Shown here: positions 1 through 64,000 of the stretch, in pieces | Numbering within the stretch: the first letter of the stretch is position 1 | Layout of the letters: every line of letters begins with the position of its first letter | Assembly (NCBI GenBank): GCA_910576955.1 | Contig: CAJTJB010000005.1 | Span: 2,844 to 66,843 of the forward strand | Reading direction: 5' to 3' | DNA: 64,000 nt | Source of the DNA: an uncultured Alphaproteobacteria bacterium | GTDB lineage: Bacteria; Pseudomonadota; Alphaproteobacteria; RF32; CAG-239 | Notes under the pieces: model-generated | What the model was told of the DNA's origin: nothing | The model's input: only the letters and a program-made list of their open reading frames with translations | Databases searched by the model: none | Made by a program: the position numbers and the translations under genes

Positions 1-43
1 ATAACCGCCACATAATAAAAACAATTCTTAAAGGAGCAATCAA

Positions 44-1156
44 ATGGGATTTAATTGTGGCATTGTTGGTCTTCCAAACGTTGGCAAATCCACACTTTTT
101 AACGCCTTAACCCAAACCATCGCCGCACAGGCGGCAAACTTTCCGTTCTGCACGATTGAGCCGAATACCGGACGTGTTGCCGTGCCGGATAAACGTTTGC
201 AGGAGCTGGCTGATATTGTCCATCCCAAAAACATTGTTCCGACACAACTGGAGTTTGTAGACATCGCCGGTTTGGTAAAAGGCGCCTCCAAAGGCGAGGG
301 CTTGGGCAACCAGTTTCTTGCCAACATCCGCGAAACCGATGCCATAATTCACGTTCTCCGCTGCTTTGAAGACGGCAATATCACCCACGTTGAAGGCTCG
401 GTAGACCCGATTCGCGATGCGGAAATCGTCGAAACCGAACTGATGATTGCAGACCTCGAATCTTTAGAAAAGCGCTTTGAACAAACCAAAAAGAAAGCCC
501 AAACCGGCGGCGATAAAGAATCAGCCGTCCGCGCCCGCGTGATGGAACCAATAATCAACGCCTTGCGCGAGGGCAAACCCGCCCGCACTGCCGCTCCGTC
601 AGAAGCAGACAAAGACGCTTATAAACAATACCAAATGATGCAGCTTTTAACCTCCAAACCGGTTTTATACGTTTGCAACGTAGATGAAGAAAGCGCTGCG
701 ACCGGTAACGAATTTTCCAAACGCGTGTTTGAAAAAGCCGCAAAAGAAAACGCCAAAGCGGTCATTATCTCCGCTGCGATTGAATCCGAAGTCGCCCAGC
801 TTGACAGCGAAGAAGAAAAGCAGGAATTCCTCTCCGCATTAGGGCTGGAAGAAACAGGCCTTACAAAAATCATTAAAGCCGGCTACGCACTGTTAGGGCT
901 TGAAACTTATTTTACCGCCGGACCGAAAGAAGTACGCGCTTGGACATTCCTCAAAGGTTCAAAAGCCCCGCAATGCGCCGGCATTATTCATTCTGACTTC
1001 GAACGCGGTTTTATCCGTGCCGAAACCATCGCCTACGATGACTACATTAAATACAACGGCGAGCAAGGCTGCAAAGAAGCAGGCAAAATGCGTTCTGAAG
1101 GCAAAGAATATGTCGTTAAAGACGGCGACTTGTTAAATTTCTTATTCAATGTTTAA
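44..1156 (+). CDS. ychF: Ribosome-binding ATPase YchF (Obg-like GTPase family)
   Basis: 370-aa ORF; N-terminal G1 P-loop GLPNVGKSTLFNAL; conserved C-terminal TGS/YchF region; aggag RBS about 8 nt upstream of ATG. Confidence 0.9.
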   Translation: MGFNCGIVGLPNVGKSTLFNALTQTIAAQAANFPFCTIEPNTGRVAVPDKRLQELADIVHPKNIVPTQLEFVDIAGLVKGASKGEGLGNQFLANIRETDAIIHVLRCFEDGNITHVEGSVDPIRDAEIVETELMIADLESLEKRFEQTKKKAQTGGDKESAVRARVMEPIINALREGKPARTAAPSEADKDAYKQYQMMQLLTSKPVLYVCNVDEESAATGNEFSKRVFEKAAKENAKAVIISAAIESEVAQLDSEEEKQEFLSALGLEETGLTKIIKAGYALLGLETYFTAGPKEVRAWTFLKGSKAPQCAGIIHSDFERGFIRAETIAYDDYIKYNGEQGCKEAGKMRSEGKEYVVKDGDLLNFLFNV

Positions 1157-1158
1157 AA

Positions 1159-1182
1159 AAGGCGGGCTTTCCCGCCTTTTTC
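1159..1182 (+). terminator. Rho-independent terminator after ychF
   Basis: GC hairpin ggcggg-cttt-cccgcc followed by a T-run directly after the ychF stop. Confidence 0.7.
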
Positions 1183-1264
1183 ATAAAAATCTTGCAATTT
1201 AAAGACATTACTGTTAGACTACGCTTAAATAAAAATCATTATGTCTAACTAAATTTTTATAAGT

Positions 1265-1621
1265 ATGAATCAATTTTTAAAATTTGCCAAACGGCATTTT
1301 GCCGAAAAGCTTGGTGTTTCCGCAGAAGACGTGGAAAAATGGTACGACTTCGTAAATAAAAATTTTTTTATTTACATTGCTAGCAGTAAATACATTTCTC
1401 CCGATAAACCGGAAACATTCTCCGGACAAAGCGAGTTCAAAACACCTGAAGACGCGTTGAATATCGCCCTCCAAAAGGTTAACAGCGTTGAATTTACCAG
1501 AGAGATACACTTCACCGTTTTCTGCGATATTCCGTTTAATGCCTTAATTCTGTTTGACACAGAGCGGGAAAGGAAGCGGATAATGGAGAAAGACAGTCTT
1601 TTCAAAAACAGAAAAAGCTAA
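1265..1621 (+). CDS. Small hypothetical protein, paralog A of a tandem triplet
   Basis: 118-aa ORF; shares motifs with the next two ORFs: FAEKLGVS near the N-terminus, HFF, and C-terminal ILILFDTERERKRIM. Confidence 0.5.
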   Translation: MNQFLKFAKRHFAEKLGVSAEDVEKWYDFVNKNFFIYIASSKYISPDKPETFSGQSEFKTPEDALNIALQKVNSVEFTREIHFTVFCDIPFNALILFDTERERKRIMEKDSLFKNRKS

Positions 1622-1625
1622 ACCT

Positions 1626-2048
1626 ATGAAAAAGCTCTCTGACTTCACAGATCAGCAATACGCCGAAAAACTTGGTGTATCAATAAGAAGAATTGACAGC
1701 CTGCGCAAATACGTGCACCGACATTTCTTTATTGAAATTTACTCCAATCCGCCACACCGCTATAACAAGCGCGAAACATTTTCAGCTCATCTGAAAATCC
1801 TTAACGATTATGAGACATGTCTAGGTCTGATTACTTTCTGTACAAAAGACGGAAAATTTAAATTTAACTCACCGGAAAAAGCCCTAAAAGTAGCGTTGCG
1901 AAACATTAGGAATGTAGAGTTTGAAAAAGCTGAAGCGCGCCGTATCGGTAACATTCCGCCAAATATTCTCCTTCTGTTTGATACAGAAGAGGAAGAAAGA
2001 CGGATATTGCGAAAACTCAACGCTGATAAATATGGACAAACTCACTGA
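1626..2048 (+). CDS. Small hypothetical protein, paralog B of the tandem triplet
   Basis: 140-aa ORF; YAEKLGVSIRRIDSL, HFFIEIYS, ILLLFDTEEEERRIL; starts 5 nt after paralog A stops. Confidence 0.5.
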   Translation: MKKLSDFTDQQYAEKLGVSIRRIDSLRKYVHRHFFIEIYSNPPHRYNKRETFSAHLKILNDYETCLGLITFCTKDGKFKFNSPEKALKVALRNIRNVEFEKAEARRIGNIPPNILLLFDTEEEERRILRKLNADKYGQTH

Positions 2049-2412
2049 CTTTATGCGGAAGCAATATGCCGAAAAGCTTAAAGTTCCTGTTGAAGAGGTA
2101 GAAGAATTGCACACTTTCGTACAAGAACACTTCTACCTCTCCATCAACAGCTACCCGCAACCACCGGCAGGAAAACCGAAACTGTTTTACTCGAGATTAT
2201 GGTTCAAGGACGATGAAGACGCTTATATCATAGCTGAATTTGATAAAAAAGCCCCTTTATCTTCCCCAGCTGAAGCACTGGACAAAGCCGTAACCCAAGT
2301 AAGCCGCACGACTTTCTCTTATTTCAAATACTTCCCGACAAACATTTTGATATTGTTTGATACGAAACGGGAACGAAACAGAATAATGACTGAAAGTTGG
2401 TACTTCAAATAA
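2027..2412 (+). CDS. Small hypothetical protein, paralog C of the tandem triplet
   Basis: Start placed at internal ATG (MDKLTDFMRKQYAEKLKVPVEEV) where homology to paralogs A and B begins; C-terminal ILILFDTKRERNRIM; overlaps the paralog B stop by about 20 nt. Confidence 0.5.
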
Positions 2413-2414
2413 AA

Positions 2415-2442
2415 AAGCGGGAGATTTTCTCCCGCCTTTTTA
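2415..2442. terminator. Bidirectional rho-independent terminator between paralog C and trxB
   Basis: Hairpin gcgggaga-tttt-ctcccgc flanked by an A-run on the left and a T-run on the right, between convergent genes. Confidence 0.7.
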
Positions 2443-2446
2443 TTGC

Positions 2447-3382
2447 TTATTCAACATCCAGATACTCAATCGCATCCATCGCCGCTTTCGCCCCGCTGCC
2501 GGCGGAAATAATTGCCTGCTTATATTTCGGGTCTTTCACGTCACCTGCAGCAAACACACCCTCAATATCCGTCTGCGAACAGTTTTCGTGCGTCACGATA
2601 TAGCCTTTGCTATCCAAAATCAAATTGCCTTTAAAAATTTCCGTATTCGGCTGGTGTCCGACTGCCACAAAAATCCCGTCAACCGGTAAAACCTTTGTCG
2701 CATCGCTTTCCACATTGCGGATTTTAAGCCCTGTAACTTTACGCGGTTCATCCTCACCTAAAATCTCTTCAACCACGCTGTCCCATTCAATCGAAATCTT
2801 GCGGTTATTAAAAATTTTATCTTGCAAAATCTTATCCGCCCGCAACTGATGGCGTCTGTGTACCAAAATCACCTTATCCGCAAGCGTTGCCAAATACAAA
2901 GCTTCCGCCGCTGCCGAATTACCGCCGCCGATAACAGCAACCGTCCGCCCGCGATAGAAAAATCCGTCACACGTTGCACAAGCCGACACGCCATAGCCCA
3001 GATATTTCTTTTCCGATTCGATATTAAGCCACTTTGCCGAAGACCCTGTTGCCACAATCACCGCACGGGCTTTATAGGAGTGTCCGTTTTCCGAGCTGCA
3101 AACAAACGGGCGATGTGCAAAATCGACCTCGACAATATGGTCATTTACCATCTGCACGCCCAGTTTCAAAGCCTGCTGTTTCATCTTATCCATCAGCTCA
3201 AAGCCGCTGATTTCCTCAAACCCGGGGTAATTTTCAATGCTGTTAGTCATTGTCAGCTGCCCGCCCTCTTGATTACCGGCAACAATCATTGTATTTAAGC
3301 CGGCGCGTGCTGCATAAATTCCCGCCGTATATCCTGCCGGTCCGGAACCCAAAATTAACAAATCAACCGTATATAGTGCCAT
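2447..3382 (-). CDS. trxB: Thioredoxin-disulfide reductase
   Basis: 311 aa; N-terminal FAD-binding GSGPAGYTAGIYAARAG; redox-active CATCDGFF motif; NADPH-binding GGGNSAAEEA-like motif. Confidence 0.9.
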   Translation of the reverse strand: MALYTVDLLILGSGPAGYTAGIYAARAGLNTMIVAGNQEGGQLTMTNSIENYPGFEEISGFELMDKMKQQALKLGVQMVNDHIVEVDFAHRPFVCSSENGHSYKARAVIVATGSSAKWLNIESEKKYLGYGVSACATCDGFFYRGRTVAVIGGGNSAAAEALYLATLADKVILVHRRHQLRADKILQDKIFNNRKISIEWDSVVEEILGEDEPRKVTGLKIRNVESDATKVLPVDGIFVAVGHQPNTEIFKGNLILDSKGYIVTHENCSQTDIEGVFAAGDVKDPKYKQAIISAGSGAKAAMDAIEYLDVE

Positions 3383-3391
3383 AATGCTCTC

Positions 3392-4057
3392 CTAGTTTAA
3401 TAGTTTCAAAGTGCTTTCGCGCAATCTCTTTATCCGAGATGCCTTATCTCTTTCCCCCTGCAATTCATATATCGCCAAAAGTTGGCTGCTGATATTGAGC
3501 GTATCCTGATACTTCGCATAAAAATTCCCATCCTGTCCCATCACCCCATCCAAAGCTTTTTCCAAAAATTTAGCTTTAATTTGAGGCAACTCTGCATTTT
3601 CAGCAAGCAACATATATGCAGCAAACTTTTCGTCCGAATTATGATTTTCCGCCCAGGTTTCTTCAACCTTAACCAAGGCATCCTCATCATTAACATAGTA
3701 ATAGACATCTTTTAACGCCAGCAAAACCCGATTTTTTTCTTCTGTTGAACGGGCATAAGCCAGCGCTTGATTATAATATTCCGCTGCCAGAAAGTATCTC
3801 GCATTATCTTGGTTTTGTAAACCGTCTTCATAGTAAATATCACCAAGTTTAACATATGTCCAAAACAATACCGAAGAAACATTCGGCGCATAGGTATCAT
3901 TATGTTGCAAAAATTTCATAAAAAACCGCAAAATTGCGCTATATTGCACAATTTTCGCATCATTATTCAAAAAATTTTCCCGTTCCTGCACCATTTTATA
4001 TAAGTGTAAAAAACGGTTTTCTGCGCTTGTTTCAGTCGTCACAGCCGTTTTCAACAT
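3392..4057 (-). CDS. Hypothetical protein, predicted all-alpha/TPR-like
   Basis: 221-aa ORF, with trxB and the next gene abutting it on the same strand; Tyr/Ala/Leu-rich helical repeats (YYNQALAYARSTEEKNRVLLALKDVYYY); no catalytic motif recognised. Confidence 0.45.
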   Translation of the reverse strand: MLKTAVTTETSAENRFLHLYKMVQERENFLNNDAKIVQYSAILRFFMKFLQHNDTYAPNVSSVLFWTYVKLGDIYYEDGLQNQDNARYFLAAEYYNQALAYARSTEEKNRVLLALKDVYYYVNDEDALVKVEETWAENHNSDEKFAAYMLLAENAELPQIKAKFLEKALDGVMGQDGNFYAKYQDTLNISSQLLAIYELQGERDKASRIKRLRESTLKLLN

Positions 4058-4076
4058 ATTTATTCTCCAAACTAAA

Positions 4077-4352
4077 CTATAAAATTCCCCCGCTGTTCAG
4101 GCAATAGTCTTCATTATTCAGCGCATATTTTTGATGAACCGGACATTCCGGACACAAACAGCCGCGATGTTCGTGAATACAATTGCTCTTTTCAAAAGCA
4201 CAAAACATCATTTCCAAATGCTGAACATCATCAATATGCGCCACCTCCTCGGTCAATTCCGGCACATTTTTAATCTTGCAGGTTTTCGTATATGACGGGC
4301 AAGTCAAACACATACACTCTCTGGCGTTTTCAACGGTTTTATCAACATGCAT
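4077..4352 (-). CDS. Small cysteine-rich protein (putative metal-binding)
   Basis: Start set at MHVDK, which has an aggagag RBS 7 nt upstream; 91 aa with about 12 Cys arranged as CMCLTCPSYTKTC ... CIHEHRGCLCPECPVH. Confidence 0.5.
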   Translation of the reverse strand: MHVDKTVENARECMCLTCPSYTKTCKIKNVPELTEEVAHIDDVQHLEMMFCAFEKSNCIHEHRGCLCPECPVHQKYALNNEDYCLNSGGIL

Positions 4353-4446
4353 ATTTTCTCTCCTAACAATAACTATCAGACAAGCTAAAAATATGCGCAA
4401 ATCCCTCTAAAACAATTAAACTATGCCCTATATTTAGGGTTATAGC

Positions 4447-4734
4447 TTAAAGGCGTATAAACCGCCCTTGTTGTATGGACGGCAAAACCGGAGATTCGCT
4501 TCCGGCTAAAAAAGATATCTTATCAACCCTTGCAAACAACGGACCACCATAACAGCGTTTTATCATTTCATCCACCGCCGTTTCTTCCCCGCACATTAAA
4601 ATCTCGACGCTGCCGTCTTCAACATTTCGAACCCAGCCGGAAAGCCCGCCGATTTCCAGAGCCTGCATAACTGCCCATCGCCGAAACCCGATTCGCTGAA
4701 CACGTCCCTCAATTTTCAGATAAACTTTTTTCAT
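4447..4734 (-). CDS. acyP: Acylphosphatase
   Basis: About 95 aa from MKKVYLKIEGRVQRIGFR...GWVRNVEDGSVE, matching acylphosphatase signature regions; ggag RBS upstream. Confidence 0.7.
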   Translation of the reverse strand: MKKVYLKIEGRVQRIGFRRWAVMQALEIGGLSGWVRNVEDGSVEILMCGEETAVDEMIKRCYGGPLFARVDKISFLAGSESPVLPSIQQGRFIRL

Positions 4735-5203
4735 TCCGTAGCCGCTCCAATTGTGCAAGTTCGTTTCTTATATTCTTATGCTGTTCATCTGTTTCCGCAA
4801 TAGCGCCCCATTTTGATTGCTGCCAAAGTTCCTCATAAAAGCCCGCCGAAAAAAGCTGCTCCGCAGAAATTTTCCCCTCTGCAAACAAGACGCCGAGCAA
4901 AACCGAACGCACTTTTATTGCCGCCAAATACAACACTGCAAATTTATAAACGGGCAACCTCTTCAAATATGCCTGCAAACCGGCATCCTGCTCAAAATTT
5001 ACAGCAGCAACCTCAAGCCCTATTGTCAAAACAAACACTGTATTTAAAATCTTATTTGCGGCAGTCACATACGGAGTGTAAAAATCCGCACATTTCTCAT
5101 CAAACGCAAACAATATCGTATCCGTTTTAATAAAAGCAATCAGGGTATCGGTCAGCCGTACCCTGCTTTGCTCGATTTCTTTTAAAATCTTCTCCGAAAA
5201 CAT
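4709..5203 (-). CDS. Hypothetical protein
   Basis: 164-aa ORF packed between the AsmA-family gene and acyP on the same strand; no firm family assignment (weak resemblance to alphaproteobacterial ATP12-like chaperones is speculative). Confidence 0.4.
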   Translation of the reverse strand: MFSEKILKEIEQSRVRLTDTLIAFIKTDTILFAFDEKCADFYTPYVTAANKILNTVFVLTIGLEVAAVNFEQDAGLQAYLKRLPVYKFAVLYLAAIKVRSVLLGVLFAEGKISAEQLFSAGFYEELWQQSKWGAIAETDEQHKNIRNELAQLERLRNEKSLSEN

Positions 5204-7320
5204 TATTCCGATTGGCTCTTTCTTTCCAACGTGCCGCCGGATAACAGATTAAGCAATCCTTTTGTCGTATCTTTCACCACACCGACACTATCATCCAAAA
5301 TCTGCCCGACATCGCCGGTGGTGGATTGGATAACATTTTCGGGTTTCGGAAACATCGTTTCATATCCTGTTCCCTGCAGCGCCGTATAACACGGTGAGCC
5401 GTCATTTTCCAACAACATCTGCGCCCCGAGATAAACCGGACCGCCCGTAGTCACGCCAACAATGGTTTTAACGGCATTTGCGCTGTCTATACCAATTTTC
5501 GGGTTTTGTATCGTTCCGGTCAGCTTAACCAACGAAGAAAGCGCTTTAGCAATATTCGTATCGGTCAACTTTCCGGCAAAAGGTTTAATACTAACGCTGA
5601 TTTTATCATTTTTCAGATTAACGTTCCCGTTTGCAACCAGCGTAAATTTATCAGCATTCATAACAATTCCGTTCGGAAAATCCGCCTTGCCGTTTTTAAC
5701 ATCCGCACGAACAACCGCACAGCTTAAATTCAAATCGTCATTTCCCTTTGTCAGCTTTAAGGTATCAAACAATTGCGAAATAATATTGCCTTTTAACAGC
5801 CCGATATTGCCTAAATGCAACTGCGATTTATTAACAATGGCTATCGTCTGTCCGTTCAAACTGTCAATAACGCTTGCCGCCGTTGCACCGTTTCCAGACA
5901 AGTTAATATGAACATCCGTATCACTGCCGCTCGCAAAGTTAAACACCGACGAATCGGCATTAAGCGCTTTCATCAATTTCAATAAATTCATTTTAGAAAT
6001 ATCTGCATTAACAGCCACCGACTGATTAGCCGCATTGACATTCAAATTTGCCGCAACACTGCCATCTGCAATAGTTCCGCGCAAAATTTTTACCATTGCC
6101 GCACCATTGTTAATTGTTGCATTAACAGCCAAATCGCTCACTAAAACGGCATTTCCGTTCACAAGCTCTCCAACCGACACATCCGCATTAGCGTTAACAC
6201 TGTATAATTGCTGATAAGGAATCACAACCGCCGGAACCAAAGTTGTTGCCTGTGCCGAACGAATGAGAGAAATTCCCTGTGCCGTTTTGCTGGTGTCCGC
6301 AAAGGATGAAATATCAAATTTAGGCGCATTAATAACTGCAGAAACAGTGGGCACTTTATTGCCCAAATCCGCTTTTATCGTTCCGGTAATAATGTTTCCC
6401 GCAATTTTGAAACTTTTAATTGCCGCATCAACATTTTTCAAATCACCCTTAAAAGCCACCTCGACAGATTCGTTATAACTGCTGTTTTTTCCCATAAAAC
6501 CGGCAGCATCCGCAGTTCCCTCAAAACGGATATTGCCGCCCAAAACGTCATAAAGCAACACCTCCGCATTAGCTTTAATGCCCATAACATCAAGCGCGGC
6601 TTTCACCGGATATCCCGATGCGGAATTAAGAGATTTTAAAGCGCCGAATTCCCCCGAACCATTGTACAGACCGTTATTAACGTCAAATTTAAAATCAATA
6701 TTACCATCGGCATTTTCTTCCAAATTTAACAAGCTGATGTCGTAACTTTCCGTTTTAGCGGATTTATTCGTATAATTGATTTTAACATTTTCTAATGCCA
6801 CCTGCTTAACCACCAAAGCGGATAAAAACGACGCTGCATCATTTGAAGCAGCCGCTTCAGCCGCTTTTGCGCTCTTAATTAAAGAAAATTCAGCCTGTTT
6901 TTCCTGCGTCACCGGCAATTCCGGCAAAGTAAATTCCCAGTTAGCCTCACCGCTCGCACTTTCTTCAAGATTAATAACCGCGCCATTAAGCTTAAACATA
7001 TCAATAACGACATTTTTGCGCAACAGCGGCAACACGGCAAACCCCAAATCCACGACATCCGCGCTGACCATAACCGGATTATTTGCCCATTGCGCATTAG
7101 AGAAAGTCACATTTTTAACTTCAATTGTCGGATTAAACGACGCCTTAACCTGAATATCGCCGATTGTCAACTCGCGCCCTGTCGAACTGCGAACCGTCTT
7201 GATAATCAGCTCTTTATAACGGTTAAAATCAATCTGCGTTAATGCAATATAACCGGCAACAACCGCCGCCGCACACAAACCGATAACGGAAAACAAAACA
7301 ATCTTAATTGCTTTTTTCAT
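5203..7320 (-). CDS. AsmA-family outer-membrane assembly protein
   Basis: 705 aa; single N-terminal TM helix (IVLFSVIGLCAAAVVAGYIAL) followed by a long Asn/Gly/Val-rich beta-rich periplasmic region typical of AsmA/TamB-like proteins. Confidence 0.7.
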   Translation of the reverse strand: MKKAIKIVLFSVIGLCAAAVVAGYIALTQIDFNRYKELIIKTVRSSTGRELTIGDIQVKASFNPTIEVKNVTFSNAQWANNPVMVSADVVDLGFAVLPLLRKNVVIDMFKLNGAVINLEESASGEANWEFTLPELPVTQEKQAEFSLIKSAKAAEAAASNDAASFLSALVVKQVALENVKINYTNKSAKTESYDISLLNLEENADGNIDFKFDVNNGLYNGSGEFGALKSLNSASGYPVKAALDVMGIKANAEVLLYDVLGGNIRFEGTADAAGFMGKNSSYNESVEVAFKGDLKNVDAAIKSFKIAGNIITGTIKADLGNKVPTVSAVINAPKFDISSFADTSKTAQGISLIRSAQATTLVPAVVIPYQQLYSVNANADVSVGELVNGNAVLVSDLAVNATINNGAAMVKILRGTIADGSVAANLNVNAANQSVAVNADISKMNLLKLMKALNADSSVFNFASGSDTDVHINLSGNGATAASVIDSLNGQTIAIVNKSQLHLGNIGLLKGNIISQLFDTLKLTKGNDDLNLSCAVVRADVKNGKADFPNGIVMNADKFTLVANGNVNLKNDKISVSIKPFAGKLTDTNIAKALSSLVKLTGTIQNPKIGIDSANAVKTIVGVTTGGPVYLGAQMLLENDGSPCYTALQGTGYETMFPKPENVIQSTTGDVGQILDDSVGVVKDTTKGLLNLLSGGTLERKSQSE

Positions 7321-7326
7321 AATAAG

Positions 7327-8256
7327 TTACTCCTTAAAATTTAATCCGAGCGTTTTTAAACTGTCTTTAAAATAATCCGGCAATTTGGCCTTAACAACCA
7401 TTTTTTTACCATAAACCGAAGATAAATCTATTTTATAAGCGTGCAAGTGTAATTTATTTATAAACAGGCTGCTTTTCATTCTTTCTGTTCCAAAATACTT
7501 GCCATCCCCCAAAATCGGCGCACCGATATATTCCAAATGAGCGCGGATTTGATGTGTTCTGCCGGTCAACGGACTTGCGGCAATGAGTGCAAACCTGTCG
7601 GCAACGCTGTCAAGCACCTCATATTCAGTAACAGCCGGCTTGCCGCCTTCCAAAACCTGCACCCGTCCGTCCGCTTTTTCAAGCGGGGCTTTAATCTCGC
7701 CCGCCTCTTTAGGCGGCACGCCGCGCGCCAGTGCTAAATATGTCTTTTGCAACGTATGCTCTCTAAAAGCTTTAGTCAAAGTATCCGCCATTTTGCGATT
7801 ACGCGCCAAAACTAACACGCCGCTCGTATCCTTATCGATTCGATGAACCAGTTTCGGCTTTTCCTCATTGCCGAATTTCAACGCATCCAATAACCCGTCA
7901 ATATGTTTGAGCGTATTTGTGCCGCCCTGCACCGCCAACCCCGACGGCTTATTCAAAACAATGATATTCTCATCTTTATAGATAACCATATCTTCAATAT
8001 ACTTCGCATCGCGCTCCGAAACTGTGCTATGGGTTATCTCTTTTTTTTCGTTCTCAAGCGGCGGCACACGCACCTCCTGCCCTTTTTCCAAGCGGGTATT
8101 TGCCTCTGCCCGTCCACCGTCGACCTTAATCTGCTTTGTCCGCAGCAATTTTTGCAACCGTCCGAGGCTCAAGCCCGGATAATATTTCAAAAACCACCGG
8201 TTAAGCCTGATTCCGTCATCTTCCGCCTTAACTTTAACTAATTCGACACCACTCAT
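7327..8256 (-). CDS. RluA-family 23S rRNA pseudouridine synthase (RluC/RluD-like) with S4 domain
   Basis: 309 aa; N-terminal S4 RNA-binding region; catalytic motif HRIDKDTSGVLVLAR; PsiU synthase core. Confidence 0.85.
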   Translation of the reverse strand: MSGVELVKVKAEDDGIRLNRWFLKYYPGLSLGRLQKLLRTKQIKVDGGRAEANTRLEKGQEVRVPPLENEKKEITHSTVSERDAKYIEDMVIYKDENIIVLNKPSGLAVQGGTNTLKHIDGLLDALKFGNEEKPKLVHRIDKDTSGVLVLARNRKMADTLTKAFREHTLQKTYLALARGVPPKEAGEIKAPLEKADGRVQVLEGGKPAVTEYEVLDSVADRFALIAASPLTGRTHQIRAHLEYIGAPILGDGKYFGTERMKSSLFINKLHLHAYKIDLSSVYGKKMVVKAKLPDYFKDSLKTLGLNFKE

Positions 8257-9581
8257 TTATCTTCGTCCTTTTGTTGCTTTCTTGCCTTTTGTTTTTCGAT
8301 TCGCAATTTATCAAAATAATCGATTCTCTTTTTTATCTCCCGCTCAAAACCACGGTCAACCGGATTATAAAACCGCCGCCGCCCCATCTCTTCGGGAAAA
8401 TAATTTTGCCCTGAAAAGCCGTCTTCCAAATCTTGGTCATAAATATAACCGTCGTTATATCCCAGATTTTTCATAAGTTTTGTCGGTGCGTTTAAAATAT
8501 GTTTCGGCGGCATCAGCGAACCGGTTTGCCTTGCGGCCGCAAAAGCGCTGTGCATAGCTTTATAAACCGCGGCCGATTTCGGCGCAGTCGCCAAATATGC
8601 CGTTAACTGCATCACAGCCAACTCCCCCTCGGGTGAGCCGAGCCGCTCAAACGTTTCCGCACATGCAATGGCTTGCGCCACCGCATTAGGGTCTGCCAAA
8701 GAAACATCCTCAACCGCAAACCGTACCAAGCGCCTTATAATATACCGCGGGTCTTCGCCCGAAGTCAGCATCCGTGCCACCCAATACAAAGCCGCATCCA
8801 CATCCGAACCGCGCAAAGATTTATGCACTGCCGAAATCAAATTATAATGTCCGTCCCGCCCCTTGTCATACACCGGTGCACGCGAGCGGATAATTTTCAT
8901 CAGCTTGTCTTTGTCAAAAATTTCATCCGGTTTGGCATACGCCCACACGCTTTCCGCCAAATTGAGAATATAACGCCCGTCGCCGTCTGCCACATTTTTC
9001 ATAAACTCGCGCGCCTCATCGTCAACTGGCAGCTTAACCCCTTCTTCGCGCTCCGCCCGTTGCAGCAATTCCTCAAAATTTTCCGGCGTTAAGCGGTTAA
9101 GCACAAAAACTTGACAACGCGAAAGCAACGCTGCATTGAGCTCAAAAGACGGATTCTCTGTTGTTGCCCCCACCAAAATAACCGTACCGTCTTCAACATA
9201 CGGTAAAAAGCCGTCCTGCTGCGATTTATTAAAACGATGGATTTCATCCACAAACAAAAGCGTGCCTTTACCCTGTGTCACCCGCCGCTCTTTGGCATAT
9301 TGAAACACGCGTTTCAAATCCGCCACTCCGGAAAACACCGCTGAAATCTGCTCAAAATAAAGGTTCGTATGTTCGGCAATTAACCGTGCAATTGTTGTTT
9401 TGCCGCATCCCGGAGGTCCCCAGAGAATAAAAGAAGAAACCCTCCCCGTTCCGAGCATTCTGCCCAACGGCGAGTCTTCGCCCAACACTTGCTCCTGCCC
9501 CACCACATCCTGCAGCTTTTGAGGGCGAAGCCTGTCGGCAAGCGGTCTTTTGACCCTGTTTGAAAATAACGTTTCTTCCAT
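8253..9581 (-). CDS. rarA: Replication-associated recombination protein A (AAA+ ATPase)
   Basis: Walker A GPPGCGKTTIARLIA; Walker B LFVDEIHRFNKSQQD; MgsA C-terminal domain; start set at the ATG (MEETLFSN) rather than the upstream GTG; 4-nt overlap with the downstream rluC-like gene. Confidence 0.85.
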   Translation of the reverse strand: MEETLFSNRVKRPLADRLRPQKLQDVVGQEQVLGEDSPLGRMLGTGRVSSFILWGPPGCGKTTIARLIAEHTNLYFEQISAVFSGVADLKRVFQYAKERRVTQGKGTLLFVDEIHRFNKSQQDGFLPYVEDGTVILVGATTENPSFELNAALLSRCQVFVLNRLTPENFEELLQRAEREEGVKLPVDDEAREFMKNVADGDGRYILNLAESVWAYAKPDEIFDKDKLMKIIRSRAPVYDKGRDGHYNLISAVHKSLRGSDVDAALYWVARMLTSGEDPRYIIRRLVRFAVEDVSLADPNAVAQAIACAETFERLGSPEGELAVMQLTAYLATAPKSAAVYKAMHSAFAAARQTGSLMPPKHILNAPTKLMKNLGYNDGYIYDQDLEDGFSGQNYFPEEMGRRRFYNPVDRGFEREIKKRIDYFDKLRIEKQKARKQQKDEDK

Positions 9582-9736
9582 TTTTCCAATCTCGTTATAA
9601 AATATCACCTTTTATTAACACAAAGATTTAAAAGCTACAACTACATTTTTCTTAAAAACCGACATAGCTCTTGACTCTAAACAAGAAAGTTATACTATTC
9701 AACCATTAAAAAGAACAAACAACATAGGATGAAATT

Positions 9737-10555
9737 ATGAGTTTTAAAGATTTAGGCTTAAGCGAACAAACAATTCAGGCAATTGAAGACTTGGGTTATC
9801 AAGAGCCGACAACAGTTCAAAAAGACGTTATTCCGTCCGTTCTTGCCGGCAAAGATATTTTCACGATTGCGCCTGCTGCCTGCGGAAAAACCTGCTCATA
9901 CATTTTCCCGTTGATTGACATTATTTCCAAAAAAGAGGGGCAAAACATTCTGATTATCTCGGCAGATTCGAAAGAGTCGGTCAACATCTCGGATAAGCTG
10001 TCCATCTTTAACAAATACCACGAAAGCACCGCCACGGACGATTCGCAGGAAAACACCGCCAACGAGGCAAACGTTATCATTGCCGCCCCGGCTTTGCTGC
10101 TGGATAACATTGCGGAAAACCGTGTTGATGTTTCAAATATAAACATTTTGGTCGTAGACGACATTAACCTTATAAAGAAAAAGCGCCAATTAAATAATTT
10201 AAATAAAATATTGGACCTGCTGCCCGCAAATAAGCAAAACATTGTTTTCACCACCCGCCGCTCCAAAGAAACGCAGGATACGCTGGATAAAATCTTAAAA
10301 ACGCCGGCAGAAATCAAGATAGATAAAACCAAAGAAAGCGAGGTCAAAGAAGTCCGGCAAAATGAGCCGACACTTCCTGCAGAGCAAACTGTTGAAAAGC
10401 CGCAGCCCCGCAAAGCAGAAAAAAAGCCTTATCGCTCAAACCACGAAATAGATAAAAAAGCGATTGAGCTTGCCAAACGCCATAAAGTCTTCGGTAAAAA
10501 AACGCCGTCATTTTTGCTCACAAACTGCAAACTTGCCACAGAAACAAAATCTTAA
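9737..10555 (+). CDS. DEAD-box helicase-like protein, domain 1 only (degenerate motifs, Lys-rich tail)
   Basis: Q-motif region FKDLGLSEQTIQAIEDLGYQEPTTVQKDVIP; Walker-A-like APAACGKT; DEAD replaced by VVDD; no helicase domain 2 (no HRIGRTGR); C-terminal K-rich tail; the antisense ORF 9817-10413 is Ser-rich and looks spurious. Confidence 0.55.
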   Translation: MSFKDLGLSEQTIQAIEDLGYQEPTTVQKDVIPSVLAGKDIFTIAPAACGKTCSYIFPLIDIISKKEGQNILIISADSKESVNISDKLSIFNKYHESTATDDSQENTANEANVIIAAPALLLDNIAENRVDVSNINILVVDDINLIKKKRQLNNLNKILDLLPANKQNIVFTTRRSKETQDTLDKILKTPAEIKIDKTKESEVKEVRQNEPTLPAEQTVEKPQPRKAEKKPYRSNHEIDKKAIELAKRHKVFGKKTPSFLLTNCKLATETKS

Positions 10556-10638
10556 TGAAATCAAAAAAAAGACTTGCGCTATTTTTTACGAAGTTTTATA
10601 CAAAAGAAAAAACACTAACCTAACTATGGAGATGCTAA

Positions 10639-11394
10639 ATGTCAGGACACTCCCAATTTAAAAATATTATGTACCGCAAAGGTGCACAAGATGCTAAAAA
10701 AGCCAGAGTTTTCGCAAAACTCGCGCGTGAAATCACTGTTGCCGCCAAAAGCGGCCTGCCCGAGCCGGATAAAAACCCGCGTTTAAGGCTGGCAATTCAG
10801 GCAGCCCGTGCCGAAAGTATGCCGAAAGACAATATTGAACGCGCCATCGCCAAAGCCACACAGGTTGCCGGCGGCGCAGATTTTACCACAATGCGTTATG
10901 AAGGCTTTTCTGCCAACAAAACCGCCGTTATTGTTGAGGCTTTGACAGATAATAAAAACCGTACGGCAAGCAACGTCCGCTCCATCTTTGGCAAACGTGG
11001 CGGGGCAATGGGCGAAACCGGCTCGGTAACCTTTAACTTTGAACGTATCGGCTATATTGAATATCCGCTGTCTGTTGCAGACGCTGACAAAATGTTTGAA
11101 GAAGCATTAGAAGCCGGTGCAAACGAAGTCGTTTCCGAAGACGACATCCACGCGATTGAAACTCTGCCGGACGATTTGTCTGCCGTAACCGAAGCTTTGG
11201 AACAAAAATTCGGCACACCGTCTGCCTCTCGTCTGGACTGGAAACCGACCGTAAAATCTGAAATAACGGATTTGGAAACCGCAAAGAAGTTCCTCGAATT
11301 TATTGACGCACTGGAAGAAGACGAAGACGTACAACACGTTTATCACAATGCCGACATCGCCGAAGACATTATGGCGCAGCTTGAGGCCGAATAA
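10639..11394 (+). CDS. yebC: YebC/PmpR-family DNA-binding transcriptional regulator
   Basis: 251 aa; canonical N-terminus MSGHSQFKNIMYRKGAQDAKKARVFAKLAREI. Confidence 0.9.
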   Translation: MSGHSQFKNIMYRKGAQDAKKARVFAKLAREITVAAKSGLPEPDKNPRLRLAIQAARAESMPKDNIERAIAKATQVAGGADFTTMRYEGFSANKTAVIVEALTDNKNRTASNVRSIFGKRGGAMGETGSVTFNFERIGYIEYPLSVADADKMFEEALEAGANEVVSEDDIHAIETLPDDLSAVTEALEQKFGTPSASRLDWKPTVKSEITDLETAKKFLEFIDALEEDEDVQHVYHNADIAEDIMAQLEAE

Positions 11395-11883
11395 ATGCGG
11401 ATTTTAGGTCTTGACCCGAGTATATCTTCTACCGGTTGGGGCATAATCGATGTAAATGGAAACCGTCTGTCCTATGTGGCAGACGGTTTTATTGCAACCA
11501 ACGCCAAAACACCGCTTACCAAACGTTTGCAGACAATTCATAACGAGCTGCGCCGCGTCATAGAGCTCTACAAACCCAACGAAGCCTCCATTGAAATAAC
11601 CTTTCTGAACATAAACCCCGAAACCTCTCTCAAATTAAGTATGGCGCGCGGAGTCGTTTTTCTTATGCCGGCGCTATATAACATTCCACTGTATGAATAC
11701 GAACCGAATAAAATCAAAAAAGCGCTAACCGGAGTCGGCAGGGCAGAGAAAGCCCAAGTTGAAACAATGGTCAAGATTCTTCTCCCCGGTTGCCAACCCC
11801 AAAACAACGATTCGTCAGACGCCCTCGCCATTGCCATCACGCATTGCAATCTGCGTAATACATACGGAGATAAAGCCGTTTAA
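11395..11883 (+). CDS. ruvC: Crossover junction endodeoxyribonuclease RuvC
   Basis: 162 aa; MRILGLDPSISSTGWGII N-terminus with catalytic Asp; ATG immediately follows the yebC stop. Confidence 0.9.
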   Translation: MRILGLDPSISSTGWGIIDVNGNRLSYVADGFIATNAKTPLTKRLQTIHNELRRVIELYKPNEASIEITFLNINPETSLKLSMARGVVFLMPALYNIPLYEYEPNKIKKALTGVGRAEKAQVETMVKILLPGCQPQNNDSSDALAIAITHCNLRNTYGDKAV

Positions 11884-11941
11884 CCCTCTTAATTATAACC
11901 GGCTTTTAACACATAATAAAAGGCGCCGCAGCGCCCCTTAT

Positions 11942-12547
11942 TTATAAATCCGCAATCACCTGCAAACTAATAATCTCATCCGGCTGGCTCACCATACCGT
12001 TATAGCCACCGCCTTTGCGAATATTGTCCACAAACTCCATACCGGAAACGACTTTACCCCAAACCGTATATTGCCCGTTCAAATGCGGACAATCATCATA
12101 ACAAATAAAAAACTGGCTGTCTGCCGAGTCGGGGTGCATTGCCCTTGCCATCGAAACAATCCCTCGCGTATGCGGAATACGGTTAAACTCTGCTTTTAAC
12201 TTCTTGCCGCTTCCGCCCGTGCCTGTTCCCAAAGGGCAACCAGTTTGCGCCATAAACCCCTCAATAACGCGATGAAACTTCAATCCGTTATAAAATCCTT
12301 CACGTACCAATTCTTTAATTCTGGCAACGTGGTTTGGTGCATCTTCAGGAAACATCTCAATCACCACTTCGCCGTCTTTAAGTTTCATCACCAATGCATT
12401 TTCTGCATCCGTAACGTTATAGGAATGTTTCATTTTCTTCCCTCTTGTTTCGCTTACGCCGAGCTGTTTTTTTTCCTCTGCAATCAGATTTTTGGTTTCA
12501 CTCTTGCCCAAACTTTTCGTATCGCTTTTTTCCAATACATTAACCAT
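11942..12547 (-). CDS. ppiB: Peptidyl-prolyl cis-trans isomerase, cyclophilin type, with Lys-rich N-terminal extension
   Basis: 201 aa; cyclophilin core FHRVIEGFMAQTGCP...GTGGSG; low-complexity K/E-rich N-terminal 40 aa. Confidence 0.8.
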   Translation of the reverse strand: MVNVLEKSDTKSLGKSETKNLIAEEKKQLGVSETRGKKMKHSYNVTDAENALVMKLKDGEVVIEMFPEDAPNHVARIKELVREGFYNGLKFHRVIEGFMAQTGCPLGTGTGGSGKKLKAEFNRIPHTRGIVSMARAMHPDSADSQFFICYDDCPHLNGQYTVWGKVVSGMEFVDNIRKGGGYNGMVSQPDEIISLQVIADL

Positions 12548-12590
12548 TGTAAACTCCTTAAAAATATTCCGTTTACCACTATTTAGGGAT

Positions 12591-13547
12591 TTATTTTCCG
12601 TTATTCAAGACAAAATCAACGCGTTCTTCCGCAGAAAGTCCCGTCGGAAACTTTTTATCAATTTCTTCCAGACGATGCCGCAAGCCGCGCCCGTTGGCAA
12701 TTTGGATAGCAAGCCCCGGACGTGCGTTAATCTCTAACATCATCGGCCCGCGGTTTTTATCAAGCACAATATCTGCCCCCAGATACCCCAGTCCGGTCAT
12801 ATCATAGGCAAGAGCCCCGATAATCAAATGCTCGCGCCAAAACGGCACTTTCAAATCCATCAGATTTGCGCCAGTATCCGGATGCACCAAAACCGGTTTA
12901 TTATGCATAACCGCATTAAGCGTTTTGCCAGTTTGCACATCCAACCCGACGCCAACCGCCCCTTGATGCAAATTTGCCCGTCCGCCCGATTCCTTTGTTG
13001 CCAAACGCATCATCACCATCGCCGGAAAACCTTTATACACGATAACCCGCACATCCGGCACACCATGATAGCTGAAATTTTTAAATACATCGCTGAAATT
13101 AACCGCCTCTTCAATCAGCGCCACATCATATTTGCCGCCCAAACTGAACAAACCGCTTAAAGTATTGGAAATATGCTGGTAAACATCTTTATAACTCAAC
13201 ACATCTCCCGACGCACTGTAAAACTTTTCTCCATCATATTTCTTAATCACCAACACGCCTTTGCCGCCGCTGCCATGCGCCGGCTTAATCACAAAGGTTT
13301 CATACCCTTTAACAATATCCAAAATATTTTTAACCTGATATTGATATTCAATAATACCAATCATTTTCGGCGTATTGATATGGATGCTGTTGGCGAGTCG
13401 TTTGGTTTTAACTTTATCATCCACTAATGTATAAAGCGAGCGTTTATTATATTTTGCAATCACAGAATAGTTACGGTCATTCATCCCCAAAACGCCGCAT
13501 TCTTTTAACGCCCGCGCTGTTTTCACCCATTTAAACATCAGCCTCAT
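12591..13547 (-). CDS. RimK-related ATP-grasp enzyme (alpha-L-glutamate ligase-like)
   Basis: ATP-grasp motifs (VIKPAHGSGGKGV, MLEINARPG); overall RimK-like fold signature; start placed at the first ATG (MRLMFKW), the track ORF begins at an upstream TTG; overlaps the stop of the upstream 7TM gene. Confidence 0.75.
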   Translation of the reverse strand: MRLMFKWVKTARALKECGVLGMNDRNYSVIAKYNKRSLYTLVDDKVKTKRLANSIHINTPKMIGIIEYQYQVKNILDIVKGYETFVIKPAHGSGGKGVLVIKKYDGEKFYSASGDVLSYKDVYQHISNTLSGLFSLGGKYDVALIEEAVNFSDVFKNFSYHGVPDVRVIVYKGFPAMVMMRLATKESGGRANLHQGAVGVGLDVQTGKTLNAVMHNKPVLVHPDTGANLMDLKVPFWREHLIIGALAYDMTGLGYLGADIVLDKNRGPMMLEINARPGLAIQIANGRGLRHRLEEIDKKFPTGLSAEERVDFVLNNGK

Positions 13548-15084
13548 CCTTGCGAATAAGCGGCGCAAAACGCGTCAATTCCGTTAAGCGATATCCGGTA
13601 TACGTTCCCAAAAGCATCACAATAAACATTATCACCAGATTAAGCTCATTAAATGCAAACATAATATGCCGCACATAGTCATTGCTGATAACAAAATACG
13701 TCACAATTGCCGTCAACAGCGTGAAAAAGATTTCCTTAACCGTATTTCTCGCCCCGTCTTCTTCCCAAGTGATTGACGCGCGTTCAATAATCCACGCCGT
13801 AATAATAATCGGGAAAAAGATTGCCGAACTAACAATGCCGTAATTCATCCGATAACCGATAATCGTCAATAGTTGAATAAGCAAAATTACAAATATCACC
13901 ACAAAAGAAATTCTCGGCACAAGCAGCAAATTAAGCTTTGCAACCAACGCCCGCATAATCAACCCTAAAAATATCATAACCGAAAAACAAACCAGCCCCG
14001 GCACAAACCCAGTTTTCACCAGTGACATAGCTAAAAGCATCGGTGTAAACGTTCCCATTGTCGTCACCCCGATAACATTTCGCATTATAACCACCACCAA
14101 AATTGCCAACGGGAAAATCATCAGCCATTTCAACGTGTTCTGCTCCATAAGCGGCAACGCATAAATAGAATATTGATAAGGCATAAACTCGCTGTTAGCC
14201 TTTGCCCGATACTCTGCCATCTTCAGCGGTGACGCAACAGATTTCAAAACCGAAAACATAACTTTAGAATCTTCGCCGCCGCGCACATCCAAAAGCGAAA
14301 CACCGCCGCGTTGAAAAACAATCCAGTTTTTCGGCAACCCTTTCTGCGCCGTATCCAAGTCATACAATGTCCATTTATTATCCAGATACGCCTCAAGCAT
14401 TATCCCAGGCTTTTCCGTTTTTTTACCCTCTTCAAGCTTAATTGCCCGCACGATTCTGGAAGGAATGCGCTTATAAGCCAAAATCTGCATAATACGTTCC
14501 GCAAATTCTTTCGATGTATGGTTAAGCGGCAAAACCAAACTCATTGTCGGGTTAACAAGTTCCTGATTTACGGTAGAAATAATCTTTTGAACCTTATCCC
14601 CCTCCTGCAATTCCGCCAATTCCCAAATCTTATTCATTTGCTGGGTTTCTTCTTCTGACAAAATCGGTCTTTCCACTTTTGCCGGCACCTGCTTGCTCAA
14701 CTTGCTGTTCTGCACATCATCATATATGCTTAAACGATAATAAAGATTTTGCTTTCCTTGTTTTTTCTTCCCCTGAAACGAGATACGGTTATTTTTATTA
14801 TCGTCCACAACCTTATATCCTTTGGCAACAATCTCCTCGCTCAAAATTTTAAAACTGTCATTGCTGCTCGGCACGGTTAATGCAACATTCACATCCTCGC
14901 CCACCGCATTAAAACTGATTTTCGCATCAATCGTCCACACATCCGTCACTTGCTTTGGCGAAAAGGTAAAGCCCCAATATTTAACTTTATAATAAATACT
15001 GTATCCTGCATACGCCATAGACAGCAACAGTAAAAAGCTTAACACTTTCCGTACCGTAAAAAATTCAGACAGTTTCAATTTCAT
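13531..15084 (-). CDS. 7TM membrane protein with large N-terminal extracytoplasmic domain (inactive-transglutaminase-7TM-like)
   Basis: 517 aa from MKLKL (gaggga RBS); N-terminal signal-anchor helix; about 300-aa soluble region; seven hydrophobic helices at the C-terminus; the start lies 12 nt downstream of the retropepsin-like gene's stop and the ATP-grasp start overlaps this gene's 3' end. Confidence 0.6.
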   Translation of the reverse strand: MKLKLSEFFTVRKVLSFLLLLSMAYAGYSIYYKVKYWGFTFSPKQVTDVWTIDAKISFNAVGEDVNVALTVPSSNDSFKILSEEIVAKGYKVVDDNKNNRISFQGKKKQGKQNLYYRLSIYDDVQNSKLSKQVPAKVERPILSEEETQQMNKIWELAELQEGDKVQKIISTVNQELVNPTMSLVLPLNHTSKEFAERIMQILAYKRIPSRIVRAIKLEEGKKTEKPGIMLEAYLDNKWTLYDLDTAQKGLPKNWIVFQRGGVSLLDVRGGEDSKVMFSVLKSVASPLKMAEYRAKANSEFMPYQYSIYALPLMEQNTLKWLMIFPLAILVVVIMRNVIGVTTMGTFTPMLLAMSLVKTGFVPGLVCFSVMIFLGLIMRALVAKLNLLLVPRISFVVIFVILLIQLLTIIGYRMNYGIVSSAIFFPIIITAWIIERASITWEEDGARNTVKEIFFTLLTAIVTYFVISNDYVRHIMFAFNELNLVIMFIVMLLGTYTGYRLTELTRFAPLIRKDEADV

Positions 15085-15095
15085 AGTTCCCTCGT

Positions 15096-15626
15096 TCAAT
15101 TCAATGTATACGATGTTGATGTATCAACAATAAATCGGCCGGTTAAGATATTGCGTCCGACAAGCCCCTGATAATCAAAGTTTGTCCTATCCGCAATTGA
15201 AAAGACGGCGCTGAAGACTTCCCCGCCCATTTTAACATCCATCTTAACAGCTTTTCTGTTTTCATCCTCTCCCATACGCTTAACCTTAAACGTCCTCTCA
15301 ACTTTTTTCTCAAAAACGTGCTCTTCGCCGCTTTTACGGTTTTTCAACTTAAAACTGACCCATTTCTCGCCATCACGCTCAAAATAATTAACATCTTTGC
15401 AGTCCAAAGAAGAAGTTGTTGCCCCCGTATCAATTCTAGCCGAAAACGGCGACTTCATCGGCAAAAAATAAATCGGCTCAACCTCTCCGATAATCGGCAG
15501 ATGAGCCTTTTCAACCACAATTTCCTGCGTTGTATTCACGTTATGCACCACTGCCGGCACAATCACTTGTTTTGGTTGGCAAGCTGAAATCGTAAAAATA
15601 AGCGACAATAAAAATAACTTACGCAT
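15096..15626 (-). CDS. Retropepsin-like aspartic protease (DUF785/putative ATP-dependent zinc protease family, RimB-like), lipoprotein signal
   Basis: D-T-G-A signature in FSARIDTGATTSSLD; N-terminal MRKLFLLSLIFTISAC signal with lipobox-like Cys; start set at ATG MRKLF (the track ORF begins at an upstream TTG). Confidence 0.7.
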   Translation of the reverse strand: MRKLFLLSLIFTISACQPKQVIVPAVVHNVNTTQEIVVEKAHLPIIGEVEPIYFLPMKSPFSARIDTGATTSSLDCKDVNYFERDGEKWVSFKLKNRKSGEEHVFEKKVERTFKVKRMGEDENRKAVKMDVKMGGEVFSAVFSIADRTNFDYQGLVGRNILTGRFIVDTSTSYTLN

Positions 15627-15805
15627 TTTTATCCATACCCTCTTGATTAAAATTAAAAAAATCAAATTATCATTATTTTGATAAATATATTGATTTTATA
15701 CAAGAAACACCATAAAAAACACACTAATACACAAGGAAAATCAATCAAACGGATGTATCCAAACAAGTACATCGTATTTAAACAATGTATTTAAAAAGCA
15801 AAAAA

Positions 15806-15830
15806 GGCGCACGTTGTCGCCCTTATTCAA
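15806..15830 (-). terminator. Probable rho-independent terminator downstream of the porin gene
   Basis: On the minus strand, hairpin GGCGAC..GUGCGCC (bulged) followed by UUUUUUGCUUUUU. Confidence 0.4.
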
Positions 15831-15848
15831 ACAAACCTTTCGCTCACG

Positions 15849-16982
15849 TTAGAAAAACACTGTTGCACGCAAACTCGTAACGAAACCGTAATCCGATTTT
15901 TGGTTAAGTGCCGGATTAATATAGAATTGCACATCCGGCGTTAATGTCAGCATATTACCGATTCCCCACGCCCAATAAGCCTCAACAATTTGCTCCTCTT
16001 TGTGTTTTAACGTCTGCCCCACGGCTTTCTCATCCAATTTATTATATGCATACGCCAGCCCGATTTGGTCAAGAGAATTTCTGTTTAGCGGGTTTTTATA
16101 AACGCCGCCAAACACCCATGATTGCCGGATGCTTTCCACACTGCCGCTCACCTCATTCAACCGTGCAAAAAGGCTGACTTTTTCACCAATATCCTGCGAT
16201 ATATTTAAAGACCAGCCGTTCGTTGTTTCCGGTTGTTCATGCACCCCCGGCTGATTATACGCCAATAGCGAAATTTCCGAGTCGCCAAGTCCTTTAATCG
16301 TCGGGGTATAGGCAATATAACCGAATGTTGTATAATGTTTCTCATCCAAATGGTTAAAACGAACGCTGGTTGCGTCAATATTCGTTCCGTCCTGCCCGCC
16401 AAACGCAAAAGACCACTTGTTATTTGGCGAAATCTGCGCATAAATTCCCAATCCCGCCTGCGTATAAGAGGCTGATGCATTTTGCGCCAGCGCGTCATTC
16501 AAAAAGTTAACTTGTTGGTTTGCATCATAATTTGTTCCGTCAAAATTATAAATCGGAAATTGTCCCAAGCCTAAAGTCAGCCAATTCCACTTGCCGGCTG
16601 GCTGATAGGTATAATACAGTTCTGAAAATTCGTCTTCGTTGCCCGAATAGTCATTCAACGGCGTCACAAATCCGGAATTATTCGCCAAATCATTTCCGTT
16701 ATGATTGCCGTATCGTATAATCGTATACGCAAAGTTCAACGCCCCGATGCCATATTCATTATTAAACGTTGTCCACATAAACGACGGATACAAATAAGCC
16801 TGCACGGCATTATGCTCCCCGTTCGGGCTGGAACGCTGCTCTAAAACGGAAATATCAAAGTTATAATCAAAACCATATTCTTTATCTAATTTATTTTTGA
16901 AATCTTGGTAATTTTCCGCTTTTGCTAAACTGGAAAAAGACAAAAACAAACATCCCCATAAAAAAGTTCTAAAACACCTCAT
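15849..16982 (-). CDS. Carbohydrate-selective porin, OprB family (outer membrane beta-barrel)
   Basis: 377 aa; signal peptide ending LAKA; Tyr/Gly/Asn-rich alternating beta-strand pattern; C-terminal Phe (RATVFF); overall resemblance to the OprB/carbohydrate porin family. Confidence 0.6.
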   Translation of the reverse strand: MRCFRTFLWGCLFLSFSSLAKAENYQDFKNKLDKEYGFDYNFDISVLEQRSSPNGEHNAVQAYLYPSFMWTTFNNEYGIGALNFAYTIIRYGNHNGNDLANNSGFVTPLNDYSGNEDEFSELYYTYQPAGKWNWLTLGLGQFPIYNFDGTNYDANQQVNFLNDALAQNASASYTQAGLGIYAQISPNNKWSFAFGGQDGTNIDATSVRFNHLDEKHYTTFGYIAYTPTIKGLGDSEISLLAYNQPGVHEQPETTNGWSLNISQDIGEKVSLFARLNEVSGSVESIRQSWVFGGVYKNPLNRNSLDQIGLAYAYNKLDEKAVGQTLKHKEEQIVEAYWAWGIGNMLTLTPDVQFYINPALNQKSDYGFVTSLRATVFF

Positions 16983-17123
16983 TATTCACATCCTTTGTTT
17001 ATATTAAAAGCCTTTCGGATATAACCTTAAAAACTGCTAAAAAAAGGGGGTGGAGCAAAAAAACTCTTGAAGAAACAGGATAAAACGGCTAAACTCGCCA
17101 CCATAACAGAGGGATACATACAA

Positions 17124-17792
17124 ATGATAGCAAAATTAAAAGGAATAATAGACAATATCGGCGAAGACTGTTGTATTATTGATGTCAACGGTGTCGGGTA
17201 TCTGGTTAATATGTCATCGCGTTCCCTTTCCAAACTCACACAAGGGGAATATGCCGTTCTGCTGATAGAAACCGTCATCAAAGAAGACAGTTTCACCCTT
17301 TTCGGCTTTCAAACCGCATGGGAAAAAGAATGGTTTAACACGCTGACGAAGATTCAAGGCGTTGGCGGTAAAGTATGTTTAAATATTTTAAGCGCCTTAT
17401 CGCCCGCCCAGCTCTCCCAAGCCGTTGCCGCCCAAGACAAAAGCTCATTTTTGCGTGCTGCCGGCGTCGGTCCTAAATTAGCCGCCAGACTGGTCACCGA
17501 ATTAAAAGGCAAAATCGTAACTATCCCAATGGAATATATGTCCGGCGCAGAGTTAAACGACTCTTCCGATGCAACAGAAACAAACAATCCGAAAGACAAA
17601 ACCGCCCCTCAAGCCCCTGCAGAAGAAACTGATGCGGCTTATTCCAAAACAGAAGATGTCACTTCCGCCCTTACCAATTTAGGCTATGCTAAAATAGACG
17701 CATACCGAGTCGCGGCGGAAATTTGCATGAACAATCCTAATGCTGACATAGGAACGCTAATCCGGTTGGCTCTTAAAGAATTTAACCAATAG
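17124..17792 (+). CDS. ruvA: Holliday junction branch migration complex subunit RuvA
   Basis: Start set at MIAKLKGIID (canonical RuvA N-terminus; agaggga RBS); HhH motifs; C-terminal domain III. Confidence 0.9.
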   Translation: MIAKLKGIIDNIGEDCCIIDVNGVGYLVNMSSRSLSKLTQGEYAVLLIETVIKEDSFTLFGFQTAWEKEWFNTLTKIQGVGGKVCLNILSALSPAQLSQAVAAQDKSSFLRAAGVGPKLAARLVTELKGKIVTIPMEYMSGAELNDSSDATETNNPKDKTAPQAPAEETDAAYSKTEDVTSALTNLGYAKIDAYRVAAEICMNNPNADIGTLIRLALKEFNQ

Positions 17793-17801
17793 GAGAATAA
17801 T

Positions 17802-18857
17802 ATGCCAGAAGACAAAGAACGTATTGTCAGCGCTCAAAAGCTTTCCACCGATGAGGCTAATTCTCCGGCAGCTGTTAATCTGCGCCCCTCAACATTAGAC
17901 GAATTCGTCGGGCAAGATAAGGTCTGCCAAAACCTTAAAGTGTTTATTCAATCAGCTAAAAGCCGTGGCGAAGTTCTCGACCACGTTTTGCTGTATGGAC
18001 CTCCCGGCTTGGGCAAAACAACTTTATCAAACATCATCTCCAAAGAATTAGGCGTGGGGTTCAAAGCCACTTCCGCACCAATGATTACCCGCTCGGGCGA
18101 TTTAGCTGCTATTTTAACCAACTTGGAAGCGCGCGACGTTTTGTTTATTGATGAAATCCACCGCTTAAACCCCGCCATAGAAGAAGTATTATATTCGGCA
18201 ATGGAAGACTTCCAGCTTGATATCATTATCGGCGAAGGCCCTTCCGCCCGCTCGGTAAAAATAGATTTGCAACCCTTTACCCTCGTTGGCGCAACCACCC
18301 GCTCGGGTTTGGTTTCCACCCCGTTGCGCGAACGTTTCGGCATTCCGCTGCGGATGGATTTTTATAATCACGAAGATTTACAAAAAATAGTCCTCCGTGG
18401 CGCAGCGCTTTTAAATATGCCCATTTCAACAGACGGCGCAATGGAAATTGCCAAACGCTCCCGCGGCACACCGCGTATTGCCGGACGCCTGCTCAAACGC
18501 GTCCGTGATTTCGGTGCTGTCGCCGGCAATGTTGAAATCGATTCGTCCATTGCAGATAAAGCCTTACAGCTATTAGACGTCGATTCTTACGGGCTTGATG
18601 AATTTGACCGCCGCTACTTAACCTGCATCGCCAAAAATTACGGCGGCGGACCTGTTGGCGCAGATACGCTTGCCGCCGCATTGTCCGAAGAGCGCGATAC
18701 CATCGAAGAAGTAATAGAACCATATCTTTTAAAGCTCGGTTTTTTACAGCGCACACCGCGCGGACGTGTCCTTTCAGAACTCGGCTGCAAATATTTAGGT
18801 ATCAGCAAATTCAAAAATGACAATCAATTCAGTTTTATAGATGATTTAGGATTTTAA
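17802..18857 (+). CDS. ruvB: Holliday junction branch migration DNA helicase RuvB
   Basis: 351 aa; Walker [14 protein letters not shown]; Walker [10 protein letters not shown]; sensor and winged-helix C-terminus. Confidence 0.95.
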
Positions 18858-18858
18858 A

Positions 18859-19296
18859 ATGACATACGAAACATCTCCCATCACCGGAACATTATTTGAA
18901 GATAAAACATTTTCTTTCCCCGTTCGCATCTACTATGAAGATACAGACGCCGGCGGGATTGTTTATTATGCCAATTACCTAAAATACGCCGAGCGCGCCC
19001 GCACCGAATTTTTGCGCCATCTGGGTTTAAATCAGGAAGAAATGTTAAAAAATCAAGGTATGGGCTTTGTCGTCCGCGACTGCCATATCAGCTACAAATC
19101 TCCGGCAAAATTGGATGATGCCTTAAACATCACCTGCAAAGTTACAGAAATAAAAGGCGTTTCGCTCAAAATGGAGCAAAAGCTCTACCGAGAGGACACC
19201 GTTCTGTCGGAAATTGAAATCACGCTGGTTTTCTTAAGCCTGCCTGCTATGCGCCCGACTAAAATTCCTGCTGAAATATTGTCGCTGTTGCAATAA
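18859..19296 (+). CDS. ybgC: Tol-Pal-associated acyl-CoA thioesterase YbgC (hotdog fold)
   Basis: 145 aa; 4HBT hotdog motif YYEDTDAGGIVYYANYLKYAERART; position after ruvAB as in many alphaproteobacteria. Confidence 0.8.
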   Translation: MTYETSPITGTLFEDKTFSFPVRIYYEDTDAGGIVYYANYLKYAERARTEFLRHLGLNQEEMLKNQGMGFVVRDCHISYKSPAKLDDALNITCKVTEIKGVSLKMEQKLYREDTVLSEIEITLVFLSLPAMRPTKIPAEILSLLQ

Positions 19297-19303
19297 GCAA
19301 TCA

Positions 19304-19690
19304 TCACGGCTTAACGGTGGTATCAGCATTGAAAGCCGCCCCCAAATATCCCATAGCCCAAACATAATCATTATAATAACGCAATCTATGAGGTCTGACA
19401 AAAGTATGCTTATCCGCCAGACTATTAACAATTAAAAAAGCATTATTTGCCTCTTCGGGTTTTATCGGAAAACACACCTGATACGAATATCCGTCATCCC
19501 ATATATAACGTGGCAAAGCCACCGCATTATCGTTTTTTATGAGATAAATTTTCCGAACATCCGCAAGCTGCACCCTCTCGCTGACTTTGGCAGCCTCCCC
19601 CATCTCATTGCCATTCAAATAGCTTATGCTCATCCTCATATCAGAAGAAACCGGACACGCGGGATTAACTTCTTTTAAAAACACCGGCAT
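19304..19690 (-). CDS. Hypothetical protein
   Basis: 128-aa ORF; no recognisable domain. Confidence 0.35.
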   Translation of the reverse strand: MPVFLKEVNPACPVSSDMRMSISYLNGNEMGEAAKVSERVQLADVRKIYLIKNDNAVALPRYIWDDGYSYQVCFPIKPEEANNAFLIVNSLADKHTFVRPHRLRYYNDYVWAMGYLGAAFNADTTVKP

Positions 19691-19773
19691 ATACGGTGGC
19701 GGCGGAAGAAGAGGGAAAATCCCGACAAAACCGCTGTCTTTCTCTGCAAATCCAAATCGGATATTTTCAACAT

Positions 19774-19980
19774 TTATTGTTTTCTTTTCAGAAACATCCG
19801 TTGTTTTTGATTAGAATATACTTTCCGAAAGTTCAACCCGTCCAACCGAAACATCTCCCGTTCATAGAGCGCTTTGTCGTCAACATCTGAAAAAGTCATA
19901 TACTCGCTGTGTGCCAACACGCTCACACCGCATCCGGAAAGCAAAAGAGGCAAGAAAATAACACTGTTTTTAAAAAACAT
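19774..19980 (-). CDS. Small putative lipoprotein
   Basis: 68 aa; signal peptide with LLLSGC lipobox; stop is 2 nt before the LptF/G-family gene. Confidence 0.4.
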   Translation of the reverse strand: MFFKNSVIFLPLLLSGCGVSVLAHSEYMTFSDVDDKALYEREMFRLDGLNFRKVYSNQKQRMFLKRKQ

Positions 19981-19981
19981 A

Positions 19982-21094
19982 TTATTCTTCTTTATGTAGA
20001 TACACCGACACGCTCAATGACGCCACAATAATTGCCGGCGCCCACACCGCAAACCAAACCGGAATATACGCATTAATGCCAAAAGCAGAAATCACCTGCG
20101 ACGAAAAATATACCGTAAATCCGGTCGTAATTCCGAAAATAATCATCCACAACACACCTCCTTGCCGTTGGCTTGCTTTCAGCGAGAATATGCCCGCCAC
20201 CAACACCATCGCCATAAGCAAGAAAGGCAGCGCCACCAAACTCAAATATCTCATTTTATGCCGTTGTACCGAAAAGCCAGACGCCTCATAAAACTCAATC
20301 GTATCCGGTAAATTCCAAAATGAAATTGCCTCCGGATCAACAAAGTTATCTTTAATCCGCTGCAAATTCATTTCCGTCGGATATTGCAAACTGTTTAAAA
20401 CCTCAACTTGCTGTCCTGTTTTATAGATTCGCACATCGCGCAAATTAAGATTACCCTCCTCAAGCGTTGCAACAAACGCCTCGATTCGCCGTATCACCTG
20501 CGTCCGTTCGTCAACCTCTATAATGCTGACATCGTGCAACCAGAGCACATTTTCTTGCAGATTAAGCCCGTTTGCGTTAATAATAGCCACATTATCCGCA
20601 CTTTTGCCTTCACGAATCCATAACCCTTTGTTCGAAAACAAAAAAGCATTAGGATTATCCGTTGACAATCGGTAAGACAATGTTTCCTTAAGCTCATATA
20701 ATCGCGCAGAAATCGGATTAAGCGCCGCAATCCAAAAAAAGCCGATTCCAAACACCGCCAGCAAAACCGGTGTCAGCACGCCCCAGATAGAAACGCCCGC
20801 CGCCCGAATAATCACAAACTCATTCGTTTTGCTTAATCTCCAAAAAGTTATCATTGTTGAAACCATCACAATAAACGGAATAACTTTATCAACCGTTTCC
20901 GGCAACTTTGCCACCACATATTCAAGCAAAAAGCCGATGGAAACCTCGTGTCTGCCGGATGTTTTTCGTAAAATTTCAATCATATCAAACATCATAATGA
21001 TTGCCGAAATCACCGCCAAAACATATAAAAAGTTCAACACAGTCTGTTTTATAAGATAAGTTCCCAAAATAGAGTTCGGTTTCATCATCGTCAC
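19982..21094 (-). CDS. LPS export ABC permease, LptF/LptG (YjgP/YjgQ) family
   Basis: 370 aa; six TM helices with a large periplasmic loop between TM3 and TM4, typical of the YjgP/YjgQ family. Confidence 0.8.
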   Translation of the reverse strand: MTMMKPNSILGTYLIKQTVLNFLYVLAVISAIIMMFDMIEILRKTSGRHEVSIGFLLEYVVAKLPETVDKVIPFIVMVSTMITFWRLSKTNEFVIIRAAGVSIWGVLTPVLLAVFGIGFFWIAALNPISARLYELKETLSYRLSTDNPNAFLFSNKGLWIREGKSADNVAIINANGLNLQENVLWLHDVSIIEVDERTQVIRRIEAFVATLEEGNLNLRDVRIYKTGQQVEVLNSLQYPTEMNLQRIKDNFVDPEAISFWNLPDTIEFYEASGFSVQRHKMRYLSLVALPFLLMAMVLVAGIFSLKASQRQGGVLWMIIFGITTGFTVYFSSQVISAFGINAYIPVWFAVWAPAIIVASLSVSVYLHKEE

Positions 21095-21100
21095 AAAATC

Positions 21101-22024
21101 CTAAAAATAGCCGGTAGATAAATAGCGGTCAACGCCATCCGGCAAAATAACAATAAAACGCTTGTTTTTAAATTCGCCGCGTTTTGCAAGTTCAAGAGCG
21201 GCTGCCACCGCAGCGCCGGCAGAAATTCCCGCCGGCAATCCCTCGGTTTTCGCCACCAATTTTGCCGTATCAATAGCTTTATCATCGCCGACTTTAACAA
21301 CTTCGTCAACCAGATTTTTATCATAAAACGGCGGCACAAATCCGGCACCGATTCCCTGAATCTTATGAATGCCTTTTTCTTCCCCGCTCAAAACGGCGCT
21401 GCTTTCCGGCTCAACCGCCGCCACAAACAAATCTTGATTATATGTTTTCAAAACCGACGCAATGCCTGTCAAAGTGCCCGATGTGCCGACACCGGCAACC
21501 AACACATCAAAATTTCCACCGGTATCTTCCAAAATCTCAACAGCCGTTCCCATCCGGTGCGCATTCGGATTCGCCTCATTTTCAAACTGGCTTAAAATCA
21601 CCACATTCGGATTCCTCTCTTTCAAGAGTTCCGCTTTATGAATAGCCCCGCTCATTCCATCTTCTTTCGGGGTTAAAATAACTTCCGCCCCCAAATGGCG
21701 CATAAGGCTGATACGCTCTTGCGACATATTCTCCGGCATAACGATAATAAGCTTATACCCTTTTGCCGCGCACATTGCCGCAAGCCCGATTCCCGTATTG
21801 CCGGATGTTGCCTCCACAAACACCGTATCCGGCGAAACGCCTTTTTTCTCTTCCGCCTCAATCATTGCCAATGCGATTCTGTCTTTAATTGAAAAGAGCG
21901 GATTATACATCTCGCATTTTGCCAAAATCTCCGCATTTATCCGCAGTTTAGTAGTGAGCTTTCCCAAACGCAGCAACGGCGTATGCCCAACAAGCTCTAC
22001 GATAGAATTATAAACTTTTTCCAT
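21101..22024 (-). CDS. cysK: Cysteine synthase A (O-acetylserine sulfhydrylase), PLP-dependent
   Basis: 307 aa; PLP-lysine motif FSIKDRIALAMI; TSGNTGIGLA; GIGAGFVP. Confidence 0.85.
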   Translation of the reverse strand: MEKVYNSIVELVGHTPLLRLGKLTTKLRINAEILAKCEMYNPLFSIKDRIALAMIEAEEKKGVSPDTVFVEATSGNTGIGLAAMCAAKGYKLIIVMPENMSQERISLMRHLGAEVILTPKEDGMSGAIHKAELLKERNPNVVILSQFENEANPNAHRMGTAVEILEDTGGNFDVLVAGVGTSGTLTGIASVLKTYNQDLFVAAVEPESSAVLSGEEKGIHKIQGIGAGFVPPFYDKNLVDEVVKVGDDKAIDTAKLVAKTEGLPAGISAGAAVAAALELAKRGEFKNKRFIVILPDGVDRYLSTGYF

Positions 22025-22663
22025 TTATTTATCCTCCAACACCTGCCGAACATACGTTTCAAGCCCGCACAGGTTCTGCTTTTCTGCCCGCGCCGCCAAA
22101 ATAACCGCTTTTGCCTGCATAACAGCCGCATCCAAATCGTCATTTACAATCACATAATCGTAAAACTCACATTCTTTAACACGCTTTTCCGCCATATTCA
22201 TCCGCCGCTCGATAACATCCGCCGCATCCGTTCCGCGGTTAATAAGCCTTTCGCGCAAAACTCTTAACGACGGCGGCACCAAAGCAATCGCCTTAACTCT
22301 GTTTCCGGCCAATTTGCGCAATTGCTGAACTCCCGGATAATCCAAATCTAAAATAACATCCTTTCCGGCGCAAAGCAAATCATCAACCGGCTTTTTAGGC
22401 GTTCCGTATTTCGGACCGAAATCGGAGTCGACATATTCATACAAAGCTTTATCTTGCACTAATTCCTTAAATTTCTCTTCGCTGATAAAATAATAGTCTT
22501 TTCCGTCAACTTCACCCTCGCGCATTCCCCGTGTGGTAACGGATACGGAAAGCTGAATATCATCCAGCTCTTTCAACAATTTTTTAATAACGGAACTTTT
22601 CCCGCCGCCGCTCGGAGCGGAAAAAATAAACATCGTTCCCTGCCTTTGTATCTCTTCGGTCAT
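22025..22663 (-). CDS. gmk: Guanylate kinase
   Basis: 212 aa; P-loop SAPSGGGKSS; GMP-binding TTRGMREGE. Confidence 0.9.
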   Translation of the reverse strand: MTEEIQRQGTMFIFSAPSGGGKSSVIKKLLKELDDIQLSVSVTTRGMREGEVDGKDYYFISEEKFKELVQDKALYEYVDSDFGPKYGTPKKPVDDLLCAGKDVILDLDYPGVQQLRKLAGNRVKAIALVPPSLRVLRERLINRGTDAADVIERRMNMAEKRVKECEFYDYVIVNDDLDAAVMQAKAVILAARAEKQNLCGLETYVRQVLEDK

Positions 22664-22757
22664 AAAAACCTCTCTTCACAGACTTTCTTTACAAATATTT
22701 TACCAACAATATATAACATAAAATGCATAAATAAAGCTTTATTTTAAGGATTAAACA

Positions 22758-23519
22758 ATGATTATCAAAAATATCTTGCTCACCGGTGCCTCTTCGGGCA
22801 TAGGCGAGGCGCTGGCGCTACATTATGCCAAACAACCCGAAACGGAAAACCTTTTTATCTGCGGTCGTAACGAAAAACGCTTAAATGCGGTTAAAAAAGC
22901 ATGTGAAAAAGCCGGCAGTGCCAAAATTCACGCCAAAATTCTTGATGTGTCAGACCGTACCGCAGTTGAGCAATGGATAAACGACGCCGAAAAAACAGCG
23001 TATTTAAATCTTGTTTTTGCTAACGCTGGCGTTGCCACGCTTGAGGAAACGCCTGAAAACATTTTCAACACTTTCAGCATAAACGTAATGGGTGTAATAA
23101 ACACTGTCACCCCTGCTGTTGAGATTTATAAAAAGCGCTCGGATAAAGACAAAATCATCGCCATCACGGCATCAATCGCCGGCTATCACGGGCTGCCCGC
23201 CTGCCCGTCATACAGCGCCTCAAAAGCCTGCGTTAAGGCATATGGAGAGTCGTTGCGCATAAATCTGTTGCCTTATAACATACAGGTAAACACCATCTGC
23301 CCCGGATTCGTCCGCTCCCGCATCACCGACAAAAACACCTGCCCGATGCCATTTTTTATGGAAGCCGCCCCCACCGCAACACTAATTGCCGAAAGAATCA
23401 AGCAAAATGTCGGCTTGATAGCATTCCCTTGGCCGATGCGTTTTGTCACATGGCTGGGCAGCATTTTGCCCAACTGCGTGAGCGATTTTATTTACAAGCG
23501 CCTCCCCTACAAAGTCTAG
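22758..23519 (+). CDS. Short-chain dehydrogenase/reductase family oxidoreductase
   Basis: 253 aa; TGASSGIGEALA Rossmann motif; catalytic YSASK. Confidence 0.8.
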   Translation: MIIKNILLTGASSGIGEALALHYAKQPETENLFICGRNEKRLNAVKKACEKAGSAKIHAKILDVSDRTAVEQWINDAEKTAYLNLVFANAGVATLEETPENIFNTFSINVMGVINTVTPAVEIYKKRSDKDKIIAITASIAGYHGLPACPSYSASKACVKAYGESLRINLLPYNIQVNTICPGFVRSRITDKNTCPMPFFMEAAPTATLIAERIKQNVGLIAFPWPMRFVTWLGSILPNCVSDFIYKRLPYKV

Positions 23520-23553
23520 GGCGATTAAAATCCTGTTTCAGAGCACTTTTTTC

Positions 23554-23582
23554 TTGACTTTTAGGCAATTACCCTCTAAATC
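23554..23582 (+). promoter_or_regulatory. Candidate sigma-70-like promoter upstream of rpsA
   Basis: TTGACT, then a 17-nt spacer, then TAAATC, about 100 nt upstream of the rpsA ATG. Confidence 0.3.
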
Positions 23583-23681
23583 TCAAACAATTCTTTTTGT
23601 GGTGCAGCAAAAGAACCCTTTTTAATATGCACAAGTCCGCCTCTGATTGAGGGTCTGGCATTTTTTGAAAATATAAAAATA

Positions 23682-25364
23682 ATGGCAAATACTGCAGAAA
23701 TTAGAATTCCTGAAATGACTGAAAGCTTTGAAGACCTGCTGAACGAACAATTCGGCGATAAAGGCATTGTCGGCACAGTTATGAAAGGAACTGTTATCCG
23801 TGTAACTGACGACTTCGCAACCGTAGACGTTGGCTTGAAGTCTGAAGGGCGCATTCCGTTGCGCGAATTCGGTAAAAATGACGAATTGAAAGTCGGCGAT
23901 GTTGTAGAAGTTTTGGTTGATAGATACGAAGACAGAGACGGCAACATCGTATTATCTCGTGAAAAAGCTCGCCGTGAAGAAGTATGGCAAGACCTCGAGA
24001 AGATGATGAACAACAATGAAAGAGTAAACGGCGTAATCTTCGGACGCGTTAAAGGCGGCTTTACAGTTGACTTAAACGGCGCTATCGCATTCTTGCCGGG
24101 CTCTCAAATTGATATTCGCCCGATTAAAGACATCTCTCCGTTAATGGGCATTTCCCAGCCGTTCCAGATTTTGAAGATGGATAAGGTTCGCGGAAATATT
24201 GTTGTTTCCCGCCGTGTTGTTCTTGAAGAAACCCGTTCTGCTGCTCGTGCAGAATTGATTGACACCATCAAAGAAGGCTCTGTTTTGGAAGGTATCGTTA
24301 AGAACCTTACTGAATACGGCGCATTCATTGATTTGGGCGGCGTAGACGGCTTATTGCACGTTACAGACATTTCTTGGAAGAGAATCAACCACCCTGCTGA
24401 AGTTTTGACCTTGGGTCAAACCGTAAAAGTTCAGGTTATCAAATTCAACGAAGATACACAGCGCATCAGCCTGGGTATGAAACAGCTTGAAAATGACCCG
24501 TGGCAGGAAGTTGCCGACAAATACAAAATCGGCGAAGTATACAAAGGTAAAGTTACCAACATCACCGATTACGGCGCATTTATCGAACTCGAAGACGGCA
24601 TTGAAGGTCTTGTTCACGTTTCTGAAATGAGCTGGACACGCAAAAACGTACATCCGGGCAAAATCGTTTCCACTTCTCAAGAAGTAGACGTTAAAGTTCT
24701 GGAAGTTGATGCAGACAAACGCCGTATCAGCCTCGGCATCAAACAGTGCACACCAAATCCGTGGGCTGCTTATGTTGAAGAACACCCGATGGGCTCTATC
24801 ATCGAAGGCAAAATCAAAAACATCACCGAATTCGGTTTGTTCATTGGCTTGTCTGATGAAATCGACGGTATGATTCACTTGTCTGATATTTCTTGGGAAA
24901 AATCTGGCGAAGAAGCCGTTAAAGACTACACCAAAGGTCAGACAATCGAAGCTAAAATCATTGATGTTGATGTTGAAAAAGAGCGCATCAGCTTGGGCAT
25001 CAAACAGATGTCTGAAAACAACATCGCCATGACATTGGAAACATTGAAAAAAGGCGACATTGTTAAAGCTGTTGTTACCGGCGCAGATGAAAAGGGCGTT
25101 TCGGTAAACGTTCAGGGCATTGCTGCCACCATCAAAAAGGCAGACTTGTCTAAAGAAAACAACGACCCGATGAGCTACAAAGAGGGTGACATTTTGGAAG
25201 CAAAATTAACCTCCGTAGACCGCAAAAACGCTAAACTCGGCGTTTCTGTAAAAGCTTACGAAATCGAAGAAGAAAAGAAAGCCTTGGAAGAATATTCCAA
25301 TACGCAATCTTCCGGTTCTTCTTTGGGCGAGGCTTTGGGTGCTGCTTTGAAGAACAAAGAATAA
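23682..25364 (+). CDS. rpsA: 30S ribosomal protein S1
   Basis: 560 aa; six tandem S1 RNA-binding repeats (repeated G.V..I...GAFI.L motifs). Confidence 0.95.
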   Translation: MANTAEIRIPEMTESFEDLLNEQFGDKGIVGTVMKGTVIRVTDDFATVDVGLKSEGRIPLREFGKNDELKVGDVVEVLVDRYEDRDGNIVLSREKARREEVWQDLEKMMNNNERVNGVIFGRVKGGFTVDLNGAIAFLPGSQIDIRPIKDISPLMGISQPFQILKMDKVRGNIVVSRRVVLEETRSAARAELIDTIKEGSVLEGIVKNLTEYGAFIDLGGVDGLLHVTDISWKRINHPAEVLTLGQTVKVQVIKFNEDTQRISLGMKQLENDPWQEVADKYKIGEVYKGKVTNITDYGAFIELEDGIEGLVHVSEMSWTRKNVHPGKIVSTSQEVDVKVLEVDADKRRISLGIKQCTPNPWAAYVEEHPMGSIIEGKIKNITEFGLFIGLSDEIDGMIHLSDISWEKSGEEAVKDYTKGQTIEAKIIDVDVEKERISLGIKQMSENNIAMTLETLKKGDIVKAVVTGADEKGVSVNVQGIAATIKKADLSKENNDPMSYKEGDILEAKLTSVDRKNAKLGVSVKAYEIEEEKKALEEYSNTQSSGSSLGEALGAALKNKE

Positions 25365-25385
25365 TTTTATTCTTATAATCCAAAA

Positions 25386-25418
25386 CTCCCTAAACAACAG
25401 TTTAGGGAGTTTTCTTTT
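25386..25418. terminator. Bidirectional rho-independent terminator after rpsA
   Basis: Perfect 10-bp stem ctccctaaac/gtttagggag with a 4-nt loop, followed by TTTTCTTTT and preceded by AAAA. Confidence 0.75.
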
Positions 25419-25439
25419 ATTTAAACACTGTATTTAAAA

Positions 25440-25763
25440 CTATTCGCCGGATTCGGTTTCCTGAATCAGCATATCTTCTTCCACCAACACGGGCTGGCTA
25501 ACAGACGAATCAACCGGAGCAACTTCCACCCCCGGATTATCCGGCAAAGGCTGCATATCGTTATTATTTCCTGCCGGAATGGCAACAGCTGATGCGGTAT
25601 ACGTTTCCATAATCAAAACACCGTTATTTTCAGCATTTTGCGCTGCATTTTTCATTGCTGCATTTGCCGCATTGCTAACCGGAATATCGCCACCGGCAAT
25701 TGCCTGCCCGATCATCAGCGCCAACGCCGCCACGGAAAGGCATCCCATAAAAAATTTATTCAT
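25440..25763 (-). CDS. Small secreted Ala/Asn-rich protein with acidic C-terminus
   Basis: Start at MNKFF; signal peptide ...LMIGQAIA; low-complexity A/N-rich region then an E/D-rich tail. Confidence 0.4.
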   Translation of the reverse strand: MNKFFMGCLSVAALALMIGQAIAGGDIPVSNAANAAMKNAAQNAENNGVLIMETYTASAVAIPAGNNNDMQPLPDNPGVEVAPVDSSVSQPVLVEEDMLIQETESGE

Positions 25764-25836
25764 AACATCCTCCAAAATTAAAATGATACGCCTAACATAT
25801 AATTAGCCATCTAAACATTTCAACTGCCCCTTTTTT

Positions 25837-25872
25837 AAAAAACCAAAAGGGAACAAGCTTACGCTTGCTCCC
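25837..25872 (-). terminator. Rho-independent terminator downstream of OMP paralog 1
   Basis: On the minus strand, hairpin gggagcaagc-gtaa-gcttgttccc followed by UUUUGGUUUUUU. Confidence 0.6.
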
Positions 25873-25898
25873 TTTATAGTGTTAGTCAGTTCCAATTT

Positions 25899-26912
25899 CT
25901 AGAAAGAAGCGGAAACGCCGACTTTGGCGTGACCAGACAATTTAGTCAGGTTCTGCTCCTGCTCCTCACCGTGGTTAACGGAAACAGAGCTGCCGACACC
26001 AAGTTCAGCAAACAGGTTGATATTTTTCCATATAACCTTACTGAAACGAACATCGGCATTCCAGATAAATCCATTATTTTTGGAGCTTATCTGGGCATCA
26101 TCCCTGTCCGTTTTCTGCGACTGATACCCAGCACCGATCATCGGAGCAATGTACCAGTTACGATCTGCAGACTGGAAGACTTTCCATCCCATACGAGCAC
26201 CCAAAGAAAGCTCGGTGTAACGACCAGTGGCCTCGGCTGTGCCGGTGTGCTCTTTAGAACTCATCTCTCCCCACAAACCGAGGATAAGACGATTTCTTTC
26301 GAGCTCTGCGTTAACTCCTACAAGAGGAGTAACGTCACCGCCTTGTGTCCATTTTGCTCCTCCATATAAACCTACAGTCCACCAATTCAGCTTTTTACCA
26401 GCTGCATCGGTGAGCGTGGGCTCATAATAACGGTCAGGGTTGGCTGTCACATCAGCAAGTTGAGCATCGCTCAAATTACTGATATAACCATCCTGCCCGT
26501 GAGAAACCTCTACCTCATCGCTCTCGGGAGCAACGGCAACCACCTGGGGAGCTACGGTCTGTCCTTTAACAACAGAAACGTTGTCAAAGGGTATCTCTTT
26601 CTTGGAAAGAGATGCCACCATAGCCTCGGTCACGCCCTCTCCAGAAAGGAGAGTTTGAAACGCAACCTCTGCTCCCTTAAGGTAAGCCTTGCGGGTTACC
26701 TTAACGGCAGATACGCTACCGGTTGTCCTATTGCGGACGTTAATGCTGGATACACCGACGAGCGTATCAGCAGGGTTTTTCACTAGGATTTCAGCACACG
26801 CCTTCGCGTCAAGTGTGCTTAATCCGTTTACTACCTCCTGTGCGTTGGCGCTACCAGCGGCAAACGCAACCATCATGGCGATGATGGATTTGAAAAAGCT
26901 TGTTGCTTTCAT
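25899..26912 (-). CDS. Outer-membrane beta-barrel protein, paralog 1 (shared N-terminal module, unique C-terminal barrel)
   Basis: 337 aa; signal peptide MKATSFFKSIIAMMVAFAAGSANA; alternating hydrophobic beta-strand pattern; C-terminal Phe (GVSASF). Confidence 0.6.
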   Translation of the reverse strand: MKATSFFKSIIAMMVAFAAGSANAQEVVNGLSTLDAKACAEILVKNPADTLVGVSSINVRNRTTGSVSAVKVTRKAYLKGAEVAFQTLLSGEGVTEAMVASLSKKEIPFDNVSVVKGQTVAPQVVAVAPESDEVEVSHGQDGYISNLSDAQLADVTANPDRYYEPTLTDAAGKKLNWWTVGLYGGAKWTQGGDVTPLVGVNAELERNRLILGLWGEMSSKEHTGTAEATGRYTELSLGARMGWKVFQSADRNWYIAPMIGAGYQSQKTDRDDAQISSKNNGFIWNADVRFSKVIWKNINLFAELGVGSSVSVNHGEEQEQNLTKLSGHAKVGVSASF

Positions 26913-27220
26913 AAGTCTGATTTTTTTATTTTATTTTTTATTTATTTTCAAAGAAATCTAACCAACGCGGAAACATCAGTCAGAACAAAAAACAAAATAA
27001 ACATCTCAAACTATCCCAGAATTAAATAAACATAGTCAAAACCCCTTGGGAACTAACTTTGATAATAACTCTAAAATAATTTGAAATGCCTAATAATGTT
27101 TTTACTACAAACACTATAACATATTTATTTCTTATTTTCAATACTTTTTTCGATATTTCTGTCAATTTGGACTCGGCTAACCTCGCTTTTTTTAAACAAA
27201 TAGACTTTAAATAACGCAAA
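26562..27220. repeat. Direct repeat copy 1 (about 660 bp): 5' 351 nt of OMP paralog 1 plus about 308 nt upstream region
   Basis: Appears identical by inspection to 27989-28650; offset about 1427 bp. Confidence 0.85.
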
Positions 27221-27249
27221 GGGAGCTGAACACAATGTGTTCAACTCCC
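27221..27249 (-). terminator. Rho-independent terminator downstream of OMP paralog 2
   Basis: 14-bp inverted repeat gggagctgaacaca/tgtgttcaactccc (1 mismatch) immediately 3' of the paralog 2 stop on the minus strand; it also marks the exact edge of repeat copy 1. Confidence 0.55.
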
Positions 27250-27262
27250 TTTATCCGATTCG

Positions 27263-28339
27263 TTAGTTCCCATATTGGGAAAGATTGGTCTTACCGAACA
27301 ATGTAATGGGCAAGCTAACGCCAAACTCTAACCCCACATTGTGAGCGTTTGACATATTGTGACGGGTTGCGCCACGAAAATTAGCTTTTGCCCATACCTG
27401 ATAAGCAACACTACCCTGATGGGGACGGAATTCAAAAGTGACTTTTGCCACTCCTGAAAAGTAGTTACCCCAGCTTGACATTTCACCAACAACTTCATCC
27501 TTATCGTTGATAAGGGGAGTTGTTTTGGTCTTCTGCCAAGTGTAGCGCACGCCACCACCTACCCATATACGATAGGTGTCCCATGCTCCAAAAGACAACA
27601 GCTTATAATAAGCCATTGCCTCTGTGGCAACCGTATTGTAACGGTCACCGTCGGCATAGGTTGTCTGCCCCCACTGTCCTCCAACGCTAACGGCAAATTT
27701 CTTGCCGTTATATTGGAGTTCGGCTCCGGCAACGACACCAGCCTTACCATCCTGCAGCGAAACGCCGGCAAGAGGAGCCACACGCAGACCATTCTTATCT
27801 TTGGTCGACGTGGGAACGCTGATGGTGTCACCAGTTGAAGTTGTTACCTCCAACCAACGTGTGTCCTGCGGACCACGGTCTTTGGTGACAACTTCGAGAG
27901 CAGCATTAGCCTCAAGCGCTGCGCGCTTTAAACTTGCCACCTCATCACTCTCGAGAGCAACGGCAACCACCTCGGTAGCAGCAGCTACACCTTTAACAAC
28001 TGAAACGTTGTCAAAGGGTATCTCTTTCTTGGAAAGAGATGCCACCATAGCCTCGGTCACGCCCTCTCCAGAAAGGAGAGTTTGAAACGCAACCTCTGCT
28101 CCCTTAAGGTAAGCCTTGCGGGTTACCTTAACGGCAGATACGCTACCGGTTGTCCTATTGCGGACGTTAATGCTGGATACACCGACGAGCGTATCAGCAG
28201 GGTTTTTCACTAGGATTTCAGCACACGCCTTCGCGTCAAGTGTGCTTAATCCGTTTACTACCTCCTGTGCGTTGGCGCTACCAGCGGCAAACGCAACCAT
28301 CATGGCGATGATGGATTTGAAAAAGCTTGTTGCTTTCAT
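27263..28339 (-). CDS. Outer-membrane beta-barrel protein, paralog 2 (same N-terminal 117 aa as paralog 1, different barrel)
   Basis: 358 aa; first 117 residues identical to paralog 1; divergent Gly/Tyr/Trp-rich beta-strand region; ends ...LSQYGN with no terminal Phe. Confidence 0.6.
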   Translation of the reverse strand: MKATSFFKSIIAMMVAFAAGSANAQEVVNGLSTLDAKACAEILVKNPADTLVGVSSINVRNRTTGSVSAVKVTRKAYLKGAEVAFQTLLSGEGVTEAMVASLSKKEIPFDNVSVVKGVAAATEVVAVALESDEVASLKRAALEANAALEVVTKDRGPQDTRWLEVTTSTGDTISVPTSTKDKNGLRVAPLAGVSLQDGKAGVVAGAELQYNGKKFAVSVGGQWGQTTYADGDRYNTVATEAMAYYKLLSFGAWDTYRIWVGGGVRYTWQKTKTTPLINDKDEVVGEMSSWGNYFSGVAKVTFEFRPHQGSVAYQVWAKANFRGATRHNMSNAHNVGLEFGVSLPITLFGKTNLSQYGN

Positions 28340-28650
28340 AAGTCTGATTTTTTTATTTTATTTTTTATTTATTTTCAAAGAAATCTAACCAACGCGGAAA
28401 CATCAGTCAGAACAAAAAACAAAATAAACATCTCAAACTATCCCAGAATTAAATAAACATAGTCAAAACCCCTTGGGAACTAACTTTGATAATAACTCTA
28501 AAATAATTTGAAATGCCTAATAATGTTTTTACTACAAACACTATAACATATTTATTTCTTATTTTCAATACTTTTTTCGATATTTCTGTCAATTTGGACT
28601 CGGCTAACCTCGCTTTTTTTAAACAAATAGACTTTAAATAACGCAAAATC
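27989..28650. repeat. Direct repeat copy 2 (about 660 bp): 5' 351 nt of OMP paralog 2 plus about 311 nt upstream region
   Basis: Identical by inspection to 26562-27220. Confidence 0.85.
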
Positions 28651-28733
28651 ACCTCAATATCATTCCTCTTTACATTTAAAACAGTATTTGCTAAAATCCC
28701 CAAAGTTTGATTTTTTATTGGAGTGAACGTAAT

Positions 28734-31337
28734 ATGTCTTATAAACAAGAACAAGGTTTAGACAAGCAGTTTAATGCTGAAGAAATTGAAAAACGCTGCG
28801 ATGCATATTGGGGCGCAAACGAAATCTATAAATATGACGCCAAACAAAGCCGTGACAATAGCTTTATGATTGATACCCCGCCGCCCACCGTTTCCGGTTC
28901 TTTGCATATCGGGCATATTTTCAGCTACACCCAAACCGACATCATCGCCCGCTACCAGAGAATGCAGGGCAAAGCGGTGTTTTACCCCATCGGCTGGGAT
29001 GATAACGGTTTGCCGACCGAGCGCCGTGTTCAAAACTACTATAACATCACCTGCAACCCCAAAGTTGCTTATGACCCGAATTTCAAACCGGTTCATATCG
29101 AAAACAGCAAAGACGAACGCAAAGAAATCTCGCGTAAAAACTTTATTGAGGCTTGCGAAACCCTAACCGCCGAAGACGAAAAGATTTTTGAAAACGTTTT
29201 CCGCCGTATCGGACACTCTTATGACTGGAATTTGACTTATTCCACCATCAGCCCCAAATCAATCAAACTTTCACAGCAATCTTTCCTCGATTTATATAAA
29301 AAAGGCAAACTCCTCGCCGTTGAAGCCCCGATTATGTGGGATGTCACATTCAAATCTGCCGTTTCCCAAGCCGAAGTGGAAGATAAAGAAATGGAAGGCT
29401 TTTTCCACGATATTCGTTTTAGCGTTAAAGACAGCAACGAAACCTTTACTATCGCCACCACCCGTCCGGAATTGTTAGCCGCCTGCTTGGCAATTGTGGC
29501 TCATCCGGATGACGAACGCTATAAACACCTTTTCGGCAAAACAGCCATTGTGCCGCTGTTTGATATTCCTGTTCCGATTGTTCCGTCCGAACACGCCGAA
29601 AAAGACAAAGGAACCGGCATTATGATGGTTTGCACTTTTGGCGACGCCGCAGACGTTGCATGGTGGAAAAAATCCGGTATGCCGATTAAACAAATTATCG
29701 GAATGGATGGCAAAATTTTAAACATCACCTACGGCGAGGGCGTGTTCACAACCTTAAACAAAGAAGAGGCTCAAAAGAACTTTAACCAGATTATCGGCTT
29801 GCCCGCACACATTGCCAAGAAAAAAGTTGCGGAAATGCTGAAAGAGCAAGGTTTCTTAATCGGCGAACCGAAAAAGATTGTTCATCCGGTTAAATTTTAC
29901 GAAAAAGGCAATTTGCCGCTCGAGTTCGTTTCTTCCCGCCAGTGGTTTATTAACCTGATGGATATGAAAGAGGAAATGCTCAAAGCCGGACGCCAAATCG
30001 AATGGCTGCCGTCTTATATGCAACACCGCTTTGAAACCTGGACAGAGGGCTTAAACCAAGACTGGTGCATCAGCCGCCAGCGCTATTTCGGCGTTCCGTT
30101 CCCTGTTTGGTACAAAGTGGATGCCAACGGCAATATTGATTACAACAGCATTATCCTGCCTGATGAAAGCCAATTGCCGATAGACCCGATGGCAGACGTA
30201 CCTGCAGGCTACACCGAAGCACAACGCAACCAGCCAAACGGTTTTGCCGGCGATACGGACGTTATGGATACTTGGGCAACATCTTCCCTGACCCCGCAAA
30301 TTGCCTTGGCACAAGCTGAAGAGGGCTCAAACCTTTCTATGCCGTTTGATATTCGCCCGCAGGCGCACGACATCATCCGCACATGGGCGTTTTACACCGT
30401 TGCCAAAAGCTTAATGCACGAAAACACTATCCCGTGGTATAAAACGCTCATCAGCGGTTTTATTCTCGACCCGGACCGCAAAAAAATGAGCAAATCCAAA
30501 GGAAACGTTGTTACCCCGATGCACCTGATTGAAAACCACTCGGCAGATGCCGTCCGCTATTGGGCAGCCAAAGCCAAACTGGGCGCCGACACGGCTTTTG
30601 AAGAAAAAATGATGCAGCAAGGGCGCAAACTCGTTGTGAAAATCTACAATGCCAGCAAGTTTGTGTTTATGATTGTCGGCAACTCAACTTCTGCCGATTA
30701 TACCAAAGACATCACAAACACGCTTGATAAATCTTGGGTTAAAAAACTTGCCGATACCGTTAAAGCTGCCAAACAGAGCTTTGAAAACTTTGACTATTCT
30801 TTGGCATTAGACGCCATTGAAACCCGTTTCTGGGATTTCTGCGACAACTATGTTGAGATTGTTAAAAAGCGTGCTTACTCCGAAGACAACGCCTCCGCAA
30901 TCGCCACATTAAAGCTTTCACTTGATACCTTTATCAAACTGTTAGCGCCGTTCTGCCCGTTTATCACCGAAGAGGTTTATCAAGCCCGCCCGTGGAAACA
31001 GGCTGCCGATATTTCCGTCCACAAAGAACTTTGGACACCACTAAACGGTTTGGCTGATTTTGCGGCAACGGATTCGCTGTTATATGACACAACCTCTGCT
31101 GTTTCAACTGAAATCCGCAAGCAAAAAACAATAGAAAACAAATCGCAGAAAAACCCCGTCTTAAGCTTAACCATCAAAGCAAACGAAAAGACTATCGCTT
31201 GCTTAAAAGCTAACGACAGCGATTTGCTAAACGTGGGAAACATTGTTGAAAACGGTATTTCTTACGAACCGGCACAAGAACTCTTAATCGAAAATATCAA
31301 ACTCGATCAAGATTTTGTTCCGGAAAAGAAAAAATAA
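28734..31337 (+). CDS. valS: Valine--tRNA ligase (short 876-aa form)
   Basis: Start at MSYKQEQ; HIGH motif GSLHIGHIFSYT; KMSKS motif KKMSKSKGN; no long C-terminal coiled coil. Confidence 0.95.
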   Translation: MSYKQEQGLDKQFNAEEIEKRCDAYWGANEIYKYDAKQSRDNSFMIDTPPPTVSGSLHIGHIFSYTQTDIIARYQRMQGKAVFYPIGWDDNGLPTERRVQNYYNITCNPKVAYDPNFKPVHIENSKDERKEISRKNFIEACETLTAEDEKIFENVFRRIGHSYDWNLTYSTISPKSIKLSQQSFLDLYKKGKLLAVEAPIMWDVTFKSAVSQAEVEDKEMEGFFHDIRFSVKDSNETFTIATTRPELLAACLAIVAHPDDERYKHLFGKTAIVPLFDIPVPIVPSEHAEKDKGTGIMMVCTFGDAADVAWWKKSGMPIKQIIGMDGKILNITYGEGVFTTLNKEEAQKNFNQIIGLPAHIAKKKVAEMLKEQGFLIGEPKKIVHPVKFYEKGNLPLEFVSSRQWFINLMDMKEEMLKAGRQIEWLPSYMQHRFETWTEGLNQDWCISRQRYFGVPFPVWYKVDANGNIDYNSIILPDESQLPIDPMADVPAGYTEAQRNQPNGFAGDTDVMDTWATSSLTPQIALAQAEEGSNLSMPFDIRPQAHDIIRTWAFYTVAKSLMHENTIPWYKTLISGFILDPDRKKMSKSKGNVVTPMHLIENHSADAVRYWAAKAKLGADTAFEEKMMQQGRKLVVKIYNASKFVFMIVGNSTSADYTKDITNTLDKSWVKKLADTVKAAKQSFENFDYSLALDAIETRFWDFCDNYVEIVKKRAYSEDNASAIATLKLSLDTFIKLLAPFCPFITEEVYQARPWKQAADISVHKELWTPLNGLADFAATDSLLYDTTSAVSTEIRKQKTIENKSQKNPVLSLTIKANEKTIACLKANDSDLLNVGNIVENGISYEPAQELLIENIKLDQDFVPEKKK

Positions 31338-31352
31338 AATATAAAAACGAAA

Positions 31353-31380
31353 AACCCCGCTCCTCCGGCGGGGTTATATT
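31353..31380. terminator. Bidirectional rho-independent terminator between valS and the Smr gene
   Basis: Hairpin aaccccgc-tcctccg-gcggggtt flanked by A-rich and T-rich runs, between convergent genes. Confidence 0.65.
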
Positions 31381-31908
31381 TTATCTCTGTTTTTTCCTTA
31401 ACAAAATATACAAAGCCCCTGCCCCGCCCATCGATTCGGACGGATTCTTAAACGCAAGAATAAGCGGGCTGATTTCTGACTTTGATAACCACTCGGGAAC
31501 AGCCTTGCGCAAAACACCTTTGCCGCTGAAAGGCACGTCATCCCATCCTTTTCCTGTCACAATCAAGATGCACCGCTTGCCGCAATTATACGCTTGTTTC
31601 ACAAAGTCGCACACTTGTTCAAAAGCCGCCTTTTCCGTCACTCCGTGTAAATCAAGCGTTGCCTCAACCTTATAAACTTCCCGCTTAAAACGCTTTGCCA
31701 ATGCGCCATCCATTTGCGAAAAATCATCTTTTACAACGTTTTTGCCGCTTTTTAACACATCAAAAGTAACCGTTGTCACCTTATCGCGCCGCAATTCAAT
31801 CTCTTTAGGAATAATCTCTTCTGTATGCCGATTCGTCTTAAGGCGTCGAACCCCTTTGACAGCCTCTTGCCAACTTTCATCTTCAGTCATAAACTTTGAC
31901 CTCGGCAT
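31381..31908 (-). CDS. Smr-domain protein (MutS2 C-terminal-like endonuclease domain)
   Basis: 175 aa; Smr motif LDLHGVTEKAAFEQV...ILIVTGKG. Confidence 0.7.
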   Translation of the reverse strand: MPRSKFMTEDESWQEAVKGVRRLKTNRHTEEIIPKEIELRRDKVTTVTFDVLKSGKNVVKDDFSQMDGALAKRFKREVYKVEATLDLHGVTEKAAFEQVCDFVKQAYNCGKRCILIVTGKGWDDVPFSGKGVLRKAVPEWLSKSEISPLILAFKNPSESMGGAGALYILLRKKQR

Positions 31909-33058
31909 TTTTCGGCAATAAAATAAAATAACGCCCTTTAGAATTCATCCGTCCCGCACAGTCAAAAGCCTCTTCGCCGTGCCCCCAAAAATAATCGCCG
32001 CGCACGCCGCCTTTTATTGCTCCGCCCACATCTTCCGCCATTACAAGCTTATTAAGAAGAATATTGTCCGGACCAGTCGTTTCCAACCACATCATAGAGC
32101 CGAGCGGAATATAGTCTTTGTCAACAGCCAAACTTCTTCCCGCAATCAACGGCAGCCCCATTGCACCCAGCGGACCATCAGCCTCGACGATTTTGTGAAA
32201 AATATATCGGTCATTAAGCAACATATTCTTTTTTGCCGATTCGCCATTGCCTTTAAGCCATTCGCGAATTTTCGGCATTGAAGCATCACCTCGCTTAATC
32301 AGCCCCTTCTCTAACAAAATTGACCCGATTCCCCGAAACCTATGTCCGTTATTATCTGCATACCCGACACGAATTTGCCGTCCGTCAGGCAATGTTGCCA
32401 CTGCCGCGCCCTGAATTTGCATAATATATATATCAACCGGATCATCTCCCCACAAAATAACCGGAGCATCCAACTTACCTGCATCAACTTCTTTGCGGGT
32501 ATAATATTTTATCAGTTTACCATCTTTCACCCGCCCGACCAAGCGCTGATTAGGGAGCTTGGCATCAAAATCCCGCAAATTGATTTCCACCAAATCATTC
32601 GGTTTGCCATATATCGGGAATTGATATTTTCCGCCGCGTTCAAAGCTAGCTTTTAATTCCGCCTCATAGTATGATGTAAACTTCCCGTCTGCGCTGCCGT
32701 TAACCACCACCGCATACGGCACGAAACTCCGCTCAATATACGATTTTAAATCTTTACCGGATAATGCTGCCATCTTCCGGCAATGCCCCTGATAAGCGCT
32801 TAAAGAATATTCAAAATAACTGCTTTTAACCTTTTTCTGTGTTTTCTTTTCCATCACGGCGCAAACATCTTTTAACGCCTTGCCAAATGAGCCTATCTCT
32901 TCGCCTTGCCAGTTTTTTAAAGCAGAAAAGCTGCTTTTTTGCAGCTCAAAATGTTTCACATTCGCAGGCATTTCACCCGTATCTTCCCCCCGGCAGGAAG
33001 CGAGTAACACCAAGATAAAAAATAAAAGTACACGTCTTAACATTTTTTCGTCGAACAC
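31883..33058 (-). CDS. mltA: Membrane-bound lytic murein transglycosylase A
   Basis: 391 aa; lipoprotein-type signal (LLASC); MltA-specific and 3D-domain motifs (LAVDKDYIPLGSMMWLETT, DYFWGHGEEA). Confidence 0.8.
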   Translation of the reverse strand: MFDEKMLRRVLLFFILVLLASCRGEDTGEMPANVKHFELQKSSFSALKNWQGEEIGSFGKALKDVCAVMEKKTQKKVKSSYFEYSLSAYQGHCRKMAALSGKDLKSYIERSFVPYAVVVNGSADGKFTSYYEAELKASFERGGKYQFPIYGKPNDLVEINLRDFDAKLPNQRLVGRVKDGKLIKYYTRKEVDAGKLDAPVILWGDDPVDIYIMQIQGAAVATLPDGRQIRVGYADNNGHRFRGIGSILLEKGLIKRGDASMPKIREWLKGNGESAKKNMLLNDRYIFHKIVEADGPLGAMGLPLIAGRSLAVDKDYIPLGSMMWLETTGPDNILLNKLVMAEDVGGAIKGGVRGDYFWGHGEEAFDCAGRMNSKGRYFILLPKNAEVKVYD

Positions 33059-33678
33059 AGTAACCAGTTGTTAATTTTAGGGTTCAAACTCTTTTCAAAT
33101 GTCCATACATCGGAAATCGTCTGAACATAATTTTCATCACCCTCAATAATATCTCCATCGGCATTTTTCAAAAGATTAACCTGTTCACTGACAAATTTGA
33201 CAATCAGATTAACTTTTTCATTATCCACAAAATTAACCGATTCGATTTCCGTTTCTACAAAACTGATTAAATCCGATTCGGTCACAATTCCATTTTGCTT
33301 GCGTTCGTTAATCACCTTTTCGATTCGTTTTAACAGCTCTTTATTCACCAACATTGATAATGTTTTAACATCTCCCTTGCTAAACGCGGCAAGAATAGTT
33401 TCAAACGCTCTTTGCGCACCTTTAATAAATAACTTTTTGTTAAAATTCGGTATTTTAATTAGCTCCTTGTCAAGCGGAGATAATAACGAAATATCAGCAG
33501 GTTCGGCAGATTCGTCAAGCGAATGTTTACGGAGTTCTCTATACACCTTATCAAAGTGCTCTTTCGGAATCATTATAACTTTGGTATCATCCGCCCCTGT
33601 CCCCAACACGCTCTTGAGTTTGCTGAAAATAACCAAAACCAAAACCAGTAAAAATATAATATCCAAATATCCTGACAT
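33037..33678 (-). CDS. Tim44-like domain protein (membrane-anchored)
   Basis: 213 aa; N-terminal TM helix IIFLLVLVLVIF; C-terminal Tim44-like region; position next to secB as in alphaproteobacteria. Confidence 0.55.
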   Translation of the reverse strand: MSGYLDIIFLLVLVLVIFSKLKSVLGTGADDTKVIMIPKEHFDKVYRELRKHSLDESAEPADISLLSPLDKELIKIPNFNKKLFIKGAQRAFETILAAFSKGDVKTLSMLVNKELLKRIEKVINERKQNGIVTESDLISFVETEIESVNFVDNEKVNLIVKFVSEQVNLLKNADGDIIEGDENYVQTISDVWTFEKSLNPKINNWLLCSTKKC

Positions 33679-33808
33679 TTTCCTTTAACCTCTGTTATGT
33701 TTAACATAAATATAGCTCAAATATCTTTATTATCAACTATTATATTTGACGTATAAAAATAAAACCCTATATTATAATCGAAAGAATATTTCAGAAAGGA
33801 TATAAAAA

Positions 33809-34252
33809 ATGGCAAATACGCAAGAAACTCCCGAATTGGCAATAACTATGCAATACATTAAAGATATGTCGCTGGAAATTCCGCACGCACCGCAAATCTT
33901 TACAAAACTAAACACACAGCCCAAATTAAATATAGATTTAAATATCGATGCCAACAAAATTGCTCAAAACCAATACGAAGTCATCCTTAACCTTCGAATT
34001 AACGCCGACATTGAAAATGAAAAACTGTTTATTTTTGAGTTAGCTTATGCGGCAGGTTGCCACGCAACAATACCGGAAGAACAAATGGAAACAGCCCTCT
34101 TTATCGAAATTCCGACACTGTTATTCCCGTATGCCCGCCAAATCGTTTCTTCAAACTTATCCGAAGCGGGAATGCCGCCGCTTATGCTTGCCCCGGTAGA
34201 TTTTGCCGCTGTTTATAGAAACAAAAAAGCGCAAGAATCAAAGGTAAACTAA
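33809..34252 (+). CDS. secB: Protein-export chaperone SecB
   Basis: 147 aa; conserved SecB stretches LLFPYARQIVSS and LAPVDFAAVY. Confidence 0.8.
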   Translation: MANTQETPELAITMQYIKDMSLEIPHAPQIFTKLNTQPKLNIDLNIDANKIAQNQYEVILNLRINADIENEKLFIFELAYAAGCHATIPEEQMETALFIEIPTLLFPYARQIVSSNLSEAGMPPLMLAPVDFAAVYRNKKAQESKVN

Positions 34253-34253
34253 A

Positions 34254-34730
34254 ATGAGATTAGCGCTTTTTCAACCCGATATTCCGCAAAATACCGGCAC
34301 ATTGCTGCGCTTGGGCGCGTGCTTGGATTTGCCTTTGGATATCATTGAACCCTGCGGTTTTATCTTTAATGAAAAAGCAATGAAACGAGCCGGTATGGAC
34401 TATTTGCATATGGCTTCATACCGGCGTCATAATTCTTGGGAAGATTTTTTAGCATACCGCACCGCTCACCCTGAAGAATATGGCAGAATAATTCTCCTGA
34501 CAACCCACGCCAGCGAGCCGTATACAAACTTTAAATTCAATCCCAACGATATTATATTGATGGGCAGAGAAAGCGCCGGTGTTCCCGAAGCCGTACACCA
34601 AATGGCAGATTCCCGCCTTTTAATACCGATGAATCAAAACGCGCGCTCCATAAACGTTGCCGTTTCTGCCGTGATGGTCATCGGCGAAGCCCTGCGTCAA
34701 ACAAATTTATTTCCTAAAGCATTAAAATAG
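34254..34730 (+). CDS. trmL: tRNA (cytidine/uridine-2'-O)-methyltransferase TrmL (SpoU family)
   Basis: 158 aa; SpoU-TrmH motifs FQPDIPQNTGTLLR and GRESAGVPE. Confidence 0.8.
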   Translation: MRLALFQPDIPQNTGTLLRLGACLDLPLDIIEPCGFIFNEKAMKRAGMDYLHMASYRRHNSWEDFLAYRTAHPEEYGRIILLTTHASEPYTNFKFNPNDIILMGRESAGVPEAVHQMADSRLLIPMNQNARSINVAVSAVMVIGEALRQTNLFPKALK

Positions 34731-34859
34731 CGTTATTTTTAAAAATATTTAAAAATTTTTTAAATTTTTTTCATTTTAGGTATAGATTTGTTCTGAAAAA
34801 TGTGATATAGTCACAGCGTTTTCATAATAACGCATTACACATCAGGAGGTTTATCCACA

Positions 34860-35369
34860 ATGAAAAAAAGCCCAGTTGTCAGTTTCAGCTCTGGAGAATA
34901 TGTCGTTTACCCCACCCACGGTGTTGGCAAAGTAACCAACATTGCCAAACAAACCATCGCCGGCAGCGAGTTAGAATTATTAGTCGTTAATTTTGACAAA
35001 GACAAAATGACTCTTCGCGTACCGATGGCAAAGTTAGACAAGGTTGGATTGCGTAAAATCTCTGACGACATCACCATGAAAGAAGCTCTTGCCACTTTAA
35101 AAGGCAAACCGAGAGTAAAGAAAATTATGTGGTCCAGACGCGCCCAGGAATACGAAAACAAAATCAACTCCGGCAACCCGATTGCCGTTGCAGAGGTTAT
35201 CCGCGACTTATACCGCAATGAAAATCTGGCAGAACAATCATACAGCGAACGCCAAATATACGAACACGCTGTTGAACGTTTAGCCAGCGAAGTTGCCGTA
35301 TACGAAAACACATCTATTGAAGAAGCCAGCAAAAAATTACTGGAAACCGTGTCAAGTCGCAATTTCTAA
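34860..35369 (+). CDS. cdnL: CarD/CdnL-family RNAP-binding transcriptional regulator
   Basis: 169 aa; CarD_CdnL_TRCF N-terminal domain YVVYPTHGVGKV...LRVPM. Confidence 0.85.
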   Translation: MKKSPVVSFSSGEYVVYPTHGVGKVTNIAKQTIAGSELELLVVNFDKDKMTLRVPMAKLDKVGLRKISDDITMKEALATLKGKPRVKKIMWSRRAQEYENKINSGNPIAVAEVIRDLYRNENLAEQSYSERQIYEHAVERLASEVAVYENTSIEEASKKLLETVSSRNF

Positions 35370-35388
35370 AATATAACCAAAACGACTA

Positions 35389-35418
35389 AAAGATGGCTCA
35401 ATGCCATCTTTTTTTTAC
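35389..35418 (+). terminator. Rho-independent terminator after cdnL
   Basis: Hairpin agatggc-tcaat-gccatct followed by T8. Confidence 0.7.
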
Positions 35419-35469
35419 TTTAAAATCATTTTCCCGTTCCGAGTCCCTCATTAATCTTCCTTAACTCGG

Positions 35470-35501
35470 AGCATATAAAAAGCCCCTCAAACGAGGGGCT
35501 C
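35470..35501 (-). terminator. Rho-independent terminator after the parvulin PPIase gene
   Basis: On the minus strand, hairpin agcccctc-gttt-gaggggct followed by UUUUUA. Confidence 0.6.
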
Positions 35502-35519
35502 TGATTTACAAAAACAAAA

Positions 35520-36368
35520 CTATTTCTTTTCAGGAATAACTTCGCCTTCCAAAGTATATCTTTCAACTTTGGCATTATTGCGCAAATCTTCAAAGATTTC
35601 AGCAATAACTTGCTGTGTTACCATATTTTTAAGTTGCGGCTCAACATCTTTAAGCTCTAACGGCTTTGATGCTCTTACGTCTTCAACCAAAATTACATGA
35701 TAACCGAATTCCGTTTTAACCGGAGTTTTAGAATAAGCGCCTTTGTTCATGCTAAATGCAGCTTTAGAAAATTCCGGAACCATCATTTCTTGGGTAAAAT
35801 ATCCCAAATCAACCTGATCTTTAGAATATTCTTTAGCTAATTTAACAAAGTCTTCGCCTTTTTTCAACTTGTTAATAACTTCTTTTGCCGTATCTTCAGA
35901 ATCAACCAAGATATGTTTTGCCTTGATTTCTTTTTGGCTTTCAAATTTGGAAACATATTCGTCATACAACTTCTTAACGGCCGCATCATTAACTTTTTCA
36001 TCCACCATTTTTTCCAAATACAATTTGCGAGCCAAATCTTCTTTTGCTGTTACCAACTGTCTTTGGTATTCCGGTGTTTCTTCAATTTTTGCTTTTTGTG
36101 CTGCCTGATATACCAATTTGCTGTTTACAAAAACATCAAGCGTTTTAGCATAAAACTCTTCAAACGACACTCTGTCTTTGATTTGCGGATGATCGGCATA
36201 GCTTTGTTTCAAATCGTTTATATATACGGTTTCGCCGTTAATTTTAGCTGCAACGCCTTTATCACCGCCGGCATTTGCATTATAAACCTTAAATGACACA
36301 AAAGATGCAACGGCAACAACAACTACTGCCACGGCAGAAATTGTAAAACCAACTAATCTTTTTTTCAT
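35520..36368 (-). CDS. Peptidyl-prolyl isomerase, PpiC/parvulin type (SurA/PpiD-like periplasmic chaperone)
   Basis: Start at MKKRL; N-terminal TM anchor; SurA-like chaperone region; parvulin domain AKHILV...GYHVILVED. Confidence 0.75.
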   Translation of the reverse strand: MKKRLVGFTISAVAVVVVAVASFVSFKVYNANAGGDKGVAAKINGETVYINDLKQSYADHPQIKDRVSFEEFYAKTLDVFVNSKLVYQAAQKAKIEETPEYQRQLVTAKEDLARKLYLEKMVDEKVNDAAVKKLYDEYVSKFESQKEIKAKHILVDSEDTAKEVINKLKKGEDFVKLAKEYSKDQVDLGYFTQEMMVPEFSKAAFSMNKGAYSKTPVKTEFGYHVILVEDVRASKPLELKDVEPQLKNMVTQQVIAEIFEDLRNNAKVERYTLEGEVIPEKK

Positions 36369-36538
36369 AAATACCTCCAAAATAAAAAAGTTTTTTTATA
36401 CTCATCTATTCATATAAACTGATTTATAAAATATTCCAAGTATTTTTTATTTGGCGTTTATAACTTTTGTTGATAGTATTGACTTTATTCCATATAAACA
36501 CTAAATGTAGCATAAAAGGTAATATAAAAGGTAAAAAA

Positions 36539-39232
36539 ATGTTAACAGATATCGCACGCAAAATTTTTGGCTCTGCCAACGACCGCTTTGTAAAAAAACA
36601 ATCGAAAATCATCGAACAAATTAACGCCTTGGAAAAAAGTTTTACAGAACTTTCCGATGAAGAATTGAAAAATAAAACGCTGGAGTTCCGCACCCGCTTA
36701 AAAGACGGCGAAACTTTAGACGATATTCTTCCCGAGGCCTTTGCTGCCGTACGCGAGGCTGCTAAAAGAACACTGGGGCAACGCCATTATGATGTCCAGC
36801 TCATCGGCGGTATTGTTTTACATAAAGGGATGATTTCGGAAATGAAAACTGGCGAGGGCAAAACGCTGGTTGCCACTCTGGCTGCTTATTTAAATGCCAT
36901 TGAACAAAAAGGCGTACATATCGTAACCGTCAATGACTACCTCGCAAAGCGCGATGCCGAATGGATGGGACAGGTTTACCGCTTTTTAGGGCTCACAGTT
37001 GACTACATTGTCCACGAAAAAACGGACGAAGAGCGTAAAGCCGCTTATAACGCCGACATTACCTACGGCACAAACAATGAATTAGGGTTTGACTATCTGC
37101 GGGATAATATGAAATTTTCTTTAGATGAACGCGTCCAAAGGGATTTCAACTTTGCAATCGTCGACGAGGTCGATTCGATTCTTATTGACGAAGCCAGAAC
37201 ACCGCTGATTATTTCCGGTGCAGCCGAAGATTCTTCTGAAAAATATATCTTGGTCAACAACATTATTAAAAATATCAACGGTAACGACTACGAAAAAGAT
37301 GAGAAAGCCAAAAACGTCACCTTAACCGAACTCGGAATGGAACACGTTGAAAAGCTGCTGAAAGAGGCAGGTTTAATTACTGAAGGCGGTTTATATGACA
37401 TCAAAAACGTACCATTAGTCAACCACGTTAATCAAGCGCTGCGTGCAAACGTAATGTTTACCAAAGATGTCGATTACCTCGTCAGAGATAATAAAGTTCT
37501 GATTATTGATGAATTTACCGGCAGAATTATGGAAGGCCGCCGTTACAGCGATGGTCTGCATCAGGCATTAGAAGCCAAAGAAGGGGTTGAGATTCAGTCT
37601 GAAAACCAGACTCTTGCCTCAATCACTTTCCAAAACTATTTCCGTTTATATCCCAAATTAGCCGGTATGACCGGAACGGCAATGACGGAAGAGGCAGAAT
37701 TTTGCGATATTTATAATTTATCTTGCGTAGAAATTCCGACCAACCGACCGATTCTCCGCAAAGACGAGCATGACTGCATCTACCGTACGGAAAAAGAAAA
37801 ATATAAGGCGATTATTGACACCATTAAAGAATGTCACGCCAAAGGGCAGCCGGTTCTTGTCGGAACAACATCGGTCGAAAAATCCGAAATTATCGCCCAG
37901 CTGTTAAAGCAGCAGACAGACATTGAATTTGAAGTCTTGAATGCCAAGCACCACGAACGCGAAGCAGCCATCGTTGCCGAAGCCGGAAGATACGGTGCTG
38001 TCACCATTGCAACGAATATGGCCGGTCGCGGAACAGATATTCAGCTCGGCGGCAACGCAGATGTTGCTTTAAAAAAGCGCTTAACCGGCAACGAAACACC
38101 TGCTGAAATAGAGAAATTAAAAACCGAAATTGAGGCAGAAATTGCAGAAAACAAGGAGAAAGTTTTAAAAGCCGGCGGTTTATACATTTTAGGTACGGAG
38201 CGCCACGAGAGCCGCCGTATTGATAATCAGCTGCGCGGACGTTCCGGTCGTCAGGGCGACCCCGGAACATCAAAATTTTTCCTCTCGCTTGAAGATGACC
38301 TGATGCGCATTTTCGGCTCGGAACGTATGTCTGAAGTTTTGCGCCGTTTAGGTCTGCCCGAGGGAGAAGCTCTCGTACATCCGTTTATCAGCAAGGCTTT
38401 GGAAAAAGCTCAACAAAAAGTCGAAGAACGCAACTTCGATATTCGCAAAAGTTTGTTAAAATATGATAACGTTATGAATGAACAACGCAAAGTCATTTAT
38501 GAACAGCGCAAAGAGATTATGTCCACTGATGACATCTCCGAAACGGTTATCGATATGCGCCATGATTATCTTTGTGCAATAATTTATAACAGCATCTGTT
38601 TAGGAACTCCGCCGGAAGAATGGAATGTATTGCGTTTACAGCAGGATATTTTTAATGTGACAGGGATGAATCTTCCTATTGACGAATGGGCTCAACGTCC
38701 GGAAATTACCAGCGAAGATATGGTCGAGCAGATTTTAAAAGAGGTAGATTCGCGCATTGCCGCCAAAAATGCCGGCATTCCCGAAAGCATTATCCGCTTG
38801 GTTGAAAAAAGCATTGTGTTGCAAACATTAGACCAATTATGGAAAGAGCACATCGCCACGCTGGATTTAATGCGCCACACTATTGTTTTGCGTGCATACG
38901 GACAAAAAGACCCGCTTAACGAATACAAACGCGAAGCCTTTAATATGTTTTCCGATATGCTGGATATATTAAAAGAAAAGATTACGACCGTAATCTGCCA
39001 CGCAACCATCCAACAAAACAGTGTGCGGGATGTTAAAGAGCAAGAACAGCGGATGCAAAACCAAAAAACAGAGGCAGTTCACGAAACTTTCGGAGAGCGA
39101 CCTTCCGTCGCGCCTGAAAACAAATCTTCCGCATCTATTGAAAAACCGGAATGGAACAACATCTCCCGCAACAGTCCCTGCCCTTGCGGAAGCGGCAAAA
39201 AATATAAACATTGCCACGGAAAAGTTGCTTAA
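36539..39232 (+). CDS. secA: Preprotein translocase ATPase SecA
   Basis: Start at [12 protein letters not shown]; DEAD-like motor motifs; C-terminal zinc-binding [14 protein letters not shown]. Confidence 0.95.
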
Positions 39233-39244
39233 CAGGAAAGAATA

Positions 39245-40024
39245 ATGTCTGAACCTTTATTAGAAATAAAAAATCTATATGCCTCCGTCGGAGATAAAGA
39301 GATTATAAAAAACCTCAACCTGACAATCAACAAAGGTGAAGTTCATGCCATAATGGGACCTAACGGCGCCGGCAAATCTTCCCTTTCGTATGTTTTAAGC
39401 GGCAAAGACGGCTATAACGTCACCAGCGGCAGCATAACTTTTAAAGGTAAAGACCTATTATCGCAAAACACAGAAGAACGGGCTCGTAACGGTTTGTTTC
39501 TATCAATGCAATATCCCACCGAAATTCCGGGAGTTGTGGTATCAAACTTCTTGAAACAATCATTAAATTCCGTTTTAAAATCCCGCAATGAAGAAGAGCT
39601 GGATACTATTGCTTTTATGAAATTGCTGAAACAAAAAGCAGCAACATTAAATATCAGCCCGGAAATGTTAAAACGTTTTGTAAACGTCGGATTTTCCGGC
39701 GGCGAAAAAAAGCGGTTTGAAACCTTGCAAATGGCTTTATTGAAACCGGATTTCTGCATCTTGGATGAAATCGATTCGGGGCTGGATATTGATGCCCTCA
39801 AAACCGTATCAGAAGGCATCAATTCTTTACGCAACGAGCAAAATGCCTTTTTGGTAATCACCCACTATCAACGGTTATTGGAACATATTGTTCCCGATGT
39901 CATCCACATTTTTGCAGACGGGCATATTATAAAAACCGGAGATAAAACTCTGGCATCAGAACTCGAAAAATGCGGTTATGCCGATTTTATTAAAGAGGAT
40001 ACGGAATGCCAGCCTCTCCTCTGA
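39245..40024 (+). CDS. sufC: Fe-S cluster assembly ATPase SufC
   Basis: 259 aa; Walker A GPNGAGKSS; ABC signature FSGGEKKR; Walker B ILDEIDSGLD. Confidence 0.9.
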   Translation: MSEPLLEIKNLYASVGDKEIIKNLNLTINKGEVHAIMGPNGAGKSSLSYVLSGKDGYNVTSGSITFKGKDLLSQNTEERARNGLFLSMQYPTEIPGVVVSNFLKQSLNSVLKSRNEEELDTIAFMKLLKQKAATLNISPEMLKRFVNVGFSGGEKKRFETLQMALLKPDFCILDEIDSGLDIDALKTVSEGINSLRNEQNAFLVITHYQRLLEHIVPDVIHIFADGHIIKTGDKTLASELEKCGYADFIKEDTECQPLL

Positions 40025-41247
40025 TACAAAATATTGAGTTATTTTTAGATGATAAGCCGTCTGTTTATGCCCTACGGCAAAAAGCCGGAAGTATTTTAAA
40101 AAAAATCGGATTTCCAGCACCGAAAAACGAGGCTTGGAAGTACGAAAACTTAACGGCATTATTAAATCACAACTTCCAGATTAGTACCGATGAACACATC
40201 TGCGGACACGACTGCTGCGGACATTCCACCCCCCAAACCCCGTTTATAGAAATTAAATTTTGCCGCGGAAAATTACACATTGAAGAATATAACACACCGC
40301 CGGGTTTAACCATAATGCCGCTTCCGTTAGCTTTATATGAGGGAGAGCATAAGCAATACATCTTCAATTCTTTCAATTTGGAGCAACACCCGTTTGCAGC
40401 GCTGAATGGGATGTATCTTGAGCAAGGGCTTTGCATACAAGTTCAAAAAGGCACTCATATTAACACTCCCGTACACATCAAATATAACCAAAACAACTGT
40501 GAAAATTTGCAGCTTAACATACATAATGTGATAATTGCCGAAAAAGACGCCGCAATTGATATTATTGAAGAGTTTTCCTCAACAACCCCCGAAAGCTATT
40601 TCATAAACATTGTCAACGAAATTTACTTAAAATCAAACGCCAAAGTCACGCACTACAAAATCCAGAAAGAAAATTCCCAAGCTTATCATATCGCATTAAA
40701 TGCAGTTAAGGCACAAAACAACTCTTCCTATAAACAATATTACCTCGCAAACGGTGCAAAATTCAGCCGTAATGAAAACATTATCAATCTTGAACAACCG
40801 CAGGCGCAAGCAGAAATATATTCCGCATACACGGCAAAAAAAGACTGTTTAACTGATATAACAACCGATATAAACCACAGACAGCCGCAAACATTTTCAA
40901 ATCAATACGCCAAAGCTGTATTGGAAGACAACTCAACCGCTGTTTTTCAGGGAAAGATACATATTTTGCCAAATGCCGTCAAAACCTCCGGCAACCAACT
41001 GCATAAAGCATTATATTTAAATGATAACGCAACCTTAAACTGCAAACCCGAATTAGAAATATACGCCGATGATGTCAAATGTTCACACGGGGCAAGTTGC
41101 GGTGAAATAGATAAAGAACAATTATTTTATCTGACATCCCGCGGCATAGACAAGCAAACCGCAATCGAGCTGCTTACCTCCGCGCATCTAAACGAAATCA
41201 TCGCGCTCATTCCAAACGGGCAAATCAAAGAATTATTTACCGTTTAA
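40006..41247 (+). CDS. sufD: Fe-S cluster assembly protein SufD
   Basis: 413 aa; SufB/SufD beta-helix family region; overlaps the sufC 3' end by 19 nt. Confidence 0.8.
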   Translation: MPASPLIQNIELFLDDKPSVYALRQKAGSILKKIGFPAPKNEAWKYENLTALLNHNFQISTDEHICGHDCCGHSTPQTPFIEIKFCRGKLHIEEYNTPPGLTIMPLPLALYEGEHKQYIFNSFNLEQHPFAALNGMYLEQGLCIQVQKGTHINTPVHIKYNQNNCENLQLNIHNVIIAEKDAAIDIIEEFSSTTPESYFINIVNEIYLKSNAKVTHYKIQKENSQAYHIALNAVKAQNNSSYKQYYLANGAKFSRNENIINLEQPQAQAEIYSAYTAKKDCLTDITTDINHRQPQTFSNQYAKAVLEDNSTAVFQGKIHILPNAVKTSGNQLHKALYLNDNATLNCKPELEIYADDVKCSHGASCGEIDKEQLFYLTSRGIDKQTAIELLTSAHLNEIIALIPNGQIKELFTV

Positions 41248-42053
41248 TCTTTTTCATTTTTAAAAATGCAGTCTGCCTGCAGTTTCAGCAGAGAAACAAC
41301 CAGCGCCGCAACAAAATAAAAAACAAACTGCAGGGCAAATTCTCCCGCCAAACTGCTCAACCAAAGCGGAAAAGCCTTTTGCAACACACGAAATATATTA
41401 CTGGCTTGCTTCATCAGATGAGAAAATAACAATAAATAAAATAAAAACCACGCCACAATCTTATAAATATTATCCACCATCGGCAAAAGGGTCTTGCCAA
41501 TCCACTGCCATCTTTCCCCATCCAAAAAACGAGCCAAAACAACAGAATTCAACAAAACAGCCAAAGCCGCCAATATAAAAAGCGAAACGACAACAAAAAT
41601 CGCAAGCTCAACCATCACATCCGGTGTTGCCACTCGCGCATAAAGCAGATATATTCCGCCGCCGATAACCAAAAATGCTGTTAAATACACCAATAAGAAA
41701 CCGGTAATTTTAACATCGCGCCCATTAACATCTCTCTTGATAACTTCGGCAAACGTCATACCTTTAAAAGCAATCAGCCACCAGCAGTTTATAAAAAGCC
41801 CCATCATAAATAATAACAACACAAACAACAACAGCAGCCCTACCGGATTATCCATACAATAAATCCCCCAACCGCTTAACTTTAAAGCACAAGCAAAGCT
41901 TTGCCCGAAAATCATAACCAATATTGCCGCTGCCAAAGAAAACAAGCCTATCAGGCTGCTAAAATCCCTAATTTTTTTATAGATGGTTTCAAAAGGAAAT
42001 GTAATCCCCTGCCAAAAAGGAAAAACAACATTATTTTCATTTTTTTTCTGCAT
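41244..42053 (-). CDS. Hypothetical polytopic membrane protein
   Basis: 269 aa with about 6 hydrophobic helices; no family assigned. Confidence 0.4.
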   Translation of the reverse strand: MQKKNENNVVFPFWQGITFPFETIYKKIRDFSSLIGLFSLAAAILVMIFGQSFACALKLSGWGIYCMDNPVGLLLLFVLLLFMMGLFINCWWLIAFKGMTFAEVIKRDVNGRDVKITGFLLVYLTAFLVIGGGIYLLYARVATPDVMVELAIFVVVSLFILAALAVLLNSVVLARFLDGERWQWIGKTLLPMVDNIYKIVAWFLFYLLLFSHLMKQASNIFRVLQKAFPLWLSSLAGEFALQFVFYFVAALVVSLLKLQADCIFKNEKD

Positions 42054-42069
42054 ACAACAATCTCCTCAA

Positions 42070-45000
42070 CTATATTTCTTTAACCGCGGAAACTCCCGGA
42101 ATACTTTTAAGCTTTGTCAATATCATATTATCGGCAAAAGCATACCCGCCCTCAAGCTCAATTCGGACATCCCATTCGTCAAGCTCTGGTTCAATATAAA
42201 CTTTATTCACGCCGCGCCGGTCAACACCCAAAATCTTTTTTATATCCGCAACCGCCGCAATATTAGCAACAGAAATAATAATTCCTTTTGCCTGTTCTGC
42301 AATAGCCTCATCCAACGTTTTCACGCTGTCAATACGGATTCGCGGGTTTTCTTCTTCCGTTTTCTTATCAATCACCAATTTAACCAGCAGCGGACAGCCG
42401 CTGTTAATTGTTTCCTCATATTTAGCCAATGCATCCGAAAACATCATTCCCTCAAAATTTTGAGTTGTATCCGACAGCCCCAAAAATGCATATTTATTAC
42501 CGCTTTTGGCGATTCGTTTTTGAAAACTCTCCACACATCCAGCAATATTGGCTTTAATACTGTCGCCGGTTCTGATATTGGCTAACACCTCCTGACACGT
42601 TTTCACGCCGAGTTTTTTCATACTGTCAGCATATATATCAAGCGGATGCGCAGAAAGATAAAACCCGATAGCCGCCGCTTCCAACCGCAGTTTTTCCAAA
42701 TCCGGCCAATCGGGCGCATCAGATAGTTTCACTTTAGAAGAATACTCTTCCACCCCAAACAACGAAGATTGCACGCTCGTTTTCATATCTGTTGCCGAAG
42801 AAATATTTTTCAAAATCAAATCAATGTTTGCAAACAACTTGCCGCGTTTCTTCTCAATGCTGTCAAACGCGCCAGCTTTAATCAGCTGCTCTAACTGTTT
42901 ACGATTAAGCTGTTTTGCATCCACACGATTAATAAAATCAGATATATCCTTAAACTTACCGCCCTTTTCGCGCGCCTCGACAATCGCATTCATATTCGAT
43001 TCGCCAACACCTTTAATCGCTCCTAATGCATATCTTAATTTGCCGTTCTGTACGCTGAATTTTGCCAAAGATTCATTAATATCGGGCTTTAACACCTCGA
43101 TTCCCATTGCCTTGCACTCGGCTTTAAAACCGGCGAGTTTATCCGTATTTGTAATATCCAAATCCATAACCGCGCACATAAATTCCACCGGAAAATGCGC
43201 TTTAAGATATGCCGTATGATAAGACACTAAAGAATACGCCGCAGCATGGGATTTATTAAATCCGTAAGACGCAAATTTTTCCATCTGGTCAAAAATGCTT
43301 TTTGCCACATCCTCGTCAATACCGTTTTTAATTGCCCCTTCGGTAAACATAATACGCTGCTTCGGAATTTCATCGCGCATTTTTTTACCCATCACCTTAC
43401 GCAGCTTATCCGCACCGCCCATCGTATAGCCCCCCAGCTCGCGGGCAATCATCATAACCTGCTCTTGATAAACCATAATGCCGTACGTTTCTTTTAAAAT
43501 CGGCTCCAGTTTCGGGTGTAAATACTGAATTTCCTCCTCGCCGTGCTTACGTTTAATAAATGTCGGAATATTATCCATCGGTCCAGGGCGATAAAGCGAC
43601 ACAATCGCGATTAAATCTTCAAAACGGTCCGGTTTGATTTGCTTATGCACATCTTTCATACCCGCCGACTCGAACTGGAACACGGCAGTAGTCTTACCGT
43701 CTTGCAGCATTTTGTATGTATCGGCATCATCCAGCGGCACGGCTTCCATATCCAGATCAATTCCCTGCGCCCGCTTAATCCAGTCCACCGCTCGTTGAAT
43801 AACCGTTAAAGTTTTCAAACCCAAAAAGTCAAATTTAATCAAACCGGTTTCTTCAACATATTTCATATCATACATCGTCACCGGCATATCAGCCCGCGGA
43901 TCTTTATAAAGCGGCACAAGCTGTTCCAGCGGTCTGTCGCCGATAACCACGCCAGCCGCATGCATACCCGAGTTGCGGTATAATCCCTCAAGCTTAATCG
44001 CAATTTCAAAAAGTTTGTTCACCTGCGGGTCATTTTGGCGTAATTCTTCTAACTCCGGTACCATCTCCAAAGCTTCAGGCAAAGTCGGGTTTTTGCCTTG
44101 TGCCCCCGCCGGAATCATTTTAGATATTTTATCCGCCTGTGAATATGGCATTTGCAGCACGCGCGCCACATCGCGGATAACCGCTTTCGATTGCAATTTG
44201 CCATATGTAATAATTTGCGCCACATGGTCAAAACCATATTTTTCTTGCACATATTCAATCGTTTTATACCGATTCTCTTGGCAAAAATCGACGTCAAAGT
44301 CCGGCATATTAACGCGTTCCGGATTAAGAAAACGCTCAAACAGCAAATCAAGCTTTAACGGGTCAAGTTCCGTAACTTTCAAAGACCACGCCACAATCGA
44401 ACCTGCACCCGAACCACGCCCCGGACCAACCGGCACGCCATGCCCTTTAGACCATTTAATAAAGTCCGACACGATAAGAAAATATCCCGGGAATCCCATT
44501 TTCTTAATAACGCTTAACTCATATTCAAGCCGCGCATAATAGCGCTCGTCAATTTCAGCCTTTTGCTCTGCGGTCATCCCCTCAAAATAAACCGCTTTTT
44601 GCATCCTCTCATCAAGTCCCCGATAGGCTTCTTCGGTAATAAACTCGTCTTGCGTTTTCCCTTCCGGACATTCAAAAATCGGCAATAGCGGATCAACCTT
44701 TTTGGAAAGGTAATTACACAGTTTTGCAATCCGAACAGTATTGTTGACAGCTTCCGGCAAATCGGAAAACAGCTCAACCATTTCCTCTTCCGTACGCAAC
44801 CGGTTATTAATTGAAAACTTGCGCCGATTCTCATTGGCCACATATTCGCCGGCAGAAATACATACCAACGCATCATGCGCCTCAAACATATCTTCGTCTA
44901 AAAAGAAAACCTCGTTTGTCGCCACCAGCGGAATATTATGTTTATAAGCAAAATCAATAAAAGTTTCTTCCGTCCGCTGTTCTTTTTCTGTCCCGATTCG

Positions 45001-45543
45001 CGAAATTTCCATATACAGCCGGTCTTGAAAAATCTCTTTGAGCTTAAGCGTGAATTCTTCCGCCTCTTCTTTGCGATTCTCTAAAAGCAGCCGCCCGATT
45101 GTTCCCTCAACCCCGCCGGTCAAAGCAATCAAACCGCCGTTAAAATTCTGCAAATTCTCTAAAGTCAGCTGCGGCGACCATCCTTTTTCGGTATTGTCCA
45201 GATAAAACCGTTTCATCAGTTTCATAATATTGCCGTACCCCTCGGCATTCATCACCAAAAGAACGATTTTATCCGGATCTTGTTCCTTGCCTTTAGATTT
45301 CATTATGTCATCAGAATCGGCATTACGGAGTAAAAATTGACACCCCATAATCGGCTTAATCCCCTCATCTGCCGCATATTTGGAAAAAGCCTTTCCGCCA
45401 AACATATTTGCCGAGTCAGTCACCGCCACCGCCGGCACGCCCATATCATGCAATTTATGAATAAGAGTAGGCAGCATAATCGCGCCTTCCGCCAGCGAAT
45501 ACGCGGTATGAACTCTCAAATGCACAAACTTCGGGTCTTTCAT
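42070..45543 (-). CDS. dnaE: DNA polymerase III alpha subunit
   Basis: 1157 aa; N-terminal PHP domain (HLRVHTAYSL); polymerase core, HhH and OB domains. Confidence 0.95.
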   Translation of the reverse strand: MKDPKFVHLRVHTAYSLAEGAIMLPTLIHKLHDMGVPAVAVTDSANMFGGKAFSKYAADEGIKPIMGCQFLLRNADSDDIMKSKGKEQDPDKIVLLVMNAEGYGNIMKLMKRFYLDNTEKGWSPQLTLENLQNFNGGLIALTGGVEGTIGRLLLENRKEEAEEFTLKLKEIFQDRLYMEISRIGTEKEQRTEETFIDFAYKHNIPLVATNEVFFLDEDMFEAHDALVCISAGEYVANENRRKFSINNRLRTEEEMVELFSDLPEAVNNTVRIAKLCNYLSKKVDPLLPIFECPEGKTQDEFITEEAYRGLDERMQKAVYFEGMTAEQKAEIDERYYARLEYELSVIKKMGFPGYFLIVSDFIKWSKGHGVPVGPGRGSGAGSIVAWSLKVTELDPLKLDLLFERFLNPERVNMPDFDVDFCQENRYKTIEYVQEKYGFDHVAQIITYGKLQSKAVIRDVARVLQMPYSQADKISKMIPAGAQGKNPTLPEALEMVPELEELRQNDPQVNKLFEIAIKLEGLYRNSGMHAAGVVIGDRPLEQLVPLYKDPRADMPVTMYDMKYVEETGLIKFDFLGLKTLTVIQRAVDWIKRAQGIDLDMEAVPLDDADTYKMLQDGKTTAVFQFESAGMKDVHKQIKPDRFEDLIAIVSLYRPGPMDNIPTFIKRKHGEEEIQYLHPKLEPILKETYGIMVYQEQVMMIARELGGYTMGGADKLRKVMGKKMRDEIPKQRIMFTEGAIKNGIDEDVAKSIFDQMEKFASYGFNKSHAAAYSLVSYHTAYLKAHFPVEFMCAVMDLDITNTDKLAGFKAECKAMGIEVLKPDINESLAKFSVQNGKLRYALGAIKGVGESNMNAIVEAREKGGKFKDISDFINRVDAKQLNRKQLEQLIKAGAFDSIEKKRGKLFANIDLILKNISSATDMKTSVQSSLFGVEEYSSKVKLSDAPDWPDLEKLRLEAAAIGFYLSAHPLDIYADSMKKLGVKTCQEVLANIRTGDSIKANIAGCVESFQKRIAKSGNKYAFLGLSDTTQNFEGMMFSDALAKYEETINSGCPLLVKLVIDKKTEEENPRIRIDSVKTLDEAIAEQAKGIIISVANIAAVADIKKILGVDRRGVNKVYIEPELDEWDVRIELEGGYAFADNMILTKLKSIPGVSAVKEI

Positions 45544-45708
45544 TATTATATCCTGTTAATCATTTAACCGGATTCTATCACATACTTCTAATATCTCAAC
45601 AATTATTATTGTTATATAACCAAAAGGGAATACAGAAATTAACCTTGAAATATAAATCTCTTTTCAATAGACTTAACACATAAAAAAATAACTTTACGGA
45701 ATAAGCTT

Positions 45709-46878
45709 ATGTCTGAAACATTTTGTTTACACAACGCCACCCTCTTAACCGGCTTTTCCATAATGGAAAAATGCGCAGTTTATATCAAAAACCGCAAAAT
45801 TGCCGATGTTTTTAAAGAAGAAAGATTAACTCAAAAACAGTTTTCTCCCGATACTAAAATTATAGATGTCAACAATGCATACATTTCCCCCGGCTTTATT
45901 GACACACACATCCACGGCATTGGTGGATTCGGAACAGATGACCAAAGCAGCGATTCCATCCTTAAAATGTCCGAACTGCTGCTTGAATATGGCGTCACAT
46001 CGTTTATCCCCACTCTTTATGCCGCGAAAGAAGAGCAGTTAATTAACAACATCCGTGCCGTCACTTCTGCAATGGGCAAAGAAACCGGCGCAAAAATATT
46101 AGGCATTCACCTGGAGGGTCCTTTTATCTCTCCCGAGCGGCTTGGCGTTCAAACGCCGGATTCAATATCTCCCGTTGACATAGATTTAATGAAACGCCTT
46201 TGGGAAGCCTCCGATGGAAAAATTATCAATATGACCGTTGCTCCCGAGCTTAAAGGAATGCGGGAACTCGCTCTTTATTGCATAAAAAAAGGCATTATCC
46301 TCCAAGCCGGACACACAAACGCCACATACGAGCAAATGGTTGAGGGAATGCAGGTGCGAATAATGCACATAACTCACTTGTTTAACGCCATGAGCCGTAT
46401 TCACCATCGCAACCCCGGCGCTGTCGGCGCTGCTTTTATACATCCGGAATTATCTTGCGAACTAATTGCAGACGGTATTCATATCGACCCGAATTTAATA
46501 AAAATGCTGGTGCAATTTAAACCGGCAGATAAATTAGTGCTTATAACCGATTCGCTAAAGCCCACCAAACAAAAAGGCGACATACTCTATGCTAACGGCG
46601 AAGAAGTTTATCTCGATAAATGTTTTTACCGCAAATCAGACAATGTAATAGCCGGCTCTTCGCTAACAATGATTGACGGCGTGAAAAACCTCATATCTTG
46701 GGGACTTTCCCCCGATTTAGCCATTAAAATGGCATCAACCAATCCGGCACGTCTGATGAATCTGAAAAACAAAGGTTTTCTAGCCCCCGGTTACGATGCT
46801 GATTTAGTTATATTTAATAAAGAGTGCGATATTTTAGGAACGGTAATCAACGGAAACCGGCAACATTTTAAAATCTGA
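45709..46878 (+). CDS. nagA: N-acetylglucosamine-6-phosphate deacetylase
   Basis: 389 aa; amidohydrolase metal-binding H-x-H ([10 protein letters not shown]); NagA-like N-terminus. Confidence 0.85.
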
Positions 46879-46892
46879 AAAGGAGAACAACA

Positions 46893-47675
46893 ATGCGTTT
46901 AATAATCAAAAACACCCCACAAGACTGTGCCAACTGGACGGCAGATTATATAGCAGATAAAATCAATAGCTTTCAGCCCACACCGGACAAGCCTTTTGTT
47001 CTCGGACTTCCCACCGGCTCTTCACCGTTGCCCACATACCAACGCCTCATAGAACTCTGCCAAACAGACAAAGTATCTTTTGCCAATATCGTCACTTTTA
47101 ATATGGATGAATATATTAACTTACCGCCCGAACACCCACAAAGCTATCATTACTTTATGCACGAAAACTTTTTCAAACACATTGATATAAAACCGCAAAA
47201 CATAAACATTTTAAACGGAATGGCAAAAGACCTGACAGAAGAAGCCGCCAAATATGAAACCAAAATAAAACAATACGGCAAAATCAATTTATTTTTAGGC
47301 GGTGTCGGAGAAGACGGGCATATTGCTTTTAACGAACCGGGCTCATCGTTGGTTTCACGCACCCGCGTCAAAACTCTGACAACCGACACACGCAAAGTAA
47401 ACGCCCGTTTCTTTGATAATGACATAAACAAAGTTCCCGAAACAGCCCTGACTGTTGGCGTCGGCACAATTTTAGACGCCGAGGAAGTTGTCATCTTGAT
47501 TACCGGGCACAAAAAAGCCCGTGCGCTGCAACAAGCTGTTGAAGGCGGTGTCAGCCAAATGTGGACCATCAGCGCCCTGCAGCTGCACCCCAAATCCATT
47601 TTAGTATGTGATGAAGATGCCACCGACGAGCTGAAAGTTGCCACCGTTAAATATTTCAAAGATATCGAAAAATAA
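46893..47675 (+). CDS. nagB: Glucosamine-6-phosphate deaminase
   Basis: 260 aa; NagB motifs LGLPTGSSP and [16 protein letters not shown]. Confidence 0.9.
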
Positions 47676-47742
47676 CGTTTTCTTTTATTACCCAAACAAT
47701 CAAAACTTTTCTTTTCTCGTTATATACACACACTGCTAATCA

Positions 47743-47776
47743 CAAAAAAGAGCGCTTAAACAAGCGCCCTTTTTTA
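47743..47776. terminator. Probable bidirectional terminator between nagB and the small minus-strand gene
   Basis: Short GC hairpin gagcgc-ttaaacaa-gcgccc flanked by A6 and T6. Confidence 0.45.
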
Positions 47777-47798
47777 ATGTTTTAATATAAACTGACTA

Positions 47799-48029
47799 TT
47801 ATTCGTATTTTGCCTCTGCACCGTTTTCATAAACATCTTGAGCATCATCAAAATTACTCTTCAAAACTTTTCCAAGTTTCGCCGCTGAATCGGCTGTATT
47901 TTCAGCCGATTCGCTATGCAATGTAACTTTTAAATACTCCAGCTGTTCTTCCGGCGTTACACCTGCAAAACCCCACCAAGCAGCAGAGCCTGCGGCAACC
48001 AGCGCAATAAGAATAACAATTGCTTTCAT
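47799..48029 (-). CDS. Small membrane-anchored protein downstream of eno
   Basis: 76 aa; N-terminal hydrophobic helix then an acidic soluble tail; co-directional with eno, starting 13 nt after its stop. Confidence 0.4.
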   Translation of the reverse strand: MKAIVILIALVAAGSAAWWGFAGVTPEEQLEYLKVTLHSESAENTADSAAKLGKVLKSNFDDAQDVYENGAEAKYE

Positions 48030-48041
48030 CGCCTGAAATCC

Positions 48042-49328
<1,287 letters not shown>

Positions 49329-49486
49329 CTATTATTAAAATTAACTGCCGTTTAATATACCTTTTCGGATTATAAAGTCAAGATTCTTCTCATTTTTTCG
49401 CTCTTATTTAAATGAAACAAAATCCTTGTAAAATAATAAAAAAATGCTAAACTGACTGATAGTGGACTTTATTTTGGAGAAAACGT

Positions 49487-49951
49487 ATGTTTACAATGAA
49501 ATGGCACTATCGGTTTATGGAACTCGCAAAGCTTGTTGCCACTTGGTCTAAAGACACCTCAACCAAAACCGGCGCCGTAATTGTCGGTCCGGATAAAGAA
49601 ATCCGCGCCACCGGTTATAACGGTTTTGTCCGCGGCGTAGATGATGACGTTTTTGAGCGTTTTGAACGTCCCACAAAATACGACTTTTTCGAACATGCCG
49701 AAAGGAATGCCGTTTATAATGCCTGCCTTTGCGGAACTTGTGTCAAAGGCTGTGTTTTATATGCCACTCATTTTCCCTGCACTGACTGCACAAGAGCTAT
49801 CATCCAGTCCGGCATTAAACTGGTTGTAACCAACCCTCTTAAAATAGATAAAAATACGCCGCAAAACACTTGGCGCGACCGCATAACTTATTCCGAGCAA
49901 ATGCTCAATGAAGCCGGTGTCGAGCTGCTTATTTTGCCCCCTCAAGAATAA
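49487..49951 (+). CDS. dCMP/cytidine deaminase family zinc enzyme
   Basis: 154 aa; HAERNA zinc-binding motif and PCTDC motif. Confidence 0.8.
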   Translation: MFTMKWHYRFMELAKLVATWSKDTSTKTGAVIVGPDKEIRATGYNGFVRGVDDDVFERFERPTKYDFFEHAERNAVYNACLCGTCVKGCVLYATHFPCTDCTRAIIQSGIKLVVTNPLKIDKNTPQNTWRDRITYSEQMLNEAGVELLILPPQE

Positions 49952-50040
49952 AAAAAACTTTAACCCCGCTTTAAATGCGCTAATCCGTACTTATATTGCA
50001 ACTACATTTAGCCAATACCTTGATTTTATAGGAGATATAA

Positions 50041-50670
50041 ATGAAAGTTTTAATAACGGACGAACAATCACTATTCAGGGACGGATTATCTTTAAGATTG
50101 AAACAAATAAATCAGGATATTGTTATTCTGCAGTCCTCAAGCCTTGCGGAAATGCAAAAAATACTATCCAAAGAAACAGATATTGACATCTTAATTTTGG
50201 ATATAGACTTGGCAGAACTTAATGCTACAGAAATAATAAGTAAAATCAAAACATTAGCACCAAACACCAAAATTGTTGCCATTTCTTCTTCCGAAGACAC
50301 CAGAAACATCAAAAAAATTTTGTCCTGCGGCGTCAAAGGATACATCCCCAAGCGCTCAGATAGCAACATCTTAAGCGGTGCATTAAAACTCATTTTAGAC
50401 GGCGGAACATATATCCCGCCTGCAATGTTAGACAATGGCGTAGACTACGGCTCTTATCAAACAAACAGCCCTTTAAAGAAAAATCTGACAAACCGCCAGT
50501 CACAAGTACTTGATTTAATTGCACAAGGCAAGTCAAACAAGCAAATAGCTTACGATATGGGCGTATCAGAAGCCACTGTCAAATTGCATATTAACGCCTT
50601 GCTCCGCTGCCTGAAAGTAAACAATCGTACTCAGGCTGTCATCACCGCTCAAAAAATGGGATTGATATAA
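50041..50670 (+). CDS. LuxR/FixJ-family response regulator (REC plus HTH)
   Basis: 209 aa; receiver domain with putative phospho-Asp in ILILDIDL; C-terminal LuxR HTH LTNRQSQVLDLIAQGKSNKQIAYDMGVSEATVKLHI; no adjacent histidine kinase. Confidence 0.8.
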   Translation: MKVLITDEQSLFRDGLSLRLKQINQDIVILQSSSLAEMQKILSKETDIDILILDIDLAELNATEIISKIKTLAPNTKIVAISSSEDTRNIKKILSCGVKGYIPKRSDSNILSGALKLILDGGTYIPPAMLDNGVDYGSYQTNSPLKKNLTNRQSQVLDLIAQGKSNKQIAYDMGVSEATVKLHINALLRCLKVNNRTQAVITAQKMGLI

Positions 50671-50735
50671 GCTTAAAGATTATTTTACCTTTTGCTTATT
50701 ACAATACAGCCAAATAACAAGCCGGAGAAAATTTT

Positions 50736-51437
50736 ATGACATACCTGATAATCGGTTTTATTTTTGGTTTTTCGATTCCCTATTTGGCACGCCGTTTTTC
50801 CAAATTTATGCCTGCCACTTTTGCCTATGCGCTGTATCGCATTTTTTGCATAAATAAACGCGTTCCCCGCAGCAAAAGGCTGGCTAATCACAAATACCGC
50901 CAACTAACCCGCAGATACTTTATGCGTTCTCTGGGCTGGGGAATAATCACCGCAGCTATTACCTTCCTCACCTCGCAAGTACTGCCTTCTGCAGAAACAC
51001 CTTGGATTGTTTTCCTCATTATCGTTTTATTTATTTTAATGGAAATAGATAAACGAATGTTTCTCCTGCCGGATTTATTAACCGTACCCTTGCTGATTGG
51101 CGGATTCGCCTACGCGGCATTTGCCGGCGAACTTCTGGGATATAATAACGCAGACGCCGCACAAAACAGCGCACTGGGCGCAGCTTTTGGTTATTTTATA
51201 CCCGTTATCGCATCTCTATTTTTAATCAAAAAACATCCGGATGTTTTTGGCGGCGGGGATATCAAGTTATTGGCTGCCCTCGGGGCTTGGCTCGGCTTTG
51301 TAAACATCCCGTATATTATTTTAGCATCTTGTCTTATTTTTGCAGTTTCTTGTTTTATTAACAAACAACGCCAAGGCGCTTTCGGACCCTCAATAGTGTT
51401 GGCAGCCCTAATTATATTATTTTTGTTAGAATACTAA
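50736..51437 (+). CDS. A24-family prepilin peptidase-like membrane protein (CpaA/TadV-like)
   Basis: 233 aa polytopic; candidate catalytic Asp pair in EIDKRMFLLPD and GGGDIKLLAALG; no N-terminal zinc-finger Cys. Confidence 0.6.
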   Translation: MTYLIIGFIFGFSIPYLARRFSKFMPATFAYALYRIFCINKRVPRSKRLANHKYRQLTRRYFMRSLGWGIITAAITFLTSQVLPSAETPWIVFLIIVLFILMEIDKRMFLLPDLLTVPLLIGGFAYAAFAGELLGYNNADAAQNSALGAAFGYFIPVIASLFLIKKHPDVFGGGDIKLLAALGAWLGFVNIPYIILASCLIFAVSCFINKQRQGAFGPSIVLAALIILFLLEY

Positions 51438-51468
51438 AAAAGAGGGCGCAAAGCCCTCTTTCTTTTTG
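51436..51468. terminator. Bidirectional rho-independent terminator
   Basis: Hairpin agagggc-gcaa-gccctct flanked by A5 and TTTCTTTTT, between convergent genes. Confidence 0.65.
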
Positions 51469-51481
51469 TTTCAAAAAACAA

Positions 51482-51952
51482 TTATTTCGCAGCCGGTCCA
51501 AACTTATTGTCTTCTGCATCCCCTGGCATACAGAACAAGAACAACAATGCCAAACCGCCAATAAACGGAATTAAGGCAATCAGATAAAACCAACCGGAAA
51601 GGTTCAAGTCATGCAAACGGCGAATGCCCAGCCCGATACTCGGAACAATCAAAGCAATACCATAAAGCAAAGAAAGAATTGCCAAAACCGGAATAATCAA
51701 AATAACAATATTGAATGCAATGCTAATCAATAAAGAATACAACACAAACATCCAGTAATCGCGGCGTGTTGCTCTGCCATCAAACTTTGCATAATTATTT
51801 TTCAGATAATCAACAAAGTATGTATTAAACCCATTCTTAAATTTCTCACCGTTAACATCTTTAACACTTTTAAAAGCTTCGGCAATATCATGTCCCATAC
51901 TCTTTAATAAAGCTTTCAAATTATTAGTATCTTTCAAAGAATTAAAATCCAT
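51482..51952 (-). CDS. DUF805-family inner-membrane protein
   Basis: 156 aa; RRLHD motif and three TM helices characteristic of DUF805/YhaH-like proteins. Confidence 0.65.
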   Translation of the reverse strand: MDFNSLKDTNNLKALLKSMGHDIAEAFKSVKDVNGEKFKNGFNTYFVDYLKNNYAKFDGRATRRDYWMFVLYSLLISIAFNIVILIIPVLAILSLLYGIALIVPSIGLGIRRLHDLNLSGWFYLIALIPFIGGLALLFLFCMPGDAEDNKFGPAAK

Positions 51953-52057
51953 AACATCATCTCCTAAATTTTACACAACCCAAAGGTCAACAGATTTATA
52001 TCTGTCCTCATAATGCTTTTATAATTTAATCAATTCAATCAAAAATAAAAGATATAT

Positions 52058-52089
52058 ACAAAAAACCCGTCAGCATTTCTGCCAACGGG
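52058..52089 (-). terminator. Rho-independent terminator downstream of ppdK
   Basis: Minus-strand RNA hairpin CCCGUUGGCAG-AAAU-GCUGACGGG (two G-U pairs) followed by UUUUUUG. Confidence 0.6.
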
Positions 52090-52118
52090 CTTTTTACGCT
52101 ATATGCTAATTTTAATAA

Positions 52119-54818
52119 TTAGCAAGCTTTTTTGCAGCAGCAGCCTTCTTTAGCTGCATCAACAGCTTTCGGCTGACCTTTTTGCTTAACTGCAGCTTGA
52201 GCAGCAGCCAAACGCGCTACCGGTACACGGAACGGAGAGCAGGATACATAATCCAACCCGCAAGAATTGAAGAATTCAATAGATGCAGGGTCGCCACCAT
52301 GCTCGCCGCATACGCCCAAGTGCAAATCAGGATTAGTCATACGACCCTGAACACAAGCACGTTTAACAAGTTTACCAACGCCTTCAACATCAATAGATGC
52401 AAACGGATCTGCAACATAAACGCCTTTAGCTCTGTAGCAATCCAAAATAGCACCGGTATCGTCACGGCTCATACCCAAAGTTGTTTGTGTAAGGTCGTTT
52501 GTACCAAAACCGAAGAATCCGGCAGATTCTGCAATGTTTTCAGCCTGCAAAGCAGCTCTCGGCAATTCAATCATCGTACCAACAAGGTAGTCAATCTTCT
52601 TGCCTTTTTCAGCAAATACTTTTTGAGCTGTTGTATCAATGATGTTCTTGCAGATATCAAGTTCTTTTTTAGAACCGATTAACGGAACTTCAATTTCAGG
52701 AGTTACTTTAATACCTTTGTCTTGGCATTCCAAAGCAGCTTCCAAAATGGCACGTGTCTGCATTTCGCAAATTTCCGGATATGTAACGGCCAAACGGCAG
52801 CCACGGTGACCCAACATCGGGTTCAATTCGTGCAACTTTTCAGCGCGTGTCTTAACCTGTTCCAAAGTCATACCCATTTTGTCAGCCAATTCCTGCATTT
52901 CAGCATCTGTGTGCGGCAAAAATTCATGCAACGGCGGGTCAAGCAAACGAACTGTTACAGGCAGACCGTCCATAATCGTAAACAAGTCAATAAAGTCTTG
53001 TTTCTGATAAGGCAACAAACGAGCCAAAGCAGCACGGCGACCTTCTTCTGTATCAGACAAAATCATAGCGCGCATATCAGCAATACGGCTGGCATCAAAG
53101 AACATATGTTCCGTACGAGCCAAACCGATACCTTCTGCACCGAAATCACGAGCTTGTTTAGCATCTTTCGGAGTTTCGGCATTTGCACGAACTTTCATCG
53201 TTTTGATTTCATCAACCCAAGTCATCAACTTACCGAAATTACCGGTCATTTCAACTTGAACAGTCGGAATTTTGCCTTCGATAATCTGACCTTTAGCACC
53301 ATCCAAAGATACCCAGTCGCCTTCTTTGATAACAGAACCGGATTTTGTAGACATTGTTTTAGCTTTGTAGTCAATAACAATATCGGTAGAACCGGAAACG
53401 CAAGGAGTACCCATACCGCGAGCAACTACGGCAGCGTGAGAAGTCATACCGCCGCGAGCTGTAATCACGCCTTGAGAAGCATGCATACCGCCAATATCTT
53501 CAGGAGAAGTTTCGTTACGGATAAGGATAACTTTCTCACCTTTTGCAGCCCAAGCTTCTGCATCTTCCGCATTAAATACGGCACGACCAACAGCAGCACC
53601 CGGAGAAGCCGGCAAACCAACAGCGATAACTTTCTTTTCAGCTTTCGGGTCCAACATCGGGTGTAATAACTGATCAAGCTGATCTGCACCAACGCGCATA
53701 ATAGCTTCTTCTTTGGTCAGCATACCTTCTTCATACATTTCAACAGCCATACGAACGGCAGCTGCAGCGGTTCTCTTACCGTTACGGCATTGCAACATCC
53801 ACAATTTACCGTGTTCAATGGTGAATTCCATATCCTGCATATCTTTGTAGTGCGCTTCAAGATTGTTGCGAACATCAACCAATTCCTGATAAAGATGCGG
53901 CCATTTTTCTTCCAAAGAAGTGCCGTCGCCTTTAGAAGCCATCGGTTGCGGTGTACGAATACCGGCAACAACGTCTTCACCTTGTGCGTTAACAAGATAT
54001 TCGCCATAGTAAACGTTTTCACCTGTTGCAGGGTCGCGGGAGAAACATACGCCGGTAGCGCAGTCATCGCCGGCATTACCGAATACCATCGTCTGAACGT
54101 TAACGGCTGTACCCCAGTCACCCGGAATATTGTTTAATTTACGATAAGTAATTGCGCGGTCAACCATCCAAGAACCGAATACAGCGCCGATACCTGCCCA
54201 CAATTGATCCCACGGATCTTGCGGAACAACTTTACCCAATTTCTGACCGATTTCTTTATATTCTTTTACTAATTCTTTCAAATCGTCAGCAGTTAAATCT
54301 GTATCAGACTTATATCCTTTGGATTTTTTCATATTTTCCAAAGCTTCTTCATACAAATCCAAATCAGCGCCCAACACAACGTCAGAGAACATTTGTAAGA
54401 AACGACGATAAGAGTCATAAGCAAATCTTTCACTGCCGGAAGCTTTTGCCAAAGCTTTAACTGTTTCATCATTCAAACCGAGGTTTAAAACTGTATCCAT
54501 CATACCCGGCATAGAAACACGCGCACCGGAACGTACAGAGAATAACAACGGATTGTTAGCGTCAGCAAATTTCTTACCCATAATACCTTCAACATATGCT
54601 ACAGCCTGACGAACTTGATCTTTTAAATCAGCCGGATAAGTTTTGTTATTATCGTAGTAATATGTACAAACTTCTGTTGTTACCGTAAATCCCGGAGGAA
54701 CAGGCAAGCCAACTTTGTTCATTTCTGCCAAGTTAGCACCTTTACCGCCGAGGAGATTTCTCATGGAAGCATCGCCTTCGGCTTTGCCGTTACCAAATGT
54801 ATAAACCCATTTACTCAT
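52119..54818 (-). CDS. ppdK: Pyruvate, phosphate dikinase
   Basis: 899 aa; phospho-His motif GGMTSHAAVVARGMG; PEP-utilizing C-terminal TIM barrel; N-terminal ATP-grasp. Confidence 0.95.
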   Translation of the reverse strand: MSKWVYTFGNGKAEGDASMRNLLGGKGANLAEMNKVGLPVPPGFTVTTEVCTYYYDNNKTYPADLKDQVRQAVAYVEGIMGKKFADANNPLLFSVRSGARVSMPGMMDTVLNLGLNDETVKALAKASGSERFAYDSYRRFLQMFSDVVLGADLDLYEEALENMKKSKGYKSDTDLTADDLKELVKEYKEIGQKLGKVVPQDPWDQLWAGIGAVFGSWMVDRAITYRKLNNIPGDWGTAVNVQTMVFGNAGDDCATGVCFSRDPATGENVYYGEYLVNAQGEDVVAGIRTPQPMASKGDGTSLEEKWPHLYQELVDVRNNLEAHYKDMQDMEFTIEHGKLWMLQCRNGKRTAAAAVRMAVEMYEEGMLTKEEAIMRVGADQLDQLLHPMLDPKAEKKVIAVGLPASPGAAVGRAVFNAEDAEAWAAKGEKVILIRNETSPEDIGGMHASQGVITARGGMTSHAAVVARGMGTPCVSGSTDIVIDYKAKTMSTKSGSVIKEGDWVSLDGAKGQIIEGKIPTVQVEMTGNFGKLMTWVDEIKTMKVRANAETPKDAKQARDFGAEGIGLARTEHMFFDASRIADMRAMILSDTEEGRRAALARLLPYQKQDFIDLFTIMDGLPVTVRLLDPPLHEFLPHTDAEMQELADKMGMTLEQVKTRAEKLHELNPMLGHRGCRLAVTYPEICEMQTRAILEAALECQDKGIKVTPEIEVPLIGSKKELDICKNIIDTTAQKVFAEKGKKIDYLVGTMIELPRAALQAENIAESAGFFGFGTNDLTQTTLGMSRDDTGAILDCYRAKGVYVADPFASIDVEGVGKLVKRACVQGRMTNPDLHLGVCGEHGGDPASIEFFNSCGLDYVSCSPFRVPVARLAAAQAAVKQKGQPKAVDAAKEGCCCKKAC

Positions 54819-55010
54819 GGTTATAGAGCTCCTATCAGCTTAAAGTTAGTTAAAAACAGCCGCAATACAAAACATGCACGTTATGCACGCGGCAGAACGA
54901 TAAATTCTGACAAGAACTTATAACAAAAATTTTGAATATTCAAGCAAAAACTTGCTCTATTATCATTTTAAATCAAGTTTTAAAACAACAACATAGAATA
55001 GCATATATCT

Positions 55011-55712
55011 TTAAACTTTCACCACAGCACTATGTCTGTAACCCGTCTTCTCATACCGGTAAGAATAAAAAATTTTTTCTCCGCAAGCTGTACAATAAGG
55101 ACAGACATCAATTTGCGTAATACCGCATTCAATCAGCTGATTTTTGTTTATTTCTTTCAGCCCGACAAAATATTTCCCGTCCTTTTGCGCAAACCCCTGC
55201 CCTTTTTCTGACACCGTTGCAGACAGCGCGTCATAAACATCTTGTCCGACTTCATAGCAGTTAAAACAAATTGCCGGTCCGATTGCAACTTTAATATCTT
55301 GTTTTTTTACTCCATATTCATCACAAATTTTTTTAACCGCAACTTTTGCCATCATCTGCACCGTGCCGCGCCAACCGGCGTGTGCAATCATTGCTCCTTT
55401 GCCAAACGAAAAAACAAGCGGCGTACAATCGCCAAAATTCATAAAAGCTGCTCCCTCTTCAACCAAAAGCCCATCAGCTTTTTCATAAAAATATTTTCCG
55501 CGCTCAACTTTGGCTATATCAACTCCGTGCACCGGCTGATTCGTCGCCATCCGCATTCCCAAATAATCTTCAACTGCCTTTCTGTTCGCAGACATATCCT
55601 CATCTTTGGAAAAAAGGCATAATTCTCTTGTCGTAAAAAAATGCTCAACATCAGACAATAAATCAGATTTAAAAACTTTCTTTCCATCAATATAGTCAGC
55701 ATAAAACATCAA
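55011..55712 (-). CDS. pgeF: Peptidoglycan editing factor PgeF (YfiH/DUF152 laccase-domain protein)
   Basis: 233 aa; conserved HAGWRG and C..C motifs of the YfiH family. Confidence 0.8.
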   Translation of the reverse strand: MMFYADYIDGKKVFKSDLLSDVEHFFTTRELCLFSKDEDMSANRKAVEDYLGMRMATNQPVHGVDIAKVERGKYFYEKADGLLVEEGAAFMNFGDCTPLVFSFGKGAMIAHAGWRGTVQMMAKVAVKKICDEYGVKKQDIKVAIGPAICFNCYEVGQDVYDALSATVSEKGQGFAQKDGKYFVGLKEINKNQLIECGITQIDVCPYCTACGEKIFYSYRYEKTGYRHSAVVKV

Positions 55713-56434
55713 TTACTCGCTTCTTCTTTTTTCTCATCGGCAAGCCATATGGCATTTTTAATATTTTTTTCTAAAAATGCCCGATGATTCGCGGCATCTA
55801 ATTCTTCAAACGAAAACAGCCGCGGCTCTCTGTAAACTCTTTTTACCTCCACATAACCGCTGCTGACAACTTTTCCGCTTTCAAATTTGGAAGACAAATC
55901 CATTGTCGGCTCGGCACCGCCTAAAAGCTCAAGGTAAACCTCTGCCAGCAACTGTGCATCAAGCAAAGCGCCGTGGAAAGTACGCGCCGAATTATCAATA
56001 TTAAAACGTTTACAAAGCGCATCCAAATTATTTCGCTGCCCCGGAAATTTATTTTTGGCAATTTCAAGCGTATCTATTGCTCTGTCCCACCCATATTCGG
56101 CATATCCGAGTCTTTTTAATTCATAATTGATAAACTTCATATCAAACGCAGCATTATGCGCAACCAACACGCCGTCATCACCGATAAAATCAATCCACTC
56201 CTGCGCCACATCGGCAAAAACCGGATAGTCTTTCAAAAACTCTGTTGTTAATCCGTGAACTTTAACAACTTCTTCCGGTACTTCCCTTTCCGGATTGATA
56301 TATTGATGATACGTTTTCCCCGTCGGAACATGGTTAATCAACTCAACCGCGCCGATTTCCACAAGTTTATCGCCAGTTGTCGGATCAAAACCTGTAGTTT
56401 CCGTATCAAATACAATCTCTCTGATCGTCTGCAT
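55709..56434 (-). CDS. dnaQ: DNA polymerase III epsilon subunit (3'-5' exonuclease)
   Basis: 241 aa; Exo I FDTETTG; Exo II HNAAFD; Exo III YLELLGG region. Confidence 0.9.
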   Translation of the reverse strand: MQTIREIVFDTETTGFDPTTGDKLVEIGAVELINHVPTGKTYHQYINPEREVPEEVVKVHGLTTEFLKDYPVFADVAQEWIDFIGDDGVLVAHNAAFDMKFINYELKRLGYAEYGWDRAIDTLEIAKNKFPGQRNNLDALCKRFNIDNSARTFHGALLDAQLLAEVYLELLGGAEPTMDLSSKFESGKVVSSGYVEVKRVYREPRLFSFEELDAANHRAFLEKNIKNAIWLADEKKEEASN

Positions 56435-56437
56435 ATT

Positions 56438-57013
56438 TTATAGTTCCTCAATAACGTTTAATATATTTCTAATTAACTTTCCTTTAGTACCGCCGGTATT
56501 TATCACAAAGTCCGCCTTTGCAGCTTTTGCCTTTTGTGGCAACTGCACTTTATTTATTTTTTCAAAATCCGCCGCACTGATATTATCTCGTTTCATAACG
56601 CGCCTTTTTTGTTCTTCATAGTCCACATCAGCCACAATAACATAATCGAAATATTTATCCCAGCCCATTTCAAACAATAACGCCACATCAACAAAAACCA
56701 AACCCTCATTTTTATGCCGTCGGATAATCCGCCGCAGCCTGCCGGTTAAAAAGGGATGAATAAGGCTTTCAAGCTTTTTTAATTTATCAGGATTATCAAA
56801 AACCAAATTTCTCAAAGCCCGTTTATTAAAAACGCCGCCTTGGTCAAAAACTTCAGGAAAGCACGCTTTAACAACCTTTAAAAAATCTTTTTTATAATAC
56901 AAAAGCTTAACCCATTTATCTATATCATAAACAAGAAACCCCTGCTCTCTCAACAGTTCGGATATTGTCGTTTTACCGCATCCGATAGAACCGGTAATTG
57001 CCGTTAAAATCAT
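56438..57013 (-). CDS. coaE: Dephospho-CoA kinase
   Basis: 191 aa; P-loop GSIGCGKTT; coaE-dnaQ adjacency. Confidence 0.85.
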   Translation of the reverse strand: MILTAITGSIGCGKTTISELLREQGFLVYDIDKWVKLLYYKKDFLKVVKACFPEVFDQGGVFNKRALRNLVFDNPDKLKKLESLIHPFLTGRLRRIIRRHKNEGLVFVDVALLFEMGWDKYFDYVIVADVDYEEQKRRVMKRDNISAADFEKINKVQLPQKAKAAKADFVINTGGTKGKLIRNILNVIEEL

Positions 57014-57530
57014 TTTTGCCTCTTTTGTTTATTCACACCTTGAAAGCTGTCTGTGCATAACTATATTGTTTTAAAAAATACTAACAAACAATCCTCATAA
57101 ACCCAAAATAGAACCCGAAGTTATAAACAGTTTTCTTTAAACTATCCCACCCTGTGACTACTGTTGATAACATTTTTTATCCTCAAAAACAGGTTCTCAA
57201 TTAAAATTTTGTTTTAAAAACAGATTTTTGGAGTCGTACACAGCCTTTTAAACAAGACCAATTTTTTGGGGATAAAATCGTGTATAAAAACTTATCAACA
57301 CAACTCACAGGCATCAACAAATAACTAAAAAATATTTTTAAATAATTGTTTGGGAATTTTCGCTGTTTATAACTTTTTCATCAAAACGCCAAAATTTCCC
57401 TTGTAGTGAAAAATCTTTTAAATTCAGGCAATAACATTTACATTGACATCTAAAATTTTTCACTATAAACAGAATATCAAACAGACATTTGTCATTCAAG
57501 CTCAATTTATTTTTCCAAACAGGTTTATCA

Positions 57531-58784
57531 ATGCATTTGAAAGAATTAAAAAACAAATCTCCCAAAGAACTGTTAAGTCAGGCAGAAGATATGGGGGTCG
57601 AAGATGCATCATCGATGCGCGTGCAAGATTTGATTTTTGCCATCATGAAAAAAGTTGCCGAAGACGATCAGATTATTCAGGGCGACGGAGTGATTGAAGT
57701 TATGCCGGACGGTTTTGGCTTTTTACGTTCTTCCCAATCAAATTACCTTGCCTCTGCGGATGATATCTATGTTTCTCCGCAACAGGTCAAAAGATACGGT
57801 TTGCGCACCGGAGATACGGTAGAAGGTGAAATTCGCGCTCCGAAAGAAAACGAGCGTTATTTTGCCCTGACCAAGGTAAATACCATTAACTATGATGACC
57901 CGGAAAAATCGAAATTAAGAATCAATTTTGATAACTTGACGCCATTATATCCGACTGAAAAATTAAATTTCGATATTATTTGCGGAGATAAAGATTATAC
58001 GACCCGTGTGATTGATTTAATTTCGCCACAGGGAAAAGGGCAGCGCGGCTTAATTGTTGCTCCGCCGCGTACCGGTAAAACCGTTATGCTGCAAAATATA
58101 GCGCACGCTATTGCTACTAACCATCCTGAAGTTTATTTGATTGTGTTGCTTATTGATGAGCGTCCGGAAGAAGTGACGGATATGACGCGTTCGGTAAAAG
58201 GCGAAGTTATTTCTTCAACGTTTGACGAACCGGCAGCCCGCCACGTTCAAGTTGCTGAAATGGTAATAGAAAAAGCCAAACGTTTGGTAGAAAATAAAAA
58301 AGATGTTGTAATTCTTCTCGATTCCATTACTCGTCTGGGCAGAGCCTACAATACGGTTCTTCCGTCTTCCGGTAAGGTTTTAACCGGCGGTGTGGATGCC
58401 AATGCCCTGCAGCGTCCGAAACGTTTGTTAGGTGCTGCGCGCAATGTCGAAGAAGGCGGGTCGCTGACTATCATCGCAACAGCTTTAATTGACACCGGCT
58501 CTCGTATGGATGAGGTTATTTTTGAAGAATTTAAAGGAACGGGCAATTCCGAAATTATTTTGGATAGAAAACTGACCGATAAACGCCTGTTCCCGACAAT
58601 AGATATCACCCGTTCCGGCACACGTAAAGAAGAGCTTTTGGTTGATAAAAATGTTCTAACCAAAATGTGGGTACTCCGCCGCGTGTTGATGCAAATGGGA
58701 ATGACAGACGGTATGGAATTTTTGCTTGAAAAACTGAAGTTAAGCAAAGATAACAACGACTTTTTCAATAATATGAATTCATAA
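57531..58784 (+). CDS. rho: Transcription termination factor Rho
   Basis: Start at [11 protein letters not shown]; N-terminal domain, OB fold; Walker [16 protein letters not shown]; preceded by a roughly 517-nt leader. Confidence 0.95.
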
Positions 58785-58838
58785 CAAGAAAGGCAGCTTA
58801 CAGCTGCCTTTTAATTGCTCTTAAAATCCAATAAAGAT

Positions 58839-59630
58839 CTAATTCTTAAATTGGATTTTTTTTACGCCTTTTAAACGATAGTTATAGTGAACATCGCCTA
58901 AAATCACTTTGACTTCAGAGTTTTCTTTAATGTTTCGAACTTCCGGATATTCGAAAGGCGAAACAAAAAATTTCTCTCCTTTAGCCTCAAGCACATAGTA
59001 TGTTGTGCCGTTAAAAGATTCTGTTTCGATAATTTTTACCGGCACAAAAATTTCTTTGTTAAACTGCTGTTGTAAGAATTGTTGTTCTTTCTTATCGGCT
59101 GCTTCAGTTTCAAAATATAATGCCAATAAAGCAGACGCTAAAACAATAAGCAATGAGCCAAATGCACCATTATATTTTGTTTTGAAGTCAGCGGAAGAAG
59201 AAAAATAATTCCAGCCATAAAGTTCGTCATTATATTTTAAATAATACGAAATTATCGGAACACAGCTGTAAAGGATTGCAATATCAATGCCGGCAATAAT
59301 TATTGGTAAAACATAATGTTCTTCAAATTTTAGTGCTTGCATAAAAATACCGGAAATACCGAAACAAAATATCGCCCACATCGCGATAACACTTATTTTG
59401 TATATCCGTACACTTCCAAATCTTAATCGTAGGAAAGAAAATCCCCAGATAACGGACATTGCAAAAAACAAGCCATCAAACGACCAAACTGTCAGATAGA
59501 TAACAGCAAGTGTGCAGGCAATTATATATCCGACAAACATTTTGTACTTTTTCCAAAACTTTGGAAATACTGTTTTCAATGCAAAAACATTAGCCTTTGG
59601 CTGCTGTTTTTCTTTAATAATTTTACCCAT
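58839..59630 (-). CDS. Hypothetical membrane protein with C-terminal soluble domain
   Basis: 263 aa; four or five N-terminal TM helices, then a roughly 90-aa hydrophilic tail; no family assigned. Confidence 0.4.
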   Translation of the reverse strand: MGKIIKEKQQPKANVFALKTVFPKFWKKYKMFVGYIIACTLAVIYLTVWSFDGLFFAMSVIWGFSFLRLRFGSVRIYKISVIAMWAIFCFGISGIFMQALKFEEHYVLPIIIAGIDIAILYSCVPIISYYLKYNDELYGWNYFSSSADFKTKYNGAFGSLLIVLASALLALYFETEAADKKEQQFLQQQFNKEIFVPVKIIETESFNGTTYYVLEAKGEKFFVSPFEYPEVRNIKENSEVKVILGDVHYNYRLKGVKKIQFKN

Positions 59631-59676
59631 AATATATAGTTTTAAATAATTAGTATCTCCTCGAAATATACATAAA

Positions 59677-60235
59677 TTATTGATTTAAAGTCAATAAAAA
59701 ACTTTTAAGCTCCATCATACTCTGAAATATATGTTTAATTCCAAGTTTTTTAACAGCCTGAATATTATGTGGCGTATTGTTCATTTCACACCCGGTAAAA
59801 GCAACAGTCAGCATACCGGCGTTTAATCCGGCTTTCATTCCGGCAAGGGAATCTTCAATAACGATGCATTCTTCTGGTAAAAAGCCCATTTTTTGACCTT
59901 ATGCCGCCGGTAGCAATGCATTGTTTGAATTGCTTAAGGTTAAAAATATCTTCAATATGCGGCATTAAAGCAAACCCCTGCTCCATGGTTTGAGAATCCA
60001 GTTCTGCTGCTTTATTCCAAAAATGATGGTCAGTTTTTATATTCATTGCGTCCAAAACCTCTTTTTTGGTTTTATCGCTCATTCCGCCTAAATGTTTATT
60101 TGTTTGTTCAAAACTCCAAGGCAAATTCAACTCTTCATTGATAAGTTTTTGTCGGTTAAGCAACCAAAGTTTTTCCGTATCGGCAATCACACCGTCAAAA
60201 TCCCAGATAATAAGTTTAATATGTTGCTGCGGCAT
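59677..60235 (-). pseudogene. HAD-superfamily hydrolase, frameshifted/internally deleted
   Basis: The ORF at 59855-60235 carries HAD motif I (IIWDFDGVIADTE) and motif II (CIATGG). The ORF at 59677-59889 in another frame carries motif IV (CIVIEDSLAGMKAG). The frames switch near a T6 homopolymer at about 59888-59893 and the motif II to motif IV spacing is too short. Confidence 0.5.
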
Positions 60236-60373
60236 TTTATTCTCCTAAAAAGTATTTTCTGTTAAGATAATAGATAAAACTTAATAAAACATAAGCATCG
60301 CAAATAAAAGCAGTGTATTTAAAGCTTGCAATCTCTGAAACCGCAAGTTATAACAATCAAAAAGGAGAAAAAT

Positions 60374-61705
60374 ATGTCTAATAAAACAATATATGCGCTT
60401 TCTACTGTTTTCGGCAAATCCGGCGTGGCGGTTATCCGTATTTCCGGTTCAGATGCCCTAAAGGTAATAAAAGAAGTAACAGCTATTGATGTTGAAAACA
60501 TAAAACCGCGATATGCATATTATACTCCTGTATTAGATAAAAATAATCGGGATTTATTGGATAAAGCTCTGGTTATTTATTATAAAGCCCCCTGTTCTTT
60601 TACCGGTGAGGATATTGTTGAGATAAATTGCCATGGTTCAAAAGCGGTTTTAAACAGTGTTTTAAATTGTATGAACTCTTTTTCGGAGTTGCGTCTGGCA
60701 GAACCCGGAGAGTTTTCCAAACGCGCGTTTTATAATCAAAAAATGGATTTGACCGAAGCCGAAGGTTTAGCCGATTTGATAGATGCTGAAACCAAAGAAC
60801 AGCAAAAATATGCCTTGCGCCAAATGGAAGGAAATTTGAAAAATCTTTATTCTTCGTGGCGTGAAAATCTGGTAAAAGTATTATCTGTTTTAGAAGCTTA
60901 TATTGATTTTCCTGATGAGGATATCCCTCAAAATCTTTATGATGATATTTTAAACACTGTATTTAAAACTAAAAAAGAAATAGAAAAGCATCTGGACGGC
61001 AACACAGTGAACGAGCGTTTGAAAAACGGATTTCGTATTGTAATTGCCGGAGAGGCAAATGCCGGTAAATCCAGTCTTATTAATACATTGACACAGCGCA
61101 ATGCTGTTATTGTTTCAGATATTGCTGGCACAACGCGGGATGCTATTGATATAAACTTGGATATCGGCGGTTATCCGGTTGTAATAACAGATACGGCGGG
61201 CATAAGGGAAACAGATAATCCGATAGAACAACAAGGCATAGATATTGCCCTGCAAAAAATTGCCGATGCCGATATAGTTCTTGCTTTGTATAATGGAAAC
61301 GCTGTATTTAAAGATGAAAAGGTATTGCCTAAAAATAAAACAATATATGTTGCCAATAAAATGGATAAATTGTCTGAAGAGCAAATACAAGCAATAAAAG
61401 ATAAAAAACATCTGCTAATCTCGGCAAAGTATAATCAAGGGATAGACAAACTTATTGCTGTTTTGCTGGATAAAATTAAAGACAATTTTTCATCATCTTC
61501 AAACTTTTTAATAACCAGAATAAGATATCGCCGAAGTCTTGAAGAATGTTTGGATAATCTGTCCGAATTTTCATTGGATAAAGAAATTGAATTATCCGCA
61601 GAAGACATCAGGCTTGCCTGCCGAGCTATTGGCAGAATAACCGGTGCGGTTCATATAGATGAAATTCTCGATAATATTTTTGGCAGTTTTTGCATCGGCA
61701 AATAA
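60374..61705 (+). CDS. mnmE: tRNA modification GTPase MnmE
   Basis: Start at MSNKTIYAL (aaaggag RBS); G-domain GEANAGKSSLINTL, DTAGIRE; C-terminal CIGK. Confidence 0.9.
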   Translation: MSNKTIYALSTVFGKSGVAVIRISGSDALKVIKEVTAIDVENIKPRYAYYTPVLDKNNRDLLDKALVIYYKAPCSFTGEDIVEINCHGSKAVLNSVLNCMNSFSELRLAEPGEFSKRAFYNQKMDLTEAEGLADLIDAETKEQQKYALRQMEGNLKNLYSSWRENLVKVLSVLEAYIDFPDEDIPQNLYDDILNTVFKTKKEIEKHLDGNTVNERLKNGFRIVIAGEANAGKSSLINTLTQRNAVIVSDIAGTTRDAIDINLDIGGYPVVITDTAGIRETDNPIEQQGIDIALQKIADADIVLALYNGNAVFKDEKVLPKNKTIYVANKMDKLSEEQIQAIKDKKHLLISAKYNQGIDKLIAVLLDKIKDNFSSSSNFLITRIRYRRSLEECLDNLSEFSLDKEIELSAEDIRLACRAIGRITGAVHIDEILDNIFGSFCIGK

Positions 61706-61715
61706 CAATTAAAAT

Positions 61716-63047
61716 TTAATTGTATTTACGCAAAAGTAAATTAAAGCATTTAGATAATTTTGACCGTTCGGATGGATTAACATTGAGCTGTTGTATAATA
61801 TCAGGTGTTAAAATATCAGTATTTTCGCTCATAATATAATCCAAAACGTCACAGAATTGGTAAAAATTTTTATAAGTCAGCTTTGGGGCGGTATCGTTTA
61901 TTGCTTTTAATTTCTCAATGATTTTACTGAAAATTTGTGTTCTGTTAAAGCAAAAATATGTATCAATATGAAACAATGCTATCAGAGCGCTTACTTCTTC
62001 AGTCAAAATATCAACATTGTTCAGTGGATTTTTCAGCATATCAAAAAATGAGTCTATAAAATATTTGCGGATAAAACGATAGCAAAAAATATTATACTCG
62101 TAATTATAATTAATGATATATTTGCACAATTTTAGGCAAAAGAGCTTGTAAGCCTCATTTTTTTGCGCAGCAAGTTTAATAGTGTCAAACAAATAATAAA
62201 AATCTTCTTTTACCGGTGCTTTTTTAGCCAGCGTGCTAACTGTGAGCGCTTTAATCGCTTCAATTTTCATATCAACGGAATTATACAAATCTTCAATATT
62301 TTGGAATATTTCTTTTTTGAAATCCCTTAAGTCTTTATTTGCACTAAAATCTTGTTGTAAAAGGGTATAATTGACGGAATGTAAGATTTTCCAGTAAAAA
62401 TAAATATTTTTGACAGATAAGTTTAATATTTTTTTGCATAATAAAACAAACTCTTCAGGACAGATTTCTTTATTCATCACTGCATACAATATACGGTCAA
62501 CCCAACATAAAAAGGTTGTTTCGTTTTCTTTTATTTCTTTTTTATACTTAAAGTTTATTAGTTTTTTTAAAATATTGTGTTTCGCTTTTATATAATCTTG
62601 TTTAACTTCCGAAACGGTACTTTTTAATATAAAATTATCGCAGATTCTCAAAATTAAAAAGTCATAACTGAAATAAGATGTTTCATGTGAAACATTATCT
62701 AACGCCGCAACTATTTTTTTATGCAAATTTACATCAATAGCTTTTTCCAGTTTTTCGCTGGTAAGGTTTCCCATTTTAATAAGTTCGTATAAATTTCTGT
62801 TATCACCAATTAATATTAAATCTTTGGTTTTAATGAAATTATTAATAGTTTTTCGAATATTTGCACAAGTTAAATTATTGGAACTGGCGTGCAAAATGTT
62901 TTCATTAATCGAATGCTCATAAGCGTTATCAAAGCGTTTTTTCGTTAAAAGGCTGTCAAGCTCATTAAAAAAACTATAATTTTTGCTATCATTAATTACA
63001 GAAATTAAGGTAAAATATTTTTTTGAAGAGATTGTAGTATAGTTCAT
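61716..63047 (-). CDS. Hypothetical Asn/Ile/Lys/Tyr-rich protein in a very AT-rich segment (orphan)
   Basis: 443-aa ORF; estimated GC about 25% against about 40% for the neighbours; predicted all-alpha; no recognisable motif. Confidence 0.5.
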   Translation of the reverse strand: MNYTTISSKKYFTLISVINDSKNYSFFNELDSLLTKKRFDNAYEHSINENILHASSNNLTCANIRKTINNFIKTKDLILIGDNRNLYELIKMGNLTSEKLEKAIDVNLHKKIVAALDNVSHETSYFSYDFLILRICDNFILKSTVSEVKQDYIKAKHNILKKLINFKYKKEIKENETTFLCWVDRILYAVMNKEICPEEFVLLCKKILNLSVKNIYFYWKILHSVNYTLLQQDFSANKDLRDFKKEIFQNIEDLYNSVDMKIEAIKALTVSTLAKKAPVKEDFYYLFDTIKLAAQKNEAYKLFCLKLCKYIINYNYEYNIFCYRFIRKYFIDSFFDMLKNPLNNVDILTEEVSALIALFHIDTYFCFNRTQIFSKIIEKLKAINDTAPKLTYKNFYQFCDVLDYIMSENTDILTPDIIQQLNVNPSERSKLSKCFNLLLRKYN

Positions 63048-63208
63048 TTTTTACACCTGAATTTTTAATTGTTTTATAAAATAAATAAAACTTAAAGTTA
63101 TATATGTCAATAAATTTATTTGTCTTCAGGCTTTTTTGTTGAAATAAAACTTGAAAAAAAACAAAAGAAAAGTACAATCGCAACAAATATATACAAAAGA
63201 AGGTAAAA

Positions 63209-64000
63209 ATGAATAAATTTGATGTTATAGTTGTCGGCGGCGGACATGCCGGTTGTGAAGCTGCTGCTGCTGCTGCAAGAACGGGCGCGGCAACTGCTTT
63301 AATAACGCACAAAATCTCTACCATTGGTGAAATGTCTTGCAATCCGGCTATCGGCGGACTCGGTAAGGGGCATTTGGTTAGAGAAATTGATGCTTTAGAT
63401 GGTTTAATGGCAAAAGTAATCGATAAAGCCGGAATACAATTTCGGATGTTGAATTCTTCCAAAGGACCGGCTGTGCAGGGACCGCGCGCACAAGCAGACC
63501 GCACGTTGTATAAAAAAGAAATGTTGAAAGAGTTAAAACGGCAACCGAATTTATGTTTAATAGAAGGCGCGGTTGAAGGATTGATAATAAGCGATAACCA
63601 CATAAATGGCGTCAGCTTGTCGGATGGTACTGAATATTATGCAAAATCTACTGTTTTAACGGTTGGAACATTTTTAAACGGTATAATGTTTACAGGGCAT
63701 AAAACCACAGTCGGCGGGCGTGTAAATGATGTAAGTTGTAAAGGTATAACGGCGTATTTAAAAGCGGCCGGGTTGAATGTCGGACGCTTGAAAACTGGTA
63801 CGCCCGCGCGCTTAAATGGCGATACGATAAATTGGGATATATTGGATGAACAAAGCGGTGACGATGAGCCGGTAGCTTTTTCTTTTTTGACTGATAAATT
63901 AACCCAGCCGCAAATCAAATGTTATATTACACATACAAATGAAACCACACATAAAATTATCCGTGATAACTTTTCAAAATGTGCACTCTTTTCAGGGCTG
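63209..64000 (+). CDS. mnmG: tRNA uridine 5-carboxymethylaminomethyl modification enzyme MnmG (5' portion, runs off the window)
   Basis: MNKFDVIVVGGGHAGCEAAAAAARTG FAD-binding N-terminus; no stop codon before the window end; the track ORF 62992-63603(-) is antisense to it. Confidence 0.9.
   Translation, partial: MNKFDVIVVGGGHAGCEAAAAAARTGAATALITHKISTIGEMSCNPAIGGLGKGHLVREIDALDGLMAKVIDKAGIQFRMLNSSKGPAVQGPRAQADRTLYKKEMLKELKRQPNLCLIEGAVEGLIISDNHINGVSLSDGTEYYAKSTVLTVGTFLNGIMFTGHKTTVGGRVNDVSCKGITAYLKAAGLNVGRLKTGTPARLNGDTINWDILDEQSGDDEPVAFSFLTDKLTQPQIKCYITHTNETTHKIIRDNFSKCALFSGL

What the first reader, a model, noticed from the sequence alone, without database searches (positions are those of the whole stretch)
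1265..2412. Tandem triplet of divergent small paralogs of an unrecognised family with HTH-like and ILxLFDTExERxRI motifs
Three consecutive plus-strand ORFs of about 118-140 aa are clearly homologous to one another, at roughly 30-40% identity by eye. Each has an N-terminal [FY]AEKLGVS segment resembling a helix-turn-helix, a central HF[FY] and PE[DK]AL motif, and a strongly conserved C-terminal IL[IL]LFDT[EK]xERxRI[ML]. The genes are packed tightly: a 5-nt gap, then an overlap of about 20 nt. The block ends at a strong bidirectional terminator. I do not recognise the family. The divergence suggests old duplications kept under selection, for example as regulators or specificity or immunity-like factors.
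Basis: seen in the sequence. Interest (0 to 1): 0.55.

Follow-up and report, generated by a model that had tools for sequence, protein, structure and literature searches.

The report
Tandem trio of an undescribed small-protein family
Three adjacent genes in an uncultured gut alphaproteobacterium encode old, diverged copies of a small protein found in only a few related gut bacteria; it matches no known family or solved fold, its copy number changes by recombination between the copies, and its function is still unknown.

Summary
ORFs A (1265-1621), B (1626-2048) and C (2032-2412) are homologous (34-36% identity, E about 1e-19 to 1e-20). They form one promoter-to-terminator unit between ychF and trxB.

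The family is tiny: about 35 clusters among 5.8 billion proteins, all from animal-gut Alphaproteobacteria MAGs. It has no Pfam, NCBIfam, PHROG or PADLOC membership and no phage or plasmid homologues. AlphaFold models are confident (pLDDT 90 and 87), with the order a1-a2-b1-b2-b3-a3 followed by a conserved PxNxLxLFD segment. Neither model has a significant Foldseek match in PDB or BFVD.

The helix-turn-helix idea is not supported as a fold. There are only two N-terminal helices, the second is acidic in A and C, and HTH profile hits are sub-threshold.

The genes are under purifying but relaxed selection (dN/dS 0.16-0.57, against 0.02 or less for ychF). The tandem arrangement is old. The same slot in related genomes holds 1, 2 or 3 copies, including in-frame A/C chimeras made by crossovers in the conserved motif-coding DNA. 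Window A has lost the hypervariable b2-b3 hairpin. B is charge-reversed (pI 9.6, family about 5).

My best guess is non-enzymatic binding or regulatory proteins. Interest is moderate to low.

The parts
1161..1181 (+). Intrinsic terminator of ychF (GGCGGG-CTTT-CCCGCC followed by a T-run). It marks the upstream boundary of the unit.
   Evidence: Read directly from the sequence. Conserved in all related loci.
1192..1220 (+). Putative sigma-70 promoter of the array: -35 TTGCAA (1192-1197), 17-nt spacer, -10 TAGACT (1215-1220).
   Evidence: Conserved in 10 related loci. Only the third base of the -10 hexamer varies (TAGACT / TAAACT / TATACT). The consensus scan did not list it, so this is inference from conservation. 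Distant family members have their own TTGACA-17-TATATT or TTGACA-17-TATTCT promoters.
1238..1251 (+). Conserved leader element ATTATGTCTAAC (1238-1249). It contains a 3-codon mini-ORF, ATG TCT AAC TAA (1240-1251).
   Evidence: The exact 12-mer occurs once in the 64-kb window. It is exact in 8 of the 10 related ychF-trxB loci aligned; L007 and L002 differ by 1 base and L012 by 2. It is also exact upstream of a distant homologue (P0026; one search shows it 89% identical to P0020, and one search shows it 29% identical to window B) in an unrelated context (L015-L017). Its function is unknown.
1265..1621 (+). Paralogue A, 118 aa, pI 7.8. It carries an in-frame 75-nt (25-codon) deletion at 1420/1421 relative to all orthologues. 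The deletion removes strands b2-b3.
   Evidence: This exact sequence is seen on 48 contigs.
1626..2048 (+). Paralogue B, 140 aa. It is the basic, charge-reversed copy (pI 9.6, net +8). Its second helix, SIRRIDSLRKYVHRHF, is basic.
   Evidence: AF2 model pLDDT 90.1, pTM 0.80.
2032..2412 (+). Paralogue C, 126 aa, near-neutral (pI 6.7). It overlaps B by 17 nt.
   Evidence: Orthologues are in L002 and L007, with the divergent P0015 in L024.
1544..1585 (+). DNA coding for LILFDTERERKRIM in A. The equivalent segments are 1965-2006 in B and 2344-2388 in C. This is a recombination-prone conserved segment.
   Evidence: The L020 gene switches from A-like to C-like sequence here. L002 gene 1 switches to a B-like tail here.
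2408..2444 (.). Bidirectional intrinsic terminator shared by C (+) and trxB (-).
   Evidence: repeat I1: 17-nt arms, 94% complementary.

Best explanation
**What is shown.** A, B and C are real protein-coding genes. They are anciently duplicated tandem paralogues of an undescribed family of small (about 120-150 aa), soluble, cytoplasmic alpha/beta proteins restricted to one lineage.

**Expression (inferred).** The genes appear to be transcribed as one unit from a conserved sigma-70-type promoter upstream of A to a bidirectional terminator after C. None has a Shine-Dalgarno sequence. A follows an AU-rich, unstructured leader, and B and C are probably translated by coupling (4-nt gap, 17-nt overlap).

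**Array dynamics (shown).** The array sits in a variable slot between ychF and trxB. It grows and shrinks by unequal homologous recombination between the DNA segments that encode the conserved N-terminal (AEKL..VEE) and C-terminal (LILFDTE.E) motifs. This produces intact in-frame chimeras.

**Mechanism (inferred).**
- The only residues conserved across the family are hydrophobic or structural, plus one Asn and one Asp (PxNxLxLFD). There is no catalytic constellation.
- The proteins therefore most likely act by binding, as small modulators of another cellular component, rather than as enzymes.
- The constrained surface is helices a1-a2, helix a3 and the PxNxLxLFD segment.
- The b2-b3 hairpin is a fast-evolving, dispensable loop, and it is deleted in window A.
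- Most members are acidic, so direct DNA binding is unlikely for them.
- The derived basic B copy could bind nucleic acid or pair with its acidic siblings.
For: **Homology and reality of the genes**
- Paralogue E-values are about 1e-19 to 1e-20.
- dN/dS is 0.16-0.57 for A, 0.38 for B and 0.21-0.26 for C. The genomes compared have flank dS of 0.56-2.4, mostly 0.6-1.4.
- AF2 confidence is pLDDT 90.1 / pTM 0.80 for B and 87.0 / 0.79 for a distant member. Both have the same element order.

**Restricted, unannotated family**
- Searches found 15 + 14 clusters among 5.8 billion proteins, and 13 representatives among 1.84 billion.
- There are no curated family hits.

**Old tandem array**
- L024 has an A-clade copy followed by a C-type copy, consistent with the tree.

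**Copy number at the same slot**
- 3 copies in the window and L001.
- 2 copies in L002/L009 and in L008.
- 1 copy in L003-L006, L007, L010, L011, L020, L022 and L023.
- A truncated copy in L012.
- Sources.

**Chimeras**
- L007 has an A head (89% identity to A over the first 63 nt) and then a C body (78-89% identity to C).
- L020 has an A body (94-100% identity) and then a C tail plus the C terminator.
- L002 gene 1 has a B-like tail and keeps the 17-nt overlap with C.
- Sources.

**Constraint map**
- pN/pS is 0.15-0.2 over a1-a2 and a3, and 0.76-0.82 over the b2-b3 hairpin.

**Charge**
- The family has pI about 5; B-type copies have pI 9.6-10.

**Translation and transcription signals**
- A, B and C have no SD, while most ATG-start genes in the window do.
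- The leaders are unstructured.
- The promoter and terminator are conserved.

**Conserved columns**
- Only A, L, F, P, N and D are conserved family-wide.
Against: - Function is not shown by any homology, context or experiment. The 'binding modulator' reading is inference from the lack of conserved catalytic residues.
- No conserved partner gene exists to suggest a target.
- Expression is not shown. The lack of an SD on all three genes could also mean low translation.
- The relaxed dN/dS and the internal deletion in A are compatible with partial decay of some copies.
Confidence: 0.5

Rival explanations
1. They are small helix-turn-helix (or winged-helix-like) nucleic-acid-binding regulators. 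The N-terminal helix pair would bind DNA, possibly the conserved element in their own promoter or leader (autoregulation), and the paralogues would have diverged in specificity.
For: - The sequence pattern h-AEKLGVS-x3-V-x2-h gives repeated faint HTH-type hits, all mapping to residues about 6-35: Sigma70_r3 E 0.031, YdaS 0.22, phrog_4779 'transcriptional regulator' in 5 of 21 members (best 0.048), and the DeoR N-terminal domain 7bhy at E 0.3-1.
- The models have helix-turn-helix geometry at GVS.
- B has a basic second helix and pI 9.6.
- The exact 12-mer ATTATGTCTAAC travels with the gene in a distant homologue.
- In the window, an inverted repeat GTTAGAC-N23-GTCTAAC overlaps the -10 hexamer.
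Against: - All HTH hits are far below the curated cut-offs (14.8 against 25.3 bits).
- There are only two helices before the sheet, and no three-helix bundle.
- No HTH or wHTH structure appears among the top 50 Foldseek hits for either model.
- The second helix is strongly acidic in A, C and nearly all other members, which have pI about 5.
- The inverted repeat is not conserved. The left arm varies without compensation, and the repeat is absent from L015.
- The 12-mer is absent upstream of other distant members (L013, L018).
Confidence: 0.2
2. They are an orphan array of immunity, antitoxin or anti-defence-type inhibitor proteins. Each diverged copy would neutralise a different toxin or effector, which would explain the fast evolution and variable copy number.
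For: - The genes form a tandem array of divergent small paralogues with copy number 1-3 at one slot and recombinant chimeras.
- dN is 7-70 times that of ychF.
- The proteins are mostly acidic and soluble.
- The b2-b3 loop is hypervariable.
- The family is restricted to one lineage.
Against: - No toxin, Rhs, CDI, T6SS or TA partner lies next to any of about 15 distinct loci; the flanks are housekeeping genes.
- There are no Imm, SUKH, antitoxin or PADLOC profile hits.
- There are no phage, plasmid or viral-contig homologues.
- No window of the gene has pN/pS above 1.
Confidence: 0.12
3. The core a-b-b-b-a module is a dsRBD-like or RNase H-like RNA-binding unit, and the proteins act on RNA or the ribosome.
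For: - The element order a2-b1-b2-b3-a3 is the same in both models.
- Both independent models draw weak hits to dsRBDs (Loqs, ADAR1, DCL4, PACT, TARBP2) and to RNase H domains.
Against: - All such hits have E of 0.4 or more, probability of 0.33 or less, and TM-scores of about 0.34 or less.
- The position of the dsRBD basic KKxAK motif is PE[ED]AL here, which is acidic.
- Most members have pI about 5.
Confidence: 0.08
4. The ORFs are decaying or non-functional remnants with no present role.
For: - There is an internal 25-codon deletion in A.
- L012 has an N-terminally truncated copy.
- Copies have been lost repeatedly in related genomes.
- dN/dS is relaxed (up to 0.57).
- None of the three genes has an SD.
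Against: - All copies, including the chimeras and the deleted A, keep open reading frames.
- dN/dS is clearly below 1 over dS of 0.5-0.9.
- The promoter, leader and terminator are conserved better than synonymous sites.
- At least one copy is retained in every related locus.
- The AF2 models are confident.
Confidence: 0.05

Closest known systems
DeoR/SorC-type and Cro-like N-terminal helix-turn-helix motifs (e.g. PDB 7bhy, Pfam YdaS_toxin, Sigma70_r3)
   Same: They share the local sequence pattern (hydrophobic)-AE-x-L-G-[VI]-S-x3-[VI]-x2-L, followed by a beta-strand. The predicted geometry is helix-turn-helix at GVS.
   Different: - Matches are only sub-threshold (E 0.03-1).
- There is no third helix.
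- The second helix is acidic except in B.
- There are no structural HTH hits.
- The rest of the protein (three-stranded sheet, a3, PxNxLxLFD) has no counterpart.
dsRBD-like alpha-beta-beta-beta-alpha modules
   Same: The order of secondary-structure elements in the core is the same. Weak hits recur for two independent models.
   Different: The hits are at noise level, the basic RNA-binding motifs are absent, and the proteins are mostly acidic.
Tandem arrays of polymorphic-toxin immunity genes
   Same: Both are small, divergent tandem paralogues with copy-number variation and recombinant chimeras at one chromosomal slot.
   Different: There is no adjacent or conserved toxin gene, no Imm or SUKH profile match, and distant members are solitary genes between housekeeping genes.
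Pfam DUF3785 (Clostridial proteins of unknown function)
   Same: It is the best recurring Pfam hit (3 members, best E 0.0082) and is of similar length.
   Different: The score is below the cut-off (16.7 against 27 bits). The match is not collinear (residues 5-47 against profile positions 46-91). DUF3785 itself has no known function.

Membership tests
Helix-turn-helix DNA-binding domains (Pfam HTH clan) | Significant profile match to an HTH family | tested here: not met
   Best hits are Sigma70_r3 at E 0.031 (14.8 bits against a 25.3 cut-off), YdaS at 0.22, phrog_4779 at 0.048 and PDB 7bhy at 0.3-1.
Helix-turn-helix DNA-binding domains (Pfam HTH clan) | Three-helix bundle or winged-helix fold | tested here: not met
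Helix-turn-helix DNA-binding domains (Pfam HTH clan) | Polar or basic recognition helix | tested here: inconclusive
   The helix is acidic in A (AEDVEKWYDFVNKNF), in C (VEEVEELHTFVQEHF) and in the distant members. It is basic only in B (IRRIDSLRKYVHRHF).
Helix-turn-helix DNA-binding domains (Pfam HTH clan) | Sequence-specific DNA binding | not testable with these tools
   This needs EMSA or footprinting.
Polymorphic-toxin immunity proteins (SUKH / Imm families) | Encoded next to, or in an island with, a toxin gene | tested here: not met
   The flanks are ychF/trxB, lnt/ybeY, NUDIX, rplS and rarA. No toxin domain lies within 3-7 kb in any locus.
Polymorphic-toxin immunity proteins (SUKH / Imm families) | Profile match to a known immunity family | tested here: not met
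   None at E up to 1 in Pfam for 21 members.
Polymorphic-toxin immunity proteins (SUKH / Imm families) | Tandem divergent paralogues with variable copy number | tested here: met
   There are 1-3 copies, plus chimeras, at the same slot.
Type II toxin-antitoxin antitoxins | Two-gene cassette with a toxin of a known family | tested here: not met
   All three genes are paralogues of one another. Single-copy loci and solitary distant members exist. There are no TA profile hits.
dsRBD | Significant structural match to the alpha-beta-beta-beta-alpha dsRBD fold | tested here: not met
   The element order is compatible, but Foldseek gives E of 0.4 or more and probability of 0.33 or less.
dsRBD | Basic RNA-contacting motif at the N-terminus of the last helix (KKxAK) | tested here: not met
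   The position reads [ST]PE[EDK]AL in the family.
Known anti-phage defence systems (PADLOC) | Profile match to a defence protein, or location in a defence island or mobile element | tested here: not met
   Only isolated chance-level hits, in 1 of 21 members each. There are no homologues in viral contigs, phages or plasmids.

The most novel reading that the evidence does not exclude
The family has a new fold and acts as a self-contained regulatory module unique to a clade of gut Alphaproteobacteria. Acidic (A/C-type) and derived basic (B-type) paralogues would form hetero-oligomers whose composition is reshuffled by recombination between the copies. Their synthesis would be controlled through an SD-less leader that carries a conserved mini-ORF element (ATTATGTCTAAC) that has stayed with the gene across deep divergence.
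Probability: 0.12. Interest if true: 0.55.

Novelty: categorically new. Interest (0 to 1): 0.35.

Why it matters
If the family really has no relatives, it is one more example of a lineage-specific invention in uncultured gut Alphaproteobacteria.

It would also be a clean natural record of how a tandem array of small genes evolves. The conserved motif-coding DNA acts as crossover points. These crossovers yield in-frame chimeras, array collapse to one copy, a charge-reversed paralogue and loss of a dispensable loop.

It offers a compact test case for three things:
- structure-based function discovery;
- translation without a Shine-Dalgarno sequence in an organism that otherwise uses one;
- a leader element that has been conserved together with the gene.

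It does not at present bear on any long-standing open question. Many MAG genes are equally uncharacterised.

Tried and rejected
- **Curated family libraries.** Pfam, NCBIfam, PHROGs and PADLOC gave no hit above threshold.
- **PDB sequence profiles.** The whole family and the core sub-alignment gave nothing below E 0.3.
- **Foldseek.** Two models against PDB and one against BFVD gave nothing at E of 1e-3 or better. NTF2-like hits appeared for one model only. BamE, dsRBD and RNase H hits were at noise level.
- **RNA genes.** Rfam and tRNA scans of the window found nothing.
- **Other collections.**
  - Viral contigs, phage records and plasmid records hold no relatives.
- **Further protein search.** A third search with a profile weighted to distant members added no new members.
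- **Inverted repeat as an operator.** GTTAGAC-N23-GTCTAAC is rejected as a conserved feature. It is exact only in the window/L001 and in L020/L021, its left arm is the -10 hexamer and varies without compensation, and it is absent from L015.
- **Leader RNA structure.** None beyond shuffles (z = -0.1 and +1.8).
- **Mobile-element origin.** There are no flanking repeats beyond the two terminators, and no integrase is adjacent. GC content is only mildly lower than in the flanks (0.35-0.42 against 0.45-0.54), and the neighbouring hypothetical genes are similar.
- **Longer TTG start for C at 1921.** Rejected, because homology starts at 2032.

Full report
**1. The observation**

The region holds three + strand ORFs:
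- A, 1265-1621, 118 aa.
- B, 1626-2048, 140 aa.
- C, 2032-2412, 126 aa, counted from the ATG at 2032.

The mechanical ORF list also offers a TTG at 1921 for C. Similarity to A, B and the orthologues begins at 2032.

Pairwise BLASTP gives 34-36% identity with E = 4e-20, 2e-19 and 6e-20, so the three are homologous.

A has NFF rather than HF[FY]. C has YAEKLKVP and PAEAL. The A-B gap is 4 nt and the B-C overlap is 17 nt.

The block ends at a symmetrical terminator (arms 2408-2424 and 2428-2444, 94% complementary, A-run and T-run). C shares it with the convergent trxB.

**2. Family size and annotation**

A profile search of 5.8 billion clustered proteins found 15 clusters. An exhaustive HMMER scan of 1.84 billion representatives found 13, all with E of 3e-11 or better and nothing weaker. 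Two further profile searches added about 14 distant clusters and then no more.

The only names any source gives are 'MAG: hypothetical protein [Alphaproteobacteria bacterium]'. The genome records are gut MAGs, for example water-deer rectum and colon, from the ruminant catalogue described in PMC8199421.

The searches for known relatives all came back empty:
- No member reaches threshold in Pfam, NCBIfam, PHROGs or PADLOC.
- PDB sequence profiles give nothing below E 0.3.
- There are no relatives in IMG/VR contigs, phage records or plasmid records.

**3. Structure**

Two AF2 models were made:
- B with a 14-sequence alignment: pLDDT 90.1, pTM 0.80.
- The distant member P0020 with 20 sequences: pLDDT 87.0, pTM 0.79.

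Both show the same order. Two N-terminal helices come first, with the turn at G-V-S. A three-stranded sheet (b1-b2-b3) follows, then a long helix a3 beginning at [ST]PE[ED]AL, then the conserved PxNxLxLFD segment. In the ychF-trxB clade only, a basic C-terminal helix (ERERKRIM...) follows.

**4. The helix-turn-helix idea**

Several faint profile hits map to residues about 6-35: Sigma70_r3, YdaS, a phage 'transcriptional regulator' PHROG, and the DeoR N-terminal domain. All are far below threshold.

The models show two helices, not a three-helix bundle. No HTH structure appears among the fold hits.

The second helix is acidic in A, C and nearly every other member. Typical family pI is about 5. 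Only B-type copies are basic, at pI 9.6-10 and net charge +8 to +13.

The segment therefore looks like an HTH in sequence pattern, but membership of HTH families is not supported.

**5. Selection**

Related genomes share YchF at 98-100% and TrxB at 88-99% amino-acid identity. A orthologues are only 63-89% identical over aligned positions.

| Gene | dN/dS |
|---|---|
| A | 0.16-0.57 |
| B | 0.38 |
| C | 0.21-0.26 |
| ychF | about 0.002-0.02 |
| trxB | 0.004-0.07 |

These values are Nei-Gojobori estimates, with synonymous divergence of the flanking genes of 0.56-2.4, mostly 0.6-1.4.

The genes are therefore coding and constrained, but they evolve 7-70 times faster than ychF at non-synonymous sites.

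A sliding window over A orthologues shows where the constraint lies. It is strongest over a1-a2 and a3 (pN/pS 0.15-0.2). It is almost absent over the b2-b3 hairpin (0.76-0.82).

Family-wide conserved columns are only A, L, F and P plus one N and one D. This is not the pattern of an enzyme.

**6. Array history**

The ychF-to-trxB slot holds different numbers of copies in different genomes.

| Locus | Content of the slot |
|---|---|
| window, L001 | A, B, C |
| L008 | A + B, then the terminator |
| L002 / L009 | gene 1 + C |
| L003-L006, L010 | one copy |
| L011 | one copy, plus an inserted OMP-like ORF |
| L007, L020, L022, L023 | one copy |
| L012 | one N-terminally truncated copy |

Nucleotide alignments show that some of these single copies are recombinants:
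- L007 has the A upstream region and about the first 25 codons (89% identity to A), then a C body (78-89% identity to C).
- L020 is 94-100% identical to window A up to the LFDTERE-coding DNA, then continues as the C tail and C terminator.
- L002 gene 1 ends in a B-like tail and keeps the 17-nt overlap with C.

The crossovers lie in the two most conserved motif-coding segments. This explains why the products stay in frame.

A more distant species (L024) has a P0017-like A-clade copy followed 11 nt later by a C-type copy, next to rarA. A neighbour-joining tree groups {A types, P0016, P0017} against {C types, B types}. The tandem duplication therefore predates these species, and the single-copy states are secondary collapses.

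Window A differs from the otherwise near-identical L020 gene (dS 0.14) by an in-frame 75-nt deletion. The deletion removes exactly the hypervariable b2-b3 hairpin. This allele is on 48 contigs.

**7. Expression signals**

The 108-nt region upstream of A is better conserved than synonymous sites. It contains TTGCAA-17-TAGACT, in which only the third base of the -10 hexamer varies.

Distant members, each solitary between unrelated housekeeping genes, also have strong promoters and terminators of their own.

None of A, B or C has a Shine-Dalgarno sequence, although most ATG-start genes in the window do. The leaders are AU-rich and no more structured than shuffled sequence. The window encodes ribosomal protein S1.

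The exact 12-mer ATTATGTCTAAC (1238-1249) contains the mini-ORF ATG TCT AAC TAA. It is unique in the window. It recurs exactly upstream of the distant homologue in L015-L017, but not in L013 or L018. I could not explain it.

**8. Interpretation**

Shown:
- a real, old, tandemly duplicated family restricted to one lineage;
- recombination-driven turnover of the array;
- relaxed purifying selection;
- no detectable membership of known families.

Inferred: the proteins are non-enzymatic and act by binding. The helices a1-a2, a3 and the PxNxLxLFD segment would form the functional core, and the b2-b3 hairpin would be a dispensable variable loop. B is a derived, charge-reversed copy that might bind nucleic acid or pair with its acidic siblings.

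Rivals:
- HTH-type regulator, about 0.2.
- Orphan immunity-like array, about 0.12.
- dsRBD-like RNA binder, about 0.08.
- Decaying ORFs, about 0.05.

**9. Verdict**

The family is far from anything described, as far as these tools can see. With no functional lead it is of moderate to low interest (0.35).

Noticed in passing
window 1238-1251; L015 6970-6981 (also L016, L017): The exact 12-mer ATTATGTCTAAC in the leader of gene A contains a 3-codon mini-ORF (ATG TCT AAC TAA). It is unique in the window. It recurs exactly 20-30 nt upstream of a distant family member in an unrelated genomic context. It is absent upstream of the L013 and L018 members. Leaders of the distant members also hold tiny ORFs (ATG ATG TGA in L013; a 13-codon uORF ending 2 nt before the start in L018).
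   Followed up: partly
window 1243-1264, 1604-1625, 2010-2031: None of the three paralogues has a Shine-Dalgarno sequence, while most ATG-start genes in the window have AGGAG, AGGA or GGAG. This suggests SD-independent initiation for A and translational coupling for B and C.
   Followed up: partly
window 1420/1421: There is an in-frame 75-nt deletion in paralogue A relative to the near-identical L020 gene. It removes strands b2-b3, the least constrained part of the protein. Short TCCG microhomology lies at the junction.
   Followed up: yes
window 25899-26912 (-) and 27263-28339 (-): A tandem pair of signal-peptide-bearing, OMP beta-barrel-like proteins (337 and 358 aa). Their first 117 residues and their 22-nt upstream sequences are identical, but their C-terminal halves are strongly divergent. 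This looks like recent gene conversion or a shared-head, variable-barrel arrangement.
   Followed up: partly
L011 6667-7410: In one related MAG a 247-aa outer-membrane-like ORF is inserted between the single family gene and trxB. The ychF-trxB slot therefore accepts other accessory genes too.
   Followed up: no
A orthologues, codons 1-35 (window 1265-1369): Synonymous divergence is unusually low in the first 35 codons or so (pS 0.14-0.29, against 0.4-0.55 further on and 0.6-1.4 in the flanking genes). This hints at nucleotide-level constraint near the start, or at gene conversion or recombination between lineages or paralogues.
   Followed up: partly
L003 6412-6495, L022 3433-3520, L023 1707-1787, L008 1406-1450: In loci that lack C, the roughly 50 nt between the last stop codon and the terminator keeps a sequence like the 3' end of C (ACTT[TC]AAACATTAA before the terminator). 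This is possibly a scar of a deleted copy.
   Followed up: partly
window 3392-4057 (-), 4709-5203 (-): Two further conserved syntenic hypothetical proteins (221 and 164 aa) downstream of trxB have no Pfam match. The 221-aa one is kept in every related locus.
   Followed up: no
P0019, P0021, P0031 (distant family members): Some distant members carry C-terminal extensions after the LFDK motif. P0019 has a Cys-rich tail of about 100 aa, and P0021 and P0031 have very acidic tails.
   Followed up: no

Follow-up and report, generated by a model that had tools for sequence, protein, structure and literature searches.

Three co-directional genes lie on the minus strand of the window, which is the whole 64-kb stretch of DNA that was analyzed. 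The earlier note had reported three minus-strand genes in the range 12591..15665, and the three ORFs were found at these coordinates. This range corresponds to the longest ORFs, including an alternative TTG start of rloA at 15665. We adopted the shorter starts of the public gene calls on identical contigs, and the exact 176-aa RloA product is also called in public assemblies. The genes and their junctions are as follows.

15096..15626, minus strand: rloA, a retropepsin-like aspartic peptidase made as a lipoprotein, 176 aa (PF05618, 8.5e-28)
13531..15084, minus strand: rloB, inner-membrane protein, 517 aa (PF14400 and PF14402)
12591..13538, minus strand: rloC, an ATP-grasp enzyme described as "alpha-L-glutamate ligase-like" and probably cytoplasmic, 315 aa (TIGR02291)
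15085..15095, minus strand: rloA-rloB spacer of 11 nt, containing the Shine-Dalgarno-like GAGGGA
13531..13538, minus strand: the closing 8 nt of rloB, shared with the beginning of rloC (ATGTTTAA), with the rloC ATG inside the rloB 3′ end

The junctions had been described as suggestive of translational coupling; the rloB/rloC overlap was confirmed, whereas the rloA-rloB gap is 11 nt and not 12 nt. Of 78 related loci, 77 have an rloA-rloB spacer of 9–49 nt. At the rloB/rloC junction, −8 is the most frequent value (19/78), and 61 of the 78 loci fall within the range from −8 to +5. The same order and spacing recur in these 78 measured loci, in Pseudomonas and in Lentisphaerota, which indicates that the three-gene arrangement is not due to chance. 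Pfam and NCBIfam profile searches returned the three families that had been proposed for the genes, namely Zn_protease, Transglut_i_TM/7TM_transglut and ATP-grasp (TIGR02291).

RloA carries the two elements expected of a secreted or lipoprotein protease with a DTGA signature, a lipobox (I-S-A-C16) and the active-site motif R64-I-D66-T-G-A.

15579..15626, minus strand: RloA signal peptide and lipobox, MRKLFLLSLIFTISA followed by C16, as read from the sequence
15423..15431, minus strand: RloA catalytic D66-T67-G68, aligned with the DTG of the crystallized Pseudomonas RloA proteins

The strict lipobox pattern was matched by RloA in 62 of 81 related loci, and the non-matching proteins among 13 inspected sequences have FGC, SAC or AAC after a hydrophobic stretch. 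The lipid anchor of RloA is a clade-specific feature. The relatives of RloA in the PDB are 9g59, 9g58 and 2pma, and residues were mapped by HMMER alignment to 9g58, with the numbering checked at nine positions. This mapping holds because all nine positions agree with a constant offset. The catalytic Asp is retained (D48 of Pseudomonas RloA corresponds to D66), as are the four symmetric polyGlu-binding basic residues (K46 to R64, R92 to R111, R114 to R124, and R137 to R147) together with K95 and K97. In Pseudomonas RloA, R114 and R137 are needed for polyE cleavage and for complementation (PMC12239564). Since the polyGlu-binding residues are conserved and are needed for complementation in vivo, a Glu-rich substrate is argued to be the real one. 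RloA matched the NCBIfam RloA3, RloA2, RloA and RimB models, all below the respective cutoffs; the RloA3 match is full-length but too divergent (99.6 bits against a cutoff of 210), and the RimB score was 53.8 bits (cutoff, 200).

RloB matched Transglut_i_TM (3.5e-28) and 7TM_transglut (4.7e-77) in Pfam. It also matched the NCBIfam RloB model over its full length (2.4e-80), but with 270.7 bits against a narrow cutoff of 900. RloB is a transglutaminase-like domain without the catalytic Cys, fused to seven TM helices.

14977..15045, minus strand: RloB N-terminal membrane anchor, approximately residues 14–36 (AF2 helix 11–37, with basic residues just before it)
14152..14976, minus strand: RloB extracytoplasmic transglutaminase-like domain, approximately residues 37–311, catalytically dead
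13570..14151, minus strand: RloB 7-helix membrane domain, approximately residues 312–505, containing nearly all family-wide invariant residues

Hydropathy and AF2/DSSP gave eight helices, an N-terminal anchor and seven C-terminal helices. This agrees with the 517-aa protein with a signal anchor and a C-terminal 7-helix bundle proposed earlier, and the extracytoplasmic domain between them is approximately 275 aa. The residues invariant across the family, almost all in the 7TM part, include R335, R378, R391, R435, R499 and R505. Conservation across the family is lowest in the periplasmic domain, where only W50, P72, L217, W238, L310 and P311 are near-invariant. The AF2 model of RloB is of moderate confidence (pLDDT 76, pTM 0.58), and a Foldseek search with RloB gave no TM match. 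A resemblance of RloB to RnfA/NqrE is a helical-bundle match on this moderate-confidence model. The C-terminus of RloB was considered as a RimK-like acceptor, an idea that was rejected for lack of conservation of the tail.

In regards to RloC, the score against NCBIfam TIGR02291 (rimK_rel_E_lig) was 421.4 bits, exceeding the cutoff of 314.2, and the match to PF14397 (ATPgrasp_ST) had an E-value of 2.6e-88. Its Pfam family is thus "sugar-transfer associated ATP-grasp" and not RimK, and the score against the RimK-family model TIGR00768 was 36.9 bits, far below the cutoff of 143.4. Inspection of the sequence shows the ATP-grasp motifs VIKPAHGSGGKGV and GADIVLD...MLEINARPG and no hydrophobic segment. 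The best PDB matches, both weak, were cyanophycin synthetase and RimK.

The neighboring features are listed below.

11942..12547, minus strand: cyclophilin PPIase (PF00160, 9.6e-44) with a conserved N-terminal extension of Lys-rich repeats
15803..15824, minus strand: terminator-like hairpin and T-run, 3′ of the porin gene and before the AT-rich rloA leader
15849..16982, minus strand: OprB-family/AaxA-like outer-membrane porin, upstream (PF04966, 2.3e-14; NCBIfam AaxA, 4.5e-79, under the cutoff)

The host-associated alphaproteobacterial origin proposed in the earlier note was correct, the source being an uncultured gut clade. The gene neighborhood is conserved: rloB has rloA on one side and rloC on the other in 81 of 82 related loci. 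The description of the operon as unexpected in its chromosome did not hold, as no fewer than 80 species-level genomes of the clade have the operon at the same chromosomal site (80 of the 82 loci are from species-representative genomes). The rloABC genes are a stable feature of this clade and no oddity there.

The cyclophilin gene lies downstream of rloC in 77 of 82 loci, with a gap of 23–89 nt in 67 of the 73 measured; in the window the gap is 43 nt, without a terminator-like site. The linkage to the cyclophilin is a clade-specific feature, and the rlo transcription unit of the gut clade probably includes the cyclophilin as its fourth gene. RloC and the cyclophilin both lack a signal sequence, which suggests that both are probably cytoplasmic. 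The porin gene is present in 72 of 82 loci; in distant relatives an opposite-strand gene without a Pfam match intervenes, or the porin gene has another location (L063, L070). Co-transcription of the porin with rloABC was rejected, given the terminator-like hairpin after the porin gene. The porin is a separate transcription unit, and its functional link to the operon is uncertain.

A promoter scan found none in the rloA leader, and consensus sites were fewer than in shuffled controls; we therefore claim no promoter. The small ORFs of 15627..15848 were unconvincing as a precursor peptide in the rloA leader, and an Rfam search of 11800..17100 for regulatory RNA gave nothing at E ≤ 1. An acidic substrate encoded nearby was sought as a run of at least six Asp/Glu, and none was present in the six frames of the window. 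No paralogues of RloA, RloB, RloC, the porin or the PPIase were found within the 64-kb window.

The gene triad was reportedly first described by comparative genomics by Iyer et al. in 2009. The earlier note had regarded the module as experimentally undefined, which is outdated: structures, polyGlu cleavage and genetics of rloABC are available (PMC12239564), and NCBIfam contains RloA and RloB models. The rloABC genes were named as the retropepsin-like osmotic-stress-tolerance operon in Pseudomonas aeruginosa by Lormand et al., mBio 2025 (PMC12239564), who described the operon as mainly gammaproteobacterial and stated that "most" of its carriers have rimB-rimK in the same genome. They crystallized the RloA proteins Pfl01_1762 and PA0462 and showed in vitro that Pseudomonas RloA cuts runs of at least eight Glu (PMC12239564). 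Loss of the RloA proteases is lethal in low-osmolarity medium, and ΔrloB or ΔrloC rescues ΔrloA1-3, so that the genetics place RloB and RloC upstream of RloA (PMC12239564). The rlo operon is a recently recognized determinant of envelope stress, antibiotic tolerance and biofilm.

Pseudomonas rloABC and the window share the same families, order and coupling, with similar sizes (178/511/328 aa in Pseudomonas) and end-to-end identities of 34, 28 and 46% for RloA, RloB and RloC, respectively. Common to both are a secreted RloA with DTG and the polyGlu-binding basic residues, an RloB with an inactive transglutaminase domain and 7TM, and a TIGR02291 ATP-grasp RloC. The junctions are a 5-nt spacer and a 1-nt overlap in Pseudomonas, whereas the window has an 11-nt spacer and an 8-nt overlap. 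RloA of the window is a lipoprotein with a linker of approximately 30 aa and a shortened flap, in which K109 falls in a gap and R99 is replaced by Met, whereas Pseudomonas RloA is a soluble protein that carries a type I signal peptide. The window contains the downstream cyclophilin and the upstream porin, neither of which accompanies Pseudomonas rloABC, and no RloA paralogue within its 64 kb. RloA and RloB of the window fall short of the thresholds at which NCBIfam assigns the names RloA/RloA2/RloA3 (equivalog/exception) and RloB (exception); these models are tuned to the Pseudomonas proteins. Functional equivalence to Pseudomonas is therefore an extrapolation over 28–46% identity.

The closest operon found outside the clade was that of Lentisphaerota/Victivallales (Lentisphaerota bacterium ZTH, CP119760), with identities of 42, 37 and 52% for RloA, RloB and RloC, respectively. 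Its RloA is also a lipoprotein (VSGC), and its gene sizes (182/516/316 aa) are near-identical to those of the window. There is no cyclophilin and no ORF of at least 100 aa in the 3 kb downstream of rloC, and genes of the DNA gyrase/topoisomerase IV type lie upstream in place of a porin. A 53%-identical RloB representative labeled "Lactobacillales" was not used, being a probable mis-binning.

These sequence comparisons show that the locus is an orthologue of rloABC, carried by an uncultured alphaproteobacterium of the gut. It is therefore a new occurrence of a known system and not a new kind. A compact, apparently single-copy rloABC is fixed in a large clade of uncultured gut Alphaproteobacteria, with its nearest relatives in gut Lentisphaerota, which widens the known range of rloABC beyond the Gammaproteobacteria.

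The analogy to RimK and RimB drawn in the earlier note was apt. RimABK, which carries out polyglutamylation of ribosomal protein S6, likewise combines an ATP-grasp Glu-ligase relative with a polyGlu-cutting PF05618 retropepsin, and RimK also makes free poly-α-L-glutamate. However, RimB is cytoplasmic and without a signal peptide and RimABK has no membrane component, whereas RloA of the window has a signal peptide; together with the TIGR00768 and RimB scores, this places the locus outside RimABK and the RimK family. The best solved-structure match to RloC, the G domain of cyanophycin synthetase CphA1, was marginal (E 0.0014). CphA1 belongs to the ATP-grasp enzymes and adds residues to the C-terminus of a poly-amino-acid chain, but it is large and multidomain and, unlike RloC, is without a membrane partner. 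PgsBCA/CapBCA with CapD/PgdS resemble the locus in concept, having a membrane-associated ATP-dependent amide ligase, a Glu polymer outside the membrane and a dedicated extracytoplasmic hydrolase. These poly-γ-glutamate systems are built from unrelated families (PgsB is Mur-ligase-like and not ATP-grasp), use the γ linkage and are mainly Gram-positive.

We consider it probable, as the best explanation, that the orthologue acts by polyGlu synthesis (RloC), hand-over (RloB) and cleavage (RloA). RloC, as a relative of RimK and cyanophycin synthetase, would build an α-linked glutamate chain with ATP in the cytoplasm, either free or on an acceptor, with the cytoplasmic face of RloB, conserved and rich in arginine, as the site of synthesis. 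RloB would be oriented with its N-terminus in the cytoplasm, followed by the anchor helix, the dead transglutaminase-like domain in the periplasm and the 7-helix bundle ending in the cytoplasm, and it would hand over or translocate the anionic product to the periplasmic side. The lipid-tethered RloA, a presumed homodimeric aspartic protease, would then cut runs of approximately eight or more glutamates and thereby prevent build-up of the product. In the gut clade, the gene for the cyclophilin with its Lys-rich tail, predicted to be cytoplasmic, very probably shares the transcript of rloABC as a fourth gene. The three-step model is supported by Pseudomonas, in which cells that cannot carry out the last step die in low-osmolarity medium, a lethality that deletion of rloB or rloC relieves. 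The comparison constrains the mechanism by the invariant Arg-rich 7TM core, the variable periplasmic domain, the polyGlu-binding residues of RloA and the linked cyclophilin. A four-part system, in which RloB/RloC would be a previously unrecognized synthase-exporter that delivers poly-α-glutamate to the periplasm, lipid-anchored RloA its depolymerase, and the co-transcribed cyclophilin a binding partner or chaperone of the anionic product or of RloC through its conserved Lys-rich [S/A][E/D]TKxL-repeat tail, is a doubtful extension; if true, it would represent a new class of Gram-negative envelope polymer.

An unlikely alternative is modification of an envelope precursor, in which RloC would attach an amino acid to an acceptor other than a protein (a sugar, an exopolysaccharide unit, or a precursor that is lipid-linked or related to peptidoglycan) and RloB would flip or present it; the polyGlu activity of RloA would be secondary, or RloA would have another periplasmic target, e.g., a cell-wall enzyme. 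The "sugar-transfer associated" ATPgrasp_ST as the best Pfam family of RloC is consistent with this, as is the induction of Vibrio orthologues by the cell-wall-damage regulator VxrB. Pseudomonas mutants show changed cell shape, β-lactam sensitivity and biofilm defects, and Lormand et al. themselves raised peptidoglycan homeostasis (PMC12239564); in Shewanella, a mutant in an RloB-like gene forms an excess of membrane vesicles (PMC12096838). However, the polyGlu-coordinating residues of RloA are kept from Pseudomonas to the window and are needed in vivo, and no glycosyltransferase or cell-wall gene is linked in the window, Pseudomonas or Lentisphaerota.

It is less likely still that the locus encodes a sensor module, with RloB as a 7TM receptor whose dead domain would bind a periplasmic peptide that RloA makes or destroys; RloB would control RloC, which would modify a cytoplasmic target as RimK does ribosomal protein S6. 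The architecture is receptor-like (an extracytoplasmic ligand-binding-type domain, 7TM and a conserved cytoplasmic face), RloC and the co-operonic cyclophilin are both probably cytoplasmic, and in RimABK one cytoplasmic protein is the target of both protease and ligase. Low conservation of the RloB periplasmic domain would nevertheless be odd for a specific ligand sensor, the RloB C-terminal tail is not conserved as an acceptor, and RloA and RloC show epistasis of the substrate-product type despite residing in different compartments.

Close relatives also have the flanking ruvAB/ruvC/yebC, which indicates that part of the conservation is simple vertical inheritance. The explanation that the synteny is only inherited and that the three genes do not work together is nonetheless effectively refuted by the comparative data: the order and coupling of the triad recur in Gammaproteobacteria and Lentisphaerota in unrelated contexts, overlapping or near-overlapping coding ends are maintained, epistasis is observed in Pseudomonas (PMC12239564), and the triad persists in distant clade members after loss of ruvC/yebC (0/49), with ruvA in only 10 of the 49.

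We compared the three minus-strand genes with the rloA-rloB-rloC operon defined in Pseudomonas (Lormand et al., mBio 2025, PMC12239564), whose published description emphasizes Gammaproteobacteria. RloA matched Pfam Zn_protease/PF05618 (8.5e-28) and the NCBIfam RloA3, RloA2, RloA and RimB models, all with scores under their cutoffs. RloB matched Pfam Transglut_i_TM and 7TM_transglut and, over its full length, the NCBIfam RloB model (2.4e-80, under the model's 900-bit cutoff). RloC matched Pfam ATPgrasp_ST (2.6e-88) and passed TIGR02291, "alpha-L-glutamate ligase-like protein" (421 bits against a curated cutoff of 314), whereas it failed the RimK-family model (36.9 bits against 143.4). These profile matches indicate that the earlier note was right in its family-level interpretation of the three proteins as a retropepsin-like protease, a 7TM protein and an ATP-grasp ligase. 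The system in the window was already described and named in 2025, and the locus is a divergent new member from a little-studied gut lineage.

The longest minus-strand open reading frames were 15096..15665, 13531..15099 and 12591..13568. The start codons were taken from public gene calls on identical contigs (GCA_948861045.1; an ENA gut assembly), which gave the coding sequences among the following features:

15849..16982, minus strand, OprB-family porin; best NCBIfam match AaxA, 4.5e-79, under cutoff
15824..15803, minus strand, terminator-like hairpin 3' of the upstream porin gene
15096..15626, minus strand, rloA, 176 aa (public gene call)
13531..15084, minus strand, rloB, 517 aa (public gene call)
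12591..13538, minus strand, rloC, 315 aa (public gene call)
11942..12547, minus strand, cyclophilin PPIase (ppi); N-terminal extension at about 12413..12547
11922..11935, terminator-like hairpin between the cyclophilin gene and ruvC, whose convergent ends are 58 nt apart

With these starts, the rloA stop codon and the rloB ATG were separated by an 11-nt spacer containing GAGGGA, and the rloC ATG lay inside the rloB 3' end with an 8-nt overlap, ATGTTTAA. The three-gene layout proposed in the earlier note was thus borne out to within one nucleotide. No terminator-like site was found in the 43 nt between rloC and the cyclophilin gene. Five minus-strand genes (porin, rloA, rloB, rloC and ppi) separated yebC-ruvC (10639..11883) from ruvA-ruvB (17067..18857), both on the plus strand; more distant relatives kept this five-gene block, and ruvC/yebC were no longer close by.

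A scan of species-representative genomes found RloB relatives encoded on 303 stretches, 80 of which were kept as loci, down to 54% RloB identity, and every one came from the same gut alphaproteobacterial clade. By their record titles, the related genomes were without exception MAGs of uncultured Alphaproteobacteria from gut or rumen, such as "Acetobacter sp. CAG:977", "Acetobacter sp. 46_36", "Azospirillum sp. 51_20" and Candidatus Scatocola (Rhodospirillales by NCBI placement). When the window proteins were searched by tblastn against 82 related loci, RloA and RloC were each present at 81/82, the cyclophilin at 77/82, the porin at 72/82, ruvA at 41/82 and ruvC at 24/82. The rloA-rloB spacing was 9–49 nt in 77 of the 78 measured loci, the rloB-rloC spacing −8 to +5 nt in 61 of 78, and the rloC-ppi spacing 23–89 nt in 67 of 73. 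This conserved gene content and spacing indicates that the clade carries the rlo operon stably, as a core-like locus, and contradicts the earlier view that it is unexpected in this chromosome.

The position of the cyclophilin gene after rloC was much better preserved than the ruv synteny on either side. Of the 49 loci classed as distant (RloB identity below 62%), 46 had the cyclophilin, with two of the three exceptions at contig ends; it lay 23–89 nt after rloC in 40 of the 45 distant loci with a measured gap. In the distant set, ruvA was present at only 10/49 and ruvC/yebC at none. The cyclophilin carried no signal peptide and had a conserved, Lys-rich N-terminal extension of ~45 aa with repeated [S/A][E/D]TKxL motifs, of which the window protein had three or four (EKSDTKSL, GKSETKNL, EEKKQL, SETRGKK). 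It is probably co-transcribed with the rlo operon in this lineage, whereas the Pseudomonas and Lentisphaerota operons had no adjoining cyclophilin. The porin, whose best-matching model, AaxA, is a chlamydial arginine porin, was kept apart from the operon by the terminator-like hairpin and, in distant relatives, also by an unrelated gene. In the Azospirillum sp. 51_20 MAG, a 337-aa opposite-strand ORF (4223..5236 of that locus, minus strand) lay between the porin and rloA; its N-terminus included a hydrophobic segment, and it had an NlpC/P60-like motif (GDIVMTPRGGGRYHATTYIG), no Pfam match and no counterpart in the window. Most other distant relatives had a porin-rloA gap of similar size, about 1–1.5 kb, some longer.

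The operon of a Pseudomonas reference genome encoded RloA, RloB and RloC of 178, 511 and 328 aa, with a 5-nt rloA-rloB spacer and a 1-nt rloB-rloC overlap. Aligned end to end, the window proteins shared 34%, 28% and 46% identity with these, respectively. Pseudomonas secretes its RloA proteins, which are dimeric proteases of retropepsin-like type (PDB 9G58, 9G59) and in vitro cut stretches of 8 or more glutamates, and R114 and R137 of the P. aeruginosa protein are essential (PMC12239564). In a HMMER alignment with a crystallised Pseudomonas RloA (9g58), and in P. aeruginosa numbering, the catalytic D48 corresponded to window D66, K46 to R64, R92 to R111, K95 to K114, K97 to K116, R114 to R124 and R137 to R147; the non-conserved R99 was Met, and K109 lay opposite a gap, the window flap being shorter. 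Window RloA is a lipoprotein with the lipobox I-S-A-C16, whereas the Pseudomonas protein carries a type I signal peptide. The RloA proteins of relatives had a hydrophobic stretch followed by Cys, with a strict lipobox pattern in 62/81.

An exhaustive HMMER scan gave 1,753 RloB cluster representatives (50% identity) at E≤1e-3, and 380 when the threshold was 1e-30; their length was nearly always 500–530 aa, and no solved structure was detectable by sequence. The predicted model and hydropathy profile suggest one N-terminal anchor, preceded by basic residues, and seven C-terminal helices, with a predicted cytoplasmic C-terminus. Among 54 diverse sequences, the periplasmic domain was weakly conserved, and the invariant and near-invariant residues lay almost wholly within the 7TM part (Q315, R335, G339, G344-T-F346, P348, R378, P390-R391, P425, E434-R435, W440, E442, E480, Y495, G497, R499, R505-F506). 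On the predicted topology, several of these charged motifs would face the cytoplasm, the same side as RloC. The closest representative (P0288, 53% identity, on an 11.7-kb MAG contig) was labelled "Lactobacillales bacterium"; the protein architecture implies a periplasm, so the contig was probably misbinned. The nearest representatives outside the clade (39–42% identity) were labelled Victivallales/Lentisphaerota. Lentisphaerota bacterium ZTH (CP119760) had the same rloABC triad, with RloA likewise a lipoprotein, and for all three window proteins its identities (42/37/52%) exceeded those of the Pseudomonas operon (34/28/46%). This pattern of identities is consistent with whole-operon exchange among gut lineages. 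In the ZTH genome, 3 kb downstream of rloC (8499..11500 of the extracted locus) contained no ORF of at least 100 aa and no Ns; this region may hold RNA genes or have been pseudogenised.

In Pseudomonas, triple mutation of rloA1-3 is lethal in salt-free medium and impairs shape, biofilm and tolerance of beta-lactams, and deletion of rloB or rloC suppresses these defects (PMC12239564); a companion paper describes poly-alpha-L-glutamate made and trimmed by RimB/RimK (PMC11957791). The present analysis established the homology, the compartment signals and the conservation of specificity residues; that RloA cleaves polyE and that rloB/rloC are epistatic to rloA comes from the literature (PMC12239564). 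RloC may build a Glu polymer on the cytoplasmic side of RloB, RloB would move the anionic product outward, and lipid-anchored RloA would cleave it there. Two less likely alternatives are that a non-peptide envelope precursor is modified instead and, with slightly lower probability, that RloB is a 7TM sensor in control of the cytoplasmic ligase. The comparative constraints gathered here could help to work out the product of RloB and RloC, a general question that this uncultured host makes no easier to test.

There was no Rfam match and no convincing leader peptide candidate, and the window contained neither an acidic run nor paralogues. GC skew was negative over nearly all of the window (1..58000) and slightly positive beyond about 60 kb, and GC fell from about 0.43 to 0.32–0.34 at 60000..64000; this shift may mark a replication landmark or a segment of foreign composition.

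Follow-up and report, generated by a model that had tools for sequence, protein, structure and literature searches.

In an uncultured gut alphaproteobacterium, two adjacent minus-strand genes for predicted outer-membrane proteins (OMPs) have identical 5' ends, upstream DNA included, and 3' ends that are only distantly related. The question is whether such a pair arose by a very recent duplication, by an error of assembly, or from old paralogs whose 5' parts are repeatedly made alike. The locus was analysed within a 64,000-nt stretch of DNA, called here the window, and by comparison with related genomes.

The shared 5' module and its two genes

A position-by-position comparison found that the two copies of the module form an exact run of 646 nt at an offset of 1427, with 0 mismatches and 0 indels (Table 1). 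No other exact direct repeat in the 64-kb window exceeds 23 nt, and shuffled windows yield 14-16 nt at most; the 646-nt repeat is far above chance expectation. Each copy contains 308-309 nt of non-coding DNA and the first 337 nt of a gene. The initial annotation had described a near-identical 5' module of about 660 bp with about 310 bp of upstream non-coding DNA per copy; the observation is real, and the non-coding length is as stated. The 1-3 nt homopolymer difference it reported between the copies is absent, and copy 2 ends at 28647, not at 28650. It also counted the first 351 coding nucleotides as shared. Since the difference at 26574 is a synonymous one (TCT/TCA), protein identity does extend through residue 117, but exact nucleotide identity covers only +1 to +337.

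Self-BLAST of the window, suggested at the outset as a check, recovered the repeat as 26512-27220 versus 27939-28647 (98.3% over 710 nt). This alignment includes a partly similar tail of about 63 nt on each copy, beyond which similarity is gone; the tail at 26512-26574 probably remains from a conversion tract that was older or longer. The paralog proteins cannot be aligned after about residue 135. Forced global alignment of their C-terminal 170 aa gives 38% identity, in agreement with the initial description of the barrel parts as distantly related. At its other end copy 1 reaches, as had been noted, the terminator-like hairpin of paralog 2 and overlaps it by 4 nt.

Table 1. Positions of the genes, repeat copies and predicted regulatory features in the window.
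Feature	Position	Strand	Remarks
Terminator-like hairpin of paralog 1	25846..25875	-	predicted
Paralog 1 gene, 337 aa	25899..26912	-	ORF; same gene read on 23 contigs
Partly similar tail, copy 1	26512..26574	-	~76% identity to 27939-28001; encodes N-domain end and linker start
Exact 646-nt repeat, copy 1	26575..27220	-	5' module of paralog 1: upstream motif, promoter, leader, codons 1-112
Leader hairpin of paralog 1, ~89 nt	27001..27089	-	in the 194-nt leader; U-rich tract 3' of hairpin
Predicted sigma-70-type promoter, paralog 1	27113..27141	-	TTGAAA-17-TATAGT with TG extended -10
Second conserved block GAGTCCAAATTGACAGAA	27157-27174	-	clade-wide conservation
Conserved upstream motif TTTAAAGTCTATTTGTTTAAA, copy 1	27191..27211	-	5' edge of module; clade-wide conservation
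Terminator-like hairpin of paralog 2	27217..27253	-	upstream limit of copy 1
Paralog 2 gene, 358 aa	27263..28339	-	ORF; signal peptide and N-domain as in paralog 1, barrel different
Partly similar tail, copy 2	27939..28001	-	mismatch positions listed against 26512-26574
Exact 646-nt repeat, copy 2	28002..28647	-	5' module of paralog 2
Leader hairpin of paralog 2	28428..28516	-	identical to that of paralog 1
Predicted promoter, paralog 2	28540..28568	-	identical to that of paralog 1
Upstream motif TTTAAAGTCTATTTGTTTAAA, copy 2	28618..28638	-	sequence match to copy 1

Paralog 1 consists of a Sec signal peptide (…SANA/QE; type AxA/Q as read from the sequence), an N-domain at about residues 25-117, a linker and a C-terminal barrel of ~160 aa ending in …VGVSASF. 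The C-terminal residue of paralog 1 is Phe, whereas in paralog 2 …ITLF is followed by 10 further residues. The Pfam family OMP_b-brl (PF13505), which we take to comprise small barrels of the Omp25/Omp31/OmpA-barrel type, matched paralog 1 with E=4e-5; a Pfam search of paralog 2 gave no OMP_b-brl match, and at E <= 0.01 the profile matched 7 of 37 relatives. The AF2 model of paralog 1 contains 8 C-terminal strands at low confidence (barrel pLDDT < 50). The best Foldseek matches were all outer-membrane barrels, but with E >= 0.019. Paralog 1 may resemble OMP_b-brl proteins, to judge from the weak profile match of its C-terminal ~160 aa, its signal peptide, its C-terminal Phe and its 8 predicted strands. 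It differs in that the score (24.3 bits) is under the gathering cut-off of 28.7 bits and the barrel is preceded by an N-terminal domain and linker (~150 aa) for which Pfam, PDB-sequence and Foldseek searches found no match. A type V autotransporter was rejected: there was no Pfam Autotransporter match, and the barrel is only ~160 aa with 8 predicted strands versus 12. The Foldseek matches to the Hbp and NalP barrels had E = 0.019 and TM 0.2.

The family is small: a set of 1.84 billion cluster representatives contains only 35 detectable members. The N-terminal module of the window gave no matches when scanned against JGI metagenomes, and the back-translated alignment of 10 proteins contained no stretch conserved enough for genome scanning. 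The best explanation is that the two genes are tandem paralogs of long standing, from a small and lineage-restricted family of OMPs with two domains (signal peptide, ~95-aa N-domain, linker, small C-terminal beta-barrel). Both proteins are probably located in the outer membrane.

Several other candidates at the locus were tried and rejected. A phase-variable contingency locus (a simple-sequence repeat switch) was dismissed since there is no indel between the copies and no simple-sequence repeat; the longest single-base runs are A7 and T6. Three assemblies of the same species (L001, L002 and L003) are identical to the window. An invertible element was dismissed as there are no inverted repeats within 24-31 kb. 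The 65-aa and 101-aa ORFs over the promoter and leader (27022-27219, 28449-28754) were judged spurious, given the non-triplet indels between species and the differing N-termini of the copies, and so were the 90-aa antisense ORFs.

Modules and barrels across related genomes

Loci were found using a conserved small neighbouring protein as a synteny probe, and syntenic valS-rpsA intervals were compared. OMP gene content and order in this interval vary between species. Both genes and enough upstream DNA were present in 10 loci: the window, L004, L005, L008, L012, L013, L015, L017, L019 and L039. The contig of L007, one of the closest relatives (89% nucleotide identity), ends ahead of the OMP genes. 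All 10 have a shared 5' module, with repeats of 153-710 nt at 87-100% identity and a spacing of ~1.2-1.5 kb. The comparison with relatives that had been recommended thus bears out the initial observation well beyond one genome.

Within a genome the C-terminal barrels share 21-38% identity, versus 50-96% between orthologues. Window paralog 2 matches the L004A barrel at 63% and window paralog 1 matches L004B at 58%, while cross comparisons give 29-33%. The full-length orthologue of paralog 2 in L004 (P0003) has 53% overall identity. In the L005 group (L005, L013, L015, L017 and L019), A-A and B-B barrels are 47-96% identical versus 20-38% for A-B. The order of barrel types in this group is swapped relative to the window and L004, which makes orthology less secure in the deepest comparisons.

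The modules have the opposite pattern. Upstream identity over 300 nt within a genome is 100% in the window, 97% in L004, and 89% in both L008 and L012, and falls to 66-84% between these lineages. The N-terminal 100 aa are 100% (window), 91% (L004) and 100% (L008) identical within genomes and 29-43% between them. For the window against L004, upstream DNA is 75-76% identical, the N-terminal 100 residues have 41-43% amino acid identity, and blastn found no match for the coding part of the window module. Outside the module, blastn between the same two loci gave 82-88% for valS and rpsA and ~70% for the barrels, and each barrel matched only its orthologous barrel.

The extent of exact identity also depends on the lineage. 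It reaches 646 nt in the window (-309 to +337), 462 nt in a second lineage (-261 to +201, with 62-90% identity continuing to +345) and 525 nt in a third. In six other genomes exact runs are 59-177 nt and are confined to the promoter, leader and signal peptide. At the tract edges identity drops from 100% to 30-40% within ~100 nt. Tract end-points that differ by lineage are expected from independent conversion events.

These data carry the marks of concerted evolution. Within the tract, paralogs in one genome are closer to each other than orthologues across genomes. Outside it, the genes follow orthology, and the duplication is therefore older than the species. The genes are mosaics with sharp boundaries and independent tracts in different lineages. 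It is highly likely that the 5' modules are kept alike by recurrent gene conversion between old tandem paralogs. The mechanism would be non-reciprocal homologous recombination, presumably RecA-dependent.

Gene conversion and the competing explanations

Purifying selection alone, with no exchange between the copies, might also keep the modules identical, and it accounts for part of the pattern. Conservation of the promoter, the upstream motif and the leader hairpin extends to all species. In the L005 group, upstream identities within genomes (89-95%) and between genomes (85-94%) are alike, and much of the non-coding similarity in this group could be due to selection alone. However, synonymous sites are not frozen by selection, yet 337 coding nucleotides are identical in the window, in a region that has no detectable nucleotide similarity to L004 and encodes a poorly conserved protein segment. 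The window, L004 and L008 are likewise each internally identical at non-coding positions where lineages differ by 16-34%. Selection is therefore a partial explanation for the conserved promoter and leader core and is disfavoured for these three genomes; as the sole cause it is very unlikely.

Tandem duplication is the commonest origin of such repeats, and the genes are indeed tandem, direct and ~1.43 kb apart, with identical 5' parts. A very recent duplication of the whole gene would then have been followed by fast divergence or replacement of the 3' half, without any gene conversion. This is improbable to a high degree. Each barrel type has its own orthologue in L004, and the A and B types are shared across the L005 group; the duplication therefore predates these species. 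In addition, a tract of 646 nt without a single substitution is irreconcilable with ~60-70% divergence directly 3' of it in the same genes. The initial annotation had left open recent gene conversion or duplication. The comparative data support conversion, and the simple recent duplication is disfavoured.

The repeats might instead serve a programmed recombination device that deletes or amplifies the paralog 2 barrel, or swaps barrels behind one expression module, and so varies surface composition. With 646-nt direct repeats flanking the paralog 2 barrel, RecA-mediated loop-out or amplification is mechanically possible, and the variable OMP content and order of the valS-rpsA interval would fit. 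P0001 was indexed in 57 blocks versus 43 for paralog 2, though contig breaks explain this equally well. Against a device, 24-31 kb contains no recombinase gene, inverted repeat or site-like sequence, and both genes are complete, each with its own predicted promoter. Neither a deletion nor an amplification variant was observed. L001, L002 and L003 match the window at 100% identity, and all available assemblies of the species are clonal. We give this explanation very little credence.

An assembly artefact, by which one gene or two strain alleles were mis-assembled as a tandem, or diverged copies were collapsed to identity, is extremely unlikely. All related records identified are MAGs or metagenome contigs. 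As the warning about long perfect repeats anticipated, six contigs break inside the module (L003, L009, L010, L011, L014, L018; 1 of the same species and 5 of related species). In L008 an N gap and 77-nt duplicates lie at the edge of the repeat, and L020 has 127-nt identical ends inside the module. However, contig breaks at a repeat are the normal effect of a real repeat. The sequence runs without a break through the unique junction (27221-27262 into 27220) that leads from the paralog 2 terminator to copy 1, and the tandem pair is read on 23-24 contigs from many assemblies. The same layout also occurs in related species with differing copies (31 mismatches in 628 nt in L004; 87-97% identity in L013, L015, L017, L019 and L039), which collapse cannot yield. 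The tandem arrangement is real and not an assembly artefact. It is possible that short-read assembly slightly inflated the exact identity by smoothing out real differences between the copies (roughly <=2%).

Recurrent gene conversion could proceed as follows. Clade-wide purifying selection on the promoter and leader would always leave enough identity to start recombination, which probably initiates in the leader. A conversion tract would run from the promoter and leader into the coding region and halt at the linker, where homology runs out. The last tract in the window genome would have spanned -309 to +337, too recently for any substitution. The result would be two barrels produced from identical promoters and leaders, with a common signal peptide and N-domain.

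The conserved leader and parallels in other bacteria

The non-coding part of the module looks functional, judging from its predicted promoter, upstream motif and covarying leader hairpin. The predicted promoter is conserved in 18/18 upstream regions from 9 genomes. The earlier idea that one identical promoter serves both genes fits this putative extended -10 sigma-70 promoter, found upstream of every family member examined, and the two genes are probably co-expressed. The motif TTTAAAGTCTATTTGTTTAAA occurs exactly twice in the window, where chance predicts 0.02 occurrences, and may be a candidate regulator or UP site.

The leader structure was taken from the fold of the window itself; pair counts and a covariance model served to test it. 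For the entire leader the folding energy is -55.8 kcal/mol (z = -7.9). Pairing in helix 1 is 87-88%, versus 49-56% when the partners are slid by 1-2 columns, and at least 5 pairs change on both sides. The covariance model matched the leader hairpin with 86 bits. Rfam gave no match in the leader at E <= 1, and RNAalifold on a plain MAFFT alignment of leaders returned no consensus structure. The hairpin, U-rich tail and upstream motif might form an undescribed cis-regulatory unit specific to this OMP family, with module identity selected for lock-step production of the barrels with the same N-domain, beyond a neutral by-product of recombination; we regard this as unlikely. Candidate functions of such a unit are 5' stabilisation, attenuation and the binding of a regulator to the RNA.

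For the Helicobacter pylori OMP paralogs babA/babB, sabA/sabB/hopQ and homA/homB, concerted evolution of segments through intragenomic gene conversion has been described (PMC3960876). As in the window, only one segment is homogenised within a strain and the remainder has its own history, which results in chimeric genes; in H. pylori the cause was attributed to RecA-dependent intragenomic recombination (PMC3960876). The H. pylori paralogs lie at separate loci, whereas the window genes are adjacent. In bab and hom it is the 3' end that evolves in concert, whereas here it is the 5' end including promoter and leader. Conversion in H. pylori alters adhesin expression and was demonstrated by experiment, whereas the present case is known from sequence comparison. 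The two OMP families have no sequence relationship.

OMP genes are named as frequent cases of short-term concerted evolution of duplicated bacterial genes (PMC6053082). In tufA/tufB and rRNA operons, as in the window, paralogs are closer within a genome than orthologues between genomes through recurrent gene conversion. However, in most textbook cases the whole gene is converted, which is explained by dosage or functional identity. Here only the regulatory and N-terminal module is converted, and it adjoins barrels just 21-38% identical.

The locus is an ordinary though clear example of a known process, the short-term concerted evolution of OMP paralogs, and opens no new kind of biology. In practical terms, the repeat breaks short-read assemblies in this gut alphaproteobacterial clade. 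The case is a clean, multi-species one of segmental concerted evolution, in which a unit of regulation, targeting and N-domain is homogenised next to anciently divergent barrels. It suggests a simple mechanism, in which a selectively conserved promoter and leader would act as a permanent homology anchor for repeated conversion into the coding region. A further outcome is the definition of a tiny, uncharacterised OMP family whose structured leader is conserved.

The repeat and its assembly

Self-comparison of the window uncovered a single long direct repeat, 26512-27220 versus 27939-28647 (98.3% identity over 710 nt). Compared position by position, 26575-27220 and 28002-28647 (offset 1427 nt) agree over 646 nt free of mismatches and indels, adjoined by a tail of ~63 nt at ~76% identity. 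Among exact direct repeats of the 64-kb window the second-longest measures 23 nt, against 14-16 nt in shuffled sequence. The initial annotation described the repeat correctly except that copy 2 ends at 28647 and that the claimed 1-3 nt homopolymer difference between the copies is absent. Copy 1 (heading paralog 1) starts 4 nt within the terminator-like hairpin of paralog 2 (27253-27217), and the start of copy 2 is ~20 nt away from the predicted promoter of valS. All 18 upstream regions keep the promoter hexamers, the TG extended -10 and both upstream blocks. A further three-copy direct repeat family (period 261 nt, 67-73% identical, 24426-25007, plus strand) simply represents the repeated S1 domains of rpsA.

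Features of the OMP locus in the window
Feature	Position	Strand	Remark
rpsA	23682-25364	+	flanks the paralog pair
Small secreted-protein ORF	25440-25775	-	between paralog 1 and rpsA
Paralog 1	25899-26912	-	ORF, 337 aa
Paralog 2	27263-28339	-	ORF, 358 aa
valS	about 28707-31337	+	flanks the paralog pair
Conserved motif TTTAAAGTCTATTTGTTTAAA	27191-27211 / 28618-28638	-	first element in each repeat copy
Conserved block GAGTCCAAATTGACAGAA	each repeat copy, after the TTTAAAGTCTATTTGTTTAAA motif	-	second element
Predicted sigma-70-type promoter, TTGAAA-17-TATAGT, TG extended -10	27141-27113 / 28568-28540	-	third element
Leader, ~194 nt	each repeat copy, after the promoter	-	fourth element
Long leader hairpin, ~89 nt	27089-27001 / 28516-28428	-	at leader start; from the leader fold
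Initial 337 nt of coding sequence	each repeat copy, last element	-	fifth element

The tandem pair is real, because 23-24 contigs, drawn from many assemblies, carry both proteins in tandem next to the same neighbours, because contigs break as repeats make them break, and because the sequence running from the paralog 2 terminator across the junction with copy 1 is contiguous and unique. Three contigs of the same species (L001, L002, L003) are 100% identical to the window. The caution that so long a repeat is an assembly hazard was borne out: L003, a second MAG, stops 55 nt into the second copy, which is a signature of a repeat-induced contig break, and the related-species contigs L009, L010, L011, L014 and L018 start inside the module, with 61-244 nt of DNA upstream of the second OMP gene. 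Where two copies are nearly identical, an assembler can erase a few differences, and "100%" should be taken as "at least ~98%". The many independent contigs, and the species in which the copies differ, contradict an assembly-artefact origin for the repeat as a whole. In the relative L008, the 3' edge of the repeat carries an N run (~2818-2917) between 77-nt exact duplicates, a scaffolding artefact that lowers trust in the 100% identity there. The 4.6-kb metagenome contig L020 has identical 127-nt ends (1-127 and 4475-4601) inside the promoter module; a cycle of the assembly graph through tandem modules is the most likely cause, rather than a molecule that is truly circular.

Identity within and between genomes

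With the conserved small neighbouring protein as synteny probe, 13 loci were found, all titled uncultured Alphaproteobacteria, several of them MAGs named mouse-gut (MGBC) or water-deer colon and rectum. L004 and L005 were added via homologue-encoding contigs, and L039 and others via a promoter-motif metagenome scan. Every locus with both genes and enough upstream DNA (window, L004, L005, L008, L012, L013, L015, L017, L019, L039) has a direct repeat of 153-710 nt (87-100% identity, spacing ~1.2-1.5 kb). Promoter and leader lie within it at all of these loci, as does the start of the coding sequence except in L005; the leader of L005B appears mostly lost. Relative to the ATG, the exact run spans -309 to +337 in the window and -261 to +201 in L004 (462 nt, with 62-90% identity onward to +345). 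It is 525 nt in L008, with an N gap at the repeat edge; the true start codon there probably lies 69 nt into the ORF. In six other genomes it is 59-177 nt, covering promoter, leader and signal peptide, with its 3' end at -26 to +90.

Within the window, L004, L008 and L012 the upstream 300 nt of the two genes are 100, 97, 89 and 89% identical, and between those lineages 66-84%. The N-terminal 100 aa are 100, 91 and 100% identical within the window, L004 and L008, and 29-43% between them. C-terminal barrels are 21-38% identical within a genome and 50-96% between orthologues; for the window and L004 the orthologues give 63% and 58%, cross comparisons 29-33%. The same two loci are 82% identical in valS, 88% in rpsA and ~70% in each barrel to its own orthologue, and blastn of the window's 337-nt module coding sequence against L004 gave no match. 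Such identities are the hallmark of concerted evolution: the duplication predates these species, and several lineages have homogenised the 5' module independently of one another. The gene-conversion reading of the initial annotation is thereby supported and sharpened, with barrels following orthology and modules homogenised within genomes.

Selection alone cannot explain modules this identical, since synonymous sites, and positions variable between species, are identical too. In the close-knit L005 group (L005, L013, L015, L017 and L019), most of the similarity is explained by selection acting on promoter and leader. Their N-domains track orthology (A-A 35-83%, B-B 36-89%, A-B within a genome 38-57%, A and B being the two OMP genes of a locus), their upstream DNA is 85-95% identical in all comparisons, and conversion is discernible over short stretches only; the L017 copies are identical from -58 to about +90.

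The likely route is gene conversion, in which one tandem copy overwrites the other by non-reciprocal homologous recombination; this would be presumably RecA-dependent and take place on one chromosome or between sisters. Exchange would start in the promoter and leader, permanently kept near-identical by selection, and tracts would run 3' into the sequence coding for signal peptide and N-domain and halt at the linker where homology ends, after about residue 117-135. Tracts in the window and L004 fade at this linker. Set against the N-termini of the L005 group, the window module is somewhat nearer to the paralog-2 type (47-48%) than to the paralog-1 type (38-39%), which weakly hints at paralog 2 as donor. 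Loop-out or amplification between the 646-nt direct repeats is mechanically possible, but a programmed recombination switch has no support: 24-31 kb holds neither a recombinase gene nor an inverted repeat, and no structural variant was found. A recent whole-gene duplication is contradicted by both barrels having their own orthologues.

The valS-rpsA interval is a variable OMP island (window 25365-28706; L004 7690-11871; L005 6550-11299). An extra secreted protein of 276-285 aa is present in L004 and L005 and absent from the window, and in the L005 group there is a third OMP, consisting of a barrel only (202-205 aa), and the order of the barrel types is swapped relative to the window and L004. 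On a rumen-type metagenome contig, a 79-nt inverted repeat (95% identical; L030 58-135 and 1585-1663, L031 3733-3811 and 5261-5338) brackets one family OMP gene and its promoter; the window has no counterpart.

The leader hairpin

The window leader folds at -55.8 kcal/mol (z = -7.9), far better than shuffled sequence. The leader of every family OMP gene begins with the ~89-nt hairpin (besides the window: L004, L005, L008, L009, L011-L013, L015, L017-L019, L022, L028, L037, L039), covariation is seen, and the arms AGGCAUUUCAAAUUAUUUUAGAG and its complement are present in every species. When 14 distinct leaders are aligned with MAFFT in the ordinary way, pairing in helix 1 reaches 86.7%, against 52-56% for the whole structure with partners slid 1-2 columns, and five pairs are changed on both sides. 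The covariance model built from this alignment matched the sense strand at 25 places, each of them upstream of a family gene, including five sequences outside its building set (L039 at two sites, L037, L022, L028). The covariance-model alignment, which is fitted to the model, has helix 1 88% paired and 9 pairs changed on both sides, a count inflated by two antisense rows. No Rfam family matches the leader.

A U-rich tract follows the hairpin in most species, and L004 and the window have a second, terminator-like hairpin after it. This second hairpin, with a T-run, lies at 26925-27000 (minus strand; terminator-like core 26957-26984, ~45 nt upstream of the ATG); its L004 analogue is GAUGCC/GGCGUC with a U-run, and the L005 group lacks one. 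It could be a leader attenuator. The non-coding part of the module looks functional: the leader could act in 5' mRNA stabilisation, transcription attenuation or regulator binding, and the ~89-nt hairpin could be an undescribed cis-regulatory RNA. A sub-threshold Rfam match to BjrC68 at 25839-25902 (minus strand; 27 bits versus a gathering score of 39) overlaps the paralog 1 terminator hairpin and is probably just that terminator.

The proteins and their closest known counterparts

The paralogs are identical through residue 117, comprising the signal peptide (MKATSFFKSIIAMMVAFAAGSANA/QE) and the N-domain; a short common linker motif follows, after which they are unalignable. Paralog 1 matches Pfam OMP_b-brl at E = 4e-5 (24.3 bits, below the 28.7-bit threshold), as do 7 of 37 relatives at E <= 0.01. 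AF2 predicted an alpha/beta N-domain (residues ~31-115, pLDDT 70-79) and, at low confidence, eight C-terminal strands. The top Foldseek matches are outer-membrane barrels throughout, none significant, and no sequence relative was found in the PDB. The family is tiny: of 1.84 billion cluster representatives, 35 match at E <= 1e-3.

The small secreted protein is 107-111 aa long and conserved across 13 related species. At the loci examined (window, L004, L005), its gene is found just downstream of the OMP genes. It contains NAAQNAENNGVLI-ETYTAS, ends in …VEEDMLIQETE-GE and has no Pfam match. Possibly it acts as a partner of the OMPs.

Among known systems, the nearest parallel is the Helicobacter pylori OMP paralogs bab, sab and hom, whose gene segments evolve in concert via intragenomic gene conversion (PMC3960876). 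Unlike those, the window OMP genes are in tandem, the converted unit is 5' and takes in promoter and structured leader, the pattern is repeated across a whole clade of uncultured gut Alphaproteobacteria, and the protein family and leader are undescribed. The conserved leader hairpin is the most novel part of the locus. We infer that two different barrels would be made from identical promoters and leaders, with the same signal peptide and N-domain.
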